DNA from: Macrostomum hystrix
Taxonomy: Eukaryota; Animalia; Platyhelminthes
NCBI GenBank assembly: GCA_950097015.1
Contig: CATNEN010000025.1
Coordinates: 4,092,001 to 4,156,000, forward strand
Direction: 5' to 3'
DNA length: 64,000 nucleotides
Made by a program: the position numbers and the translations under genes. Below, piece after piece: positions 1-64,000 of this stretch (position 1 is the stretch's first letter; each line of letters opens with the position of its first letter). Under the pieces are notes generated by a model that saw nothing but the letters and a program-made list of their open reading frames with translations, was not told the origin of the DNA and did no database searches.

Positions 1-573
1 AGGTGGGAAAGAAATTAAGGGGTGGGAAAGTGATTAAGGGGGCGGGAAAGAGATTACTGAGGTGGGAAAGAGATTAATGAGGTGGGAAAGAGATTAATGA
101 GGTGGGAAAGAGATTCATGAGTTGGGAAAGAGATTAAGGGGTGGGAAAGAGATTCATGAGGTGGAAAAGAGATTCATGAGTTGGGAAAGAGAATGAGGGG
201 GTTGGAAAGAAATTAAGGGGTGGGAAAGGGATTAAGGGGGCGGGAAAGAGATTTATGAGGTGGGAAAGAGATTAATGAGGTGGGAAAGAAATTAAGGGGT
301 GGGAAAGTGATTAAGGGGGCGGGAAAGAGATTTATGAGGTGGGAAAGAGATTACTGAGGTGGGAAAGAGATTAATGAGGTGGGAAAGAGATTAATGAGGT
401 GGGAAAGAGATTCATGAGTTGGGAAAGAGATTAAGGGGTGGGAAAGAGATTCATGAGGTGGAAAAGAGATTCATGAGTTGGGAAAGAGAATGAGGGGGTT
501 GGAAAGAAATTAAGGGGTGGGAAAGGGATTAAGGGGGTGGGAAAGAGATTAAGGGGGTGGGAAAGGGATTAAG
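1..573. repeat. G-rich minisatellite, ~19-21 bp unit (GAGGTGGGAAAGAGATTAAT-like), truncated by the window start
   Basis: Tandem degenerate units read directly. A block of ~130 bp recurs at ~109-240 and ~407-537. Confidence 0.9.
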
Positions 574-879
574 AAGTTCGGAGACAGATTAAAAAAGTGG
601 GATAAAAATGTCCCCCTTTTTCAGTGCAAGTGTGGCATGATAAAAAAGCGCGGTGAAATTCAAGAGAATAAGGTCGTGATGGTGTGATGCATTAATTTAT
701 TCTCTAAATTGTGACCTTTAACGATAATTAGTACCTATCTAATAAAATGCTGTATCATTAGTTTAGTCATACTCCTAATATATTCTTAATAGGGGTAAAG
801 ACGGTAAGATAAGGTCTCAAATACTTTGGCATTGTTGATAGTAATTGTTCATAAGAAATGGGGCAAACACGAAATATCT

Positions 880-1420
880 CACAAAAAATCCATACACCAC
901 ACATAAGATATCATCAGATACCACACACCGATTGCCCCACATTAAATATCCCAAACCAAATATCCCAAACCAAATATCGCACACAAAATATCCTACACCA
1001 GATATCCCACACCAAATATCCCACACAAAATATCCCACACCAAATATCCCACACCAAAAATCCCAGACCAAATATCCCACACCAGATATCCAACACCAAA
1101 TATCCCACACAAAATATCCCACACCAAATATCCCACACCAAAAATCCCAGACCAAATATCCCACAACAAATATCCCACACAAAATACAATACACAAAATA
1201 AACCACACAAAATATCCCACACTAGGTATCCCACACTAGGTATCCCACACTAAATATCCCACACCAGATATCCCACACTAAATATCCCACGATAAGTATC
1301 CCACACTAAATACCCCATACGAATTATCCCTCACAAAATATCCCACATCCAATATCCCACATTCAATATCCCACACTAAATATCCCACACTGAATATTCA
1401 CACCAAATACCCACCACCAA
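880..1420. repeat. Degenerate ~14-bp minisatellite (AAATATCCCACACC)
   Basis: Tandem units visible; accounts for the low-complexity ORFs at 817-1253. Confidence 0.9.
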
Positions 1421-1481
1421 ATACCTCAGAATTCGGCTGTTCCACGCACACAGACTTAGTTGAAGCAAAGCACTGGTCACA

Positions 1482-1703
1482 ATGTCAGCCGCCGGCCTAT
1501 GCAATGCCATCCTGTGGCTGCTGATCCTGCTATTCCTGGCCTGGCCTCTGGGCTTCCTGATGGTGTGGCTGTACATGCTACTGCTGCCATTCTCCGGCTG
1601 CATCGAGGCGCTGAGAGCACTCACCGATCCGCTGCTGCACGTGGCCCAGCTGCCGCTGCGCTGCGCCGAGAACATGGTGCAGATGAAGCCTCTCTTCTCC
1701 TAG
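1482..1703 (+). CDS. Small (73 aa) hydrophobic membrane protein, uncharacterised invertebrate-type family
   Basis: ATG 1482 to TAG 1703, GC-rich with coding-like codon use amid repeats. Long hydrophobic stretch (ILWLLILLFLAWPLGFLMVWLYMLLLPF) and a C-terminal LPLRCAENMVQMKPL motif that resembles small conserved invertebrate proteins I recall; not database-checked. Confidence 0.75.
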   Translation: MSAAGLCNAILWLLILLFLAWPLGFLMVWLYMLLLPFSGCIEALRALTDPLLHVAQLPLRCAENMVQMKPLFS

Positions 1704-1797
1704 GAGAACTGGGCCAGAACTCTGAGGTTGAGTTACTCATTCGCTATCCAGATATCACGTGTTGCAGTTTTTGAGTTCGTTATCATTCAAGATCTCC

Positions 1798-2402
1798 CCT
1801 GTCTGTAACTGTCTGTAACTGTCACTCCCACTGTCTGTAATTCTGTCACTCCGACTGTCTGTAACTGCCACTCCTACTGTCTGTAACTGTCACTCCCACT
1901 GTCTGTAACTGTCACTCCTACGGTCTGTAACTGTCACTCCCAACCACTGTCTGTAACTGTCACTCCCACTGTCTGTAACTGCCACTCCTACTGTCTGTAA
2001 CTGTCACTCCCAACCACTTTCTGTAACTGTCACTCCCACTGTCTGTAACTGTCACTCCCACTGTCTCTAACTGCCACTCCCACTGTCTCTAACTGCCACT
2101 CCCACTGTCTCTAACTGCCACTCCCACTGTCTCTAACTGCCACTCCCACTGTCTCTAACTGTCACTCCTACTGTCTGTAACTGTCACTCCTACTGTCTGT
2201 AACTGTCACTCCTACTGTCTGTAACTGTCACTCCCAACCACTGACTGTAACTGTCACTCCCACTGTCTGAAACTGTCACTCCCACTGTCTGTAACTGTCA
2301 CTCCCAACCACTGACTGTAACTGTCACTCCCAACCACTGTCTGAAACTGTCACTCCCACTGTCTGTAACTGTCACTCCCACTGTCTGTAACTGTCACTTC
2401 CA
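1798..2402. repeat. 22/26-bp minisatellite (CTGTCTGTAACTGTCACTCCCA, with or without ACCA)
   Basis: Period 22 measured at 2041 and 2063. Confidence 0.92.
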
Positions 2403-3243
2403 CTCTGATTGTAAGCTGTCTTCAAAGCTCATGTCACAATTAAAGCATGTGTACATACGTCGAATACGTAACCCCATATAAAAAATAAATCACGACCCTG
2501 CTTCACCACTTTGTGCAGTCTAAAAACAGTTTTATATCGGACAAATTACTTCTAGATACTTATTGTCATGTTTTTATAATCCAAGTCGATACGGACTCAT
2601 TGTCCAGAACAGGATGGCCTCTTCCTAGAAGATGAAATACTTTTCTTCGCCGAAGAAGGACTAAGTTTTTATGATACCGCGGCTAAATCCCAGAAGACAG
2701 CGAAACTCGACCTGACTAACTAGGTCAATAAATCATTTATGCTCATCTAGGATTCTGGATCTGGATCGACTCTTCCAGTCGCAGCAGATTGCCCTCCGGA
2801 GAGCCCATAGCTACGTCAGTAACATTTTCCGCTCTCCCCCGGGACTGGGGCTAGAAGATTGAACTCGTATAAAGTCGTCGAGCATTGATTAAAAACTCGA
2901 TGTTAAAGTCTCTGTTGCTATTGTTTAGAATTAGAATTAGGCGGCGGTAGAAGCGGCCACATTTGTGTTTGACAGCACCATGCGCATTAATGTGCAGAGC
3001 ACAGCATGACTGATGCTATCAGTCCTGAATATTTCATGGCGTAGCTATGGAGCCACTCTAAGCTAAGCTAATGAGTTATGCCACATACAGCACAGGCAGT
3101 GGCCTTCATCTGTGTTGTGTGTGTTACAACTGTGTATCTGTTTAACACAGAATGATGATTCGGCTATTTAGCTACAAGATATGAGATAACAGCTAGAACA
3201 ATGAACAAGGAACATTTTCGAAATGTGACTTAGGACGGATTTA

Positions 3244-3295
3244 GGGGGTTGTAGCCTAGTGGTTAGAGCGTCGAACTCACGACTTGAAGGTCGGG
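3244..3295 (+). mobile_element. tRNA(Val-CAC)-like SINE head fragment, truncated before the B box
   Basis: A box TAGCCTAGTGG and anticodon loop CTCACGA. ACGACTTGAAGGTCGGG is shared with the SINE at 37448. No T arm or 3' acceptor stem. Confidence 0.7.
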
Positions 3296-5480
3296 AATGT
3301 GAGACTGTATTTAGGGAATGTGAGACTATTTAGGGAATGTGAGGCTGTACTCGTATTTAGGGAATGTGAGGCTGTATTTAGGGAATGTGAGGCTGTATTT
3401 AGGGAATGTGAGGCTGTATTTAGGGAATGTGAGGCTGTATTTAGGGAATGTGAGGCTGTATTTAGGGAATGTGAGACTGTATTTAGGGAATGTGAGGCTG
3501 TATTTAGGGAATGTGAGACTGTTTAGGGAATGTGAGACTGTATTTAGGGAATGTGAGACTGTTTAGGGAATGTGAGGCTGTATTTAGGGAATGTGAGACT
3601 GTATTTAGGGAATGTGAGACTGTATTTAGGGAATGTGAGACTGTATTTAGGGAATGTGAGGCTGTATTTAGGGAATGTGAGACTGTATTTAGGGAATGTG
3701 AGACTGTATTTAGGGAATGTGAGACTGTATTTAGGGAATGTGAGGCTGTATTTAGGGAATGTGAGGCTGTATTTAGGGAATGTGAGACTGTATTTAGGGA
3801 ATGTGAGACTGTATTTAGGGAATGTGAGACTGTATTTAGGGAATGTGAGACTGTATTTAGGGAATGTGAGACTGTTTAGGGAATGTGAGACTGTATTTAG
3901 GGAATGTGAGACTGTTTAGGGAATGTGAGGCTGTATTTAGGGAATGTGAGACTGTATTTAGGGAATGTGAGACTGTATTTAGGGAATGTGAGACTATTTA
4001 GGGAATGTGAGGCTGTACTCGTATTTAGGGAATGTGAGGCTGTATTTAGGGAATGTGAGACTATATTTAGGGAATGTGAGACTGTATTTAGGGAATGTGA
4101 GACTGTATTTAGGGAATGTGAGGCTGTATTTAGGGAATGTGAGACTGTATTTAGGGAATGTGAGACTATTTAGGGAATGTGAGACTATTTAGGGAATGTG
4201 AGACTGTATTTAGGGAATGTGAGACTGTATTTAGGGAATGTGAGACTGTTTAGGGAATGTGAGGCTGTATTTAGGGAATGTGAGACTGTATTTAGGGAAT
4301 GTGAGACTGTATTTAGGGAATGTGAGACTGTATTTAGGGAATGTGAGACTATTTAGGGAATGTGAGGCTGTACTCGTATTTAGGGAATGTGAGGCTGTAT
4401 TTAGGGAATGTGAGACTATATTTAGGGAATGTGAGACTATTTAGGGAATGTGAGACTGTATTTAGGGAATGTGAGGCTGTATTTAGGGAATGTGAGACTG
4501 TATTTAGGGAATGTGAGACTATTTAGGGAATGTGAGGCTGTACTCGTATTTAGGGAATGTGAGGCTGTATTTAGGGAATGTGAGACTATATTTAGGGAAT
4601 GTGAGACTATTTAGGGAATGTGAGACTGTATTTAGGGAATGTGAGGCTGTATTTAGGGAATGTGAGACTGTATTTAGGGAATGTGAGACTATTTAGGGAA
4701 TGTGAGACTGTATTTAGGGAATGTGAGACTGTATTTAGGGAATGTGAGACTGTATTTAGGGAATGTGAGACTATTTAGGGAATGTGAGGCTGTACTCGTA
4801 TTTAGGGAATGTGAGGCTGTATTTAGGGAATGTGAGACTGTATTTAGGGAATGTGAGACTGTATTTAGGGAATGTGAGGCTGTATTTAGGGAATGTGAGG
4901 CTGTATTTAGGGAATGTGAGGCTGTATTTAGGGAATGTGAGACTGTATTTAGGGAATGTGAGACTGTATTTAGGGAATGTGAGGCTGTATTTAGGGAATG
5001 TGAGACTGTATTTAGGGAATGTGAGACTATTTAGGGAATGTGAGGCTGTACTCGTATTTAGGGAATGTGAGGCTGTATTTAGGGAATGTGAGACTGTATT
5101 TAGGGAATGTGAGACTGTATTTAGGGAATGTGAGGCTGTATTTAGGGAATGTGAGGCTGTATTTAGGGAATGTGAGGCTGTATTTAGGGAATGTGAGACT
5201 GTATTTAGGGAATGTGAGACTGTATTTAGGGAATGTGAGACTGTATTTAGGGAATGTGAGGCTGTATTTAGGGAATGTGAGACTGTATTTAGGGAATGTG
5301 AGACTGTATTTAGGGAATGTGAGCCTGTATTTAGGGAATGTGAGGCTGTATTTAGGGAATGTGAGGCTGTATTTAGGGAATGTGAGACTGTATTTAGGGA
5401 ATGTGAGACTGTATTTAGGGAATGTGAGACTGTATTTAGGGAATGTGAGACTGTATATAGGGAATGTGAGACTGTATTTA
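3293..5480. repeat. 21-bp minisatellite (GGGAATGTGAGACTGTATTTA), ~100 units
   Basis: Period 21 (3361, 3382), with shorter and 27-bp variants; explains the FRECETV and YLGNVRL ORFs. Confidence 0.97.
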
Positions 5481-6184
5481 AAGTGAATAAATTTTTATTG
5501 CAACAAAGCAATATCGAAAACCAGTTTGTGCCACAACTGAAGACCTGGCCTTGTTATGTCGATTGCAAATAAGTAAATATTTATTATTTTCTGATTAATG
5601 TAAATTCAATAACAGCTTAAGGCGTGTTTGTGTCAGTAGAGGAATAAACTAGACCGAATAAAAAAGAATGAAAGAAAAATCAAAACAGGAGTTCAACTCA
5701 GGCAAACAGAAAGTTTGACAAGGCATATTCTTTAAGGCATGGAGCATCTACGAGTACTCATAAATAGCTGAGTCTATAATAGTCGCTTTGGCATTTACAT
5801 TGTAGCATTTTAACATAAACATTAACGAGCAATCTACTTACTATACACAAGCTATTCAATAAGAATGTCTTCTCTAACATCAGCGCATATCACCAAAACC
5901 AACTTCTGGATGCAAAGTGGTAAACAAAAGTATGCAACAAATTCTAAATAATGAGATGCACAGATTAAGTCCTAAAGGCTAAGAAACATTTACAAGCTCA
6001 ATGCAAACCCACTCAGATGAGACGAAATAAAACATACCGGTCGCCAATGTAATATGAGGATATAGGAATGTGGGCGACATGATTTTTAAGTTGCCCATTG
6101 AAATACTCATTATAAACCATTTAACTGGATTGAAAAATGTCTAGGAAGACTAGGTTTTTAATGATAAAGAACATTACTTAGTCA

Positions 6185-9130
6185 TCTGGTAGAGTGGATG
6201 TACTATCTGAGGATCTGGTAGAGTGGATGGACTATCTGAGGATCTGGTAGAGTGGATGTACTATCTGAGGATCTGGTAGAGTGGATGGACTATCTGAGGA
6301 TCTGGTAGAGTGGCTGGACTATCTGAGGATCTGGTAGAGTGGATGGACTATCTGAGGATCTGGTAGAGTGGCTAGACTATCTGAGGATCTGGTAGAGTGG
6401 ATGGACTATCTGAGGATCTGGTAGAGTGGCTAGACTATCTGAGGATCTGGTAGAGTGGCTAGACTATCTGAGGATCTGGTAGAGTGGCTAGACTATCTGA
6501 GGATCTGGTAGAGTGGATGGACTATCTGAGGATCTGGTAGAGTGGATGGACTATCTGAGGATCTGGTAGAGTGGCTGGACTATCTGAGGATCTGGTAGAG
6601 TGGCTGGACTATCTGAGGATCTGGTAGAGTGGCTGGACTATCTGAGGATCTGGTAGAGTGGATGGACTATCTGAGGATCTGGTAGAGTGGCTGGACTATC
6701 TGAGGATCTGGTAGAGTGGCTGGACTATCTGAGGATCTGGTAGAGTGGATGGACTATCTGAGGATCTGGTAGAGTGGCTGGACTATCTGAGGATCTGGTA
6801 GAGTGGCTGGACTATCTGAGGATCTGGTTGAGTGGATGGACTATCTGAGGATCTGGTAGAGTGGATGGACTATCTGAGGATCTGGTAGAGTGGCTAGACT
6901 ATCTGAGGATCTGGTAGAGTGGCTAGACTATCTGAGGATCTGGTAGAGTGGCTAGACTATCTGAGGATCTGGTAGAGTGGCTAGACTATCTGAGGATCTG
7001 GTAGAGTGGCTGGACTATCTGAGGATCTGGTAGAGTGGATGGACTATCTGAGGATCTGGTAGAGTGGCTGGACTATCTGAGGATCTGGTAGAGTGGCTGG
7101 ACTATCTGAGGATCTGGTAGAGTGGATGTACTATCTGAGGATCTGGTAGAGTGGCTGGACTATCTGAGGATCTGGTAGAGTGGCTGGACTATCTGAGGAT
7201 CTGGTAGAGTGGCTGGACTATCTGAGGATCTGGTAGAGTGGATGGACTATCTGAGGATCTGGTAGAGTGGATGGACTATCTGAGGATCTGGTAGAGTGGA
7301 TGGACTATCTGAGGATCTGGTAGAGTGGATGGACTATCTGAGGATCTGGTAGAGTGGATGGACTATCTGAGGATCTGGTAGAGTGGATGGACTATCTGAG
7401 GATCTGGTAGAGTGGCTAGACTATCTGAGGATCAGGTAGAGTGGCTAGACTATCTGAGGATCTGGTAGAGTGGATGGACTATCTGAGGATCTGGTAGAGT
7501 GGCTGAACTATCTGAGGATCTGGTAGAGTGGATGGACTATCTGAGGATCTGGTCTTGATTATCTGAGGATCTGGTAGAGTGGCTAGACTATCTGAGGATC
7601 TGGTAGAGTGGCTAGACTATCTGAGGATCTGGTAGAGTGGCTAGACTATCTGAGGATCTGGTAGAGTGGCTAGACTATCTGAGGATCTGGTAGAGTGGAT
7701 GGACTATCTGAGGATCTGGTAGAGTGGCTGAACTATCTGAGGATCTGGTAGAGTGGATGGACTATCTGAGGATCTGGTAGAGTGGCTAGACTATCTGAGG
7801 ATCTGGTAGAGTGGATGGACTATCTGAGGATCTGGTAGAGTGGCTGAACTATCTGAGGATCTGGTAGAGTGGATGGACTATCTGAGGATCTGGTCTTGTT
7901 TATCTGAGGATCTGGTAGAGTGGCTAGACTATCTGAGGATCTGGTAGAGTGGCTAGACTATCTGAGGATCTGGTAGAGTGGCTAGACTATCTGAGGATCT
8001 GGTAGAGTGGCTAGACTATCTGAGGATCTGGTAGAGTGGCTAGACTATCTGAGGATCTGGTAGAGTGGCTAGACTATTTGAGGATCTGGTAGAGTGGCTT
8101 GACTATCTGAGGATCTGGTAGAGTGGCTAGACTATCTGAGGATCTGGTAGAGTGGCTAGACTATCTGAGGATCTGGTAGAGTGGCTTGACTATCTAAGGA
8201 TCTGGTAGAGTGGCTAGACTATCTGAGGATCTGGTAGAGTGGCTAGACTATCTGAGGATCTGGTAGAGTGGCTAGACTATCTGAGGATCTGGTAGAGTGG
8301 CTAGACTATCTGAGGATCTGGTAGAGTGGCTAGACTATCTGAGGATCTGGTAGAGTGGCTAGACTATCTGAGGATCTGGTAGAGTGGCTAGACTATTTGA
8401 GGATCTGGTAGAGTGGCTTGACTATCTGAGGATCTGGTAGAGTGGCTAGACTATCTGAGGATCTGGTAGAGTGGCTAGACTATCTGAGGATCTGGTAGAG
8501 TGGCTTGACTATCTAAGGATCTGGTAGAGTGGCTAGACTATCTGAGGATCTGGTAGAGTGGCTAGACTATCTGAGGATCTGGTAGAGTGGCTAGACTATT
8601 TGAGGATCTGGTAGAGTGGCTTGACTATCTGAGGATCTGGTAGAGTGGCTAGACTATCTGAGGATCTGGTAGAGTGGCTAGACTATCTGAGGATCTGGTA
8701 GAGTGGCTAGACTATCTGAGGATCTGGTAGAGTGGCTAGACTATCTGAGGATCTGGTAGAGTGGCTTGACTATCTGAGGATCTGGTAGAGTGGCTAGACT
8801 ATCTGAGGATCTGGTAGAGTGGCTAGACTATCTGAGGATCTGGTAGAGTGGCTTGACTATCTAAGGATCTGGTAGAGTGGCTAGACTATCTGAGGATCTG
8901 GTAGAGTGGCTTGACTATCTAAGGATCTGGTAGAGTGGCTTGACTATCTGAGGATCTGGTAGAGTGGCTTGACTATCTAAGGATCTGGTAGAGTGGCTAG
9001 ACTATCTGAGGATCTGGTAGAGTGGCTTGACTATCTAAGGATCTGGTAGAGTGGCTAGACTATCTGAGGATCTGGTAGAGTGGCTTGACTATCTAAGGAT
9101 CTGGTAGAGTGGCTTGACTATCTAAGGATC
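6185..9130. repeat. 29-bp minisatellite (TCTGGTAGAGTGGMTRGACTATCTGAGGA), ~100 units
   Basis: Period 29 (6241, 6270); highly homogeneous. Confidence 0.97.
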
Positions 9131-9163
9131 AGAAAAGTTGGTTGGCAAAGGGTGACAGTTTGA

Positions 9164-10817
9164 TTAGGCGTACAACTCCTTTTCAATTTTCTCGCCATTG
9201 GGCATTGTGAACTGCTGCTGCTGCTGCTGACTGGCAGAGGAGCCGTTAGCGGCTCGCTGGAGAAGTCGCTCGCTGGCGCTAGGCTCCCGGGGCTTCTCCC
9301 TTGGATCGTAGGCCTCCCTATTGACATTGTATTTAGTGAACTGTTCCACTTGCTCTAATGTGATGGTCATCTTAGCCAAGGCAGTTTTGTATTGCACCAA
9401 TTCGTCCACCATCTGGCAGCGCTGGCGAAGTGCCCGCATCTCGTGATCTTTGCGCTCTAGTAGTTCAGTCAGGCGACTCACCTGGGCGGAAGGATAATAA
9501 GGCTCGTAAAAATTTGTGCTCTCCGTTCGGTAAATTACTGCATATTGCACATTACTAAACATTACCCATAGGGATTCTCCCACCACCGATTGCTGGTTGG
9601 GATTCTCCCTTAAACGATTATCTGATTTGGATTCGCCCTCAAACGATTATCTGATTTGGATTCTCCCTCAAACGAGTGTCTGATTGGGATTCTCCCACCA
9701 CCGATTGTCTGATTGGGATTCTTCCAACACCGATTGTCTGATTGGGATTCTCCCTCACACTATTATCTGATTGGGATTCTCCCTCAAACTATTATCTGAT
9801 TGGGATTCTCCCTCAAACTATTATCTGATTGGGATTCTCCCTCAAACTATTATCTGATTAGGATTCTCCCTCAAACTATTATCTGATTGGGATTCTCCCT
9901 CAAACTATTATCTGATTGGGATTCTCCCTCAAACTATTATCTGATTGGGATTCTCCCTCAAACTATTATCTGATTGGGATTCTCCCTCAAACTATTATCT
10001 GATTGGGATTCTCCCTCAAACTATTATCTGATTGGGATTCTCCCTCAAACTATTATCTGATTGGGATTCTCCCTCAAACTATTATCTGATTGGGATTCTC
10101 CCTCAAACGAGTGTCCGATTGGGATTCTCCCTCAAACTATTATCTGATTGGGATTCTCCCTCAAACTATTATCTGATTGGGATTCTCCCTCAAACGAGTG
10201 TCCGATTGGGATTCTCCCTCAAACTATTATCTGATTGGGATTCTCCCTCAAACTATTATCTGATTGGGATTCTCCCTCAAACTATTATCTGATTGGGATT
10301 CTCCCTCAAACTATTATCTGATTGGGATTCTCCCTCAAACTATTATCTGATTGGGATTCTCCCTCAAACTATTATCTGATTGGGATTCTCCCTCAAACTA
10401 TTATCTGATTGGGATTCTCCCTCAAACTATTATCTGATTGGGATTCTCCCTCAAACTATTATCTGATTGGGATTCTCCCTCAAACTATTATCTGATTGGG
10501 ATTCTCCCTCAAACGATTGTCTGATTGGGATTATACCCGATTCTCGCATCAAGACATTCTATATGTGATAGTAGCCCAAACAAACGAACCTGAGCAGTGG
10601 CCTTGCCCAGCTTCTGTCCCATGGAGTCCATTTCTCGCTGATAGCGGCCGGACATATCCGTCACCATCTGGTGCGCCTCGGCGTCGCGACGTTTGGCGTC
10701 GGCTTCCAATTCGGCGCAGCGGGCTTCGAGCTCGGCAACGCGTTCCATCATAGCAGACAGGTGACGATTGGCCTCCTCAATGCTGGTCTTATTGTGCGGC
10801 CCACCCGAGGACCACAT
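9164..10817 (-). CDS. VMAC: VMAC-like coiled-coil protein, 2 exons (10817-10590, 9481-9164), 181 aa
   Basis: Phase-0 intron with donor CAG|GTTCGT at 10589 and acceptor TTCCGCCCAG at 9482 joins two ORFs in frame (..GKATAQ|VSRLTELL..). N-terminal IEEANRHLSAMMERVAELEAR resembles vertebrate [25 protein letters not shown] (recalled). Heptad pattern. Confidence 0.65.
9590..10530. repeat. 29-bp intronic minisatellite (CTGATTGGGATTCTCCCTCAAACTATTAT)
   Basis: Period 29 (9781, 9810); fills the VMAC-like intron. Confidence 0.95.
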
Positions 10818-10949
10818 GCTGACTGCTGCTGCTTGGCCAACAGGATAGGCTGGCTCTCTATGGTGTACGCTAACTGCGCTTGTTGCAGTGACAGCTAGCT
10901 GCGTGTGCCGATGTGGCTGAGGGATTGGGACAGCGGGATTCGTTCATAA

Positions 10950-11478
10950 CAACTGTCACGTGATGAGGCTGTGGCTACCAAATGATTCGCTAGTCACTGT
11001 CACGTGATGAGGCTGTGAGGCTACCAAAGATCGATGATGTCACTGTCACGTGATGAGGCTGTGGCTACCAAATGATTCGCTAGTCACTGTCACGTGATGA
11101 GGCTGTGAGGCTACCAAAGATCGATGATGTCACTGTCCCGTGATGAGGCTTTGAGGCTAACAAATGATCGATGATGTCACTGTCATGTGATGAGGCTAAG
11201 GCTAACTACCAAATGATTCGATAGTCACTGTCACGTGATAAGGCTGTGAGGCTAAAAAAAGATCGATTATTTCATTATCACGTAATGAGGCTGAGGCTAC
11301 CAAATGATCGATGATGTCACTGTCACGTGACGAGGCCGTCAGGCTAACAAAAAATTTGATTCTGTCATTGTCTCGTGAACGAGGCCGTCAGGCTAACAAA
11401 TAATTCGATTCTGTCATTGTCACGTGATGAGGCTGTCAGGCTAACAAATAATTCGATTCTGTCATTGTCACGTGATGT
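10950..11478. repeat. Degenerate ~45-49 bp tandem repeat carrying GTCACGTGA (E-box) motifs
   Basis: About 12 units of GTCAYTGTCACGTGATGAGGCTG..., about 8 with an intact CACGTG. Confidence 0.85.
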
Positions 11479-12003
11479 ATTGACAAAACACATGATGATT
11501 AAATATCTGCTTCTAGCTCTAATATTTACCCCAACAGCCAAGAGCTGCATATATTAGCCAGTTAAAATTCTTTGAATGGGTAGCAATTGAATTCAATAAT
11601 GCCTAGCTGTCCAAAGGCACAGACAAGTAGGTTAGAATCAGTGCAAATGCACCGATACACTCAAATAGATCAAGATGAATATAAAATTCGCTATTGACAA
11701 AATCGTCAATAGAAATGAACTAAGAATCTATCCATATGGATATTTTTTAAGCTAAAACGGTAGAAATTATGTCTAGTATGACTGTGAAAACACATTGTAG
11801 CGATGATGTTGCCCTATTCAGGCCAAAAAAGCAAGACAGAACACATTTCAGTTTTTTTAATCCAAACTGTCACAATTTTTTACTTGGGACGCGCTTCAGC
11901 TTCGCGATGGCATGCAAGCATTGTTAGATTTCCTCACACATTAGCTAGCAACAGTAACCTATAGGAGCTTTGACTGTGCCTGAAACCAATTATTGCTTAA
12001 TAA

Positions 12004-12926
<923 letters not shown>

Positions 12927-12946
12927 TGTCAATGTGACGGCTTGTA

Positions 12947-12953
12947 CTGAAAA
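12947..12953 (-). promoter_or_regulatory. TTTTCAG 3' splice site 20 nt upstream of the RPS5-B ATG (candidate trans-splice acceptor)
   Basis: Minus strand reads ACATTTTCAG|TACAAGCCGTCACATTGACAATG. It lies only ~120 nt downstream of the AATAAA of RPS5-A (13072-13077). Confidence 0.55.
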
Positions 12954-13257
12954 TGTGTGCTCTTATTTATATAATGACCAGTTTCGCTATAAAATTATTA
13001 ATTTAAAACAATAGTTAAGTTTTGTCAACAATTAACTAAAAATAAGAAACAAGAACCAACATGTGATTTGCTTTATTTTCAATCCATTGAAGCGGCATCA
13101 CGCCCCGACGCAATCTGTGAAATCTTTTTACTTTTCTTTGAATAACAGATTCACAAACCAGAAAAACAATGACCACCCATTCACTGACAATACCAAAGCA
13201 AACTGCTTGATGAATGTTCATTCTACATCATTCTATGCCAATCTAATTGCTTAATAA

Positions 13258-14457
<1,200 letters not shown>

Positions 14458-14527
14458 TGTCTAGCTGGACTAGCAGTGCTGCAAAATTCAATTTGAAATT
14501 TTACATTGTACACTCAATAAATAAAAA

Positions 14528-14665
14528 CATAATATTTAACACCTGTTCAAATTGGGTCTGTGGTGCAACTAACAGCACAGAATCAGCTGTGTACGGCTGT
14601 TCAGTCCATGGACTTAGGAATGCCACACCCACCTTTAATTAACCCAGCTAATGCTTTTCATTTAG
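14528..14665 (-). mobile_element. Decayed 3' fragment of the CORE-type SINE family
   Basis: GTACGGCTGTTCAGTCCATGGACT and ACACCTG match the reverse copy at 38.6-38.7 kb and the 37.4-kb copy. Confidence 0.65.
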
Positions 14666-15538
14666 AAAAATGAAAACAAAAAATCACTTTTAATAGCAAT
14701 CGATATAATAAAACGAGTCAGAATAAGTATCTAAATATATTTCTATAGTTTTTTTAACCTAGTCTTAGCAGAGAGACAATGCCTAGATAACATTTAACTA
14801 TAGCTTTTGCTATTCAAATTTTTCACAAGTCTCTCCAGCATTTTCTACGCAAAAGTGTACCATGGAAAAAAGTGACTAAAAAAGAAGAAAGTTTTCTACA
14901 ACAGGTCGATAACATAAAAACTAGAAGCCAATAAAAGACAATGGAATTATTTAATAGTATCGCAAAGAAAAAAAGCTATGTGAAACTGAGATGCGATTCA
15001 GTGGCTGTGAAGCTGTCAAAAAAATCTTATAGAGCGTTACTTTTAACACATTTATGCCACAGCGGACATACTAAGGTAGCAGAAATCGCTGTGCCCTATA
15101 TAAAGCTGTATAAGCATGGTCAAGGGTCGAAAAAAGCTGTGAATTTCTAAACAATTTACGACACTTATAATGATTGATGCCTAGAATATAAAAAGGCAAC
15201 ACGGGGAGGTGAAAAGGAGGCTATATGTATATATTATGCATAATTCTTTCTGTTAACAATAAGGGGCATAGATCGGCTTTGAGACGAGATTTCAAACTAT
15301 GAAGACAGAACAGACGCTATTCAACCTGACAACACGAAAATGAGGGTTCACGCTAGTCGAAGATATCTTTAATTTGTGACCGAAACTGCGAGGACTTTTT
15401 AATAATACACTACTGAATAGTAGCGATCTAAAACAGGTACAACATAACATAAAATAAATGTAATAAAATTCGTTTGAATAAATGAGAGTTTCAATTCTGC
15501 CTTGTTTAACTAATTGGATAATTAATGAATGTCCGATT

Positions 15539-17608
15539 TTAATCCATAAATTTGCGATTCGGATTGGCGCCAAACAGGATGTGACGCAGCTCTGGCACCA
15601 TCTGCGAACTAATCTGCTCCAAGCGGCTTTCCAAATTGTTGCACACTTTAATCTTGCCGGCTCGGCCAATCACGTCAACGCCGCCAACGGAATCCGGGGG
15701 CAGATAATTCTGCTTGTCAATCATCAGTTTGATTGGTTTGCCAGTTTCGCGTTTGTAGCGCTCAGCGGCCGGACCCATCACGCGTTCAACAATCGGAATG
15801 TCGGCCTGACGACAACGGAGTACAGCTTCGGTCTCAAGAAGCTGGAATAGGCCCTGGGTGACTAGACCGTCCATTAGCTTGGTGTATCTGAGCGGGTTTA
15901 TTGATATTAAGAAACATGCTTAATATTATGACCGTTGATGTATGCTAATGAATGATAATGGCCCTAGTAAAGTTCTAGTAGCTGTGTTTACATTGCACAA
16001 CTCTAAATCAATATTTCGTCGATCGGGTCGACAACCAGATCCTTCAGTGTCTGACACTAATTCTCCCACCACAACCAGATCCTTCAGTGTCTGACACTAA
16101 TTCTACGACCACAACCAGATCCTTCAGTGTCTGACACTAATTCTACCACCACAACCAGATCCTTCAGTGTCTGACACTAATTCTACCACCACAACCAGAT
16201 CCTTCAGTGTCTGACATTGATTCTCCGACCACAACCAGATCCTTCAGTGTCTGACACTAATTCTACCACCACAACCAGATCCTTCAGTGTCTGACACTAA
16301 TTCTACCACCACAACCAGATCCTTCAGTGTCTGACACTAATTCTACCACCACAACCAGATCCTTCAGTGTCTGACACTAATTCTACCACCACAACCAGAT
16401 CCTTCAGTGTCTGACACTAATTCTACGACCACAACCAGATCCTTCAGTGTCTGACATTGATTCTCCGACCACAACCAGATCCTTCAGTGTCTGACACTAA
16501 TTCTACCACCACAACCAGATCCTTCAGTGTCTGACACTAATTCTACCACCACAACCAGATCCTTCAGTGTCTGACACTAATTCTACCACCACAACCAGAT
16601 CCTTCAGTGTCTGACACTAATTCTACCACCACAACCAGATCCTTCAGTGTCTGACACTAATTCTACGACCACAACCAGATCCTTCAGTGTCTGACACTAA
16701 TTCTACCACCACAACCAGATCCTTCAGTGTCTGACACTAATTCTACCACCACAACCAGATCCTTCAGTGTCTGACACTAATTCTACCACCACAACCAGAT
16801 CCTTCAGTGTCTGACACTAATTCTACCACCACAACCAGATCCTTCAGTGTCTGACACTAATTCTACCACCACAACCAGATCCTTCAGTGTCTGACACTAA
16901 TTCTACCACCACAACCAGATCCTTCAGTGTCTGACACTAATTCTACCACCACAACCAGATCCTTCAGTGTCTGACACTAATTCTACCACCACAACCAGAT
17001 CCTTCAGTGTCTGACACTAATTCTACCACCACAACCAGATCCTTCAGTGTCTGACACTAATTCTCCGACCACAACCAGATCCTTCAGTGTCTGACACTAA
17101 TTCTACCACCACAACCAGATCCTTCAGTGTCTGACACTAATTCTCCGACCACAACCAGATCCTTCAGTGTCTGACACTAATTCTCCCACCACAACCAGAT
17201 CCTTCAGTGTCTGACATTGTCGCAGTCGTTCCAACTATAATCCTTCAGATTCTGACAGTCTCCTTACTGGGCCTGATCCTTGACAATGTCCCTGAGACGC
17301 TGGGTAGTCTCAGTCAGCACATCTCGCAGATGCTGATCGCGAGCCTTCAGAACTTTCAGTCGGCCGTCATTCTTCATGTTGGAGTGCTGGATCTTCTTCT
17401 GCAATTCAATCTGCTTCTCTTTTTTGCCATAGAATTCCAGAATCTTTACTCGCTCCTGCTGCACTAAGCGAGACTTTTCAATATTGAATTCTTCCTCGGC
17501 CTTGTTATCAATCTCTTCCTTCTTCTCGTTGGCCTCCTGTTCGATAAAAGCCATCATCTGTTTAATCTGGCGCTCAACATCAGCATCGCTTAGGCCGCTT
17601 CCGGACAT
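15539..17608 (-). CDS. ATP6V1E1: V-type proton ATPase subunit E; exons 17608-17268 and 15887-15539, 229 aa
   Basis: [24 protein letters not shown]...EEEFNIEK and [10 protein letters not shown] match subunit E. A phase-2 intron (CA|GTAAGG ... CTCAG|A) restores [17 protein letters not shown]. Confidence 0.96.
16031..17217. repeat. 40-bp intronic minisatellite (CCTTCAGTGTCTGACACTAATTCTACCACCACAACCAGAT), ~30 units
   Basis: Exact period 40; fills the V-ATPase E intron. Confidence 0.97.
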
Positions 17609-17699
17609 TTTTTATTCAGATAAGAGTTTCAAGCTGAAAATAATAAAAAAGTAATGAAAAATTTGTCTAGCTTTGTAAAACGGAGTCCGTATGCACTAT

Positions 17700-18080
17700 T
17701 AAATATCAGGTCTTTGTGTACTAGTAGACACTAGAGGCCTTGCGTTGAATCAGGAACTGGGGTCTTTGTCTACCATTAGGAACTAGAGTCTTTGTTTACT
17801 CTGAATCATGAGAACCTGGGGTCTTTATGTACTTAAAAAACTAGCGGCTTTTGTCTTTGCCTATTATTTGAAACACGGATCATTGTGTACTCTGGCATGA
17901 TGAGAACCTGTGGTCTCTGGGTATTTACAGAACTGAGGTCTTTCTTTACTATTAGGGACTGTGTCGTTGTCTACTATTAGGAGCTGGGGTCTTTGTTGTC
18001 TATTATTAGAAACTGGGTCTTTGTTGTCTATTTTTAGAAACGGTGGTCTTTGTTGTCTACTATTAGAAATTGGGGTCTTA
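17700..18080. repeat. Highly degenerate ~27-bp repeat (GGTCTTTGTTGTCTACTATTAGAAACT-like)
   Basis: Recurrent GGTCTTTGT and CTATTAG motifs between RPS26 and V-ATPase E. Confidence 0.6.
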
Positions 18081-18405
18081 GTCTAATCTGTTAATGTGCA
18101 AATTTATCTGATGTCTGAATTAATGTGATATTTTAGCCACATTATGAATGTGGCTAGCTGCCAGACTACTGCCTAAGGGAAATTAGATAAATTATACATA
18201 AATGGACCAAGTTAAAAATGATTAAGGACAAAAGGCAACACTTTCATCCATAACGCAGCGCCGACAACAGTGTCGAGTTACAGCTGCACGCTAGGTTTAT
18301 TTGTGCTAATCTCTAAGCACCTCATCAACTTAGCTTTAGCTAGTCAAATCGCATCTTTAACTTCAAAATCCGAAATTATTTAGCCAGACAGGGCGACTCT
18401 AAAAT

Positions 18406-18849
18406 TTAGCGCGGTCCCTGGGGTCGGCCGCCGAAGCCGCCGCCGCCGCCGCCGCCAGCGGCACCCTGCGGTCCTCCGCGGCCGCCTCCGGGGGCGCCAG
18501 GTCCACCGCCGGCGTGCTGATCCGGCCGGTTGGGTCCCCCGAACCTAGGCGGCGGGGTGCGATCCTTGCGAGCCTCGTGAGACCGATTACGCACCACCTT
18601 GGAGTGGATGGCGCAGCTAACGCAGTACTGCAGCTTGGCGTACAGCTTCGGCAGGGCGTAGGTGTTGGCCTCGTAAACGGAGTTCTCGTTGATGTCGCGC
18701 ACAGCGGCAGCTTCAACAATGTTGCGGATGATAAACTTTTTAATAGACTTGTCCTTCGGCGTGCAACGGCCGCAGTTGGTGCAGCGAACGAAGCGAACGT
18801 GACCGCGGCCCTTCTTGCTACGTCCGTGATTGCGACGCTTAACAGTCAT
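18406..18849 (-). CDS. RPS26: 40S ribosomal protein S26 (eS26), intronless CDS, 147 aa with a Gly-rich C-terminal extension
   Basis: [29 protein letters not shown]...[41 protein letters not shown] acceptor lies ~19 nt upstream of the ATG. Confidence 0.97.
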
Positions 18850-20269
18850 GCTTTATCGGCGCTGCTGGCTGAAAAACATACATGTATAAAAATGTACAAA
18901 AAACTTGCCACACTATTTTTCTTTCACACAGTGCTTCTTTCAAATGCATGCTTATTATACAAAGCTTTTGCAGTTTTTAAAACATTTTCATAATGTAATA
19001 GAAGGAAAATAGCTAAGCTAAAGTACATATTTACATAAATTATGTCACACAAAACTTTTTAAACTAGAACCTAGACAATGTAAGAATAGCTTGCATGTTA
19101 TATAAATTATATACATTGAAGTAATCAGTTACCATACCATAATAATGGAGTTTCACACCTTAAACAATAGGGAGACTCTAATCAAACTTCCCATGATGCA
19201 TATCTGAATCAATATAAACAAAAAACCTTACACTTTTCTCTAGAAACTTTGTGGCCCACAAACTGATTCCACAAAATCCTATCTCCTTGTCTCCTATCTC
19301 TAGGCTGGTCCATTTCTTAGCCACTAGTAATTCAATAAATTTTCAATACATTTCCAGGGTCTAAATGTTGACAAAAATAATTTCCTGGTCTGTGGTACTA
19401 GCTTCCAACCCACACTGATGAGACCTTAGATTAAAAAATAGGAAAACAAACTCCTGTGATACACCAGATTCATAGTGTATGCCATACTCGGTGTGCAACA
19501 ATAAATATGGGCCTGTTTAGCTTGTAAATCCAAAAGTTAAAAATTAAGGGCTAAAATCTAAACCAGTATAAGAGCAAAGTTCAAGATTGTAATATTTATG
19601 GTTTATAATACCACAGCTGTCTTATGAGCATTGTTAGTTTTATTGCATTAAACTACAAAATAATATTATTTCAATTAAAATTCGAATGCTCTTACTATTG
19701 ATGCAGATGTTGTATTTATATTTTGTTTGTGCCAAATTAGTTCCTTTGTCATCAGACATTGGTCTGCTGAAAAATATATAGACATCTTTGAACATTTAAT
19801 GTTTTTTATAAAAATGTAGAACAAGTGGATACCTCTGAAACATACTGAGCATAGCATTTTTCTATCCCAATGCAACTTACTTTTGTTGTATTAGCAAAGC
19901 ATAAGACTTTTTACTTCTTCTTATTTTACTATAAGAAAAATAGTAATTATACAAATCATGTGACCTCTCTAGCTATATACTAGACCTAAAACAATGGTTC
20001 TAAGTATTATAAACTTGAACACTTATCAAGACATCTGAGATGGTGATCCTAAGTATGTTAATGGATAGACAACCATTCTACAAGCTTATAGACATTAATA
20101 ATTTTGTAGTTTTGACTCAATAACAGAATTAGTTAATGGGTTCGTCTATATTGTCATTACCAATTACCAATTATCTAAAATTTGTGGGCAATTTACTGAA
20201 TAATAGTCAAATCTATCTGGCAACTTGCATTACACTACAAGCTTTAAGAGTACTTTTTATGGATACTAC

Positions 20270-22330
20270 ACAGATAAAAACCTAAAAACCACATTATTTC
20301 ATTAGACTATAAATGATTATGAATAAGAGACCCAAAGACAAGTACCAAGAAAAAATAGGCTTTATACCTAACAAGTAGTTAAAGTAGGTATAGAGCATTA
20401 CTGAATATGAGAGATTAAATTTAAGCTATCGAGCATAGAACACTCAAGAGATCTTTCCACTGAGCTCAAACAGATAGGAAAGCTATCTCTCCAGAGTCTA
20501 GTGTTCCATGCAGATAGTCTAGTCATTATTCCCACAGTACCAGTGTGAATAGTATGGTCATTATTTCAATGATACCATGGGGATAAGCACTGCCATAAAG
20601 AAATTAGCCTTAGATTAGAATTTAGATTGCAGATTATATAAATCTCAGTAAAGTTGGCAAACTCCTAGTTTGCTGCATTAAATTATTTTTACACTTAAAT
20701 CCTTTTAAAAGTTAAAATAGCGAGTGTGAAAGTTAAAATGACAGAGTTAAAAGTTTTAAAAGGATGTAGTCAACAATCAATAGTAACTAATACCAGTGAG
20801 GGATTGTGGGCACAAGTGAAAGACAAGTTCCGGAGAATGCATGGCACAAGTGACACTATTCGAGAGTCACTCACCTGAATGAGTATCTCTGGCGCCACCT
20901 CTTCCAGGAGATGTTTGGCAAATTCCTCTACTAGGTTGCCCATTACTATTGATTGTCTGACTACATCCTTTTAAAACTTTTAACTCTGTCATTTTAACTT
21001 CCATGCATGCCATTTTAACTTTTAAAAGGTTTTAAGTGTAAAAATACTTTAACGCAGCAAACTAGGAGTTTGCCATATAGTAATACATAATACTAGGTAT
21101 TCATTGATATCATTTTCAGGAAAAAAATAGTTTAATTAAAATAGTATAACTATTTTTTACATCCTTTTCATATACAACTAGGCCTCGCAAGCTAGCCAAG
21201 CAAAAAGTATGACTTATCAATTAGGCCCCTAACTGAGTTTTTAGAATACAAGTAAGTCAATGGCAATAAAAATAACTTAAACAATCACCAAAATGCAACT
21301 AGTCACAGATCGTATTCACCAGTGATTCAAAGAAAACTTATGCACATTAGGCTATTAACTTTTTCATTAAATATTCGTATTCGGTTAATTCATTTGGACT
21401 ACCAAGGCAGTACAACTATATTTCTTTAATATTATAATTTCTATTGTTTCGTTTATAAAAAATCCATGAACGAAGCAATAATGTATTACTAAGGATTAAA
21501 CCAATCTACAAATCTAGTAGCTACCTCGCTCACTGCTGAACAATGACGACTTAGCATTGTTCTGGTTTAACTTAAAGAACGCACTTCTTTGCCTGGTAAT
21601 AGTTGTTTTGATAACTAAACTGGTGCGTCGGCTCGAATTATTTTCTAAAATCAGAACTTTATTTAAAATGCTTAAAAGTTAAACAACAATTTAACTATGT
21701 CTTATAATCGGTAAATAGATGCGTTATTATTTTATGTTGGGTTACAATCTGTGGCTTTTAATGTATTTTTATGTACATGTAGAAAAATTATTTTGTTTTT
21801 TTGAAAAAAGAGCTTTCTATGTAGTAGCGTTTCTTTTAAAATTACACACACGCAGCTAGGCTTTTTATTTGCCGATTTTAGAACAATGAGAATAGTATAA
21901 TTGAATTAGTTCTGGAATTCTCGGAAATCATAAAGTAAAACTTCTTACCATAGCATATGAGTTGAAACATGCCCATCATTTGCCGGCTTTCTGCTAAATT
22001 CCTAGTTATCGTTTTTAAGTACTATCTTATGTTTTTGTTTACTACTACGTTCAGTGCCTCGTTTTAAAGGCGTTCCAAAGTATTACTGCTTTATTTACCA
22101 GAATTCCAAAAAATGTTTTGGAATCGGCAAAATGTAACACCTCGCAGCATTACAGGCTTGCAAACTCGTGCAGAATTTTCTTACCACTGAAATGTGAGTT
22201 GTAATCTAATTGATGCATACATTTTAACACACTATGTGGATACATGGGCTCGATGGATACAGATAGTGGATACAAATTCTACAAGCCTTCTTCAAGAACC
22301 ACTATGGTATAACTGCACCGCATATTACAG
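20270..22330 (+). pseudogene. Possible heavily decayed L1/Tx1-type LINE ORF2 remnant, interrupted by a MITE
   Basis: Broken motifs IISLDYK and EKIGFIP (~20290-20370) resemble the RT motifs ISLLNxDYK and DQxGFIP. LLQEPLWYN (~22290-22310) resembles the Tx1 C-terminal PLWxN. Order, strand and spacing are right once the 421-bp MITE is removed. Confidence 0.35.
20655..21075. mobile_element. 421-bp MITE with ~130-bp terminal inverted repeats
   Basis: TGGCAAACTCCTAGTTTGCTGC... vs ...GCAGCAAACTAGGAGTTTGCCA, with matching inner arms (GACAGAGTTAAAAGTTTTAAAAGGATGTAGTCA / TGACTACATCCTTTTAAAACTTTTAACTCTGTC). No clear TSD. Confidence 0.9.
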
Positions 22331-22741
22331 TGGTCCTTGGCCTTCTTACATTAACAAGAATCAAATGACCACTTCGTACACACAGCACAGCCGTTAAGAA
22401 AAGCGAAAAGCCATAGCCAAAATCATCAGGACTATTCGAAAATAATCCAGTCATCTACGTGTGTTATAGCTTGCAGTGCAGTGATTGTACTATTTTATAC
22501 ATCTAATACTTTTGGCCTTACGTGATGTGATGTTAGGCCCGTTTTCTATAATTTCTTAAGATCAAAAGCTGCTAGCAAATGAAAGTGATTCAAGCTTTTA
22601 TTCAAGAAAAGTCATATTCCACACTCACCAGGTGTTAATTATCTACAAGCAAATAAAACATGTAACACAAATAGAGCACACGCACACTCCTCTCGAAAGT
22701 AGGTATGAGACAGTAAATAAAATAATGGGTAAACAATACAT

Positions 22742-24178
22742 TTAAAGCTCTGACTTCTCGTCATCAACAAAAAGGAGTCCCTTAGCATGAAAGGCATTCG
22801 CTGCTCGAACGAACGCACGCACTTCTAAGTCCATCAGATCGGGCAACTCAAGAGCAGCAAAGTGACCGCCACGATCGAAGTCGGCGAAGTGCAGCAGATT
22901 CGGATTTGTGACGCGAACGAAGCGCTCCGGCACTCGCGAGAGCTCGTACGCGAGGCTGGTGACGCCATACGGTACCTTTGATGGCATAGACTGGTAGGCA
23001 GATGTGGCCTCCATATCATTGCCAAATGACTCCTTGTAAAGACGCATGGATGATGTAATGCAGCCAGTGGTCCAATAGATCATAACATTTGTTAGCAGCT
23101 CGTCCAGAGTGAAGGCAGCCTTGGGACCAATCAAATTACCGTTCGACACGAACCTATTTTCCGGCAATGTCCACACGCTGAACTTCTCAACAATGTAGGC
23201 CGCCAGACCCACTGGCGAGTCAGACAGGGCGTGTCCTACTGAGTCAGGTCGCGTAGAGTGCAGATGCATGTGGCCTGATTCGCGGATGGTGTTGCCCAGC
23301 TTCTCCAGAAAGGGGAAGAGCTTGTCGCTGTCAAGCTTGTTAAAAAGGATACAAACTGGCAGGAACGATCCCAAGATCGTCTGCAACACGATTGACGGCT
23401 GCCGGACTGGCTGAGCGGGCATGTTTGTATGGAAGCCGAGCACTTGCTCTGGAAACACTCTCGGCATCACATGTCCGATAACACTGCCGAAATCACCAGC
23501 TTGGATATAGTACTTCTGGAAGCCCAACCGGAGCATGAGCTTATTGAACACTCGAGCACAGGCTGCAGCATTGAAGCCGCGTCTCTTCGGAGCTTCAGAC
23601 CACGCATATCCTGGAATCGATGGAGCGACGACCTCGAACGCCATTCCGTCCTCATCAGGAGTGGTCAGCAGAGGCAGCAGCTTATAAAACTCGAACACTG
23701 ATCCTGGCCAACCATGTAGAATCAGCAGCGGTACAACCTTCTTTGCATTACGAGACGGCTTCACATGCATGAAGTGCACTCTCAGTCCTTCGATCTTGGT
23801 GAAAAAATTCGGAAAGTTGTTCTGTCGATCTTCCCAAAGTCGCCAGTCATATTGCTTGAGCCAGTGAGACACCAGCTGCTTCATGAAGTCACCATTGAAG
23901 CCGTACTCGAAGCCGGAGTCCTGGATTGGCTCGACATACTTGAATGCTCGCAAGCGTGACTTCAGATCTTCAAGAGTTGCATTGCTGACGGTCAGCCGTG
24001 CGGCTTCTACGGCTTCGCTATCGCTGCTCGCTGCAGCATCGGTTGAGGCGCCCCAGTTGACGGTATCAGGCAGGGCTGGCTTCTCCGGAGCTGCGAGATT
24101 GTCCAGGCAGCCGAGACCAGCCAGCAGCACGAGTGTGACACTGCCGAGACAGACCAGAGGCAGCAGCGTGCGGCACAT
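22742..24178 (-). CDS. EPHX1: Microsomal epoxide hydrolase (EPHX1/JHEH family), variant paralog, intronless, 478 aa
   Basis: N-terminal anchor, HGWPGS, nucleophile motif QAGDFGS, SMRLYKE, acid Glu (AYEL) and GGHFAALE His. Confidence 0.93.
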   Translation of the reverse strand: MCRTLLPLVCLGSVTLVLLAGLGCLDNLAAPEKPALPDTVNWGASTDAAASSDSEAVEAARLTVSNATLEDLKSRLRAFKYVEPIQDSGFEYGFNGDFMKQLVSHWLKQYDWRLWEDRQNNFPNFFTKIEGLRVHFMHVKPSRNAKKVVPLLILHGWPGSVFEFYKLLPLLTTPDEDGMAFEVVAPSIPGYAWSEAPKRRGFNAAACARVFNKLMLRLGFQKYYIQAGDFGSVIGHVMPRVFPEQVLGFHTNMPAQPVRQPSIVLQTILGSFLPVCILFNKLDSDKLFPFLEKLGNTIRESGHMHLHSTRPDSVGHALSDSPVGLAAYIVEKFSVWTLPENRFVSNGNLIGPKAAFTLDELLTNVMIYWTTGCITSSMRLYKESFGNDMEATSAYQSMPSKVPYGVTSLAYELSRVPERFVRVTNPNLLHFADFDRGGHFAALELPDLMDLEVRAFVRAANAFHAKGLLFVDDEKSEL

Positions 24179-25541
24179 GCTTGCTTTTTCTTTCGTAAGC
24201 TACTTTACGCTTGTTGAGGATAATCTTGTTGAATTGCTAAACACGCATTTTGATTTGTAAAAGGTTATAACAAATGCTTTAGTTGCTGTTCCTGCACTTG
24301 CTATGGCGCAGTGGTGTTCAGGGGTGATTTTTATAGTTGCTTAAAAACGCATTGAGTCTAAGGACTCTAAGTTTTCGTAGCGTGTCCCGGTTTTCATGTG
24401 GTTTATTGTGCCTTGTTCAGTCAGCGAAAACACGATTGTACATTCTTTTTTATTTCCATTCATTCGAACATTACACAATGTACACTAAAAATGAGTCATT
24501 CGATAGCAGTGTGGGGGAGCCTTGTTAACCGCAGCCCATAATTATCACAACCTGCATGAATTGACCAATTGAATTGGTTGGATGTGTGCACCCGCTAGCT
24601 AATTGGCGAATTATTTCAGTCCATATTTCTAGACTATCTAGGAATTTCTTAGAGGAAAATTTCCAGACTGTGTTCCAGTGGCTCCACTATTGGCGTGCAA
24701 GGAGGTGCTGGGTCGGATACGTCAAAGGGAAATTGTACTCTTTTCGGCATTTATAATGATTTAGCAACAATTTTGTAAGCTCTGTGCTTTTACAGATTTG
24801 ACAAGTGCTATAATTTATAGTAGTCTTTGATCCATAGGCATTAAATATATTTAAAGAAAATAATTGATTGGGAACAACGTATTTGAAATGGACAAGTTGT
24901 TTTCAATGTCAAGTTTTAGATTGAAATGCAAATTCCCAGTTCAAATTCCTCAACCTGGCACGATAGCCAATAGCCAATAACACCTTGACTTATTGTGCGA
25001 TATTCCTCTCGTGGACTCCCGCCAAGTAGTCAGTGTGGGTCCATGCATCTGTCTAGTCGTATACTCGTAGTTTTACCCGTCAAGTTCACAGCCCTGGTGC
25101 CACTGGTTTTTTAAAGGCCCAGTCTAAGTGACTAAAAAACTCAAAAGGTTTTCTGGAAACTCCGAAAACCAGACGTGTAAATTTTATTGGCTACCATTAT
25201 TTTTCCTTTTTCCTTTCGATATGCAATGCTACCATTTATCTTCAAACCTGTACATTCATTTCAGAAAGAGTATGCGGCCAGGAAAACTGTCAAAGAGTAC
25301 ACTCACTTGCACAGCCACTGAAACACCTTGCTAAACGAAAAAGCTAGTGTACATATCAGGATAAAGGCACAAGCGAAGAGATAAAAGTTTAACAACGCTA
25401 ATTAAAGTTGAGAGGAAAAATAAAAGACAGTTTGTGGGTAGAAAAACAAGAAACAAGTAAGTTTGCCAGACGGAGTTTGTTATCAAGCTCTTAGGTCGCA
25501 AAATTCTCAAGGAATCGGACAGCTTTGGCTCAGTAACAAGC

Positions 25542-26981
25542 ATGTGCCGCACGCTGCTGCCTCTGGTCTGTCTCGGCAGTGTCACACTCGTGCTGCTGGC
25601 TGGTCTCGGCTGCCTGGACAATCTCGCAGCTCCGGAGAAGCCAGCCCTGCCTGACACCGTCAACTGGGGCGCCTCAACCGATGCTGCAGCGAGCAGCGAT
25701 AGCGAAGCCGTAGAAGCCGCACGGCTGACCGTCAGCAATGCAACTCTTGAAGATCTGAAGTCACGCTTGCGAGCATTCAAGTATGTCGAGCCAATCCAGG
25801 ACTCCGGCTTCGAGTACGGCTTCAATGGTGACTTCATGAAGCAGCTGGTGTCTCACTGGCTCAAGCAATATGACTGGCGACTTTGGGAAGATCGACAGAA
25901 CAACTTTCCGAATTTTTTCACCAAGATCGAAGGACTGAGAGTGCACTTCATGCATGTGAAGCCGTCTCGTAATGCAAAGAAGGTTGTGCCGCTGCTGATT
26001 CTGCATGGTTGGCCAGGATCAGTGTTCGAGTTTTATAAGCTGCTGCCTCTGCTGACCACTCCTGATGAGGACGGAATGGCGTTCGAGGTCGTCGCTCCAT
26101 CGATTCCAGGATATGCGTGGTCTGAAGCTCCGAAGAGACGCGGCTTCAATGCTGCAGCCTGTGCTCGAGTGTTCAATAAGCTCATGCTCCGGTTGGGCTT
26201 CCAGAAGTACTATATCCAAGGCGGCGACTGGGGGAGTGTAATAGGTCACGTAATCACCCGAGAATTCGGAGATCATGTTCTTGGTTTTCATACGAATATG
26301 CCCATTCAGTCGGTTCGACAACCGTCGATAATTATTCAGACGGTTTTGGGATCATTTCTCCCAGACGGTATTTTGTTCAGCAAGAGGGACGGCGATAAAA
26401 TTTTCCCATACTTTCAAAAGTTGGCTGAAATGGTTCGAGAGACAGGCTACATGCACATTCAAGGCACGCGACCGGACACTATTGGCCACGCACTGTCTGA
26501 TTCGCCAGTTGGTCTGGCGGCCTATGTTCTAGAGAAATTCAGCGTTTGGACTGACCCAAGCAATCGATTTTCAGCATCGGGAAACTTGATCGGTCCAAAG
26601 GCTGCCTTTACATTGGACGAGCTGCTTACCAACGTCATGATCTACTGGACTACTGGCTGCATTACTTCATCCATGAGGTTTTACAAGGAGGTGTTCAGCA
26701 ACAGCATGGACTCCTCCGTGGCTTATTTATCAATGCCATCGGACGTGCCTCACGGTGTGGCAAACTTTGCGCACGAGCTCGCCAGTGTGCCGGAGCGATT
26801 CGTTCGCATCGTCAATCCGAACCTGTTGCACTTTTCTGACTTTGACCGCGGCGGCCACTTTGCAGCCCTGGAGCTGCCTGGCGTGATGAACGTGGAGGTG
26901 CGCGCGTTCGTTTCAAAAGCGGAGGCTTATCATGCCAATAATAAGGAAATGCTGCCTGAGAGGAAAGGCAGCGAGCTCTGA
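25542..26981 (+). CDS. EPHX1: Microsomal epoxide hydrolase (EPHX1/JHEH family), canonical paralog, intronless, 479 aa
   Basis: HGWPGS, QGGDWGS, ETGYMHIQ, SMRFYKE, AHEL and GGHFAALE: complete triad plus both tyrosines. Confidence 0.95.
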   Translation: MCRTLLPLVCLGSVTLVLLAGLGCLDNLAAPEKPALPDTVNWGASTDAAASSDSEAVEAARLTVSNATLEDLKSRLRAFKYVEPIQDSGFEYGFNGDFMKQLVSHWLKQYDWRLWEDRQNNFPNFFTKIEGLRVHFMHVKPSRNAKKVVPLLILHGWPGSVFEFYKLLPLLTTPDEDGMAFEVVAPSIPGYAWSEAPKRRGFNAAACARVFNKLMLRLGFQKYYIQGGDWGSVIGHVITREFGDHVLGFHTNMPIQSVRQPSIIIQTVLGSFLPDGILFSKRDGDKIFPYFQKLAEMVRETGYMHIQGTRPDTIGHALSDSPVGLAAYVLEKFSVWTDPSNRFSASGNLIGPKAAFTLDELLTNVMIYWTTGCITSSMRFYKEVFSNSMDSSVAYLSMPSDVPHGVANFAHELASVPERFVRIVNPNLLHFSDFDRGGHFAALELPGVMNVEVRAFVSKAEAYHANNKEMLPERKGSEL

Positions 26982-27085
26982 TTGAAGCTGCTCTGACATC
27001 ACTGTACCAATTTAACAACTTTTATTGGATTTTACTGATTTAGAAAGACACTTAATAACTACAGAAGTATCCTACACTCGTGAAG

Positions 27086-27975
27086 TATTGCTTTTGTCGC
27101 GCTATGTGGAACAGTGGACATGCAAAACGGAACGGCCCATGGAATTCTATGGCCAAGCGTTTGAATTCACATGAGAAAGTAAGCCATAGAAAACTCAAAT
27201 TGTCATGCTATGTGGAACGATGAGCCAGAATAGAAGGAACGATTTTGGTTTTTCACAGAGACAACAACACGCTTTCATTTTCTTGGCCAAACGCAGCAAA
27301 GGTTTCAAGAATTTTTAGACCACCTAGCAGACCGCTGACATCAACTGGACCCTACCGGAAACTGGATAATTTTTATGGATGGCCCAAATTTTCATCGTAA
27401 TGTGGAGATCCGAGAGAACCATCAGGACAGAATTACGACACGAATCCTACCCCCGTATTCACCATTTCTAAACCCGACCGAATTTACTAACTCTGCGTTG
27501 AAGTCAAATCTCAAAAACAGTTTGGCGGAAGCCGGCATAGTTGCATATTTCCACCAGAAGGAGTGTTACTTGAGCAGTGGAGATTCATGCTACTTGAACG
27601 AGAGGCGACTGAAGCTGTTGGTCAAGCAATCACTGCTGACAAGTGCGCTGGCTGGGAGCCGCGCTGCAATCGATTGTTTCGATTGTGTTTGCAGCGACAT
27701 CTGTTTTAGGGGTTCAAATTTTGTAACTGATGCTTCAATTTCAGACTTATAATAAGATTCACTTGAATGCAATTCTGCTTCTGCTTGCTTTTATACTTTC
27801 TACAAATAAAAGCTAAAATCGTTCCTTCTATTCTGGCTCATCGTTCCACATAGCATGACAATTTGAGTTGTCTATGGCTTACTTTCTCATGTGAATTCAA
27901 ACGCTCGGCCATAGAATTCCATGGGCCGTTCCGTTTTGCATGTCCACTGTTCAACATAGCGCGACAAAAGCAATA
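27086..27975 (+). mobile_element. Internally deleted Tc1/IS630-type DNA transposon, ~165-bp TIRs, TA flanks, frameshifted transposase remnant
   Basis: TA|TTGCTTTTGTCGCGCTATGT... and ...ACATAGCGCGACAAAAGCAA|TA. Remnant FMDGPNFH...LPPYSPFLNPTE continues after a frameshift as LEQWRFMLLERE..ITADKCAGW, homologous to the 48-49 kb transposase. Confidence 0.9.
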
Positions 27976-28927
27976 GCTAAATAATTCTTTCCTCAGGTCA
28001 TTAGCTTTGCATTATTCAAAATTCTTCAAAGTTAGCGACAAAAAGTGCCTCGAACTCCATATGAATTACAGCAATAAAACTATCCTCTGATAAATAATAT
28101 CACGTTAACTGACCACATGAAATACTATACTATATAATACTTTCGTTTCGGAGAAATATAGGAACACTATAGTTCCTAAAAATGCTTCATTTTTTGTAAG
28201 TGAGCCTTTGTAATTCGTATTCATTGTGTTTACGAAACAAAGAAAAGTAGACTTTGAAAATTAAAAACTTAATTTTTTTAATTTTTTATGAAAGAGATCT
28301 ACCAAAAGCAAACCACGACATTCAGAATATCTTAGAGAACTATTAGTTACTTTACTAGTGTACACTACTTGCTTTAACCGTGAAACTAAGCGAGTCGCTC
28401 TTTAGTATGGCTTCACAAACCTATTTAATAATTTCTAGTGAGAAAATCTTAAAGCTTGAAGAAAACGTTCGAAAAAACAAAGCATATTGAAACAAAACAA
28501 GTGCAAAAACGAACTATCTATCTTAATAAAGGATTGCATAAAATCTTGTTAAATCTTCGCTAGTGTTTTGATGGGATCTCAGAATGTCGCAAACCAACTT
28601 GAACGCTTTGCTATTTGGCTTTTACTGAAATGTTCAACTAATAAAAATGAAACTACTGGAGGCGAGCTACGAGCTAAATACGCAATTCCTCCTTAACTGA
28701 AAAATAGAGTGGTTTGAAACATTAAAAGGAGTCTGCTATATACGCATGTTCTCGTGTTTTCTAGCAACCTTTTAGATAGAAAACACAATGGCAGGAAAAT
28801 TCACAATTTATAGAAATAGTTTATAGAAAACGACGTTTTGGATAAAATGAAACAAAAACTCAACCACATTAAACTTGTCATACATGAAGACCCTATAAAA
28901 TTTGATCAAAATCGCGATCTTTGGGAG

Positions 28928-31900
28928 TTACAGAATTCCCGTCGGTCTTAAAGACGGCCGAGGGCCCTTAGCCTCTACCAAGAGGGTCCTGAGTACGTCT
29001 AGCAGCTCTTCTCTGCTCATGCGGGCTATGGTGCAGGCCCCGTCGCATTGGTGGTTCGAGTCGCGACCGACATCCTCGCCTGTAATTTGGCCAAGTCGAG
29101 CTCGATCGTTGCGCAGCCCGATGGCCTGGTTAATGAGGTGGTGCACCACGACGTCCGGGTCGAACAGGTCCATCTTCACTCGCACCGGGCTGTTCGGCAG
29201 CCATCGTCCCAGGCTAGCAACTAAAAGTTCGCGCAACACGTCCAGAATGTTCAGCGGCGGCGACAGGGCTGAGTAGTTTTCGTACTCGTTGACGAATGAG
29301 AATCGCTCGAATTGCCAAAGGGCTCTGCTGTTGCTGTCGATTTCATCGATTGTCTTGGAGAACAGAGCGACAATGAGGCTCAGTAGCAGAATGGTAGTGA
29401 TGATGATATAAATTGGTAACAAGATGTAAGGCACGACGAATACAGCGTCAGGGTGGGGACACTCTTCACTGCTGTTTTGGCGAGCCTCGAACACTTGGGC
29501 ACATTTTTCTCCAGTCATGTGATCTAGGTGGTATTCGCCGAACATGCTGTAGAAACTGATGTGTAGCACATTTTTCACAACTTCGGTCATGGAGAGCTGA
29601 GTCGGATTGTAGGCATAGAAGCCATTTGGTAGCATTAGTGCAGTCATTAGGATGCCAAAGCCTGAGAGATAGATAAACAGGATGTAGAGGAAAGGCAACA
29701 GATCCTTGATAATCATAGTGGACATCATTGTTAGCTTGGGGCCAAAGTAGGCATTCACCCGGGCGATATTGAGTAGCTTCACCCACAACAGAAGGCAGGC
29801 CAGACCGTAGAAAAACCGGGCGCAGAACCAGACATGGTTGTCGAACAGTTCGTTGAAGGCCGCTGTGGACTCCTCCTGAAGGGCCATAGTTAGTCGCAGA
29901 ATGAAGGCAGTGATCATAAAGAGGCATGCAAATCCGTCCACAATGTTCCACTTGTTAGAGCCATACTCGTGAAAACTGTCATGCCACAATGACAGACCGA
30001 GTTCTCTTAGCTCTTCGATGACAAAACCGAAAGCGATAATATAAGCGCAAATCTCTAGCGGCGAGATAGTCCAGTTGAAGTCTAACAGAACAGTGTAGGA
30101 CATTATGAGAATCAGAGTCATGTGGCTCATTGTGAAGTAGCGAAACTTCACGCAAGGAATATGGTAGAAACAGTACAGCAGGCCAATGAAGGTCAGAAGC
30201 TTCGCCTTTACAGACTTCCTGGAGCCATAGCTTCGCTCTCCACCGAATTCGTTGTCAAACATCGCTGTCGCCGGACCAATGTCATCCCGCAGAGCGAAGC
30301 TCTCGTTACTTCCACTGCTACCCTGATTTGTTGTGTCGTTAGTCTTCTGCTTCTGCTGTTTTTGCTTCTCAACACGAGAAGTTGCTCGACCCCCATCGTA
30401 GGCGTAAAGGAGAATTGCCAGGAGGGGATTCATCGGAACGATGCCCATGACGACCGCGAATTCTCGAAGCCAAGGGTTCATCTTGCAGAGAAAGCGTTGC
30501 CAAGTGATGTCCATCGCCTTCTGGCAGACGTCCAGCCGCAGGAAGGAGTCGCACTCACTGTTTGCAGCTAAGTGGATGCAACTCAAATTTCCAAACGCAG
30601 GCATGCTTTGAAGCAGGTATTGGTAAGTTACCCACTTGTCCTCGCTCATGTCTACTTGGACAGCCTTAGTTAAAGCATCACAGGCTATGCGCTCGCATTG
30701 ATCAGCAAGATCAGTGACAGTCGGCAGGTGCAGGGCATCACTGTCAAGAATGGCTTCCAGTTTCCGAAGAATCCCAGCGCACAACACGCTAAGTGGAACG
30801 ATTTCTAGCTGGGTCTTTCTCAGGAAGGCGAGAGTTAGGTTGAGCCTGCCAGTCAGAATGCTCCACACGGCGAGAGTTTCGATTGGATTAGTGATTTTTA
30901 GAGCATCCTTACCAGATTCTCGACCGTCGTCACCACCATTGGCAGCCGTTGGGCTCATACCAATGGATTTGGCGACACGCTGGTTCACCTTACGGAGATT
31001 AAATGACTGGCGCTTGCCTCCGATTGTACCAGCACCGGATTCCATAAAACAGCTGCAGAACTGTTTGCTGATGATACTTGCGTCCCTGTTCGTATTACTG
31101 TACAGGGTGGATATATGGTCCTCTATGAACACACTAACCTTTTCCCAAAGAACACCGCATTTCATCACGTCGTTCAGCGCTCCAATATCTTCGCGAAACA
31201 GAATGTACTTTGTAGTGAAAATGGCGATAGTGTCGATGATTTCTCGATTATCTGAGAAACCATGAATGGCGCTGGTCTTCAGGGCGGCCATCATTTTCGT
31301 CTGGAACTCCATCACATCTTGCAGGTTTTCTTCGTCTATATCCAGCAGTTCTTCGACCAGTTTCAGCTCCTTCGCATGATCCCCAACGGAGTTATAGTAG
31401 CAACGACGGGTCTCCGAGTCAATCAGGGGCAACAACGTAAGGAACTCTTGAAAGCCCCGGCTCCTGTACAACTCCTGCGGCTTGGTAACCTTGGCGTCGG
31501 TCAGCACTCGATCAGTGAAGTGTAAAATCAACTCGCGAAGTGTACCGCGATTCTTACTGCTCATCATTACGTCTATAGCCGTCCGACCGTCAGTGGTCTC
31601 TAGATCGACAGTGGCGCCTCGATCAAGGAGTAGTTTCATCAGCGGGATGTTCTGGTTGGCTACCGCAATGTGCAATGGCGTCCTGCCGTCAGAATCTTGT
31701 GCATTTACCAGATCGGGCGCTGTGTTGAGCATCAGAAAGGCGTGCTCCAGTAGGTCATTGATGCAGGCTCGATGTAGCGGCGTCAGCTGGGCCTGGTCAA
31801 CTAGCTTAGCATCTGCGCCGTGGCTCAGCAGCAGCTCCAGAAGCTCTGTAGAACTGTCAGCGCAAGCTTTGTGCAGAGGATAGTCACCAATAGACATCGC

Positions 31901-32413
31901 GATATTCGGATCAGCGCCATGCTCGAGCAAGAAGGTGACGGTGCCAACCACATCGGGTCCTGACAGAGCGTAGTGAAGCGGCACATTTCCAGCCGAATTG
32001 GGCTCATTGATTTTAGCACCGAATTTAAGAGCGATCTCCAACATATTTATCTTGCTCAGTGCGGCAGTCACATCGCTGAGACGCATAGCCTCATGGATTT
32101 CCGAGTCAACGACGTCGGGAGTAACAAAGCGTTGCAAAGCTCCCATATCCTCATCCATTATGGCTTGATAAATAATTTCGGCTATGTTGGGCTCCTCCTG
32201 CACCAGCACGGGGGCTATCACGGTATCGGAGTCCACCGTCTTCTCCACCGGTTGCTCAGTGTCGGGCACAGGCGTGTCCTCCGGTGCTTGTGGCGCGATT
32301 GACTCGCGACGCTTGGTCGTCAGTCGTGTGCCGAAAAGTCGAAGGTTGCCAAAGTCAAGCTTCTTGCTTTTCTTCTTGGAGCCGAAGAAGCCTTTGGTTT
32401 GAGAGTCTTGCAT
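28928..32413 (-). CDS. TRPM: TRP channel with N-terminal ankyrin repeats and a TRPM-type MHR4/6TM/TRP-box core, single ORF, 1161 aa
   Basis: 4 canonical plus ~2 degenerate ankyrin repeats (PLHYA, PLHKA, TPLHRA, GRTPLHIA). TRPM-like motifs: AVWSILTGR, SCIHLA..CQKAMDITW, FYHIPCVKF, KWNIVD, FGPKLTMM, pore SMFGE, LLLSLIVALF and TRP box WQFERF. Confidence 0.9.
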   Translation of the reverse strand: MQDSQTKGFFGSKKKSKKLDFGNLRLFGTRLTTKRRESIAPQAPEDTPVPDTEQPVEKTVDSDTVIAPVLVQEEPNIAEIIYQAIMDEDMGALQRFVTPDVVDSEIHEAMRLSDVTAALSKINMLEIALKFGAKINEPNSAGNVPLHYALSGPDVVGTVTFLLEHGADPNIAMSIGDYPLHKACADSSTELLELLLSHGADAKLVDQAQLTPLHRACINDLLEHAFLMLNTAPDLVNAQDSDGRTPLHIAVANQNIPLMKLLLDRGATVDLETTDGRTAIDVMMSSKNRGTLRELILHFTDRVLTDAKVTKPQELYRSRGFQEFLTLLPLIDSETRRCYYNSVGDHAKELKLVEELLDIDEENLQDVMEFQTKMMAALKTSAIHGFSDNREIIDTIAIFTTKYILFREDIGALNDVMKCGVLWEKVSVFIEDHISTLYSNTNRDASIISKQFCSCFMESGAGTIGGKRQSFNLRKVNQRVAKSIGMSPTAANGGDDGRESGKDALKITNPIETLAVWSILTGRLNLTLAFLRKTQLEIVPLSVLCAGILRKLEAILDSDALHLPTVTDLADQCERIACDALTKAVQVDMSEDKWVTYQYLLQSMPAFGNLSCIHLAANSECDSFLRLDVCQKAMDITWQRFLCKMNPWLREFAVVMGIVPMNPLLAILLYAYDGGRATSRVEKQKQQKQKTNDTTNQGSSGSNESFALRDDIGPATAMFDNEFGGERSYGSRKSVKAKLLTFIGLLYCFYHIPCVKFRYFTMSHMTLILIMSYTVLLDFNWTISPLEICAYIIAFGFVIEELRELGLSLWHDSFHEYGSNKWNIVDGFACLFMITAFILRLTMALQEESTAAFNELFDNHVWFCARFFYGLACLLLWVKLLNIARVNAYFGPKLTMMSTMIIKDLLPFLYILFIYLSGFGILMTALMLPNGFYAYNPTQLSMTEVVKNVLHISFYSMFGEYHLDHMTGEKCAQVFEARQNSSEECPHPDAVFVVPYILLPIYIIITTILLLSLIVALFSKTIDEIDSNSRALWQFERFSFVNEYENYSALSPPLNILDVLRELLVASLGRWLPNSPVRVKMDLFDPDVVVHHLINQAIGLRNDRARLGQITGEDVGRDSNHQCDGACTIARMSREELLDVLRTLLVEAKGPRPSLRPTGIL

Positions 32414-34360
32414 CGTGGACTTCTGGCGGCCAGACAGCAGGTTGGATTCTGTGCAGCTGGCAGGTGTCTAGATGGTAAAGTATTTAGCAACGTATTGTGA
32501 GTCTGTACTGAGGCAATCAATTGTCAGCAGGCTCCGAAAAGTTATAAAATATGTTCGTTGAAAAAATCAGCCATGCTTTATTTGAGATATAAAGCAATCT
32601 TATCGATGTTTTAACAGCCAAAAAGCAGTTTCAGACTTAGGCACGCTGCGCATACGCCTCGATCCAATCTCTCTCAGCTTTGTCACCAAGCATGTTTACA
32701 ATTGAGCAAAAGCTTTGATAAAATTTGCATGCCTAATCATTGCGTGGCACTAGCACTAGCCAATTTTATCTTATCATAACAGACGACCTTAATTATGGTC
32801 TCAACACTCGATTTGCGCCTTAGCGAAAGCAGTTAGGCAGGTAATTTTGCGCTTGAAAAGAATATTCTCAGCGAAATGCATACAAATGAAATATTAATTA
32901 TCGGCAAGCAACTTACCGAATTTCTTAGTCTCGTGCAATTCTCTGTTGATTAAAGCATTCAATAACAGCTTTTTAGTAAGAGTTCAGAGTGATAATGAGA
33001 ATTTCCAATGCCAAGAACATACCTTATAATGTGCTATTTTATGGTCTCTAATAAGTCTACTTTATGCATGCTTTTGTATGTCTAATTTTTAAGCACCCAA
33101 CGCGTAAATGAATATTATTGGCTAGCGAATGTACATTCAAATAGCAATTCAACATTTGCACTAAAACAAGCGTCAACAGGTACATGTACCACTCTGTATG
33201 CAGTTTAGTTAGTCCATCGTTCAATGCCGTTCGATTGATCAAACAGACTGCACCATTTAAAAATGTACTATTAGTAGTTAGATATTACCTTTTGGTATTT
33301 GTTTCACTGGTACATCCAATGTCTTAACAGTGGTGTATCACACACTGTGGTGTATTTTACAACAGGTTGTGAAATTCGTTTGTTAAATTTGGAGTAAGTG
33401 GTATTTAGGGAATGTGAAGTGTTAAGCTTGCGAATTTTGGTAAATGTAAAATGTTTGGGGTTAGGAAAGTGCCCTGTACCAACACACCATAATTTAATTT
33501 TTGCACGAATCGAAGAAAATTTGTTTTAATCGTTAGAATATATTAGTTTAATACGCTTTCAATTGAAAATTTAAGCAAGGCACCATCCAGAAAGACGGCG
33601 TGTAAGCTTTGGTCCTTGCATAATGTTTACTTCTTAATTAGTCCTTAAAAATCAGAGCTAAGACATCACTACCTAGACACGAATGAGAAACCCGTTCTTG
33701 ATTACTTGGTAACCGCAGCGTAGGCAGAAATGAACCACTGCTTGTTTGATTCTTAAAAAATCAATCGATAAAAAGTAATCTGTTAAATTCATTCGTGCAC
33801 TATAACTTGCCAGACTTTGCTGTAATAATTTTTGAATTAATTGACAGAGTTCAGGGCGAAAGAAGACAGACTGCAGATTGGTCTCATATTTTCCTACAGG
33901 CTCTTAGAAAAGCCACCTCGGTCCAATTTGTCCTTCCCCCGATCTCAGACTGTCCGGGCTGGCCGAGGTTCCGGGCTCGGAGTATAGCCCAGCCACAGGC
34001 TGGAATATTAATCAAAAACTTGGCCAGCTCCGGCCAAAAGTTCGTCTGTAATTATACCATCGCAATAATCAGCCTCTTGAGTCCGCCCTGCAGCCTTCTC
34101 TCTCTTCTTCTCTCTATCCTATCTGCCTTCTACATCCCTTCAGCCATTGCTGGCCTCCGAATTGAATTCAATTTCAAAGCTATAGGAAGAGGAGAGCGCG
34201 GAGTAGCGAGGGCCGAGCAGCTAACGGAATTGGAAAAGCCGATAGTTCCTTCTAAAATATGCTGCGGCAACCAAGGCTGCAACTCCACTCGCCTGCCAAA
34301 AACGAGGGCGCTTCGAGGGGCTTGGGTCCGCGGCTATTCTTAGAAAAGACAGTCCTGCAT

Positions 34361-34361
<1 letters not shown>

Positions 34362-34407
<46 letters not shown>
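34362..34407. repeat. (GT)n microsatellite, ~23 units
   Basis: Directly visible. Confidence 0.97.
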
Positions 34408-34409
<2 letters not shown>

Positions 34410-37162
34410 CTGTCCGTGGCACGGTGGAAAGCCTGCAAAATGCAACGCTCAATTGGTAGATAAAGATTGTCCGTCCTTCTGAGGCAGCATTTTCCAACAG
34501 TTTATATTTGTCCTTTTCCCTAATAATGTTCTGCTTTTTTCACTGCACTCTCTCGTCTCTACAGCAGCAGATTGCATTGGGAATTCACTGGGGAGACGCG
34601 AGGCGTGCAGGTGACAGGCGCCCTTGACTTACTAGAGCCAGTTTGAAATCTAAATTGGATTGCTTCTAGGAGGGAAAGTGTCAGCTAAGAGAAAATGTTA
34701 CTTCACGAGATTCATTATACGACTATAGAGAACTGAAATGCCAGTCTAGAGTTTGCGGTTCTCTTTACCGACTTCTCCTCCGCTGTATTAGATTTAAGGG
34801 TAGAAAAAAAGGTTGCCGAAGGTACGATATAAATTGTTCGAGTGTGCCAGTTTATCGGTAAATATTGGGAGATCTGGAGAGATAAGTGTGCACTGGCCAG
34901 GTAGAAAGCTGGGTCCAGTAATGAACAGTGAAATCTGTTGGCCCATCATGCTGTAACTATACAGACATCAAAGTTGATATGATTGTGAGGGTTAAAATAG
35001 GGCAGTTGAGGGGGCGGTGTTGGGACCGCTATTCCGTAAGGAGATTCTGCTAGATTATGGGAAGATCCCGGTATAGGAGGAAGAACCGCGCCAGTGAAAT
35101 AATCAGCATTGGCATTTTCCCTACCCATCGCTCTCCTCCCACAATCCGTGAAGTGTAAGATTGGGCAAATGTTTTTGGGGATGCGGCGAGGAGGTTGGCA
35201 GCTGAGCGAGAGGCAACTGCGAAAACTTGCCATGCAGCAGAGATTTCAACTGCTTCTCGGCCCTTTTTCGCTCTCTGCACTCGTTCCTCTGTTCCTGGGG
35301 TCCCGATCCTTTTGCCTTGTAATTTGATCCTAGTAACCGATTCTGACGGTAAGGAGCGGCTGGAGCTTATGGCGGGAAGATTCGGAATGACTATTCGGAA
35401 CGGAACCCCTTCGCCTCACCCGCATCCTCCGCCTATTGAAGCCGTTGTCGAGGGGGGTGGAGGAAGGACGGTCTGGGGCATAACGCCTCCCCCCCGACTG
35501 ATGCGACCCAGTTGATGAGAGGGAAATGAGCTAGGGAAGGACCCTCCAAGCAATGCCTACCAGCGCATGCGGAGATTTCGTTTCAGCCTCAGGAAGCCCC
35601 GACAACACTTCCATTTTCCATATTTTTTGGCTGCAGCGTGTGGGAGAGAAATGGGGAGGATTTCGCTGTCTCCCTGCCCTGTCCGCTTGATCGCGCCCTC
35701 CAATTCCATCTGGCGATACGCTTGTTGCTTCCAAGGCGATACAGAAGAAGAACAAGTCTGACAACACGAGATGCCTGTTCGTCATCTCTCCCACTCCGGC
35801 AAGAAGCACTCAGTCGTCGCGTAGCTTTCTTTGCAATTAGGAAGCTTTCCACACCTATTGGTTGTACACGGCCCGTGGCTGGAGTTAATCAGATTTCACG
35901 CAAGCTGGCCTCGCATCAGTTGCTTGGGAGAGTTATCGATTAGGCTGAGCTATTGGGCCGTCGTGCCCCGTCCACCATCTACAGCATACTCGTACAGTAG
36001 ACTCTTTGGTTTCTTGATTTAATTTATAGTCCTCTGCTATAATTCATCATTGTCTTAAGATATATCAGCGAAACTCGAATCTAATTATAAATATAATGCT
36101 AAAATAATAATATTTACAGGAGGGCTGTGAGCACTGGAACATCGTTTGGTAGACCCACAGCCCACAATTCTACCCATTCCGCTGACTCCTGAGCACAAAA
36201 TCATACAGGTGAGTACAAATGCCCTGACCTTCTTATTGGAAGAAAGTGGGCCATGGAGGTTGGCCCTGAAGGGCGTAAATTTCCCGCGGCTGCGCCCGAA
36301 ATGAATGTGGCCTCGCCGTGGATTCGAGCTCAGGAACCTTGGTGCGACTGGAAAACGCGATAGACTGCATTGCCACTTGCCTCCTATATAGATTATATCC
36401 TATATAGACTATAGAGATTATTATTCAGGTAAGAATTTCGAGGAAAAAAATATGCTCAGTGCAGAGTTTGGTGTCGGAGTTTTCTGACATCAGAAGTCTT
36501 AGGAGCTGGGTCACTTTTGATCGGGTATCGAGACAGAGTTGATTGACGTGAGTGTTTTAGGGTATCGAAAATCAATGAGCCAACAGAATAGGCTGAGCAA
36601 AATATCCTGTCTCTTCTCTTCAGATTGATGTCTGTGTGTTTGTGTTTACAAGCCCTGCAAACCAAAATGCGCAAAAGTGCTTTGAAACACGAACTCGCAC
36701 CCGCTTGTGACCCCAACCCCAACCCCTTCCCCAGAGACAGATGAGGTTAAAACGAATCTCCACTTGTCTGATAGGATTTACACAGATATGCATACTCAAG
36801 GCTGACAGCACATACTTAGTTAGCTGGTTGGGTCCACCCAATTAATTTGTAGAATTTATTCACATATTTTAGAGATTGTGAAGTTTTTACAAGGCATTTT
36901 CATTTTTCGAAAGTTACTCGACTTCTTTTCTTGCAGACTTTGTGTTTCTTGTGACGTTGTGACTAGAAAATAAACCGAATTAAGCACTTAGTGGCATTCA
37001 AAATTACCGACCTAATTGCAGATGTTTGTCAGTGTTGAAACTGATTTCACTTAAAGATCACTTCATGCATAGAGGAATGGAAAACGGTGAGCGATGGCCG
37101 CCGGGCCTACTGTAGAAACGTCGATACCGGGACGCTGATGGATGCGCCTGATTGTGCGGAGG

Positions 37163-37388
37163 CCTTGGTTAGGATGTAGGTAGTCTTACCATTTAGCTTG
37201 GTATGATTGTGCGTACCAAGGCCTCCTTGGTTAGGATGTAGGTAGTCTTACCATTTAGCTTGGTATGATTGTGCGTACCAAGGCCTCCTTGGTTAGGATG
37301 TAGGTAGTCTTACCATTTAGCTTGGTATGATTGTGCGTACCAAGGCCTCCTTGGTTAGGATGTAGGTAGTCTTACCATTTAGCTTGGT
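37163..37388. repeat. 62-bp tandem repeat, ~3.6 near-identical copies
   Basis: Period 62 (37163, 37225); each unit is bounded by complementary CCTTGGT / ACCAAGG. Confidence 0.92.
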
Positions 37389-37432
37389 CGAATTTCATCA
37401 GACCAGCTCATGCGGACCTTCATTGACTATCT

Positions 37433-37729
37433 TGACGACTTGACTTGACGACTTGAAGGTCGGGGGTTCGATTCCCGACTCCACTGGAGCAATTTGCGTC
37501 CTTTAGCAAGACTCTTAACTCTGCATTGCTTCAGTTCACCCAGCTGTTAAATGGGTACCAGCATCAGCTGGGATAATTGAAGGTGGGTGTGGCGTCCCCC
37601 CAGTCCGTGGACTGAACAGCTGTACGCAGCCTTCAGATGCGCCGCGCATTAGCTGCGGCTGTGCTGTCGGCTGCACATCTGACCCAATTGGGGCAGGTGT
37701 AATCAATTATTATTATTATTATTATTATT
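37433..37729 (+). mobile_element. tRNA-derived CORE-type SINE, 5' truncated, with (ATT)n tail and 11-bp TSD
   Basis: B box GGTTCGATTCC at 37465-37475. Central CCTTTAGCAAGACTCTTAACTC...CTTCAGTTCACCCAGCTGTTAAATGGG resembles the MIR CORE consensus. (ATT)n tail. ATTGACTATCT flanks both sides (37422-37432, 37730-37740). Confidence 0.85.
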
Positions 37730-38629
37730 ATTGACTATCTAATAACTCTGACTCGATATATTGCTATTGCAGTTAGATGGGACCGTGCGAGTGAGTAGTT
37801 TTGCCTGAGGCATTAGCATCACTTGTGTCTATTTGAGCAGGGCTCACAGAATAATTGACAGAGTAAGTCAATAGGCTTACACAAAGCTAGCAAATTTCGG
37901 GATGAAACAATATGATTGTACTGCCATCCCCAGGGCTAGCAAAAATCAAGAGTTGGTGGGGGGAGAGAGAGGGAGATATAGAAGAGATACACAGCCCATG
38001 CATTGGACACAGCTCACACGTTGCCTTGATGATGCTAAGCCCAATCTGCGTGGCTTTGCCCCATTCGGATGAGGTCCCGGGAGTGAGGGCTATGACCGTG
38101 GCGAGAATGACACAGTCTACCCATCCGCCATAGAATTTGAGCTGCGGGCGGCCCAGCTTCGCCATGGATGTTCGAGTTTAGTTGCCACGCTATATCCCAT
38201 CGGCCCCATGTGGTAGCGGGCAAGTCCCGGGATATCAAAGAGGGAACAGTGCTGTGAAGGGAGAGATGGCTTCGATTCGGGCCGGGGGGAGCAGAGAGCG
38301 GATGAAGCGCGGACAGCGGGGGTTTTAGACGGGTTTTGTGCTTTGCATCAAGTTCTGCATAATAATTGACGCAATGAGTTTGTCGAGATGGGAATTGGGA
38401 GGCTGCCCAAGTAGCTTTGGTCGCAGAGGCACCGAAGCGCTCTGGCAGCTTGAATTGCACGACAAATTATCCTAGTGGCACAGCGAACCCAGCCGCCTGA
38501 CCCATGCCACCGCTTACGTAGTGCAGCTGTTCTTTTCTACGGAAAGGAATTCGCCCCAACTGACTGACAGTCCTGCTGTATCGAAGCACCAACGCTGGTC
38601 AATTTATAAGTTCGAAAAAATCTTTATCT

Positions 38630-38857
38630 AATAATTATAATAATTACACCTGTCCCGATTAGGCCAGAGGTGAATTGTCGACAGCTGAAGGCTGCGTACG
38701 GCTGTTCAGTCCATGGACTGGGGAGTCGTCACACCCGCTGATGCTAGTAACCATTTAACAACTGGGTGAACTGAAGCAATCCAGAGTTTAGTGTCTGGCT
38801 AAAGGACACAAATTGTTTAAGAGGGTTCGGAAATGCTCTAACCACTCGGCTAAAACC
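38630..38857 (-). mobile_element. Second, diverged and internally deleted copy of the same SINE in inverted orientation
   Basis: Minus strand: A box TAGCCGAGTGGTTAGAGC, CORE-like CCTTTAGCCAGACACTAAACTCTGGATTGCTTCAGTTCACCCAG, CAGTCCATGGACTGAACAGC, and an AT-rich tail. Confidence 0.8.
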
Positions 38858-40364
38858 TCTTGTGAAATAAACATTATGGGAAAGAAGTGACTACGAAAAC
38901 AAGACAGGCCTAAGGCCAGCTGTGCCACTGCTCTAAAACAGCTACTTCCTTTTTAGCTAGGCGCCTAAGCTTTAGAAGATTTTAGCCAGATGAAGCCGCT
39001 GCTTGACAGATAGGGGGGGGGGCTTCGTGATGGTGCACTTTGTCTCCTTCCCATTTGCCCCTCTGTCTCCAATGCTGTGTAGAATGTGTCTCAGTGTTGC
39101 CGAGTAAATATATACAAATGGGGATGCGGCGTGCCATGCGGCCGGGAAAAATATAGTTGCCATCATGCAGGAAAGAGGTGCTACTCCCCACCCCAACCCC
39201 TGGGGGGGGAGCTGCCACTGTTTGGGCCATCCTCTGCAACTCAGTCTACTTCTACAGCTGCTCACAGCCAGGCCAGGCAATAAAACTGGCAAAAATGTTT
39301 ATCCGTGGTTGTGACAGAGAAAAATAAAGATATGAAACAGAACACATAAAAAGGCAACAACCCTTCAGATCCGATTTGCATATTTTGTTTCTATTGGCAT
39401 TTTCTGGCCTAATTAGGGCGACCCACTTTATATTATTGCCTCGATCGTACAGAACCCGCCAGCCAGATACGTTGAAGCAGACGGAAACGATCACGAGTCC
39501 CAGTATTGATATGAACTCCCCCATTTCCTCTCCATCAAGTGAGCACGGAGTGACTTCTCAGCGACTGTTTGCCAGAGCTTTAATTAAACTGCGCCCACGT
39601 TGATTATCTTTCTGCCCCTCCTCCCTGACGCCACCCCTGACTCTCTCTCTACTCGATCAAACCGGAAAGTGCAGAGTCCGAGGAGTGCTAGCCCGCACTG
39701 ATGCCAATCGCCATGCTCTCCAACCCCGGTCCGATGGTGGCAGCGGGGCCATCATACAAAAACTATTCTTCTTCCCCCGCTCATTTTCTTCTTCTAGCAA
39801 AAATATCTAAAAAATGCTGCCGATGCGAGAAGGGCTTTCGGGAGGCTTCGGCGCGTCGCCGGTCCTTTCTTCGAATGGGAATTTATTGCGCGAACAGTCG
39901 CATCTCTACCTTGCAGCTGGCCGCATGGCTCCCAAAACCCAAACTTGCAACTTTGCAGCTCTCCTGACTCTAAACCTATTGCATTTACACACGCACACAC
40001 GGCGCACACATACGCAGCTTGTTCGGCGCACCCTAAGCCCCTTCACCAGCCAACCAGTTGTGTCTGCTGGCGACCCAATGCTAGCAGCTTCCTTGCCTCT
40101 TACCCCATCTCTCTCTCTCTCCCAATCCAAAAATAGTCCAGCGCTGACATTTGTGCGCCCCAGTACAAATAGTTACCCGCGCCAGTCGCCCCATCTCCTT
40201 TCTCCCCCATTCACCAGTCCAATATTCGCTATTTTCGCCCCATCCAGCTCGGCTTCGTTGCCGCCGCCTTTAACAGCGATCCTCCGCCTTCACTGAGGCT
40301 TCGCAGGCGGCAGTCGCCGATTGGCATTTCCGATAGCCTCCGCTAGCCTTTTTCCTTTGTTCAG

Positions 40365-41285
40365 CACTCAAGACTCGACTTAGCTTTAAGCATTCGACAT
40401 CGCCAGCCCGCCAGCCCGTCAGGACGCGTCCGCTCCTCCTCCTTCACTCCATCGGGAGCGACGGGTCCCCGCAGCCTCCCTGGCAGCCCTGGATCGGGGA
40501 GTCGAGACCGGGCCAGCCGCAAGACGGAGACCCGAGCAGCGTCAGTCACCGCCGCAGCAGCCGCAGCAGCCGCCGCAGCCGCCGCAGCATCGGCCGTTGA
40601 AGCCGAGGACGCAGCCGCCTCCGCGTCAGCAGCAGCAGCAGCTACGGTCGGTTCGCCATCATCCACCGGCGTCAGCCTTAGCGGCGGCGGCGGCGGAACA
40701 GGAGGAACTGGTAGCGGAGGTGGAATCAGTAAATTTGGCGCTGTCGGCGGCAGCGGCGGCAGTGCCGTCAGCAGCGGTTCCGACAGGTTTGCAATCCTGG
40801 GTGAGCCAGTGTCGGCCGTGTCTTCGTCCTCGTCACCGCCAACGGCAACAGCCGCAGCAGCCGCCGTTGCTATCACCTGGCAGCCGTGGATGGTCCACGT
40901 AATCATCAGCGCAGTGTGCCTGCTGCTGCTCCTAATCAGCTTCGCCGCCTACCACAGGAAGCGGCGCAAAGTGGCCGTGGCCAAGCAGCACCGGCTGTGG
41001 AAGCGGGGCGCCAAGCTGCGCATGATGTCCAGCGCTGTCGGGATAACCCAGTCGCTCGGGCTTCATTTTACAAACGACATCAACGCCATCGCCGGCTCTG
41101 GACAGTTAGACTTCCTCACCAAGGAGGCTCTGGACAGCAACAGCTTCAGCGGCGACTTTGGCGTTCCATTCGGTGGCACCTCCGGCCTGACCGCCGGCGT
41201 ACTGGACCCTGGGAAGAAGAAGGGCGGCCTGCTCATGTTCGACTTCCGCAAGCAGTCCGCGAGAGCGTCAGGTGGGACAGGCTGA
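40365..41285 (+). CDS. Terminal coding exon of a single-pass membrane protein (Ala/Gly/Ser-rich stalk, TM helix, basic stop-transfer, ~100-aa tail); upstream exons unresolved
   Basis: Polypyrimidine acceptor CCTTTTTCCTTTGTTCAG at 40364 opens a 307-codon frame with no early ATG. TM segment WMVHVIISAVCLLLLLISFAAY is followed by HRKRRK; GC-rich. Confidence 0.6.
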   Translation, partial: HSRLDLALSIRHRQPASPSGRVRSSSFTPSGATGPRSLPGSPGSGSRDRASRKTETRAASVTAAAAAAAAAAAAASAVEAEDAAASASAAAAATVGSPSSTGVSLSGGGGGTGGTGSGGGISKFGAVGGSGGSAVSSGSDRFAILGEPVSAVSSSSSPPTATAAAAAVAITWQPWMVHVIISAVCLLLLLISFAAYHRKRRKVAVAKQHRLWKRGAKLRMMSSAVGITQSLGLHFTNDINAIAGSGQLDFLTKEALDSNSFSGDFGVPFGGTSGLTAGVLDPGKKKGGLLMFDFRKQSARASGGTG

Positions 41286-42030
41286 ACCCAACAACCCCGT
41301 CACCTTTCCCTTCTCCCCCTCGTTTATCCTTGTGCCTAGCAATTGCTCGGCTAATCATCTCAGATCTTGTCTGCCTGAAACTGCAGCAATTATCAGTCTC
41401 TTGAAGCAGATCCTGCTAGAAAGTCACGAGACGGAGTTAACCTCTCTATGAGCAAGCTCATTCACTGCTTGTCCTTAATGCCTCATCTTTCTCGGTGCAC
41501 GCAGTTCCACTGATAAGGTTATTACTTTTTAACTGTCTATATACACGTTTATATGAAATAATATATTTATTTTTTTAGTTGTAATCGCCTAAAACAAAAC
41601 CGTTTAACCGCTTAATTTTTATTTCTGGCCCGTGAGATTACCTGTATTGGCCTGTAGTATTTTGTGATCAAAGCATCGCTGTACTGGTACTGGCTTATGT
41701 ATGTCGCTTAAACCGTAGACTCCTAACCACAGTAGAAGAGCGTAAGCTCCTGAAGTGTTTCACTGACAGTCGACTGACGTGAGCTTTGTTGTGCGCTTGT
41801 GAATGCAGACCTGCTTTTGCTCTCTCCTTCTCTTCCCCTGTCTCTCTTCTGTCTTCTCTCTGCAGTCATCAATGCCTAATTATCTGTTTGTTTATGGGAT
41901 TGACAAGATCAGAATACGAGCCGACTTTGTCTTGTTCCTATTCAGTTCAAATTGGTGCCAAATCGAGCCACCGTCTGTGAGCTTAGTGTGGTAACTCTCC
42001 AGGGTGCTTTTTTAACAGTAGAAACACCAC

Positions 42031-42505
42031 GGGGTATTTCAAATACCCGCTGCCTACTCCACGATAACTCCCAAATCCAATGACCGATTTTCGTGAAAGT
42101 CCACCATCTGGTGAATCAAAATTTTCTTCCTTTTACGATGAAATAATTTTCAAAGCCACCCGAGCCGTCGAGATATTCAGCGACCCTGGTGATAAGGACA
42201 ACTGACACTGCTCAGTGAAACCTCTAAGGCGAATCCATTTAGGTTCGAAATTGAAAAAAGTAACAATTTAATCAATGCAAAACAGCCAACAGTGATAGCC
42301 GACATGGTTACATTATGAAATGTGAGCAGAAAAACTATGCCTAAATTGGTGGTTTTTGCCACCAGACACCCCGACGAGTATCGTTGAATATCTCGACGAT
42401 GCCGATGTTTTATGATTCTGGAAGTTGTTTCATCGGGTAAAGCGGAGAATTTTAGCCTCTGTTCTGGATTTTCATAGCGATCGGCTGAATATTTTGGGAT
42501 GCTGT
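42031..42505. mobile_element. Second copy of the MITE/foldback-like element found in the RPS5-A intron
   Basis: Collinear similarity to 13595-14040, with inverted arms (CGTCGAGATATTCAGCGA / TCGTTGAATATCTCGACG). Ends are approximate. Confidence 0.7.
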
Positions 42506-43390
42506 CGACCTTTTTAACACCTGCCTTCCGCTGTAGCTTAGTTCCCATAGTCATGCAGTAAGCAACTGTACATAAGCATGCAGATCTCTGAGCAGTCTAT
42601 GCTCACATGAAAAGCCTTTCTTCAATCTTCAATTTTAGGGAGTTCCAACAATAGAATATACAGTACCGCGTGACTGTGTGACTGTCTGTGCTCAGTGTGG
42701 CTCACTAATTTGCAAAAGCAACAATATTGCACATATAGATACAAAAATACACAATCCTATCTGCACACTATTAGATTATAACAAATGTAAGTATGAAGAC
42801 AGGCCTCTGTTTTGTTTCTTGTCGCAAAATTTTTTTGACTTTTTTTCAAAGCCTGGCTTCTGAAGGATTGTGTTGGTATTAAGATGACTCATTTTAAAAC
42901 ATACTCGTACATGAACTCACATTTGAGACTTGTGATAAGAGGATGATGAATGATTTAGTAACATGCGAAATTGAGCCACTTTTTAATAAAGTTTGCGGCA
43001 CTGCTGATTGCTTACTTGCGCACCCAGAAATACCCGATCTAATGATTCCAAGACACTAAAATAAATCTATTAAATCACTCAGTGCATTGCTGGTGTTCGC
43101 CCCCTCAACCGCTTGTTGACACCCTAACCTTTGCAATTCCTATTATTCTGATTTGCAGTCTTCTCCACCGTTGAGCAGACAGTGTTGCTTCTTTCATTGT
43201 GGTGACACCGCCTTAGTAGAGTCAGGAATGCTCTATTCGTGCATTGAGGCCTGTGCCAGTTATATTGCTTTTACAGAAGCATGCGACAGCACATTGCACT
43301 CCCGAATGGCATACAAGCTTAGCGGTCGAATTTCATGTTAAATATGTAACCAAAGATACCGCTTTTGGACGAGGTTTGCTTGCAATCCTT

Positions 43391-45676
43391 CTGCTAATTC
43401 ACCTGGTTCTCACGGACTGCTCATTCACCTGGTTCTCACGGACTGCTCATTCACCTGGTTCTCACGGACTGCTAATTCACCTGGTTCTCACGGACTGCTC
43501 ATTCACCCTGGTTCTCACGGACTGCTCATTCACCCTGGTTCTCACGGACTGCTCATTCACCCTGGTTCTCACGGACTGCTCATTCACCCTGGTTCTCACG
43601 GACTGCTAATTCACCCTGGTTCTCACGGACTGCTAATTCACCCTGGTTCTCACGGACTGCTCATTCATCCTGGTTCTCACGGACTGCTCATTCACCCTGG
43701 TTCTCACGGACTGCTCATTCATCCTGGTTCTCACGGACTGCTCATTCATCCTGGTTCTCACGGACTGCTCATTCACCCTGGTTCTCACGGACTGCTCATT
43801 CACCCTGGTTCTCACGGACTGCTAATTCATCCTGGTTCTCACGGACTGCTCATTCACCCTGGTTCTCACGGACTGCTCATGCACCTTGGTTCTCACGGAC
43901 TGCTCATTCACCCTGGTTCTCACGGACTGCTCATTCACCCTGGTTCTCACGGACTGCTAATTCACCCTGGTTCTCACGGACTGCCAATTCACCCTGGTTC
44001 TCACGGACTGCTAATTCACCCTGGTTCTCACGGACTGCTAATTCATCCTGGTTCTCACGGACTGCTGATTCAACCTGGTTCTCACGGACTGCTCATTCAC
44101 CCTGGTTCTCACGGACTGCTCATTCACCCTGGTTCTCACGGACTGCTAATTCACCCATGTTCTCACGGACTGCTAATTCACCCTGGTTCTCACGGCCACT
44201 GCTAATATTCAACCTGGTTCTCACGGACTGCTCATTCATCCTGGTTCTCACGGACTGCTCATTCACCCTGGTTCTCACGGACTGCTGATTCAACCTGGTT
44301 CTCACGGACTGCTAATTCAACCTGATTCTCACGGACTGCTAATTCACCCTGGTTCTCACGGACTGCTAATTCATCCTGGTTCTCACGGACTGCTGATTCA
44401 ACCTGGTTCTCACGGACTGCTCATTCACCCTGGTTCTCACGGACTGCTCATTCATCCTGGTTCTCACGGACTGCTAATTCACCCTGGTTCTCACGGACTG
44501 CTCATTCACCCTGGTTCTCACGGACTGCTCATTCACCCTGGTTCTCACGGACTGCTAATTCACCCTGGTTCTCACGGACTGCCAATTCACCCTGGTTCTC
44601 ACGGACTGCTAATTCACTCTGATTCTCACGGACTGCTAATTCACCCATGTTGTCACGGACTGCTAATTCACCCTGGTTCTCACGGCCACTACTAATATTC
44701 AACCTGGTTCTCACGGACTGCTCATTCATCCTGGTTCTCACGGACTGCTCATTCACCCTGGTTCTCACAGACTGCTCATTCACCCTGGTTCTCACGGACT
44801 GCTCATTCATCCTGGTTCTCACGGACTGCTAATTCACCCTGGTTCTCACGGACTGCTAATATTCAACCTGGTTCTCACGGACTGCTCATTCATCCTGGTT
44901 CTCACGGACTGCTAATTCACCGTGGTTCTCACGGACTGCTAATATTCAACCTGGTTCTCACGGACTGCTAATTCACCCTGGTTCTCACGGACTGCTCATT
45001 CATCCTGGTTCTCACGGACTTCTCATTCATCCTGGTTCTCATGGACTGCTCATTCAACCTGGTTCTCATGGACTGCTAATTCACCCTGGTTCTCACGGAC
45101 TGCTCATTCATCCTGGTTCTCACGGACTGCTCATTCATCCTGGTTCTCACGGACTGCTCATTCACCCTGGTTCTCACGGACTGCTAATATTCAACCTGGT
45201 TCTCACGGACTGCTAATTCATCCTGGTTCTCACGGACTGCTCATTCATCCTGGTTCTCACGGACTTCTCATTCATCCTGGTTCTCATGGACTGCTCATTC
45301 ACCCTGGTTCTCACGGACTGCTCATTCATCCTGGTTCTCACGGACTGCTAATTCGACCTGGTTCTCACGGACTGCTCATTCACCCTGGTTCTCACGGACT
45401 GCTCATTCACCCTGGTTCTCACGGACTGCTCATTCACCCTGGTTCTCACGGACTGCTAATTCACCCTGGTTCTCACGGACTGCTCATTCACCCTGGTTCT
45501 CACGGACTGCTCATTCACCCTGGTTCTCACGGACTGCTCATTCACCCTGGTTCTCACGGACTGCTCATTCACCCTGGTTCTCACGGACTGCTCATTCACC
45601 CTGGTTCTCACGGACTGCTAATTCACCCTGGTTCTCACGGACTGCTCATTCACCCTGGTTCTCACGGACTGCTAAT
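43391..45676. repeat. 27-bp minisatellite (CACGGACTGCTCATTCACCCTGGTTCT), ~85 units
   Basis: Period 27 (43501, 43528); explains the HPGSHGLLI and LVLTDCSFT ORFs. Confidence 0.97.
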
Positions 45677-46487
45677 CGGGAACAAATCTCTCAGGTCTCA
45701 AGGACTGCTCACTGTCTGTCACTTATCGGGAGCACGTAACCCTGGTTCTCAGAACTGCTCATTGTCTTTGTCTCAGGGGGATACATCACAAAGACCCTTT
45801 CTCATAGAAGACATGCGGAAAATGTCAAGTTACAAAAAATCTGTACAGTATTTCAAAATCTACCTCGACGACTGTTTCGTATCATCCTTCAGTGTCAAAG
45901 AAAAAAACGTTTTTTATTTTTTTATTTCATGTCAAATTAAGAAAACAAATTGACCGAACATTTTCTGTGATATTTTTAAGTCGCGTTTAAAGCAAAAATT
46001 AAATGACTTCAAAAATGCCACCCCGAATTGATCAGCTGGAGTCTTCCTGAATCACCGATCGACATTACGGGAGGCCTCATTGCGCAACAGTTTCGGCGCA
46101 TCGCCAGCTCCGATGCAGTTCGCAAAGAGCGTCGGCGCCGCCACCAGAGGCGGTAGCAGCGGCGGCGGTGGTGGCGGAGGTGGCGGTGGCAGCGCAGCCT
46201 GTGAGCACTACCTGGAACCATGCTCATGGGATGTCCTGAGGCATGTTTCAAATGTGCGTCGAAAATTTGCATAGATACGTAGGAACTAGATTAGTTCTCC
46301 CATGCTTGGTATTTACTGCGAACTTTCTTCAAATCTAAACTTCAAGAAACTCGGGTTTCCAGAAATTAGTAGGATTTGCAGATTATTGACTATTCAAAGA
46401 TTTCCAAGAGTTGTGTGGTTTCTAGGAATTACGAATTCATAGAACTGCATTTCTTAGCAGTTGGATTTCCGGACAAAAAAATTCATA

Positions 46488-46683
46488 TGTGGCGGTCACG
46501 CCACAAGAGCGTGCGCGCTCCGGCAGCCACCCCAACCCCGGCCAGGAAGGCCGGCGCTATGTGCATAAACGCTGTGCGTTGACTGGCTGCCTAGTGTACA
46601 CCGCTGGCCTATATAACTTAAGACCTTTACCTCGTGCGCCTTAACATCTGCCAAATAAACTTTACGTGGCTCAACTCGCCACA
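46488..46683 (+). mobile_element. 196-bp solo LTR (Ty3/Gypsy- or TRIM-like)
   Basis: TGTGGCG...CGCCACA inverted termini, 4-bp TSD CATA (46484-46487, 46684-46687), TATATAA at 46610 and AATAAA at 46654. Confidence 0.85.
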
Positions 46684-47999
46684 CATAGCAATTTAATTTC
46701 CTAGAAATTGGAAATCATAGAAATTAGATTTCCTAGAAGTTAGATTTCCTATAAATAGTATTTTCTAAAAAATATATTCTAGAATTTTGATTTCCAGTTA
46801 ATCTGATTTCTTTGAAAAAATACAAATGTATTTGTATAAATAAAAAAAAACTTCAAGAAAATATGATTTATAGGACATTCTTCATCGAGAAATCGGATCT
46901 AGAAACAAGAAGCAAGAAACGTGATTTCTATGACACCGTTCTTCTCCAAATTGAAGTTTTTTTCCAGGTTTTGGGATTTCCATGATTTCGTATTTCTTAG
47001 AAGTGGATTAAATTTACATTTTTTAATTACCATGAAATGAAACACGGATTAAAATTCCCTGCCATCATATCTATCTCGATATTGGCGATTGTGTTCTAGG
47101 AATTAGTTCTTAAATTATATTTATTTTTATGGTGGTTTCCTGGAAATCGGTTTTCAGCAAGAGAGCTTTCAGAGAATCCCAAACTTGTTTTCATTGTATG
47201 TTAAGATTTGTACAAATTACTACGTTTTTCCGAAGGGATTTTACTCGCTTTAGGATTTTCCTATTAATTGATATTCGAACTGCCGCCAAACTCGTTCGTA
47301 ACTTGCTACTATATAAACAATCCAAAATTGCAGAATCGCAGAAGTCATGGAGACCTTGGCGACTGCTTGTATTGACGGAAATCTTGGCCTGCACTGTCGC
47401 ATAGCAACTCTAGTGACGCCAGTTTGCAACAGCTCAGCTATAGTTTATACTTTTGTCTTTCCTATTTGTTTTTTGTTGTATAAAATGTGTTTCTGGTGAT
47501 TCTCAGAGTATTTTTTCAATTTGTAGTCTTGATTTTGCGAAATCTCGCCGGCTTGTTGCTGTTGTCTGTAAAATGAAACTTCTACGAGTACAAAGGAGCT
47601 TCATTTTTCGGGGTTATTGGGGGTGGGCAAGTTATCCCCCCAATTTGAGAATTTTTTTATATATGCTAAAGGCTGCAAAAGTGCTTTGTTATAGTACTTA
47701 ATAATCGCTTAATTATTATTTTTAAGTATTTTTAACGATTTTGTAAAAACTTTATCTGAACGCGTTTATTGCTAATATAAATATGACGAAATTTTAAAAA
47801 TTTCAGCAATTATTTTTTCGAACGAATCGATTGTTAGCAGCTTAATTTCAGATTGTATCTATTTTATGTTATGCGTCAGCCTAGCAGGCCTATTGTAAAA
47901 TAAATGGCATGCGATGAGACAAAAACTTGCATTTTTGCTTCTCGCTTTTTAATCTTTTTAAAAAAGATTTTAAATTATAAGTAGATTGTAGGCGTACTA

Positions 48000-49560
48000 T
48001 ACCTTTTTGCGATTGAATTCGTCCAAACTGCAAAACCTTTCGTCCACTAACGCTTTCTTAATGGGAGCTAAATTTAGATCATACCATAGACAACCGTGTT
48101 CACGCAAAACGGTTCATCCAGTTTGTAAAACATTTCGTCTAAACCCTTCGTCCAAACAGCTAACAGCTAAACGGAGCGACTTTATTTGATATCACGAGAT
48201 ATTGAACAAAGCAAAAACAGTGTCTCTTGTTAGAATGTTAGTTCAAAATGTCTTCGTAGTCCAAACAACGGCCGTAGTAACCCACAGTGTGATTGGTCCA
48301 TTGCTGGCACTTCTCCTGTGTAATCACGTGCAGTGCAGATTCGACCTCTCTCTTCAAAATGTGCATCCGCCAGGCATGCAGAGTCAGGTTCGCAGCAGCA
48401 GCAGCTTGCCGATTAGAGAGCTCGTGCTGAATAGCGGGAACTGACAGTGCCCTCTTCACTGATGCCTTCAGGGAAGACCCTGCGCGCTCAGTTGGGTTGA
48501 GATACGGAGAGTACGGTGGCAATTGATAGGTGCTGTGTTGCGGTGAAAGTCCAGGGACTTGAAGGTGAGCGCGGGCCCCATCAAAGATCGCCACCCACTC
48601 AGCCTCCACCAGGACATCCAGCTCTACTAAGAAGTCTGCAAAATTTTGAGCTCGAAAACCTCCTTCCATCAGCGCATAGTGAACAAGTCCCCATTGCGGA
48701 GATATGGCCAAGCAGAGAGTCAGGTTTTGTCCGCGCTGGCCACATACCGTTCTCACCGCAGGCTGGCCTCGATATGCCCATCCTTGAGTTCTCGCCGTCC
48801 ACAGGTTCAGCCCGAACTCATCGAGAAAAATCTGGTTCCTGTCGTGTCCTTCGTTCATCATCCACTGTGCGTACTCACATCTCGCCGCCTTCACAACTGG
48901 GTCGTTCCAATCAAACGTAATCTGCCTAGCCAGCTTCAAAGTCACCAGCTGTTTGTCAAGTGCTCGACTTATGGTTGAGACATGAGGAAGTTGACCTTCA
49001 TTGCCAAGTTGCATCAGATGGTTCCGCATCATTTGTAATGTCGCGGACGGGTTTGCCTCGAGGAACTCGATGATTGACTCAATCTGCTGCTCTTGCAGTT
49101 TCTTCGGACGGCCACCTGCTGATGGAAACTTCTCAATGCGCCCGGTTTGAACGTAGGTGTCGACAATCGTTTTGGCTGTCTTTCTCTTGATCCCAAGGAT
49201 ATCGGCCAGTTGTTTCCAATCGCGGCCTTCTTCAACAGCCAAGGCTAATCGCCTGCGGTCTTCGTTTGACACTGGATGGTAGGGGCCTCGGTTCATCTTC
49301 GACTGTTTTGCCGGGTTCGGAATGGAAGATAGGCCTATGCGTTGCTGTAGCTTTAGTGGTAGCAAAAGGAATTGGGTGTTAACTATGGTAGGAACAGTAC
49401 ACTCGGTCTCTAGTCTAGGGGACGAAATGTTTTACAAACTGGATGAACCGTTTTGCGTGAAAACGGTTGTCTATGGTATGATCTAAATTTAGCTCCCATT
49501 AAGAAAGCATTTGTGGACGAAAGGTTTTGCAGTTTGGAAGAATTCAATCGCAAAAAAGTA
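48000..49560 (-). mobile_element. Full-length Tc1/mariner-IS630 DNA transposon, 138-bp TIRs, TA flanks
   Basis: TIRs 48002-48139 and 49421-49558, about 5 mismatches by eye. TA on both sides; intact transposase ORF inside. Confidence 0.95.
48238..49296 (-). CDS. Tc1/IS630-family DDE transposase, 352 aa (first ATG at 49296)
   Basis: N-terminal HTH region; catalytic FLDEFG, IFDGARAH and LPPYSPYLNPTE; no stops or frameshifts. Confidence 0.92.
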   Translation of the reverse strand: MNRGPYHPVSNEDRRRLALAVEEGRDWKQLADILGIKRKTAKTIVDTYVQTGRIEKFPSAGGRPKKLQEQQIESIIEFLEANPSATLQMMRNHLMQLGNEGQLPHVSTISRALDKQLVTLKLARQITFDWNDPVVKAARCEYAQWMMNEGHDRNQIFLDEFGLNLWTARTQGWAYRGQPAVRTVCGQRGQNLTLCLAISPQWGLVHYALMEGGFRAQNFADFLVELDVLVEAEWVAIFDGARAHLQVPGLSPQHSTYQLPPYSPYLNPTERAGSSLKASVKRALSVPAIQHELSNRQAAAAANLTLHAWRMHILKREVESALHVITQEKCQQWTNHTVGYYGRCLDYEDILN

Positions 49561-49665
49561 TATTAAATAGTAGACAAAATAGTTCCTAATCCATATCAAT
49601 GTTTTAACCAGGATTAACCAGGAGAAAGTCAGGGCAGATAAATATAATTCCTTCATTAATTTATG

Positions 49666-50787
49666 CAGTGTTGGGCATCGTTAATATTTTTTTAACTTCG
49701 TTAAGTTATTAAGCGTTAACGATAAAAAAAAAAATTAACTTTTAACTTTAACTTCCGTTAAATTTTTGATAAATTTAACGGAAGTTAGCAGTTAAACGTT
49801 AATAAGCGTTAAAAATCTTCTGTGTTGCAAATGACGATGAATTTCCCCTTTAGCATACTTTTGCCCCTTTTTACAGCACTGCTTTGAAGTTGCACGAAGA
49901 TTGTAGTAAGTTTCACTCATTTCTTGAGTTCATCGCTTTTTCTTTTACATGCAATGTAACGTTGGAAAAGAATCAAAAGATGGAAAAGATTATACGTCAC
50001 ATATATTTCATTTTTCAGCAGAATGTCATGCCAGATGCCACTTCGTCACTTGAGTCTACTTTCGACTGCACAGAGTCAGATGCTGGTTGCCGCGTAGAAA
50101 AGTCAACTGACTCAGCATCTGGTCCGATAAAGGCGCTCGTTTAGCACCGAGGATGTCTTTGCACGTGGAGAACATCCGCTCCACAGCAGCACTTGATGGT
50201 ATTGGCGTATTGTACCGGGCGAAGAGCCGAATCAGGTGCTGCTCGTACAGAAATGCCTTGTCTGTCAACTTGTCGTCAGCCTTGTAAGGGCTGTCAATCC
50301 ACGCCTGCACAGTGCTGCGCGCCTTGCCATCTGAGGTCGGCTTGTCAGTCGTGCAGGAATTTGCAGTTTGAATGAGGTCGTCAACAAACTCACTGGCACA
50401 GTCGGTAATCTGCTCTGCTCCGGCAGATGCGCATGATCCTGGGCCACTGCTGGCATCGTCACTCTCTTCAATGCAGTCTTGGACAGTGCGTTGCATCATG
50501 ACTCGGACAGGCCCCGCCTTCTCAGGATGGAACTTCTGGAGCCACCCCAGCCGGAGCCACCCCAGGCAGTCGGCATCGTCGAATGAAGCAGCAAATCGCC
50601 TCTGAATTCAGCAAAAAATTAACGGACCACATCCATCGTTAAATTAGAAAAAAATTAACGAAAAATCGTTAATCCGTTAACCTAAAATTAAATTAACGAT
50701 GGTCCGTTAAAAGTTAAAGAAAAAATTAACGCTTATTAACGCTTATTAACGGATTAACGCTTATTAACGGACCAGTGCCCAACACTG
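49666..50787 (-). mobile_element. Non-autonomous hAT transposon (1122 bp) with a C-terminal dimerisation-domain remnant
   Basis: TIR CAGTGTTGGGCA / TGCCCAACACTG, perfect 8-bp TSD AATTTATG, subterminal TTAACG arrays. Remnant ORF 50056-50499 carries YNTPIPSSAAVERMFS...LSDQMLSQLTFLRGN. Confidence 0.95.
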
Positions 50788-52434
50788 AATTTATGTATAT
50801 TAATATACTCGTTTTGGAGGGCTCTTTCTTCTTATTTATCTTTAGCAGTACTTAACCAGTATAACACATATAATTAGAGTATTTGTTGTTTCTATGGTAG
50901 CATATGAGTGTCCGAGCGTAAGACACTTTTCTTCACTTTATTAATATGAATAACTCATATACGTGTATTAGTGACAAAGTCTTATTTAATTTTCCAGTCC
51001 CAATGCAGGGCGACCAATAGATCGGAGGGTATCAGTTACCCACTCACTATGGAAACACTCGTTCTCTCATCACCCTGTACAGGCTTGTTTATTTATTGCA
51101 ATCCCTTTATAGGTTGTCTTTATCACAGCCTTTTCAGGCTTATGCACACTTATTTCGGATCCAACCCTTTTTCTTACTATTCAATACGACTTCTGTTGTC
51201 TGAGATTATAGCTTTCCAGCTTATTAAAGAATTGACAAGTTTTTGGAAACTTTGTATTTTAACTTTGAAAACGTCCGTGGCACGTCTGCAAGTTGGGATT
51301 CCTACTCCCAAAAATGCGCGTATATATTATATAGAGTGGAGGGGTGGTTTTCCTGGTGCATTATAACAATCAGTGCATTCAAACAAATATTAAATTTCTT
51401 CTCTCGTTCGCGTAAATTAAAAAAGAGAGATACGGTAGAATTATTCACCTACTACACTCGTATACGTTTTAGTTTTATGGCATTTTGGCTCGTATTTTCC
51501 AAATAGCAAAACAAACGCATCGATAACTAGTCCATGCCGACGGTCCGAAAGCATTTTAGGTTCGCACTCAGAGATACAGTTGTGAAGCTGTGAGCAGGCT
51601 TGCTCGAATTTTCACGGAGGGCGGCAGTGAAGCAGAAATAGTTGCCTTCCGGTCGCCATGATTGCATCGCTAGGGAAAATATGACCGAAACAAAATAGAG
51701 AAAAGAGGCACTGAAATAGAAATAAATTACTAGTCTAAAACAGTTGCAATTTTAGCATCTTAGTGCATGAGTTTGTATGTGGGTGTGACCTTGAGAATCG
51801 CAGGCCCTTTCCATTGGCTACACGCGCATGAACGCCATTGGTTAAGAGTTGTCATTGTCACGTGATAGCTTTTTGCCAATTTATCAATAACTTGTGATTG
51901 AATCGTTGCGTAAGCACTGCTTTAAGACTACATCAATGTTTAAAACAATGGGCTTAAATCCTTATAATCAAGGGGATTTGTGAGATTTACACGTTTGAGG
52001 CCAATAGACAATGCATTAATAAACAAATGTACTGCAGCGACAAGACTGAAGTCACTTGTGGACTAATTGTCGAGTCTTTAGTTTTTTTCTCCTAATGTAT
52101 CTCCTAATGCTCGTATTTATTCTTTCGGAGCTCAGTATTAAAGTGGAAAACAAGCAGAAAAGCGCCTATAAGTTAATTTTTTTCTTATAGAAATGTTTTT
52201 CTGAATTCCAAAATAAGAAACCAAATATTTCACAAAGTCTAATGCTGGTTCGCTAAACTATTAACGTAAAAAAACCTTTGCAGCACTGTGATTAAATATA
52301 ATTCTTGGAAAACTAGTTTCTATAAAAAACTTAAAATCTAATACTACTGACTAAATACTCGCAACATGCGCGTCATACTACTGTCCCAAGTAACAAAATA
52401 TTGCATTTTTTCAAACCCAATCTTAAAAAATCTG

Positions 52435-53415
52435 TCATTCGTAATCGAATTTCAGTCCGATTGGGTCGAGTTTGTCTCGCACGGCGGCGTCCACGGCTTC
52501 GCTTTGAGCCGTCGTCAGCTGCGCCTTCCAGTCGCCAACGACACCCTTGCGAATGAAGCTGAACCCGGTGGATGTGCTGAAGTTGACATTCTTGTTGGCC
52601 CGCATGCTGTCAACGCGGCAGTTGTGCTCGATGATGTCCAACTGGCCGGATGTCAGTGGCCGGTTCAGAAAGTTCGCCAGCAGGCGAATGTGGCTACGCG
52701 GCTGTCGGACAATGTCCTCGTACTTTAGGAACAAAATATTCGGCCTGTCTCGCTGCTGCCACCACTCAGACACCACCTGCGGGATCATTGTCGAGAGTAT
52801 TTAAGCTGTGTGATGAGCTGGAGAAATGGCTTTGATGACAAGGTTGCTTGTCTCTACCTGAAAATAGTCACCGCACTTTGTCCGGCCGCGCATGAACATG
52901 TCGAAGAACTCGTCCCAACCGCCTGGCCACGGCCCGAACAGCGGCATGCCGACGTAGAATCGGTAGAGCGAATTGCAGCAGTCCTTCGGGTTGCGGACCA
53001 CTACAACCACCTTGGGTGCGGCCTCGTTCAGCTGATCCTGGATGAACGAGTAAGGACAGTGGGTCTTGATGAGGCGCACAGACTCCTGTGGGGCATTGTC
53101 TAGCAGATCGATGGGCATGGCGATGTCCGTGTCGCCCTGCCAGCGCGGATTAAACTCCAGAAACGGGAAGCGTTCGTCGATGTCAGCGAAATTCTCGCCG
53201 GCGCTGATAGTGCCGGCGTTGACAATCTCCCAGACGATCTCCTGGACCAGGGTGGTACCGCTTCGCGGAAAAGTACAAACGCAGATGTCTGTGGGCCGGA
53301 AGCGGAAGTCCTGGTGACAGCGCCGGATCACCTCCTGGGTGGTGTAGTCGTTCCAGACGATGCCCTCGTAGACGAACTCGCCTCGGCACTGAGTTCGATT
53401 CGGTGAATTCTCCAT
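52435..53415 (-). CDS. Cytosolic sulfotransferase (SULT1-like); exons 53415-52858 and 52776-52435, 299 aa
   Basis: PAPS motifs TFPRSGTT, RNPKD..S and RKGVVGDWK; catalytic KTH; 81-bp phase-0 GT-AG intron. Confidence 0.93.
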
Positions 53416-53934
53416 TCTTCTATAGTGAACTTGAGAAATAGTGTTGGTCCAGTTGAATGGGTTGACTTTGAGAAGCCCCACCCAGTTTAGCGACCTATTT
53501 ATACATGGTCGGATGGATATTGAAAGCCTGCGATTGACACCAATGGCTCTTCTGTACTTTTGATCTTCTTCAAGACAGCCGGAGTGAGATTTTCAAGCTT
53601 GAATTCTTCCTTTGATTTCGAAATCAGCGCTTAGAAGAGCTTTTGTGGTCTGCGTTTGATTAGGTCAGAAAGGCCTGCCACATGCAGACCCGATTCAAGA
53701 TCATTCAGAGCAAATTATGATTGGCTCAAGACACAAGATATTTCTTAGAAAACTAGCTTTTCGCTGGTCAATCCATGTCTGATGCAGCACAATCGACTGA
53801 AAGTAAACAATAGAGATAGAGATTTTCAGCAAGAAACTAGCGACTAGTTTTGTTCGAAACACGGAATATCTGGAGGTCATTTGACTTTCGGAAGATGGAG
53901 TAATTTATGGTCTCGCGAATGTGCCATTTCAGAA

Positions 53935-54600
53935 ATTGGGAAAGTGGGATCTCTTGGAAATGGGATCTCTGTGGAGTGGGATTTCTTCGATGTGGTATTT
54001 TAGGAAATGGGCATTTCTTTATAGTGGAATTTCTCGGGATTCCACTCTGGAATTTCTAAGAACAGGAATTTCAAAGAAGTTGAATTTCTAAGAAGTCGAA
54101 TTTTTAAGAAGTGGAGTTTCTTAGAAGTGGGATTTCTTAGAAGTGGAATTTTATTTAGAAGTGGGATTTCTTAGAAGTGGAATTTTATTTAGAAGTGGGA
54201 TTTCTTAGAAGTGGGATTTCTTAGAAGTGGAATTTTATTTAGAAGTGGGATTTCTTAGAAGTGGGATTTCTTAGAAGTGGAATTTTATTTAGAAGTGAGA
54301 TTTCTAAGAAGTGGGATTTCTTAGAAGTGGAATTTTATTTAGAAGTGGGATTTCTAAGAAGTAGAATTTCTTAGAAGTGGAATTCTATTTAGAAGTGGGA
54401 TTTCTTAGAAGTGGAATTTTATTTAGAAGTGGGATTTCTTAGAAGTGGGATTTCTTAGAAGTGGAATTTCTTAGAAGTGGGATTTCTTAGAAGTGGGATT
54501 TCTTAGAAGTGGAATTTCTTAAAAGTGGAATTTCTTAGAAGTGGGATTTCTTAAAAGTGGAATTTCTTAGAAGTGGGATTTCTTGAAAGTGCGATTCCTG
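53935..54600. repeat. Degenerate ~16-bp repeat (GGGATTTCTTAGAAGT / GGAATTTTATTTAGAAGT)
   Basis: Tandem units upstream of the sulfotransferase; related degenerate units at ~46.3-47.1 kb. Confidence 0.85.
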
Positions 54601-55459
54601 GAACGGATTTTACTAAAGGCAGATTTTTGCAACCATAAAAGAAGCTATGCTTAGAATAATTTATAGAATTTTTAACTGAAATTACTCTTCACTCAGAGTT
54701 CCTGAATTTCTTCTCAGGAATAAGTTAAGCTCGTGCAAAACCTCTATTTAATTGTTGAAGACAACTGGCCAAAAAAGTACATCGTTCTAATGCAATATAA
54801 ATAGAAGCAGAAATGTAAAGTGGGCAATTTTGTTAAAATGCTTAATCACAGCTTTCGCCCCAAGGCGGTGTTTGCACCCAAGCTAAATGAAGGCGCTGTT
54901 CTGTGTCAGCCAGCAAGCTAGTGAGTTAGAATCGTTCTTTAGCAAGTTTGCCAGCCACTGCACAGTGTGTCTGTTGGTCTAGTGTTTCACCGCTGCTGCT
55001 GCTGCTGCATGCTGCCGTCTCTCTATTTTGTATTTGAGAGTTTTTGGAAAGCAACTCAGGTCGGTTGAAGGAGGGGCAGTGAAGAGCCGCCGCCTGTTTG
55101 TGGATTGTCCTGTGGGCGCCTACTCCAACCCTACTCCATAGATTTATTTTCGCAGAGCAAGTTTGTGAAATGGAAGTAAAAAATGAATTGGGCAGATGGA
55201 CGGCTAATAGCGAACTGGGAATGCAGGCCGGTGCCGAGATTGTAAATTGCTGGAGCTAGTGAGCAAACTGTACGACCCTCGGCCTCTCTCTTTATAGCTA
55301 GCCTGTTTGAGCACAGTGGCACCATGAGATACACTGGCCCTTGTCTGCACAACGCACTCTTGGCCTGTCTGCTTAATCACTTTTTCACCTTGCAACCGCG
55401 AGATTTGGTTGTTCGACTTATTCAACAATAAATATAAGTATGACTGGATGCGGCAAACT

Positions 55460-58400
55460 GCGAGATTTGCGAAGCTGTGAAGCTGTGAGATTTGTGAAGC
55501 TGTGAAGCTGTGAGATTTGCGAAGCTGTGAGATTTGTGAAGCTGTGAGATTTGTGAAGCTGTGAGATTTGTGTAGCTGTGAGATTTGTGAAGCTGTGAGA
55601 TTTGTGTAGCTGTGAGATTTGTGTAGCTGTGAGATTTGCGAAGCTGTGAGATTTGTGAAGCTGTGAGATTTGCGAAGCTGTGACATTAGTGAAGCTGTGA
55701 AGCTGTGAGATTTGTGTAGCTGTGAGATTTGCGAAGCTGTGAGATTAGTGAAGCTGTGAAGCTGTGAGATTTGTGTAGCTGTGAGATTTGCGAAGCTGTG
55801 AGATTTGCGTAGCTGTGAGATTTGTGTAGCTGTGAGATTTGCTAAGCTGTGAGATTTGTGAAGCTGTGAGATTTGTGAAGCTGTGAGATTTGCGAAGCTG
55901 TGAGATTTGTGTAGCTGTGAGATTTGCGAAGCTGTGAGATTTGCGAAGCTGTGAGATTTGTGAAGCTGTGAGATTTGCGAAGCTGTGAGATTTGCGAAGC
56001 TGTGAGATTTGTGTAGCTGTGAGATTTGCGAAGCTGTGAGATTTGTGAAGCTGTGAGATTTGCGAAGCTGTGAAGCTGTGAGATTTGTGTAGCTGTGAGA
56101 TTTGCGTAGCTGTGAGATTTGTGTAGCTGTGAGATTTGCTAAGCTGTGAGATTTGTGAAGCTGTGAGATTTGTGAAGCTGTGAGATTTGCGAAGCTGTGA
56201 GATTTGTGTAGCTGTGAGATTTGCGAAGCTGTGAGATTTGCGAAGCTGTGAGATTTGTGAAGCTGTGAGATTTGGGAAGCTGTGAGATTTGCGAAGCTGT
56301 GAGATTTGTGTAGCTGTGAGATTTGCTAAGCTGTGAGATTTGTGTAGCTGTGAGATTTGCGAAGCTGTGAGATTTGTGAAGCTGTGAGATTTGCGATGCT
56401 GTGAGATTTGCGAAGCTGTGAGATTAGTGAAGCTGTGAAGCTGTGAGATTTGTGTAGCTGTGAGATTTGCGATGCTGTGAGATTTGCGTAGCTGTGAGAT
56501 TTGTGTAGCTGTGAGATTTGCTAAGCTGTGAGATTTGTGAAGCTGTGAGATTTGTGAAGCTGTGAGATTTGCGAAGCTGTGAGATTTGTGTAGCTGTGAG
56601 ATTTGCGAAGCTGTGAGATTTGCGAAGCTGTGAGATTTGTGAAGCTGTGAGATTTGCGAAGCTGTGAGATTTGCGAAGCTGTGAGATTTGTGTAGCTGTG
56701 AGATTTGCTAAGCTGTGAGATTTGTGTAGCTGTGAGATTTGCGAAGCTGTGAGATTTGTGTAGCTGTGAGATTTGCGAAGCTGTGAGATTTGCGAAGCTG
56801 TGAGATTTGTGAAGCTGTGAGATTTGTGAAGCTGTGAGATTTGTGAAGCTGTGAGATTTGCGAAGCTGTGAGATTTGTGTAGCTGTGAGATTTGTGAAGC
56901 TGTGAGATTTGTGAAGCTGTGAGATTTGTGAAGCTGTGAGATTTGTGAAGCTGTGAGATTTGTGAAGCTGTGAGATTTGCGAAGCTGTGAGATTTGTGTA
57001 GCTGTGAGATTTGCGAAGCTGTGAGATTTGCGAAGCTGTGAGATTTGTGAAGCTGTGAGATTTGCGAAGCTGTGAGATTTGCGAAGCTGTGAGATTTGTG
57101 TAGCTGTGAGATTTGCTAAGCTGTGAGATTTGTGTAGCTGTGAGATTTGCGAAGCTGTGAGATTTGTGAAGCTGTGAGATTTGCGAAGCTGTGAGATTTG
57201 TGTAGCTGTGAGATTTGCGTAGCTGTGAGATTTGTGTAGCTGTGAGATTTGCGAAGCTGTGAGATTTGTGAAGCTGTGAAGCTGTGAGATTTGTGAAGCT
57301 GTGAGATTTGGGAAGCTGTGAGATTTGCGAAGCTGTGAGATTTGTGTAGCTGTGAGATTTGCTAAGCTGTGAGATTTGTGTAGCTGTGAGATTTGCGAAG
57401 CTGTGAGATTTGTGAAGCTGTGAGATTTGCGATGCTGTGAGATTTGCGAAGCTGTGAGATTAGTGAAGCTGTGAAGCTGTGAGATTTGTGTAGCTGTGAG
57501 ATTTGCGATGCTGTGAGATTTGCGTAGCTGTGAGATTTGTGTAGCTGTGAGATTTGCTAAGCTGTGAGATTTGTGAAGCTGTGAGATTTGTGAAGCTGTG
57601 AGATTTGCGAAGCTGTGAGATTTGTGTAGCTGTGAGATTTGCGAAGCTGTGAGATTTGCGAAGCTGTGAGATTTGTGAAGCTGTGAGATTTGCGAAGCTG
57701 TGAGATTTGCGAAGCTGTGAGATTTGTGTAGCTGTGAGATTTGCTAAGCTGTGAGATTTGTGTAGCTGTGAGATTTGCGAAGCTGTGAGATTTGTGTAGC
57801 TGTGAGATTTGCGAAGCTGTGAGATTTGCGAAGCTGTGAGATTTGTGAAGCTGTGAGATTTGCGAAGCTGTGAGATTTGCGAAGCTGTGAGATTTGTGTA
57901 GCTGTGAGATTTGTGTAGCTGTGAGATTTGCTAAGCTGTGAGATTTGTGAAGCTGTGAGATTTGTGAAGCTGTGAGATTTGCGAAGCTGTGAGATTTGTG
58001 TAGCTGTGAGATTTGCGAAGCTGTGAGATTTGCGAAGCTGTGAGATTTGTGAAGCTGTGAGATTTGCGAAGCTGTGAGATTTGCGAAGCTGTGAGATTTG
58101 TGTAGCTGTGAGATTTGCTAAGCTGTGAGATTTGTGTAGCTGTGAGATTTGTGAAGCTGTGAGATTTGTGAAGCTGTGAGATTTGCGAAGCTGTGAGATT
58201 TGTGTAGCTGTGAGATTTGCGTAGCTGTGAGATTTGTGTAGCTGTGAGATTTGCGAAGCTGTGAGATTTGTGAAGCTGTGAAGCTGTGAGATTTGCGAAG
58301 CTGTGAGATTTGTGTAGCTGTGAGATTTGTGTAGCTGTGAGATTTGCTAAGCTGTGAGATTTGTGTAGCTGTGAGATTTGCGAAGCTGTGAGATTTGTGA

Positions 58401-61400
58401 AGCTGTGAAGCTGTGAGATTTGCGAAGCTGTGAGATTTGTGTAGCTGTGAGATTTGTGTAGCTGTGAGATTTGTGAAGCTGTGAGATTTGCGAAGCTGTG
58501 AGATTTGTGTAGCTGTGAGATTTGCGAAGCTGTGAGATTTGCGAAGCTGTGAGATTTGTGAAGCTGTGAGATTTGTGAAGCTGTGAGATTTGTGAAGCTG
58601 TGAGATTTGTGTAGCTGTGAGATTTGTGAAGCTGTGAGATTTGCGAAGCTGTGAGATTTGCGAAGCTGTGAGATTTGTGTAGCTGTGAGATTTGTGTAGC
58701 TGTGAGATTTGCTAAGCTGTGAGATTTGTGAAGCTGTGAGATTTGTGAAGCTGTGAGATTTGCGAAGCTGTGAGATTTGTGTAGCTGTGAGATTTGCGAA
58801 GCTGTGAGATTTGCGAAGCTGTGAGATTTGTGAAGCTGTGAGATTTGCGAAGCTGTGAGATTTGCGAAGCTGTGAGATTTGTGTAGCTGTGAGATTTGCT
58901 AAGCTGTGAGATTTGTGTAGCTGTGAGATTTGTGAAGCTGTGAGATTTGTGTAGCTGTGAGATTTGTGAAGCTGTGAGATTTGTGTAGCTGTGAGATTTG
59001 TGAAGCTGTGAGATTTGTGTAGCTGTGAGATTTGTGTAGCTGTGAGATTTGCGAAGCTGTGAGATTTGTGAAGCTGTGAGATTTGTGAAGCTGTGAGATT
59101 TGTGTAGCTGTGAGATTTGTGTAGCTGTGAGATTTGCGAAGCTGTGAGATTTGTGAAGCTGTGAGATTTGCGAAGCTGTGAGATTAGTGAAGCTGTGAAG
59201 CTGTGAGATTTGTGTAGCTGTGAGATTTGCGAAGCTGTGAGATTAGTGAAGCTGTGAAGCTGTGAGATTTGTGTAGCTGTGAGATTTGCGATGCTGTGAG
59301 ATTTGCGTAGCTGTGAGATTTGTGTAGCTGTGAGATTTGCTAAGCTGTGAGATTTGTGAAGCTGTGAGATTTGTGAAGCTGTGAGATTTGCGAAGCTGTG
59401 AGATTTGTGTAGCTGTGAGATTTGCGAAGCTGTGAGATTTGCGAAGCTGTGAGATTTGTGAAGCTGTGAGATTTGCGAAGCTGTGAGATTTGCGAAGCTG
59501 TGAGATTTGTGTAGCTGTGAGATTTGCTAAGCTGTGAGATTTGTGTAGCTGTGAGATTTGTGAAGCTGTGAGATTTGTGTAGCTGTGAGATTTGTGAAGC
59601 TGTGAGATTTGTGTAGCTGTGAGATTTGTGTAGCTGTGAGATTTGCGAAGCTGTGAGATTTGTGAAGCTGTGAGATTTGTGAAGCTGTGAGATTTGTGTA
59701 GCTGTGAGATTTGTGTAGCTGTGAGATTTGCGAAGCTGTGAGATTTGTGAAGCTGTGAGATTTGCGAAGCTGTGAGATTAGTGAAGCTGTGAAGCTGTGA
59801 GATTTGTGTAGCTGTGAGATTTGCGAATCTGTGAGATTAGTGAAGCTGTGAAGCTGTGAGATTTGTGTAGCTGTGAGATTTGCGATGCTGTGAGATTTGC
59901 GTAGCTGTGAGATTTGTGTAGCTGTGAGATTTGCTAAGCTGTGAGATTTGTGAAGCTGTGAGATTTGTGAAGCTGTGAGATTTGCGAAGCTGTGAGATTT
60001 GTGTAGCTGTGAGATTTGTGAAGCTGTGAGATTTGCGAAGCTGTGAGATTTGTGAAGCTGTGAGATTTGCGAAGCTGTGAGATTTGCGAAGCTGTGAGAT
60101 TTGTGTAGCTGTGAGATTTGCTAAGCTGTGAGATTTGTGTAGCTGTGAGATTTGCGAAGCTGTGAGATTTGTGAAGCTGTGAGATTTGCGAAGCTGTGAA
60201 GCTGTGAGATTTGTGTAGCTGTGAGATTTGCGTAGCTGTGAGATTTGTGTAGCTGTGAGATTTGCTAAGCTGTGAGATTTGTGAAGCTGTGAGATTTGTG
60301 AAGCTGTGAGATTTGCGAAGCTGTGAGATTTGTGTAGCTGTGAGATTTGCGAAGCTGTGAGATTTGCGAAGCTGTGAGATTTGTGAAGCTGTGAGATTTG
60401 GGAAGCTGTGAGATTTGCGAAGCTGTGAGATTTGTGTAGCTGTGAGATTTGCTAAGCTGTGAGATTTGTGTAGCTGTGAGATTTGCGAAGCTGTGAGATT
60501 TGTGAAGCTGTGAGATTTGCGATGCTGTGAGATTTGCGAAGCTGTGAGATTAGTGAAGCTGTGAAGCTGTGAGATTTGTGTAGCTGTGAGATTTGCGAAG
60601 CTGTGAGATTTGTGAAGCTGTGAAGCTGTGAGATTTGCGAAGCTGTGAGATTTGTGTAGCTGTGAGATTTGTGTAGCTGTGAGATTTGCTAAGCTGTGAG
60701 ATTTGTGTAGCTGTGAGATTTGCGAAGCTGTGAGATTTGTGAAGCTGTGAAGCTGTGAGATTTGCGAAGCTGTGAGATTTGTGTAGCTGTGAGATTTGTG
60801 TAGCTGTGAGATTTGTGAAGCTGTGAGATTTGCGAAGCTGTGAGATTTGTGTAGCTGTGAGATTTGCGAAGCTGTGAGATTTGCGAAGCTGTGAGATTTG
60901 TGAAGCTGTGAGATTTGCGAAGCTGTGAGATTTGCGAAGCTGTGAGATTTGTGTAGCTGTGAGATTTGTGTAGCTGTGAGATTTGCTAAGCTGTGAGATT
61001 TGTGAAGCTGTGAGATTTGTGAAGCTGTGAGATTTGCGAAGCTGTGAGATTTGTGTAGCTGTGAGATTTGCGAAGCTGTGAGATTTGCGAAGCTGTGAGA
61101 TTTGTGAAGCTGTGAGATTTGCGAAGCTGTGAGATTTGCGAAGCTGTGAGATTTGTGTAGCTGTGAGATTTGCTAAGCTGTGAGATTTGTGTAGCTGTGA
61201 GATTTGTGAAGCTGTGAGATTTGTGAAGCTGTGAGATTTGCGAAGCTGTGAGATTTGTGTAGCTGTGAGATTTGCGTAGCTGTGAGATTTGTGTAGCTGT
61301 GAGATTTGCGAAGCTGTGAGATTTGTGAAGCTGTGAAGCTGTGAGATTTGCGAAGCTGTGAGATTTGTGTAGCTGTGAGATTTGTGTAGCTGTGAGATTT

Positions 61401-64000
61401 GCTAAGCTGTGAGATTTGTGTAGCTGTGAGATTTGCGAAGCTGTGAGATTTGTGAAGCTGTGAAGCTGTGAGATTTGCGAAGCTGTGAGATTTGTGTAGC
61501 TGTGAGATTTGTGTAGCTGTGAGATTTGCTAAACTGTGAGATTTGTGTAGCTGTGAGATTTGCGAAGCTGTGAGATTTGCGAAGCTGTGAGATTTGTGTA
61601 GCTGTGAGATTTGTGTAGCTGTGAGATTTGCTAAGCTGTGAGATTTGTGTAGCTGTGAGATTTGCGAAGCTGTGAGATTTGTGAAGCTGTGAAGCTGTGA
61701 GATTTGCGAAGCTGTGAGATTTGTGTAGCTGTGAGATTTGTGAAGCTGTGAGATTTGCTAAGCTGTGAGATTTGTGTAGCTGTGAGATTTGTTAAGCTCT
61801 GAGATTTGTGTAGCTGTGAGATTTGTGAAGCTGTGAGATTTGTGTAGCTGTGAGATTTGTGTAGCTGTGAGATTTGCGAAGCTGTGAGATTTGTGAAGCT
61901 GTGAGATTTGCGATGCTGTGAGATTTGCGAAGCTGTGAGATTTGTGAAGCTGTGAGATTTGTGTAGCTGTGAGATTTGCTAAGCTGTGAGATTTGTGTAG
62001 CTGTGAGATTTGCGAAGCTGTGAGATTTGTGTAGCTGTGAGATTTGTGTAGCTGTGAGATTTGCTAAGCTGTGAGATTTGTGTAGCTGTGAGATTTGCTA
62101 AGCTGTGAGATTTGTGTAGCTGTGAGATTTGTGAAGCTGTGAGATTTGTGTAGCTGTGAGATTTGCTAAGCTGTGAGATTTGTGTAGCTGTGAGATTTGC
62201 GAAGCTGTGAGATTTGTGAAGCTGTGAGATTTGCGAAGCTGTGAGATTTGTGTAGCTGTGAGATTTGTGTAGCTGTGAGATTTGTGTAGCTGTGAGATTT
62301 GCGAAGCTGTGAGATTTGTGTAGCTGGGAGATTTGTGAAGCTGTGAGATTTGTGTAGCTGTGAGATTTGTGTAGCTGTGAGATTTGTGTAGCTGTGAGAT
62401 TTGCTAAGCTGTGAGATTTGTGTAGCTGTGAGATTTGCTAAGCTGTGAGATTTGTGTAGCTGTGAGATTTGTGAAGCTGTGAGATTTGTGTAGCTGTGAG
62501 ATTTGTGTAGCTGTGAGATTTGTGTAGCTGTGAGATTTGCTAAGCTGTGAGATTTGTGTAGCTGTGAGATTTGCTAAGCTGTGAGATTTGTGTAGCTGTG
62601 AGATTTGCTAAGCTGTGAGATTTGTGTAGCTGTGAGATTTGTGAAGCTGTGAGATTTGTGTAGCTGTGAGATTTGCTAAGCTGTGAGATTTGTGTAGCTG
62701 TGAGATTTGCGAAGCTGTGAGATTTGTGAAGCTGTGAGATTTGCGAAGCTGTGAGATTTGTGTAGCTGTGAGATTTGTGTAGCTGTGAGATTTGTGTAGC
62801 TGTGAGATTTGTGTAGCTGTGAGATTTGTGTAGCTGTGAGATTTGCGAAGCTGTGAGATTTGTGTAGCTGGGAGATTTGTGAAGCTGTGAGATTTGTGAA
62901 GCTGTGAAGCTGTGAGATTTGCGAAGCTGTGAAGCTGTGAGATTAGTGAAGCTGTGTAGCTGTGAGATTTGTGTAGCTGTGAGATTTGTGTAGCTGTGAG
63001 ATTTGTGAAGCTGTGAGATTTGCGAAGCTGTGAGATTTGTGTAGCTGTGAGATTTGCTAAGCTGTGAGATTTGTGTAGCTGTGAGATTTGCTAAGCTGTG
63101 AGATTTGTGTAGCTGTGAGATTTGTGTAGCTGTGAGATTTGCTAAACTGTGAGATTTGTGTAGCTGTGAGATTTGCGAAGCTGTGAGATTTGCGAAGCTG
63201 TGAGATTTGTGTAGCTGTGAGATTTGTGTAGCTGTGAGATTTGCTAAGCTGTGAGATTTGTGTAGCTGTGAGATTTGCGAAGCTGTGAGATTTGTGAAGC
63301 TGTGAAGCTGTGAGATTTGCGAAGCTGTGAGATTTGTGTAGCTGTGAGATTTGTGTAGCTGTGAGATTTGCTAAGCTGTGAGATTTGTGTAGCTGTGAGA
63401 TTTGTTAAGCTCTGAGATTTGTGTAGCTGTGAGATTTGTGAAGCTGTGAGATTTGTGTAGCTGTGAGATTTGTGTAGCTGTGAGATTTGCGAAGCTGTGA
63501 GATTTGTGAAGCTGTGAGATTTGCGATGCTGTGAGATTTGCGAAGCTGTGAGATTTGTGAAGCTGTGAGATTTGTGTAGCTGTGAGATTTGCTAAGCTGT
63601 GAGATTTGTGTAGCTGTGAGATTTGCGAAGCTGTGAGATTTGTGTAGCTGTGAGATTTGTGTAGCTGTGAGATTTGTGTAGCTGTGAGATTTGTGTAGCT
63701 GTGAGATTTGCTAAGCTGTGAGATTTGTGTAGCTGTGAGATTTGCTAAGCTGTGAGATTTGTGTAGCTGTGAGATTTGTGAAGCTGTGAGATTTGTGTAG
63801 CTGTGAGATTTGCTAAGCTGTGAGATTTGTGTAGCTGTGAGATTTGCGAAGCTGTGAGATTTGTGAAGCTGTGAGATTTGCGAAGCTGTGAGATTTGTGT
63901 AGCTGTGAGATTTGTGTAGCTGTGAGATTTGTGTAGCTGTGAGATTTGCGAAGCTGTGAGATTTGTGTAGCTGGGAGATTTGTGAAGCTGTGAGATTTGT
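55460..64000. repeat. 17-bp satellite (AGCTGTGAGATTTG plus a variable triplet), >8.5 kb, ~500 units, continues past the window end
   Basis: Period 17 (55862, 55879); variable triplet CGA/TGA/TGT/CTA/CGT. Confidence 0.98.

Follow-up and report, generated by a model that had tools for sequence, protein, structure and literature searches.

The window analysed here, 64,000 nt of the Macrostomum hystrix genome, contains on its minus strand at 28928-32413 a single complete ORF of 1161 codons plus stop. An earlier sequence-only reading had described this ORF as 3486 uninterrupted nucleotides, and we found it as described: the frame is unbroken over all 1161 codons and the coding sequence lies in one exon throughout. 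Contigs of three public runs (X2, X3 and X4) match the locus unspliced and colinear over 28282-32485 (minus strand), corresponding to an inferred ~4.2-kb mRNA in which ~72 nt of 5' UTR and ~650 nt of 3' UTR flank the coding sequence, contigs being by nature silent on strand and true transcript ends. The X2 contig covers 28282-32485 and the X3 contig 28426-32447; X4 is represented by two contigs (28426-30535 and 30683-32485). They show neither joints nor loose ends, no upstream exon is seen in them, and depth is zero at 32600-33500. Judged by this gene-limited contig coverage the gene appears to be transcribed. Since the contigs of all three runs are colinear without joints over 28282-32485, the gene model appears sound. 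Many minisatellite arrays are located around the gene.

The encoded protein consists of a disordered N-terminus, 6–7 ankyrin repeats, an MHR3-like and an MHR4 region, pre-S1, S1-S6, the TRP helix and a short helical tail (all following coordinates refer to the minus strand). The N-terminus (aa 1-76, 32186-32413) is basic, of low complexity and predicted to be disordered (pLDDT ~30). The ankyrin repeat domain (aa 77-300, 31514-32185), made up of a cap pair and six repeats of 33 aa each, is recognised by Pfam, by phmmer against the PDB and in the structure model. Pfam reports Ank_2 at E 2.6e-22, Ank_4 at 9.6e-21 and Ank at 9e-20; besides Ank_2, four Ank models are found at E 1e-16 to 1e-21. Designed ankyrins and Ankyrin-1 match this part in the PDB at E 1e-54 to 1e-62. 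In the AlphaFold2 model, six helix pairs with a 33-aa period start at aa 112, 145, 179, 212, 246 and 279, the cap pair comprises aa 77-96, and the domain reaches a pLDDT of ~88. The array noticed from sequence alone, there given as ~5-6 repeats, is real and has 6-7.

Downstream of the ankyrins lies a helical linker (aa 301-505, 30899-31513) that yields no Pfam match and is structurally MHR3-like by domain-model superposition. It leads into MHR4, the TRPM2-like domain (aa 506-690, 30344-30898; pLDDT ~85), recognised by phmmer and by PF25508 on aa 498-625 (E 6.6e-8); in paralogues PF25508 extends further N-terminal, for instance over profile positions 63-255 in P0009. A Q/K/S-rich linker ahead of pre-S1 (aa 691-734, 30212-30343) is predicted to be disordered (pLDDT <50 at aa 688-732) and varies among family members. 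The pre-S1 helix and S1-S4, a voltage-sensor-like domain (aa 735-886, 29756-30211), were assigned from model helices (735-750, 753-776, 785-811, 821-844 and 860-886 in AlphaFold2) and the alignment with nvTRPM2; S2 carries the motif E801-x-x-E804 and S3 the motif N823-x-x-D826. S4-S5 linker, S5, pore helix, filter, pore loop and S6 follow (aa 887-1018, 29360-29755; helices 891-900, 905-927, 942-956 and 990-1018), with the selectivity filter F958-G959-E960 and the pore-loop cysteines C970 and C985. The TRP helix (aa 1022-1045, 29279-29350), placed by model and alignment, bears the TRP box WQFERF and E1043-Y1044. S1-S6, the pore helix and the TRP helix are all given by AlphaFold2, the structure models being of moderate confidence overall (mean pLDDT 73 and 76). 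The C-terminal tail of ~115 aa (aa 1046-1161 plus stop, 28928-29278) forms three helices in the model, the last of which is long (aa 1114-1148) and possibly a coiled coil. As proposed earlier, the tail contains no NUDT9H or kinase domain; Pfam reports neither Nudix nor kinase. Pfam Ion_trans is reported for paralogues but not for the window protein at E≤1. All TRPM-type motifs listed in the sequence-only reading were located in the translation: AVWSILTGR (aa 514-522), SCIHLA...CQKAMDITW (aa 611-638), FYHIPCVKF (aa 749-757), FGE (aa 958-960) and WQFERF (aa 1033-1038).

Classical TRPMs are marked by MHR1/2 (SLOG / LSDAT_euk), and this hallmark is missing from the window protein. Pfam gives no LSDAT or SLOG match at E≤1. 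Neither the window protein nor any ankyrin-only protein is picked up by a jackhmmer SLOG profile with which 94 other TRPMs are labelled, and when three SLOG regions were compared by tblastn with the complete window, no match fell below E 0.28. No SLOG domain was thus detected in the protein or elsewhere in the window. The region following the ankyrins resembles TRPM MHR3 and MHR4: in the domain model, aa 344-650 can be superposed on TRPM chains, beginning at chain residue ~395-430 and ending at ~700-800 (Z up to 13.8), and model residues 55-230 (aa 344-520) superpose on TRPM from ~395-430 onwards at Z 12.5-13.8; the tool itself rates a Z of ~13.8 as only borderline where domains are entirely helical. 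MHR3 and MHR4 hence precede pre-S1, the MHR3 part as judged from predicted structure. Because the region behind the ankyrins folds like MHR3+MHR4 in the models, the proposal that ankyrins occupy the place where MHR1/2 normally stands is supported.

The channel half is of TRPM type by sequence in its six TM helices, pore and TRP box. When aa 291-1101 were searched against the PDB with phmmer, the best 60 matches were all TRPMs (nvTRPM2 1.4e-36, TRPM3 ~1e-34, TRPM7 ~1e-28); the nvTRPM2 match spans aa 509-1058 and begins at residue 578 of the nvTRPM2 chain. An exhaustive HMMER search yielded 1191 matches at E≤1e-3; of the 150 best listed, the majority carry SLOG. In the alignment with nvTRPM2, SMFGEYHLD of the window protein is placed against QMYGELFLD, WQFERF...E1043 against WKFQRY...E1110, and E801, E804, N823 and D826 stand opposite E893, Q896, N918 and D921. 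Across the family E800, E801, W822 and N823 do not vary, and W1033 and E1043 hardly do. With canonical TRPMs (nvTRPM2, TRPM3, TRPM7, TRPM4/5/8) the protein shares the MHR3/MHR4 fold, pre-S1 and S1-S6, an FGE or FGQ-type filter, two pore-loop cysteines, the W-x-F-x-R-[FY] TRP box and the Ca2+-site motif. It differs from them by having ankyrins instead of MHR1/2 (SLOG/LSDAT) and by the absence of NUDT9H or kinase. TRPS channels (soromelastatin, ced-11-like) are characterised by SLOG plus, ancestrally, Nudix domains and by a divergent TRP domain; the window protein lacks SLOG and Nudix and has the canonical TRPM-like TRP box WQFERF.

Ankyrins followed by a helical linker domain, 6TM with TRP box and a short tail also make up the body plan of TRPC. 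The gene could accordingly be read as a TRPC-, TRPN- or TRPA-type channel whose TM region merely resembles TRPM, the more so as NOMPC appears at rank 3 in Foldseek and TRPC1/4/5 reach Z 6.0-7.6 for the linker domain. The comparisons as a whole argue otherwise. The other 49 of the 50 top Foldseek matches of the whole model are TRPMs, and VIA-align of the aa 290-700 model placed TRPMs in all top 12 positions (Z 11.2-13.8 over MHR3+MHR4), about twice the Z of TRPC. The 60 top-ranking PDB sequences for the non-ankyrin part (aa 291-1101) include no TRPC, TRPN or TRPA; TRPA1 and NOMPC match the window protein through the ankyrins only (aa 124-290), and sequence affinity of the channel half to TRPC is undetectable. 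The TRPM-specific PF25508 is present, and in the tree described below, with its choanoflagellate-containing root, the ankyrin-only clade lies within the SLOG-bearing TRPMs of flatworms with 100/100 support. We therefore regard a TRPC, TRPN or TRPA origin as very improbable. The sequence-only reading had assigned the channel to TRPM, which the 60 PDB matches and the nesting among SLOG-bearing TRPMs bear out; the grouping with TRPC, TRPA or TRPN that it had named as a point against itself is seen neither in the PDB matches nor in the Z scores.

The orthologue in M. lignano (P0001; L001 4001-7405) is likewise one unbroken intronless ORF, and its locus is syntenic with the window gene, being adjoined by the same epoxide-hydrolase pair. 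Between the two genes dN is 0.11 and dS ~2.2 (saturated), giving a dN/dS of ~0.05. The ratio is 0.16 for the N-terminus, 0.063 for the ankyrins and 0.026 for MHR4, with an overall range of about 0.02-0.06 for ankyrin, MHR4 and TM parts and the lowest values in TM and MHR4. The least conserved part is the N-terminus (aa 1-76), with 66% identity to M. lignano. The gene is under strong purifying selection. This bears on whether it could be a decaying or non-functional duplicate, e.g. a retrocopy, in a genome that is heavily duplicated and rich in repeats: its single exon, compared to three in Sm.TRPM_MCLZ, the surrounding minisatellite arrays and the strong multiplication of the family in M. lignano would all suit such an origin. 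Given the intact frame, the intact syntenic orthologue, the low dN/dS and contigs consistent with mRNA in three runs, we consider decay highly unlikely. A gene-model artefact, which had already been judged unlikely, is also disfavoured by the colinear contigs, the intronless syntenic orthologue and the dN/dS.

The general literature on TRPM evolution describes TRPM and TRPS as lacking ankyrin repeats (PMC7306681), and a 2026 MBE survey makes no mention of flatworms or ankyrin-TRPMs. The schistosome channel TRPM_MCLZ (Smp_333650) is however reported to have ankyrin-repeat-like modules instead of NH2-terminal MHR1/2 or SLOG (section 3.1 of PMC11731825). Sm.TRPM_MCLZ has been cloned and recorded, with cytoplasmic Ca2+ rises and single-channel currents in HEK293 cells (PMC10788528), the published evidence on Ca2+ permeability and on activation by (S)-meclonazepam coming from the S. 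mansoni channel, and 63 orthologues from trematodes, monogeneans and cestodes have been catalogued under the proposed group name "TRPM-like" (PMC12861061). In the literature searched we found no Macrostomum members of the ankyrin-only group.

We constructed a careful maximum likelihood tree with IQ-TREE (74 rows x 557 columns), rooted on the clade with the Salpingoeca (choanoflagellate) TRPM; the tree gives placement among TRPMs only. All ankyrin-only TRPMs, the window protein and TRPM_MCLZ among them, form one clade (100/100). Within it the Macrostomum subclade holding the window gene (100/99) is sister to a group (100/96) that includes the parasite TRPM_MCLZ orthologues, the neodermatan TRPM_MCLZ clade itself being supported by 100/100. 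The window gene is placed inside the Macrostomum subclade and outside the neodermatan orthologues. It is therefore a co-orthologue in a Macrostomum-only sister radiation rather than a 1:1 orthologue of TRPM_MCLZ. Ankyrin-only, ANK+SLOG and SLOG TRPMs of flatworms together form a superclade (100/100) nested among metazoan SLOG TRPMs. The ankyrin-only and Macrostomum clades were also recovered in a quick tree of 112 rows (SH-aLRT 100 and 99). In M. lignano we counted at least 10 paralogue groups of ankyrin-only TRPM. From these results we conclude, with a probability of roughly 0.87, that the window gene belongs to a flatworm-specific branch of ankyrin-bearing, SLOG-less TRPMs, the "TRPM-like" group, whose parasite member TRPM_MCLZ is the target of meclonazepam.

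The sequence-only reading had called the architecture possibly undescribed, a claim that does not survive the TRPM_MCLZ reports (PMC11731825, PMC10788528, PMC12861061). A truly new, uncatalogued chimeric TRP family arising from a recent fusion in the Macrostomum lineage would agree with the TRPM/TRPS generalisation (PMC7306681), the silence of the 2026 survey and the lack of Macrostomum members in the literature searched. In addition to the published precedent, the 100/100 clade shared with TRPM_MCLZ speaks against it. The ankyrin-only architecture is moreover common to proteins of Macrostomorpha, Trematoda and Cestoda and is therefore old, not a recent fusion. This makes a new family scarcely credible. 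The novelty is modest: not a new kind of channel but a free-living member of the TRPM_MCLZ-type subfamily, along with the paralogue groups of M. lignano and the retention of the canonical TRPM pore, TRP box and Ca2+-site motif. For the flatworm ankyrin-only clade, the surveys' generalisation of TRPMs without ankyrin repeats does not hold. Two TRPMs of schistosomes are validated drug targets, TRPM_MCLZ being one of them; the subfamily predates parasitism and is greatly expanded in a laboratory-tractable genus of free-living flatworms. This offers a comparative handle on how ankyrins came to replace the SLOG sensor of a TRPM and on the job of the parasite channel.

Comparing the window protein with TRPM_MCLZ, we noticed the same overall plan of N-terminal ankyrins without MHR1/2-SLOG, MHR4-type region, 6TM, TRP helix and short enzyme-free C-terminus, whereas full-length identity is only ~22%. 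The 6–7 repeats extend over ~220 aa in contrast to a ~300-aa array in the parasites. The pore reads FGE instead of SIF-EVS and the TRP box WQFERF instead of WLAGRY. In the tree set TRPM_MCLZ is P0201, with H827, H831, Y864, E868, R943, H946, Y1038 and Y1117 at the exact published S. mansoni numbering. Four of these eight meclonazepam-pocket/pore residues are identical in the window protein, H764 (Sm H831), E801 (E868), Y955 (Y1038) and Y1044 (Y1117), and the acidic/amide motif of S2/S3 is shared; the others are replaced by F760 (for H827), F797 (for Y864), K879 (for R943) and N882 (for H946). Because the key S4 position is N882 and not H, and only half of the listed residues are identical, a meclonazepam response of the window channel is unlikely. 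This mismatch predicts drug insensitivity, not exclusion from the TRPM_MCLZ-like clade.

Functional transfer from TRPM_MCLZ is loose in view of the low identity and the differing pore and TRP box. We infer that the window channel would gate like other TRPMs via the S1-S4 cavity. Cytosolic Ca2+ is a likely co-agonist, since all five Ca2+-site positions are either retained or replaced conservatively (E801, E804 for Q, N823, D826, E1043). We take these positions to be the Ca2+-binding residues of nvTRPM2 and TRPM4/5/8, as in published structures. Divalent permeability would be predicted from the FGE filter, which TRPM1/3/6/7 and nvTRPM2 also have. With SLOG lost, ADP-ribose or nucleotide sensing through MHR1/2 should be impossible, and the ankyrin array may instead offer a protein-interaction or inter-subunit surface.

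A further group of flatworm TRPMs combines ankyrins with SLOG (M. lignano P0020 and P0188, Clonorchis/Opisthorchis P0021, S. mekongi P0194). They share the N-terminal ankyrins and the flatworm superclade (100/100) with the window protein but have kept LSDAT_euk (E 1e-21 to 1e-22) and full PF25508, and they cluster with other SLOG-bearing flatworm TRPMs (96/91), apart from the ankyrin-only clade. Their ankyrin arrays are weakly similar to that of the window protein (E 3e-6 to 1e-8). A tentative scenario, which we hold at somewhat less than even odds, is that ankyrin-only TRPMs originated a single time in an ancestral flatworm, perhaps via an ANK+SLOG intermediate of the kind still present in flatworms, and then diversified into the at least 10 macrostomid paralogue groups, with essentially one copy (TRPM_MCLZ) in parasites; the Macrostomum copies would have kept the ancestral pore (FGE), TRP box and Ca2+ site and would act as a diversified set of sensory receptors. 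If so, they could serve as a tractable free-living model for the natural activator of TRPM_MCLZ and the role of its ankyrin ring. Also located in the SLOG-bearing flatworm clade is a 2242-aa protein of Schistosoma spindale, which is probably of the TRPM_PZQ type.

The ankyrin-TRPM channel (hereafter the query) is encoded by a single unbroken ORF of 1161 codons on the minus strand (window 28928–32413), and all motifs quoted in the sequence-only reading were recovered from its translation at about the positions given there. Pfam assigned five ankyrin models (E 2.6e-22 to 5.2e-16) to approximately aa 120–290 and the TRPM-specific “TRPM2-like” domain PF25508 to aa 498–625 (E 6.6e-8; profile positions 134–255 of 257). 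The protein gave no Pfam match to LSDAT/SLOG, Nudix or kinase domains, and none to Ion_trans at E ≤ 1. Reading this last result as absence of a channel was rejected, as paralogues match Ion_trans and both phmmer and structure show S1–S6 in the query. An AlphaFold2 model calculated from a 33-sequence family alignment (mean pLDDT 73, pTM 0.66) starts with a disordered N-terminus (aa 1–76), followed by a cap helix pair with six 33-residue ankyrin repeats (aa 77–300, pLDDT ~88), an all-helical region (aa 301–690) and a disordered Q/K-rich linker. The pre-S1 helix, S1–S4, S4-S5 linker, S5, pore helix, S6 and TRP helix (aa 1022–1045) come next, and then three C-terminal helices, the last of which is long (aa 1114–1148).

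Contigs from three public runs of one study were colinear with window 28282–32485 (or 28426–32447), without joints or unmatched extensions; over window 32600–33500 depth was zero. The type of these runs is unrecorded; since gene-limited coverage in assemblies of ~40 Mb is a transcriptome-like pattern, we infer that the gene is transcribed, and the contig extents would correspond to an unspliced mRNA of ~4.2 kb whose 5’ UTR measures ~72 nt. Trans-splicing is common among Macrostomum mRNAs. The DNA upstream of the gene is AT-rich and could not be aligned with M. lignano, and no hidden SLOG exon came to light when the whole 64-kb window was searched by tblastn with three SLOG regions. Just downstream of the 3’ end of the channel gene, at window 28000–28211, these runs have further short contigs that stand apart and suggest another transcribed unit.

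The closest database protein is P0001, the M. lignano orthologue, which is 85% identical (82% when aligned over the full length) and is likewise encoded by a single ORF. Its gene adjoins an inverted pair of epoxide-hydrolase genes, as does the query in the window, and this arrangement is conserved between the two genomes. The pair (EHN + Abhydrolase_1) lies at window 22742–26981 and, on the M. lignano locus sequence L001, at 8384–9814 (minus strand) and 11022–11405 (plus strand). The annotated start of P0001 (L001 4001) reads MSSPPESQDKGFFGSKKK... and that of the query (window 32413) MQDSQTKGFFGSKKK...; the two N-termini can be aligned from the GFFGSKKK motif onward only. As they differ before this motif, the first codons and the true start are either not conserved or not certain. 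Nucleotide identity between the two genes is just 76%, with dN 0.11 and dS ~2.2; for the ankyrin domain dN/dS is 0.063, for MHR4 0.026 and for the TM/TRP part 0.024. Given this low identity and the unalignable upstream DNA, the window derives from a different Macrostomum lineage or is an old homeologue. Judged from these substitution rates, the gene is kept under strong constraint. The expectation that the junction is not a gene-model artefact is thus borne out by the colinear joint-free contigs, the single-ORF orthologue and this constraint. We also considered that the ORF might be a pseudogene or retrocopy, or an artefact of assembly, and rejected both on account of the colinear contigs, the intact syntenic orthologue and the low dN/dS.

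For the type of the channel half, a PDB sequence search was carried out with aa 291–1101, the ankyrins being excluded. All 60 of the best distinct sequences were TRPMs, headed by nvTRPM2 (E 1.4e-36; query aa 509–1058 on chain residues 578–1125) and followed by TRPM3 (~1e-34), TRPM7 (~1e-28) and, lower, TRPM1/8/5/4/2. TRPA1 and NOMPC match the query through the ankyrin repeats only. When Foldseek was run with the whole model, all but one of the first 50 matches (49) were TRPMs. A separate model of aa 290–700 (pLDDT 76) was compared with ~48,000 PDB representatives. TRPMs made up all of the top 12 matches (Z 11.2–13.8, 220–270 residues aligned), with TRPY1 (Z 9.7) and TRPC chains (Z 6.0–7.6) well under them. 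A TRPC-like channel was rejected on these Z values and on the 60 TRPM matches, resolving the locus as TRPM rather than TRPC. Within this model aa 344–650 (model residues 55–360) superpose on nvTRPM2 412–707, hTRPM2 429–802 and hTRPM4 395–709, which comprise MHR3 and MHR4. Because a Z of ~13 is, by the comparison tool’s own warning, also reachable by unrelated helical repeats, we regard MHR4 as shown by sequence and predicted fold together, and MHR3 as supported by the predicted fold. The proposal that ankyrins stand in place of MHR1/2 while the remaining TRPM body is retained finds support in the missing SLOG, the fold matches to MHR3 and MHR4 and the TRPM sequence matches.

The sequence-only reading thus stands in its observation and, in substance, in its interpretation of the architecture; its suggestion of a possibly undescribed TRP architecture does not, as the same layout is already catalogued for the schistosome channel TRPM_MCLZ. 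Smp_333650 was identified as this meclonazepam-activated channel, with several “ankyrin-like” repeats in a long N-terminal domain, and Ca2+ signals and single-channel currents were recorded (PMC10788528, J Biol Chem 2023/24). It “lacks the NH2-terminal MHR1/2 or SLOG domain”, carries ankyrin-repeat-like modules and has a short C-terminus without enzyme domain (PMC11731825, Front Parasitol 2024, section 3.1). Its catalogued orthologues number 63, from trematodes, monogeneans and cestodes, and the name “TRPM-like” was proposed for them in view of the N-terminal ankyrin repeats (PMC12861061, 2026). Expression of TRPM_MCLZ is reported to be pan-neuronal or in muscle. The architecture had seemed new because general papers on TRPM evolution describe TRPM and TRPS as ankyrin-free (PMC7306681) or do not extend to flatworms (PMC13143021). 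P0201, an S. guineensis cluster of 1380 aa, was confirmed by sequence as TRPM_MCLZ: H827, H831, Y864, E868, R943, H946, Y1038 and Y1117 occur at the exact published numbering. In the Asian-schistosome sequence the S4 site is Y, matching the publication.

Queried with the channel half, a word-indexed protein search returned four M. lignano proteins only. An exhaustive HMMER search with aa 291–1161 against 1.84 billion cluster representatives (E ≤ 1e-3) gave 1191 matches, including parasite relatives that the word-indexed search had missed. Domain labels and source names were taken for the best 150 of these matches plus cluster members, among which flatworm TRPMs fall into three architectures. 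The first, ankyrins with MHR4 and channel but no SLOG, is found in ten M. lignano clusters (P0001–P0006, P0008, P0009, P0163/P0007, P0195/P0038), in Dicrocoelium (P0017), Opisthorchis (P0011), Fasciola, Paragonimus, Calicophoron, Schistosoma, Trichobilharzia and Heterobilharzia, and in the cestodes Schistocephalus, Sparganum, Taenia, Echinococcus, Mesocestoides, Anoplocephala and Hymenolepis. Among the named sequences of the best 150 matches, this ankyrin-only form is confined to flatworms. The second combines ankyrins, LSDAT_euk, full PF25508 and channel (M. lignano P0020 and P0188, Clonorchis/Opisthorchis P0021, S. mekongi P0194); these proteins with intact SLOG come from four genera and form one clade (100/99). 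The third consists of ordinary SLOG TRPMs and includes a clade to which a 2242-aa protein of Schistosoma spindale belongs; we take this protein to be probably of the TRPM_PZQ type. Three UniRef models of M. lignano (P0161, P0162, P0169; 2489–3003 aa) carry integrase or other ORFs as fusions, probably through gene-model fusion in an older annotation; family members are therefore better taken from the shorter NCBI models.

Two trees were calculated from the region homologous to query aa 500–1080, a quick one of 112 rows and a careful one of 74 rows (LG+C20 PMSF, 557 columns, rooted on the clade containing Salpingoeca TRPM). Both concern placement among TRPMs only. Support is given as SH-aLRT in the quick tree, then UFBoot/SH-aLRT in the careful tree. 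All ankyrin-only proteins form one clade (100; 100/100, branch 1.08). It contains a Macrostomum subclade (99; 100/99), in which the query groups with P0001 (100; 100/100) and both with P0002 (100; 100/100). Outside this subclade, the other ankyrin-only proteins (two further pairs and the parasite orthologues) also group together (96; 100/96), as do the neodermatan TRPM_MCLZ orthologues (99; 100/100). An all-flatworm TRPM superclade was not resolved in the quick tree (59) and reached 100/100 in the careful one; likewise unresolved in the quick tree, the flatworm TRPMs with SLOG, with or without ankyrins, are sister to the ankyrin-only clade in the careful tree (96/91). By these groupings the query is a member of the TRPM_MCLZ-type subfamily, as a lineage-specific co-orthologue and not a 1:1 orthologue. 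New are a free-living member of this subfamily, evidence that it is older than parasitism in neodermatans, and a large expansion in macrostomids, seen in M. lignano as at least 10 clusters. TRPMs with both ankyrins and SLOG could be an intermediate toward the SLOG-less form; the ankyrin arrays of the two match at E 3e-6 to 1e-8, far more weakly than generic designed ankyrins (E 1e-62), and are too generic to tell a shared origin from separate ones.

In the alignment E801, E804, N823, D826 and E1043 of the query lie opposite nvTRPM2 E893, Q896, N918, D921 and E1110, positions which we take to coordinate activating Ca2+ in nvTRPM2 and TRPM4/5/8; gating therefore likely includes a step that depends on Ca2+. 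The filter F958-G959-E960 is the same as in TRPM1/3/6/7 and nvTRPM2 and would predict divalent permeability. Two cysteines of the pore loop, C970 and C985, sit where TRPMs have a disulfide. Lacking SLOG, the channel would have no MHR1/2 nucleotide or ADP-ribose site, and the ankyrin ring is the obvious candidate to bind partners or to mediate contacts between subunits. Compared with Sm.TRPM_MCLZ, 4 of 8 published pocket and pore positions are identical (H764, E801, Y955, Y1044), whereas the S4 determinant, H in the schistosome channel, is N882 here, so that insensitivity to meclonazepam is predicted. In the Macrostomum proteins both the pore (FGE/VGE) and the TRP box (WQFER[FH]) remain TRPM-like, in contrast to F-EVS and WLAGRY in the parasite channels.

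Long minisatellite arrays with periods of 14–46 bp are abundant in the window (1–572, 936–1423, 1808–2404, 3293–5480, 6184–9130, 9571–10532, 10952–11477, 16031–17216, 43391–45673, 54048–54596 and 55462–64000) and account for the extreme GC-skew blocks of its composition profile. One array of ~8.5 kb, with 513 copies of a 17-bp unit, continues past the window end.
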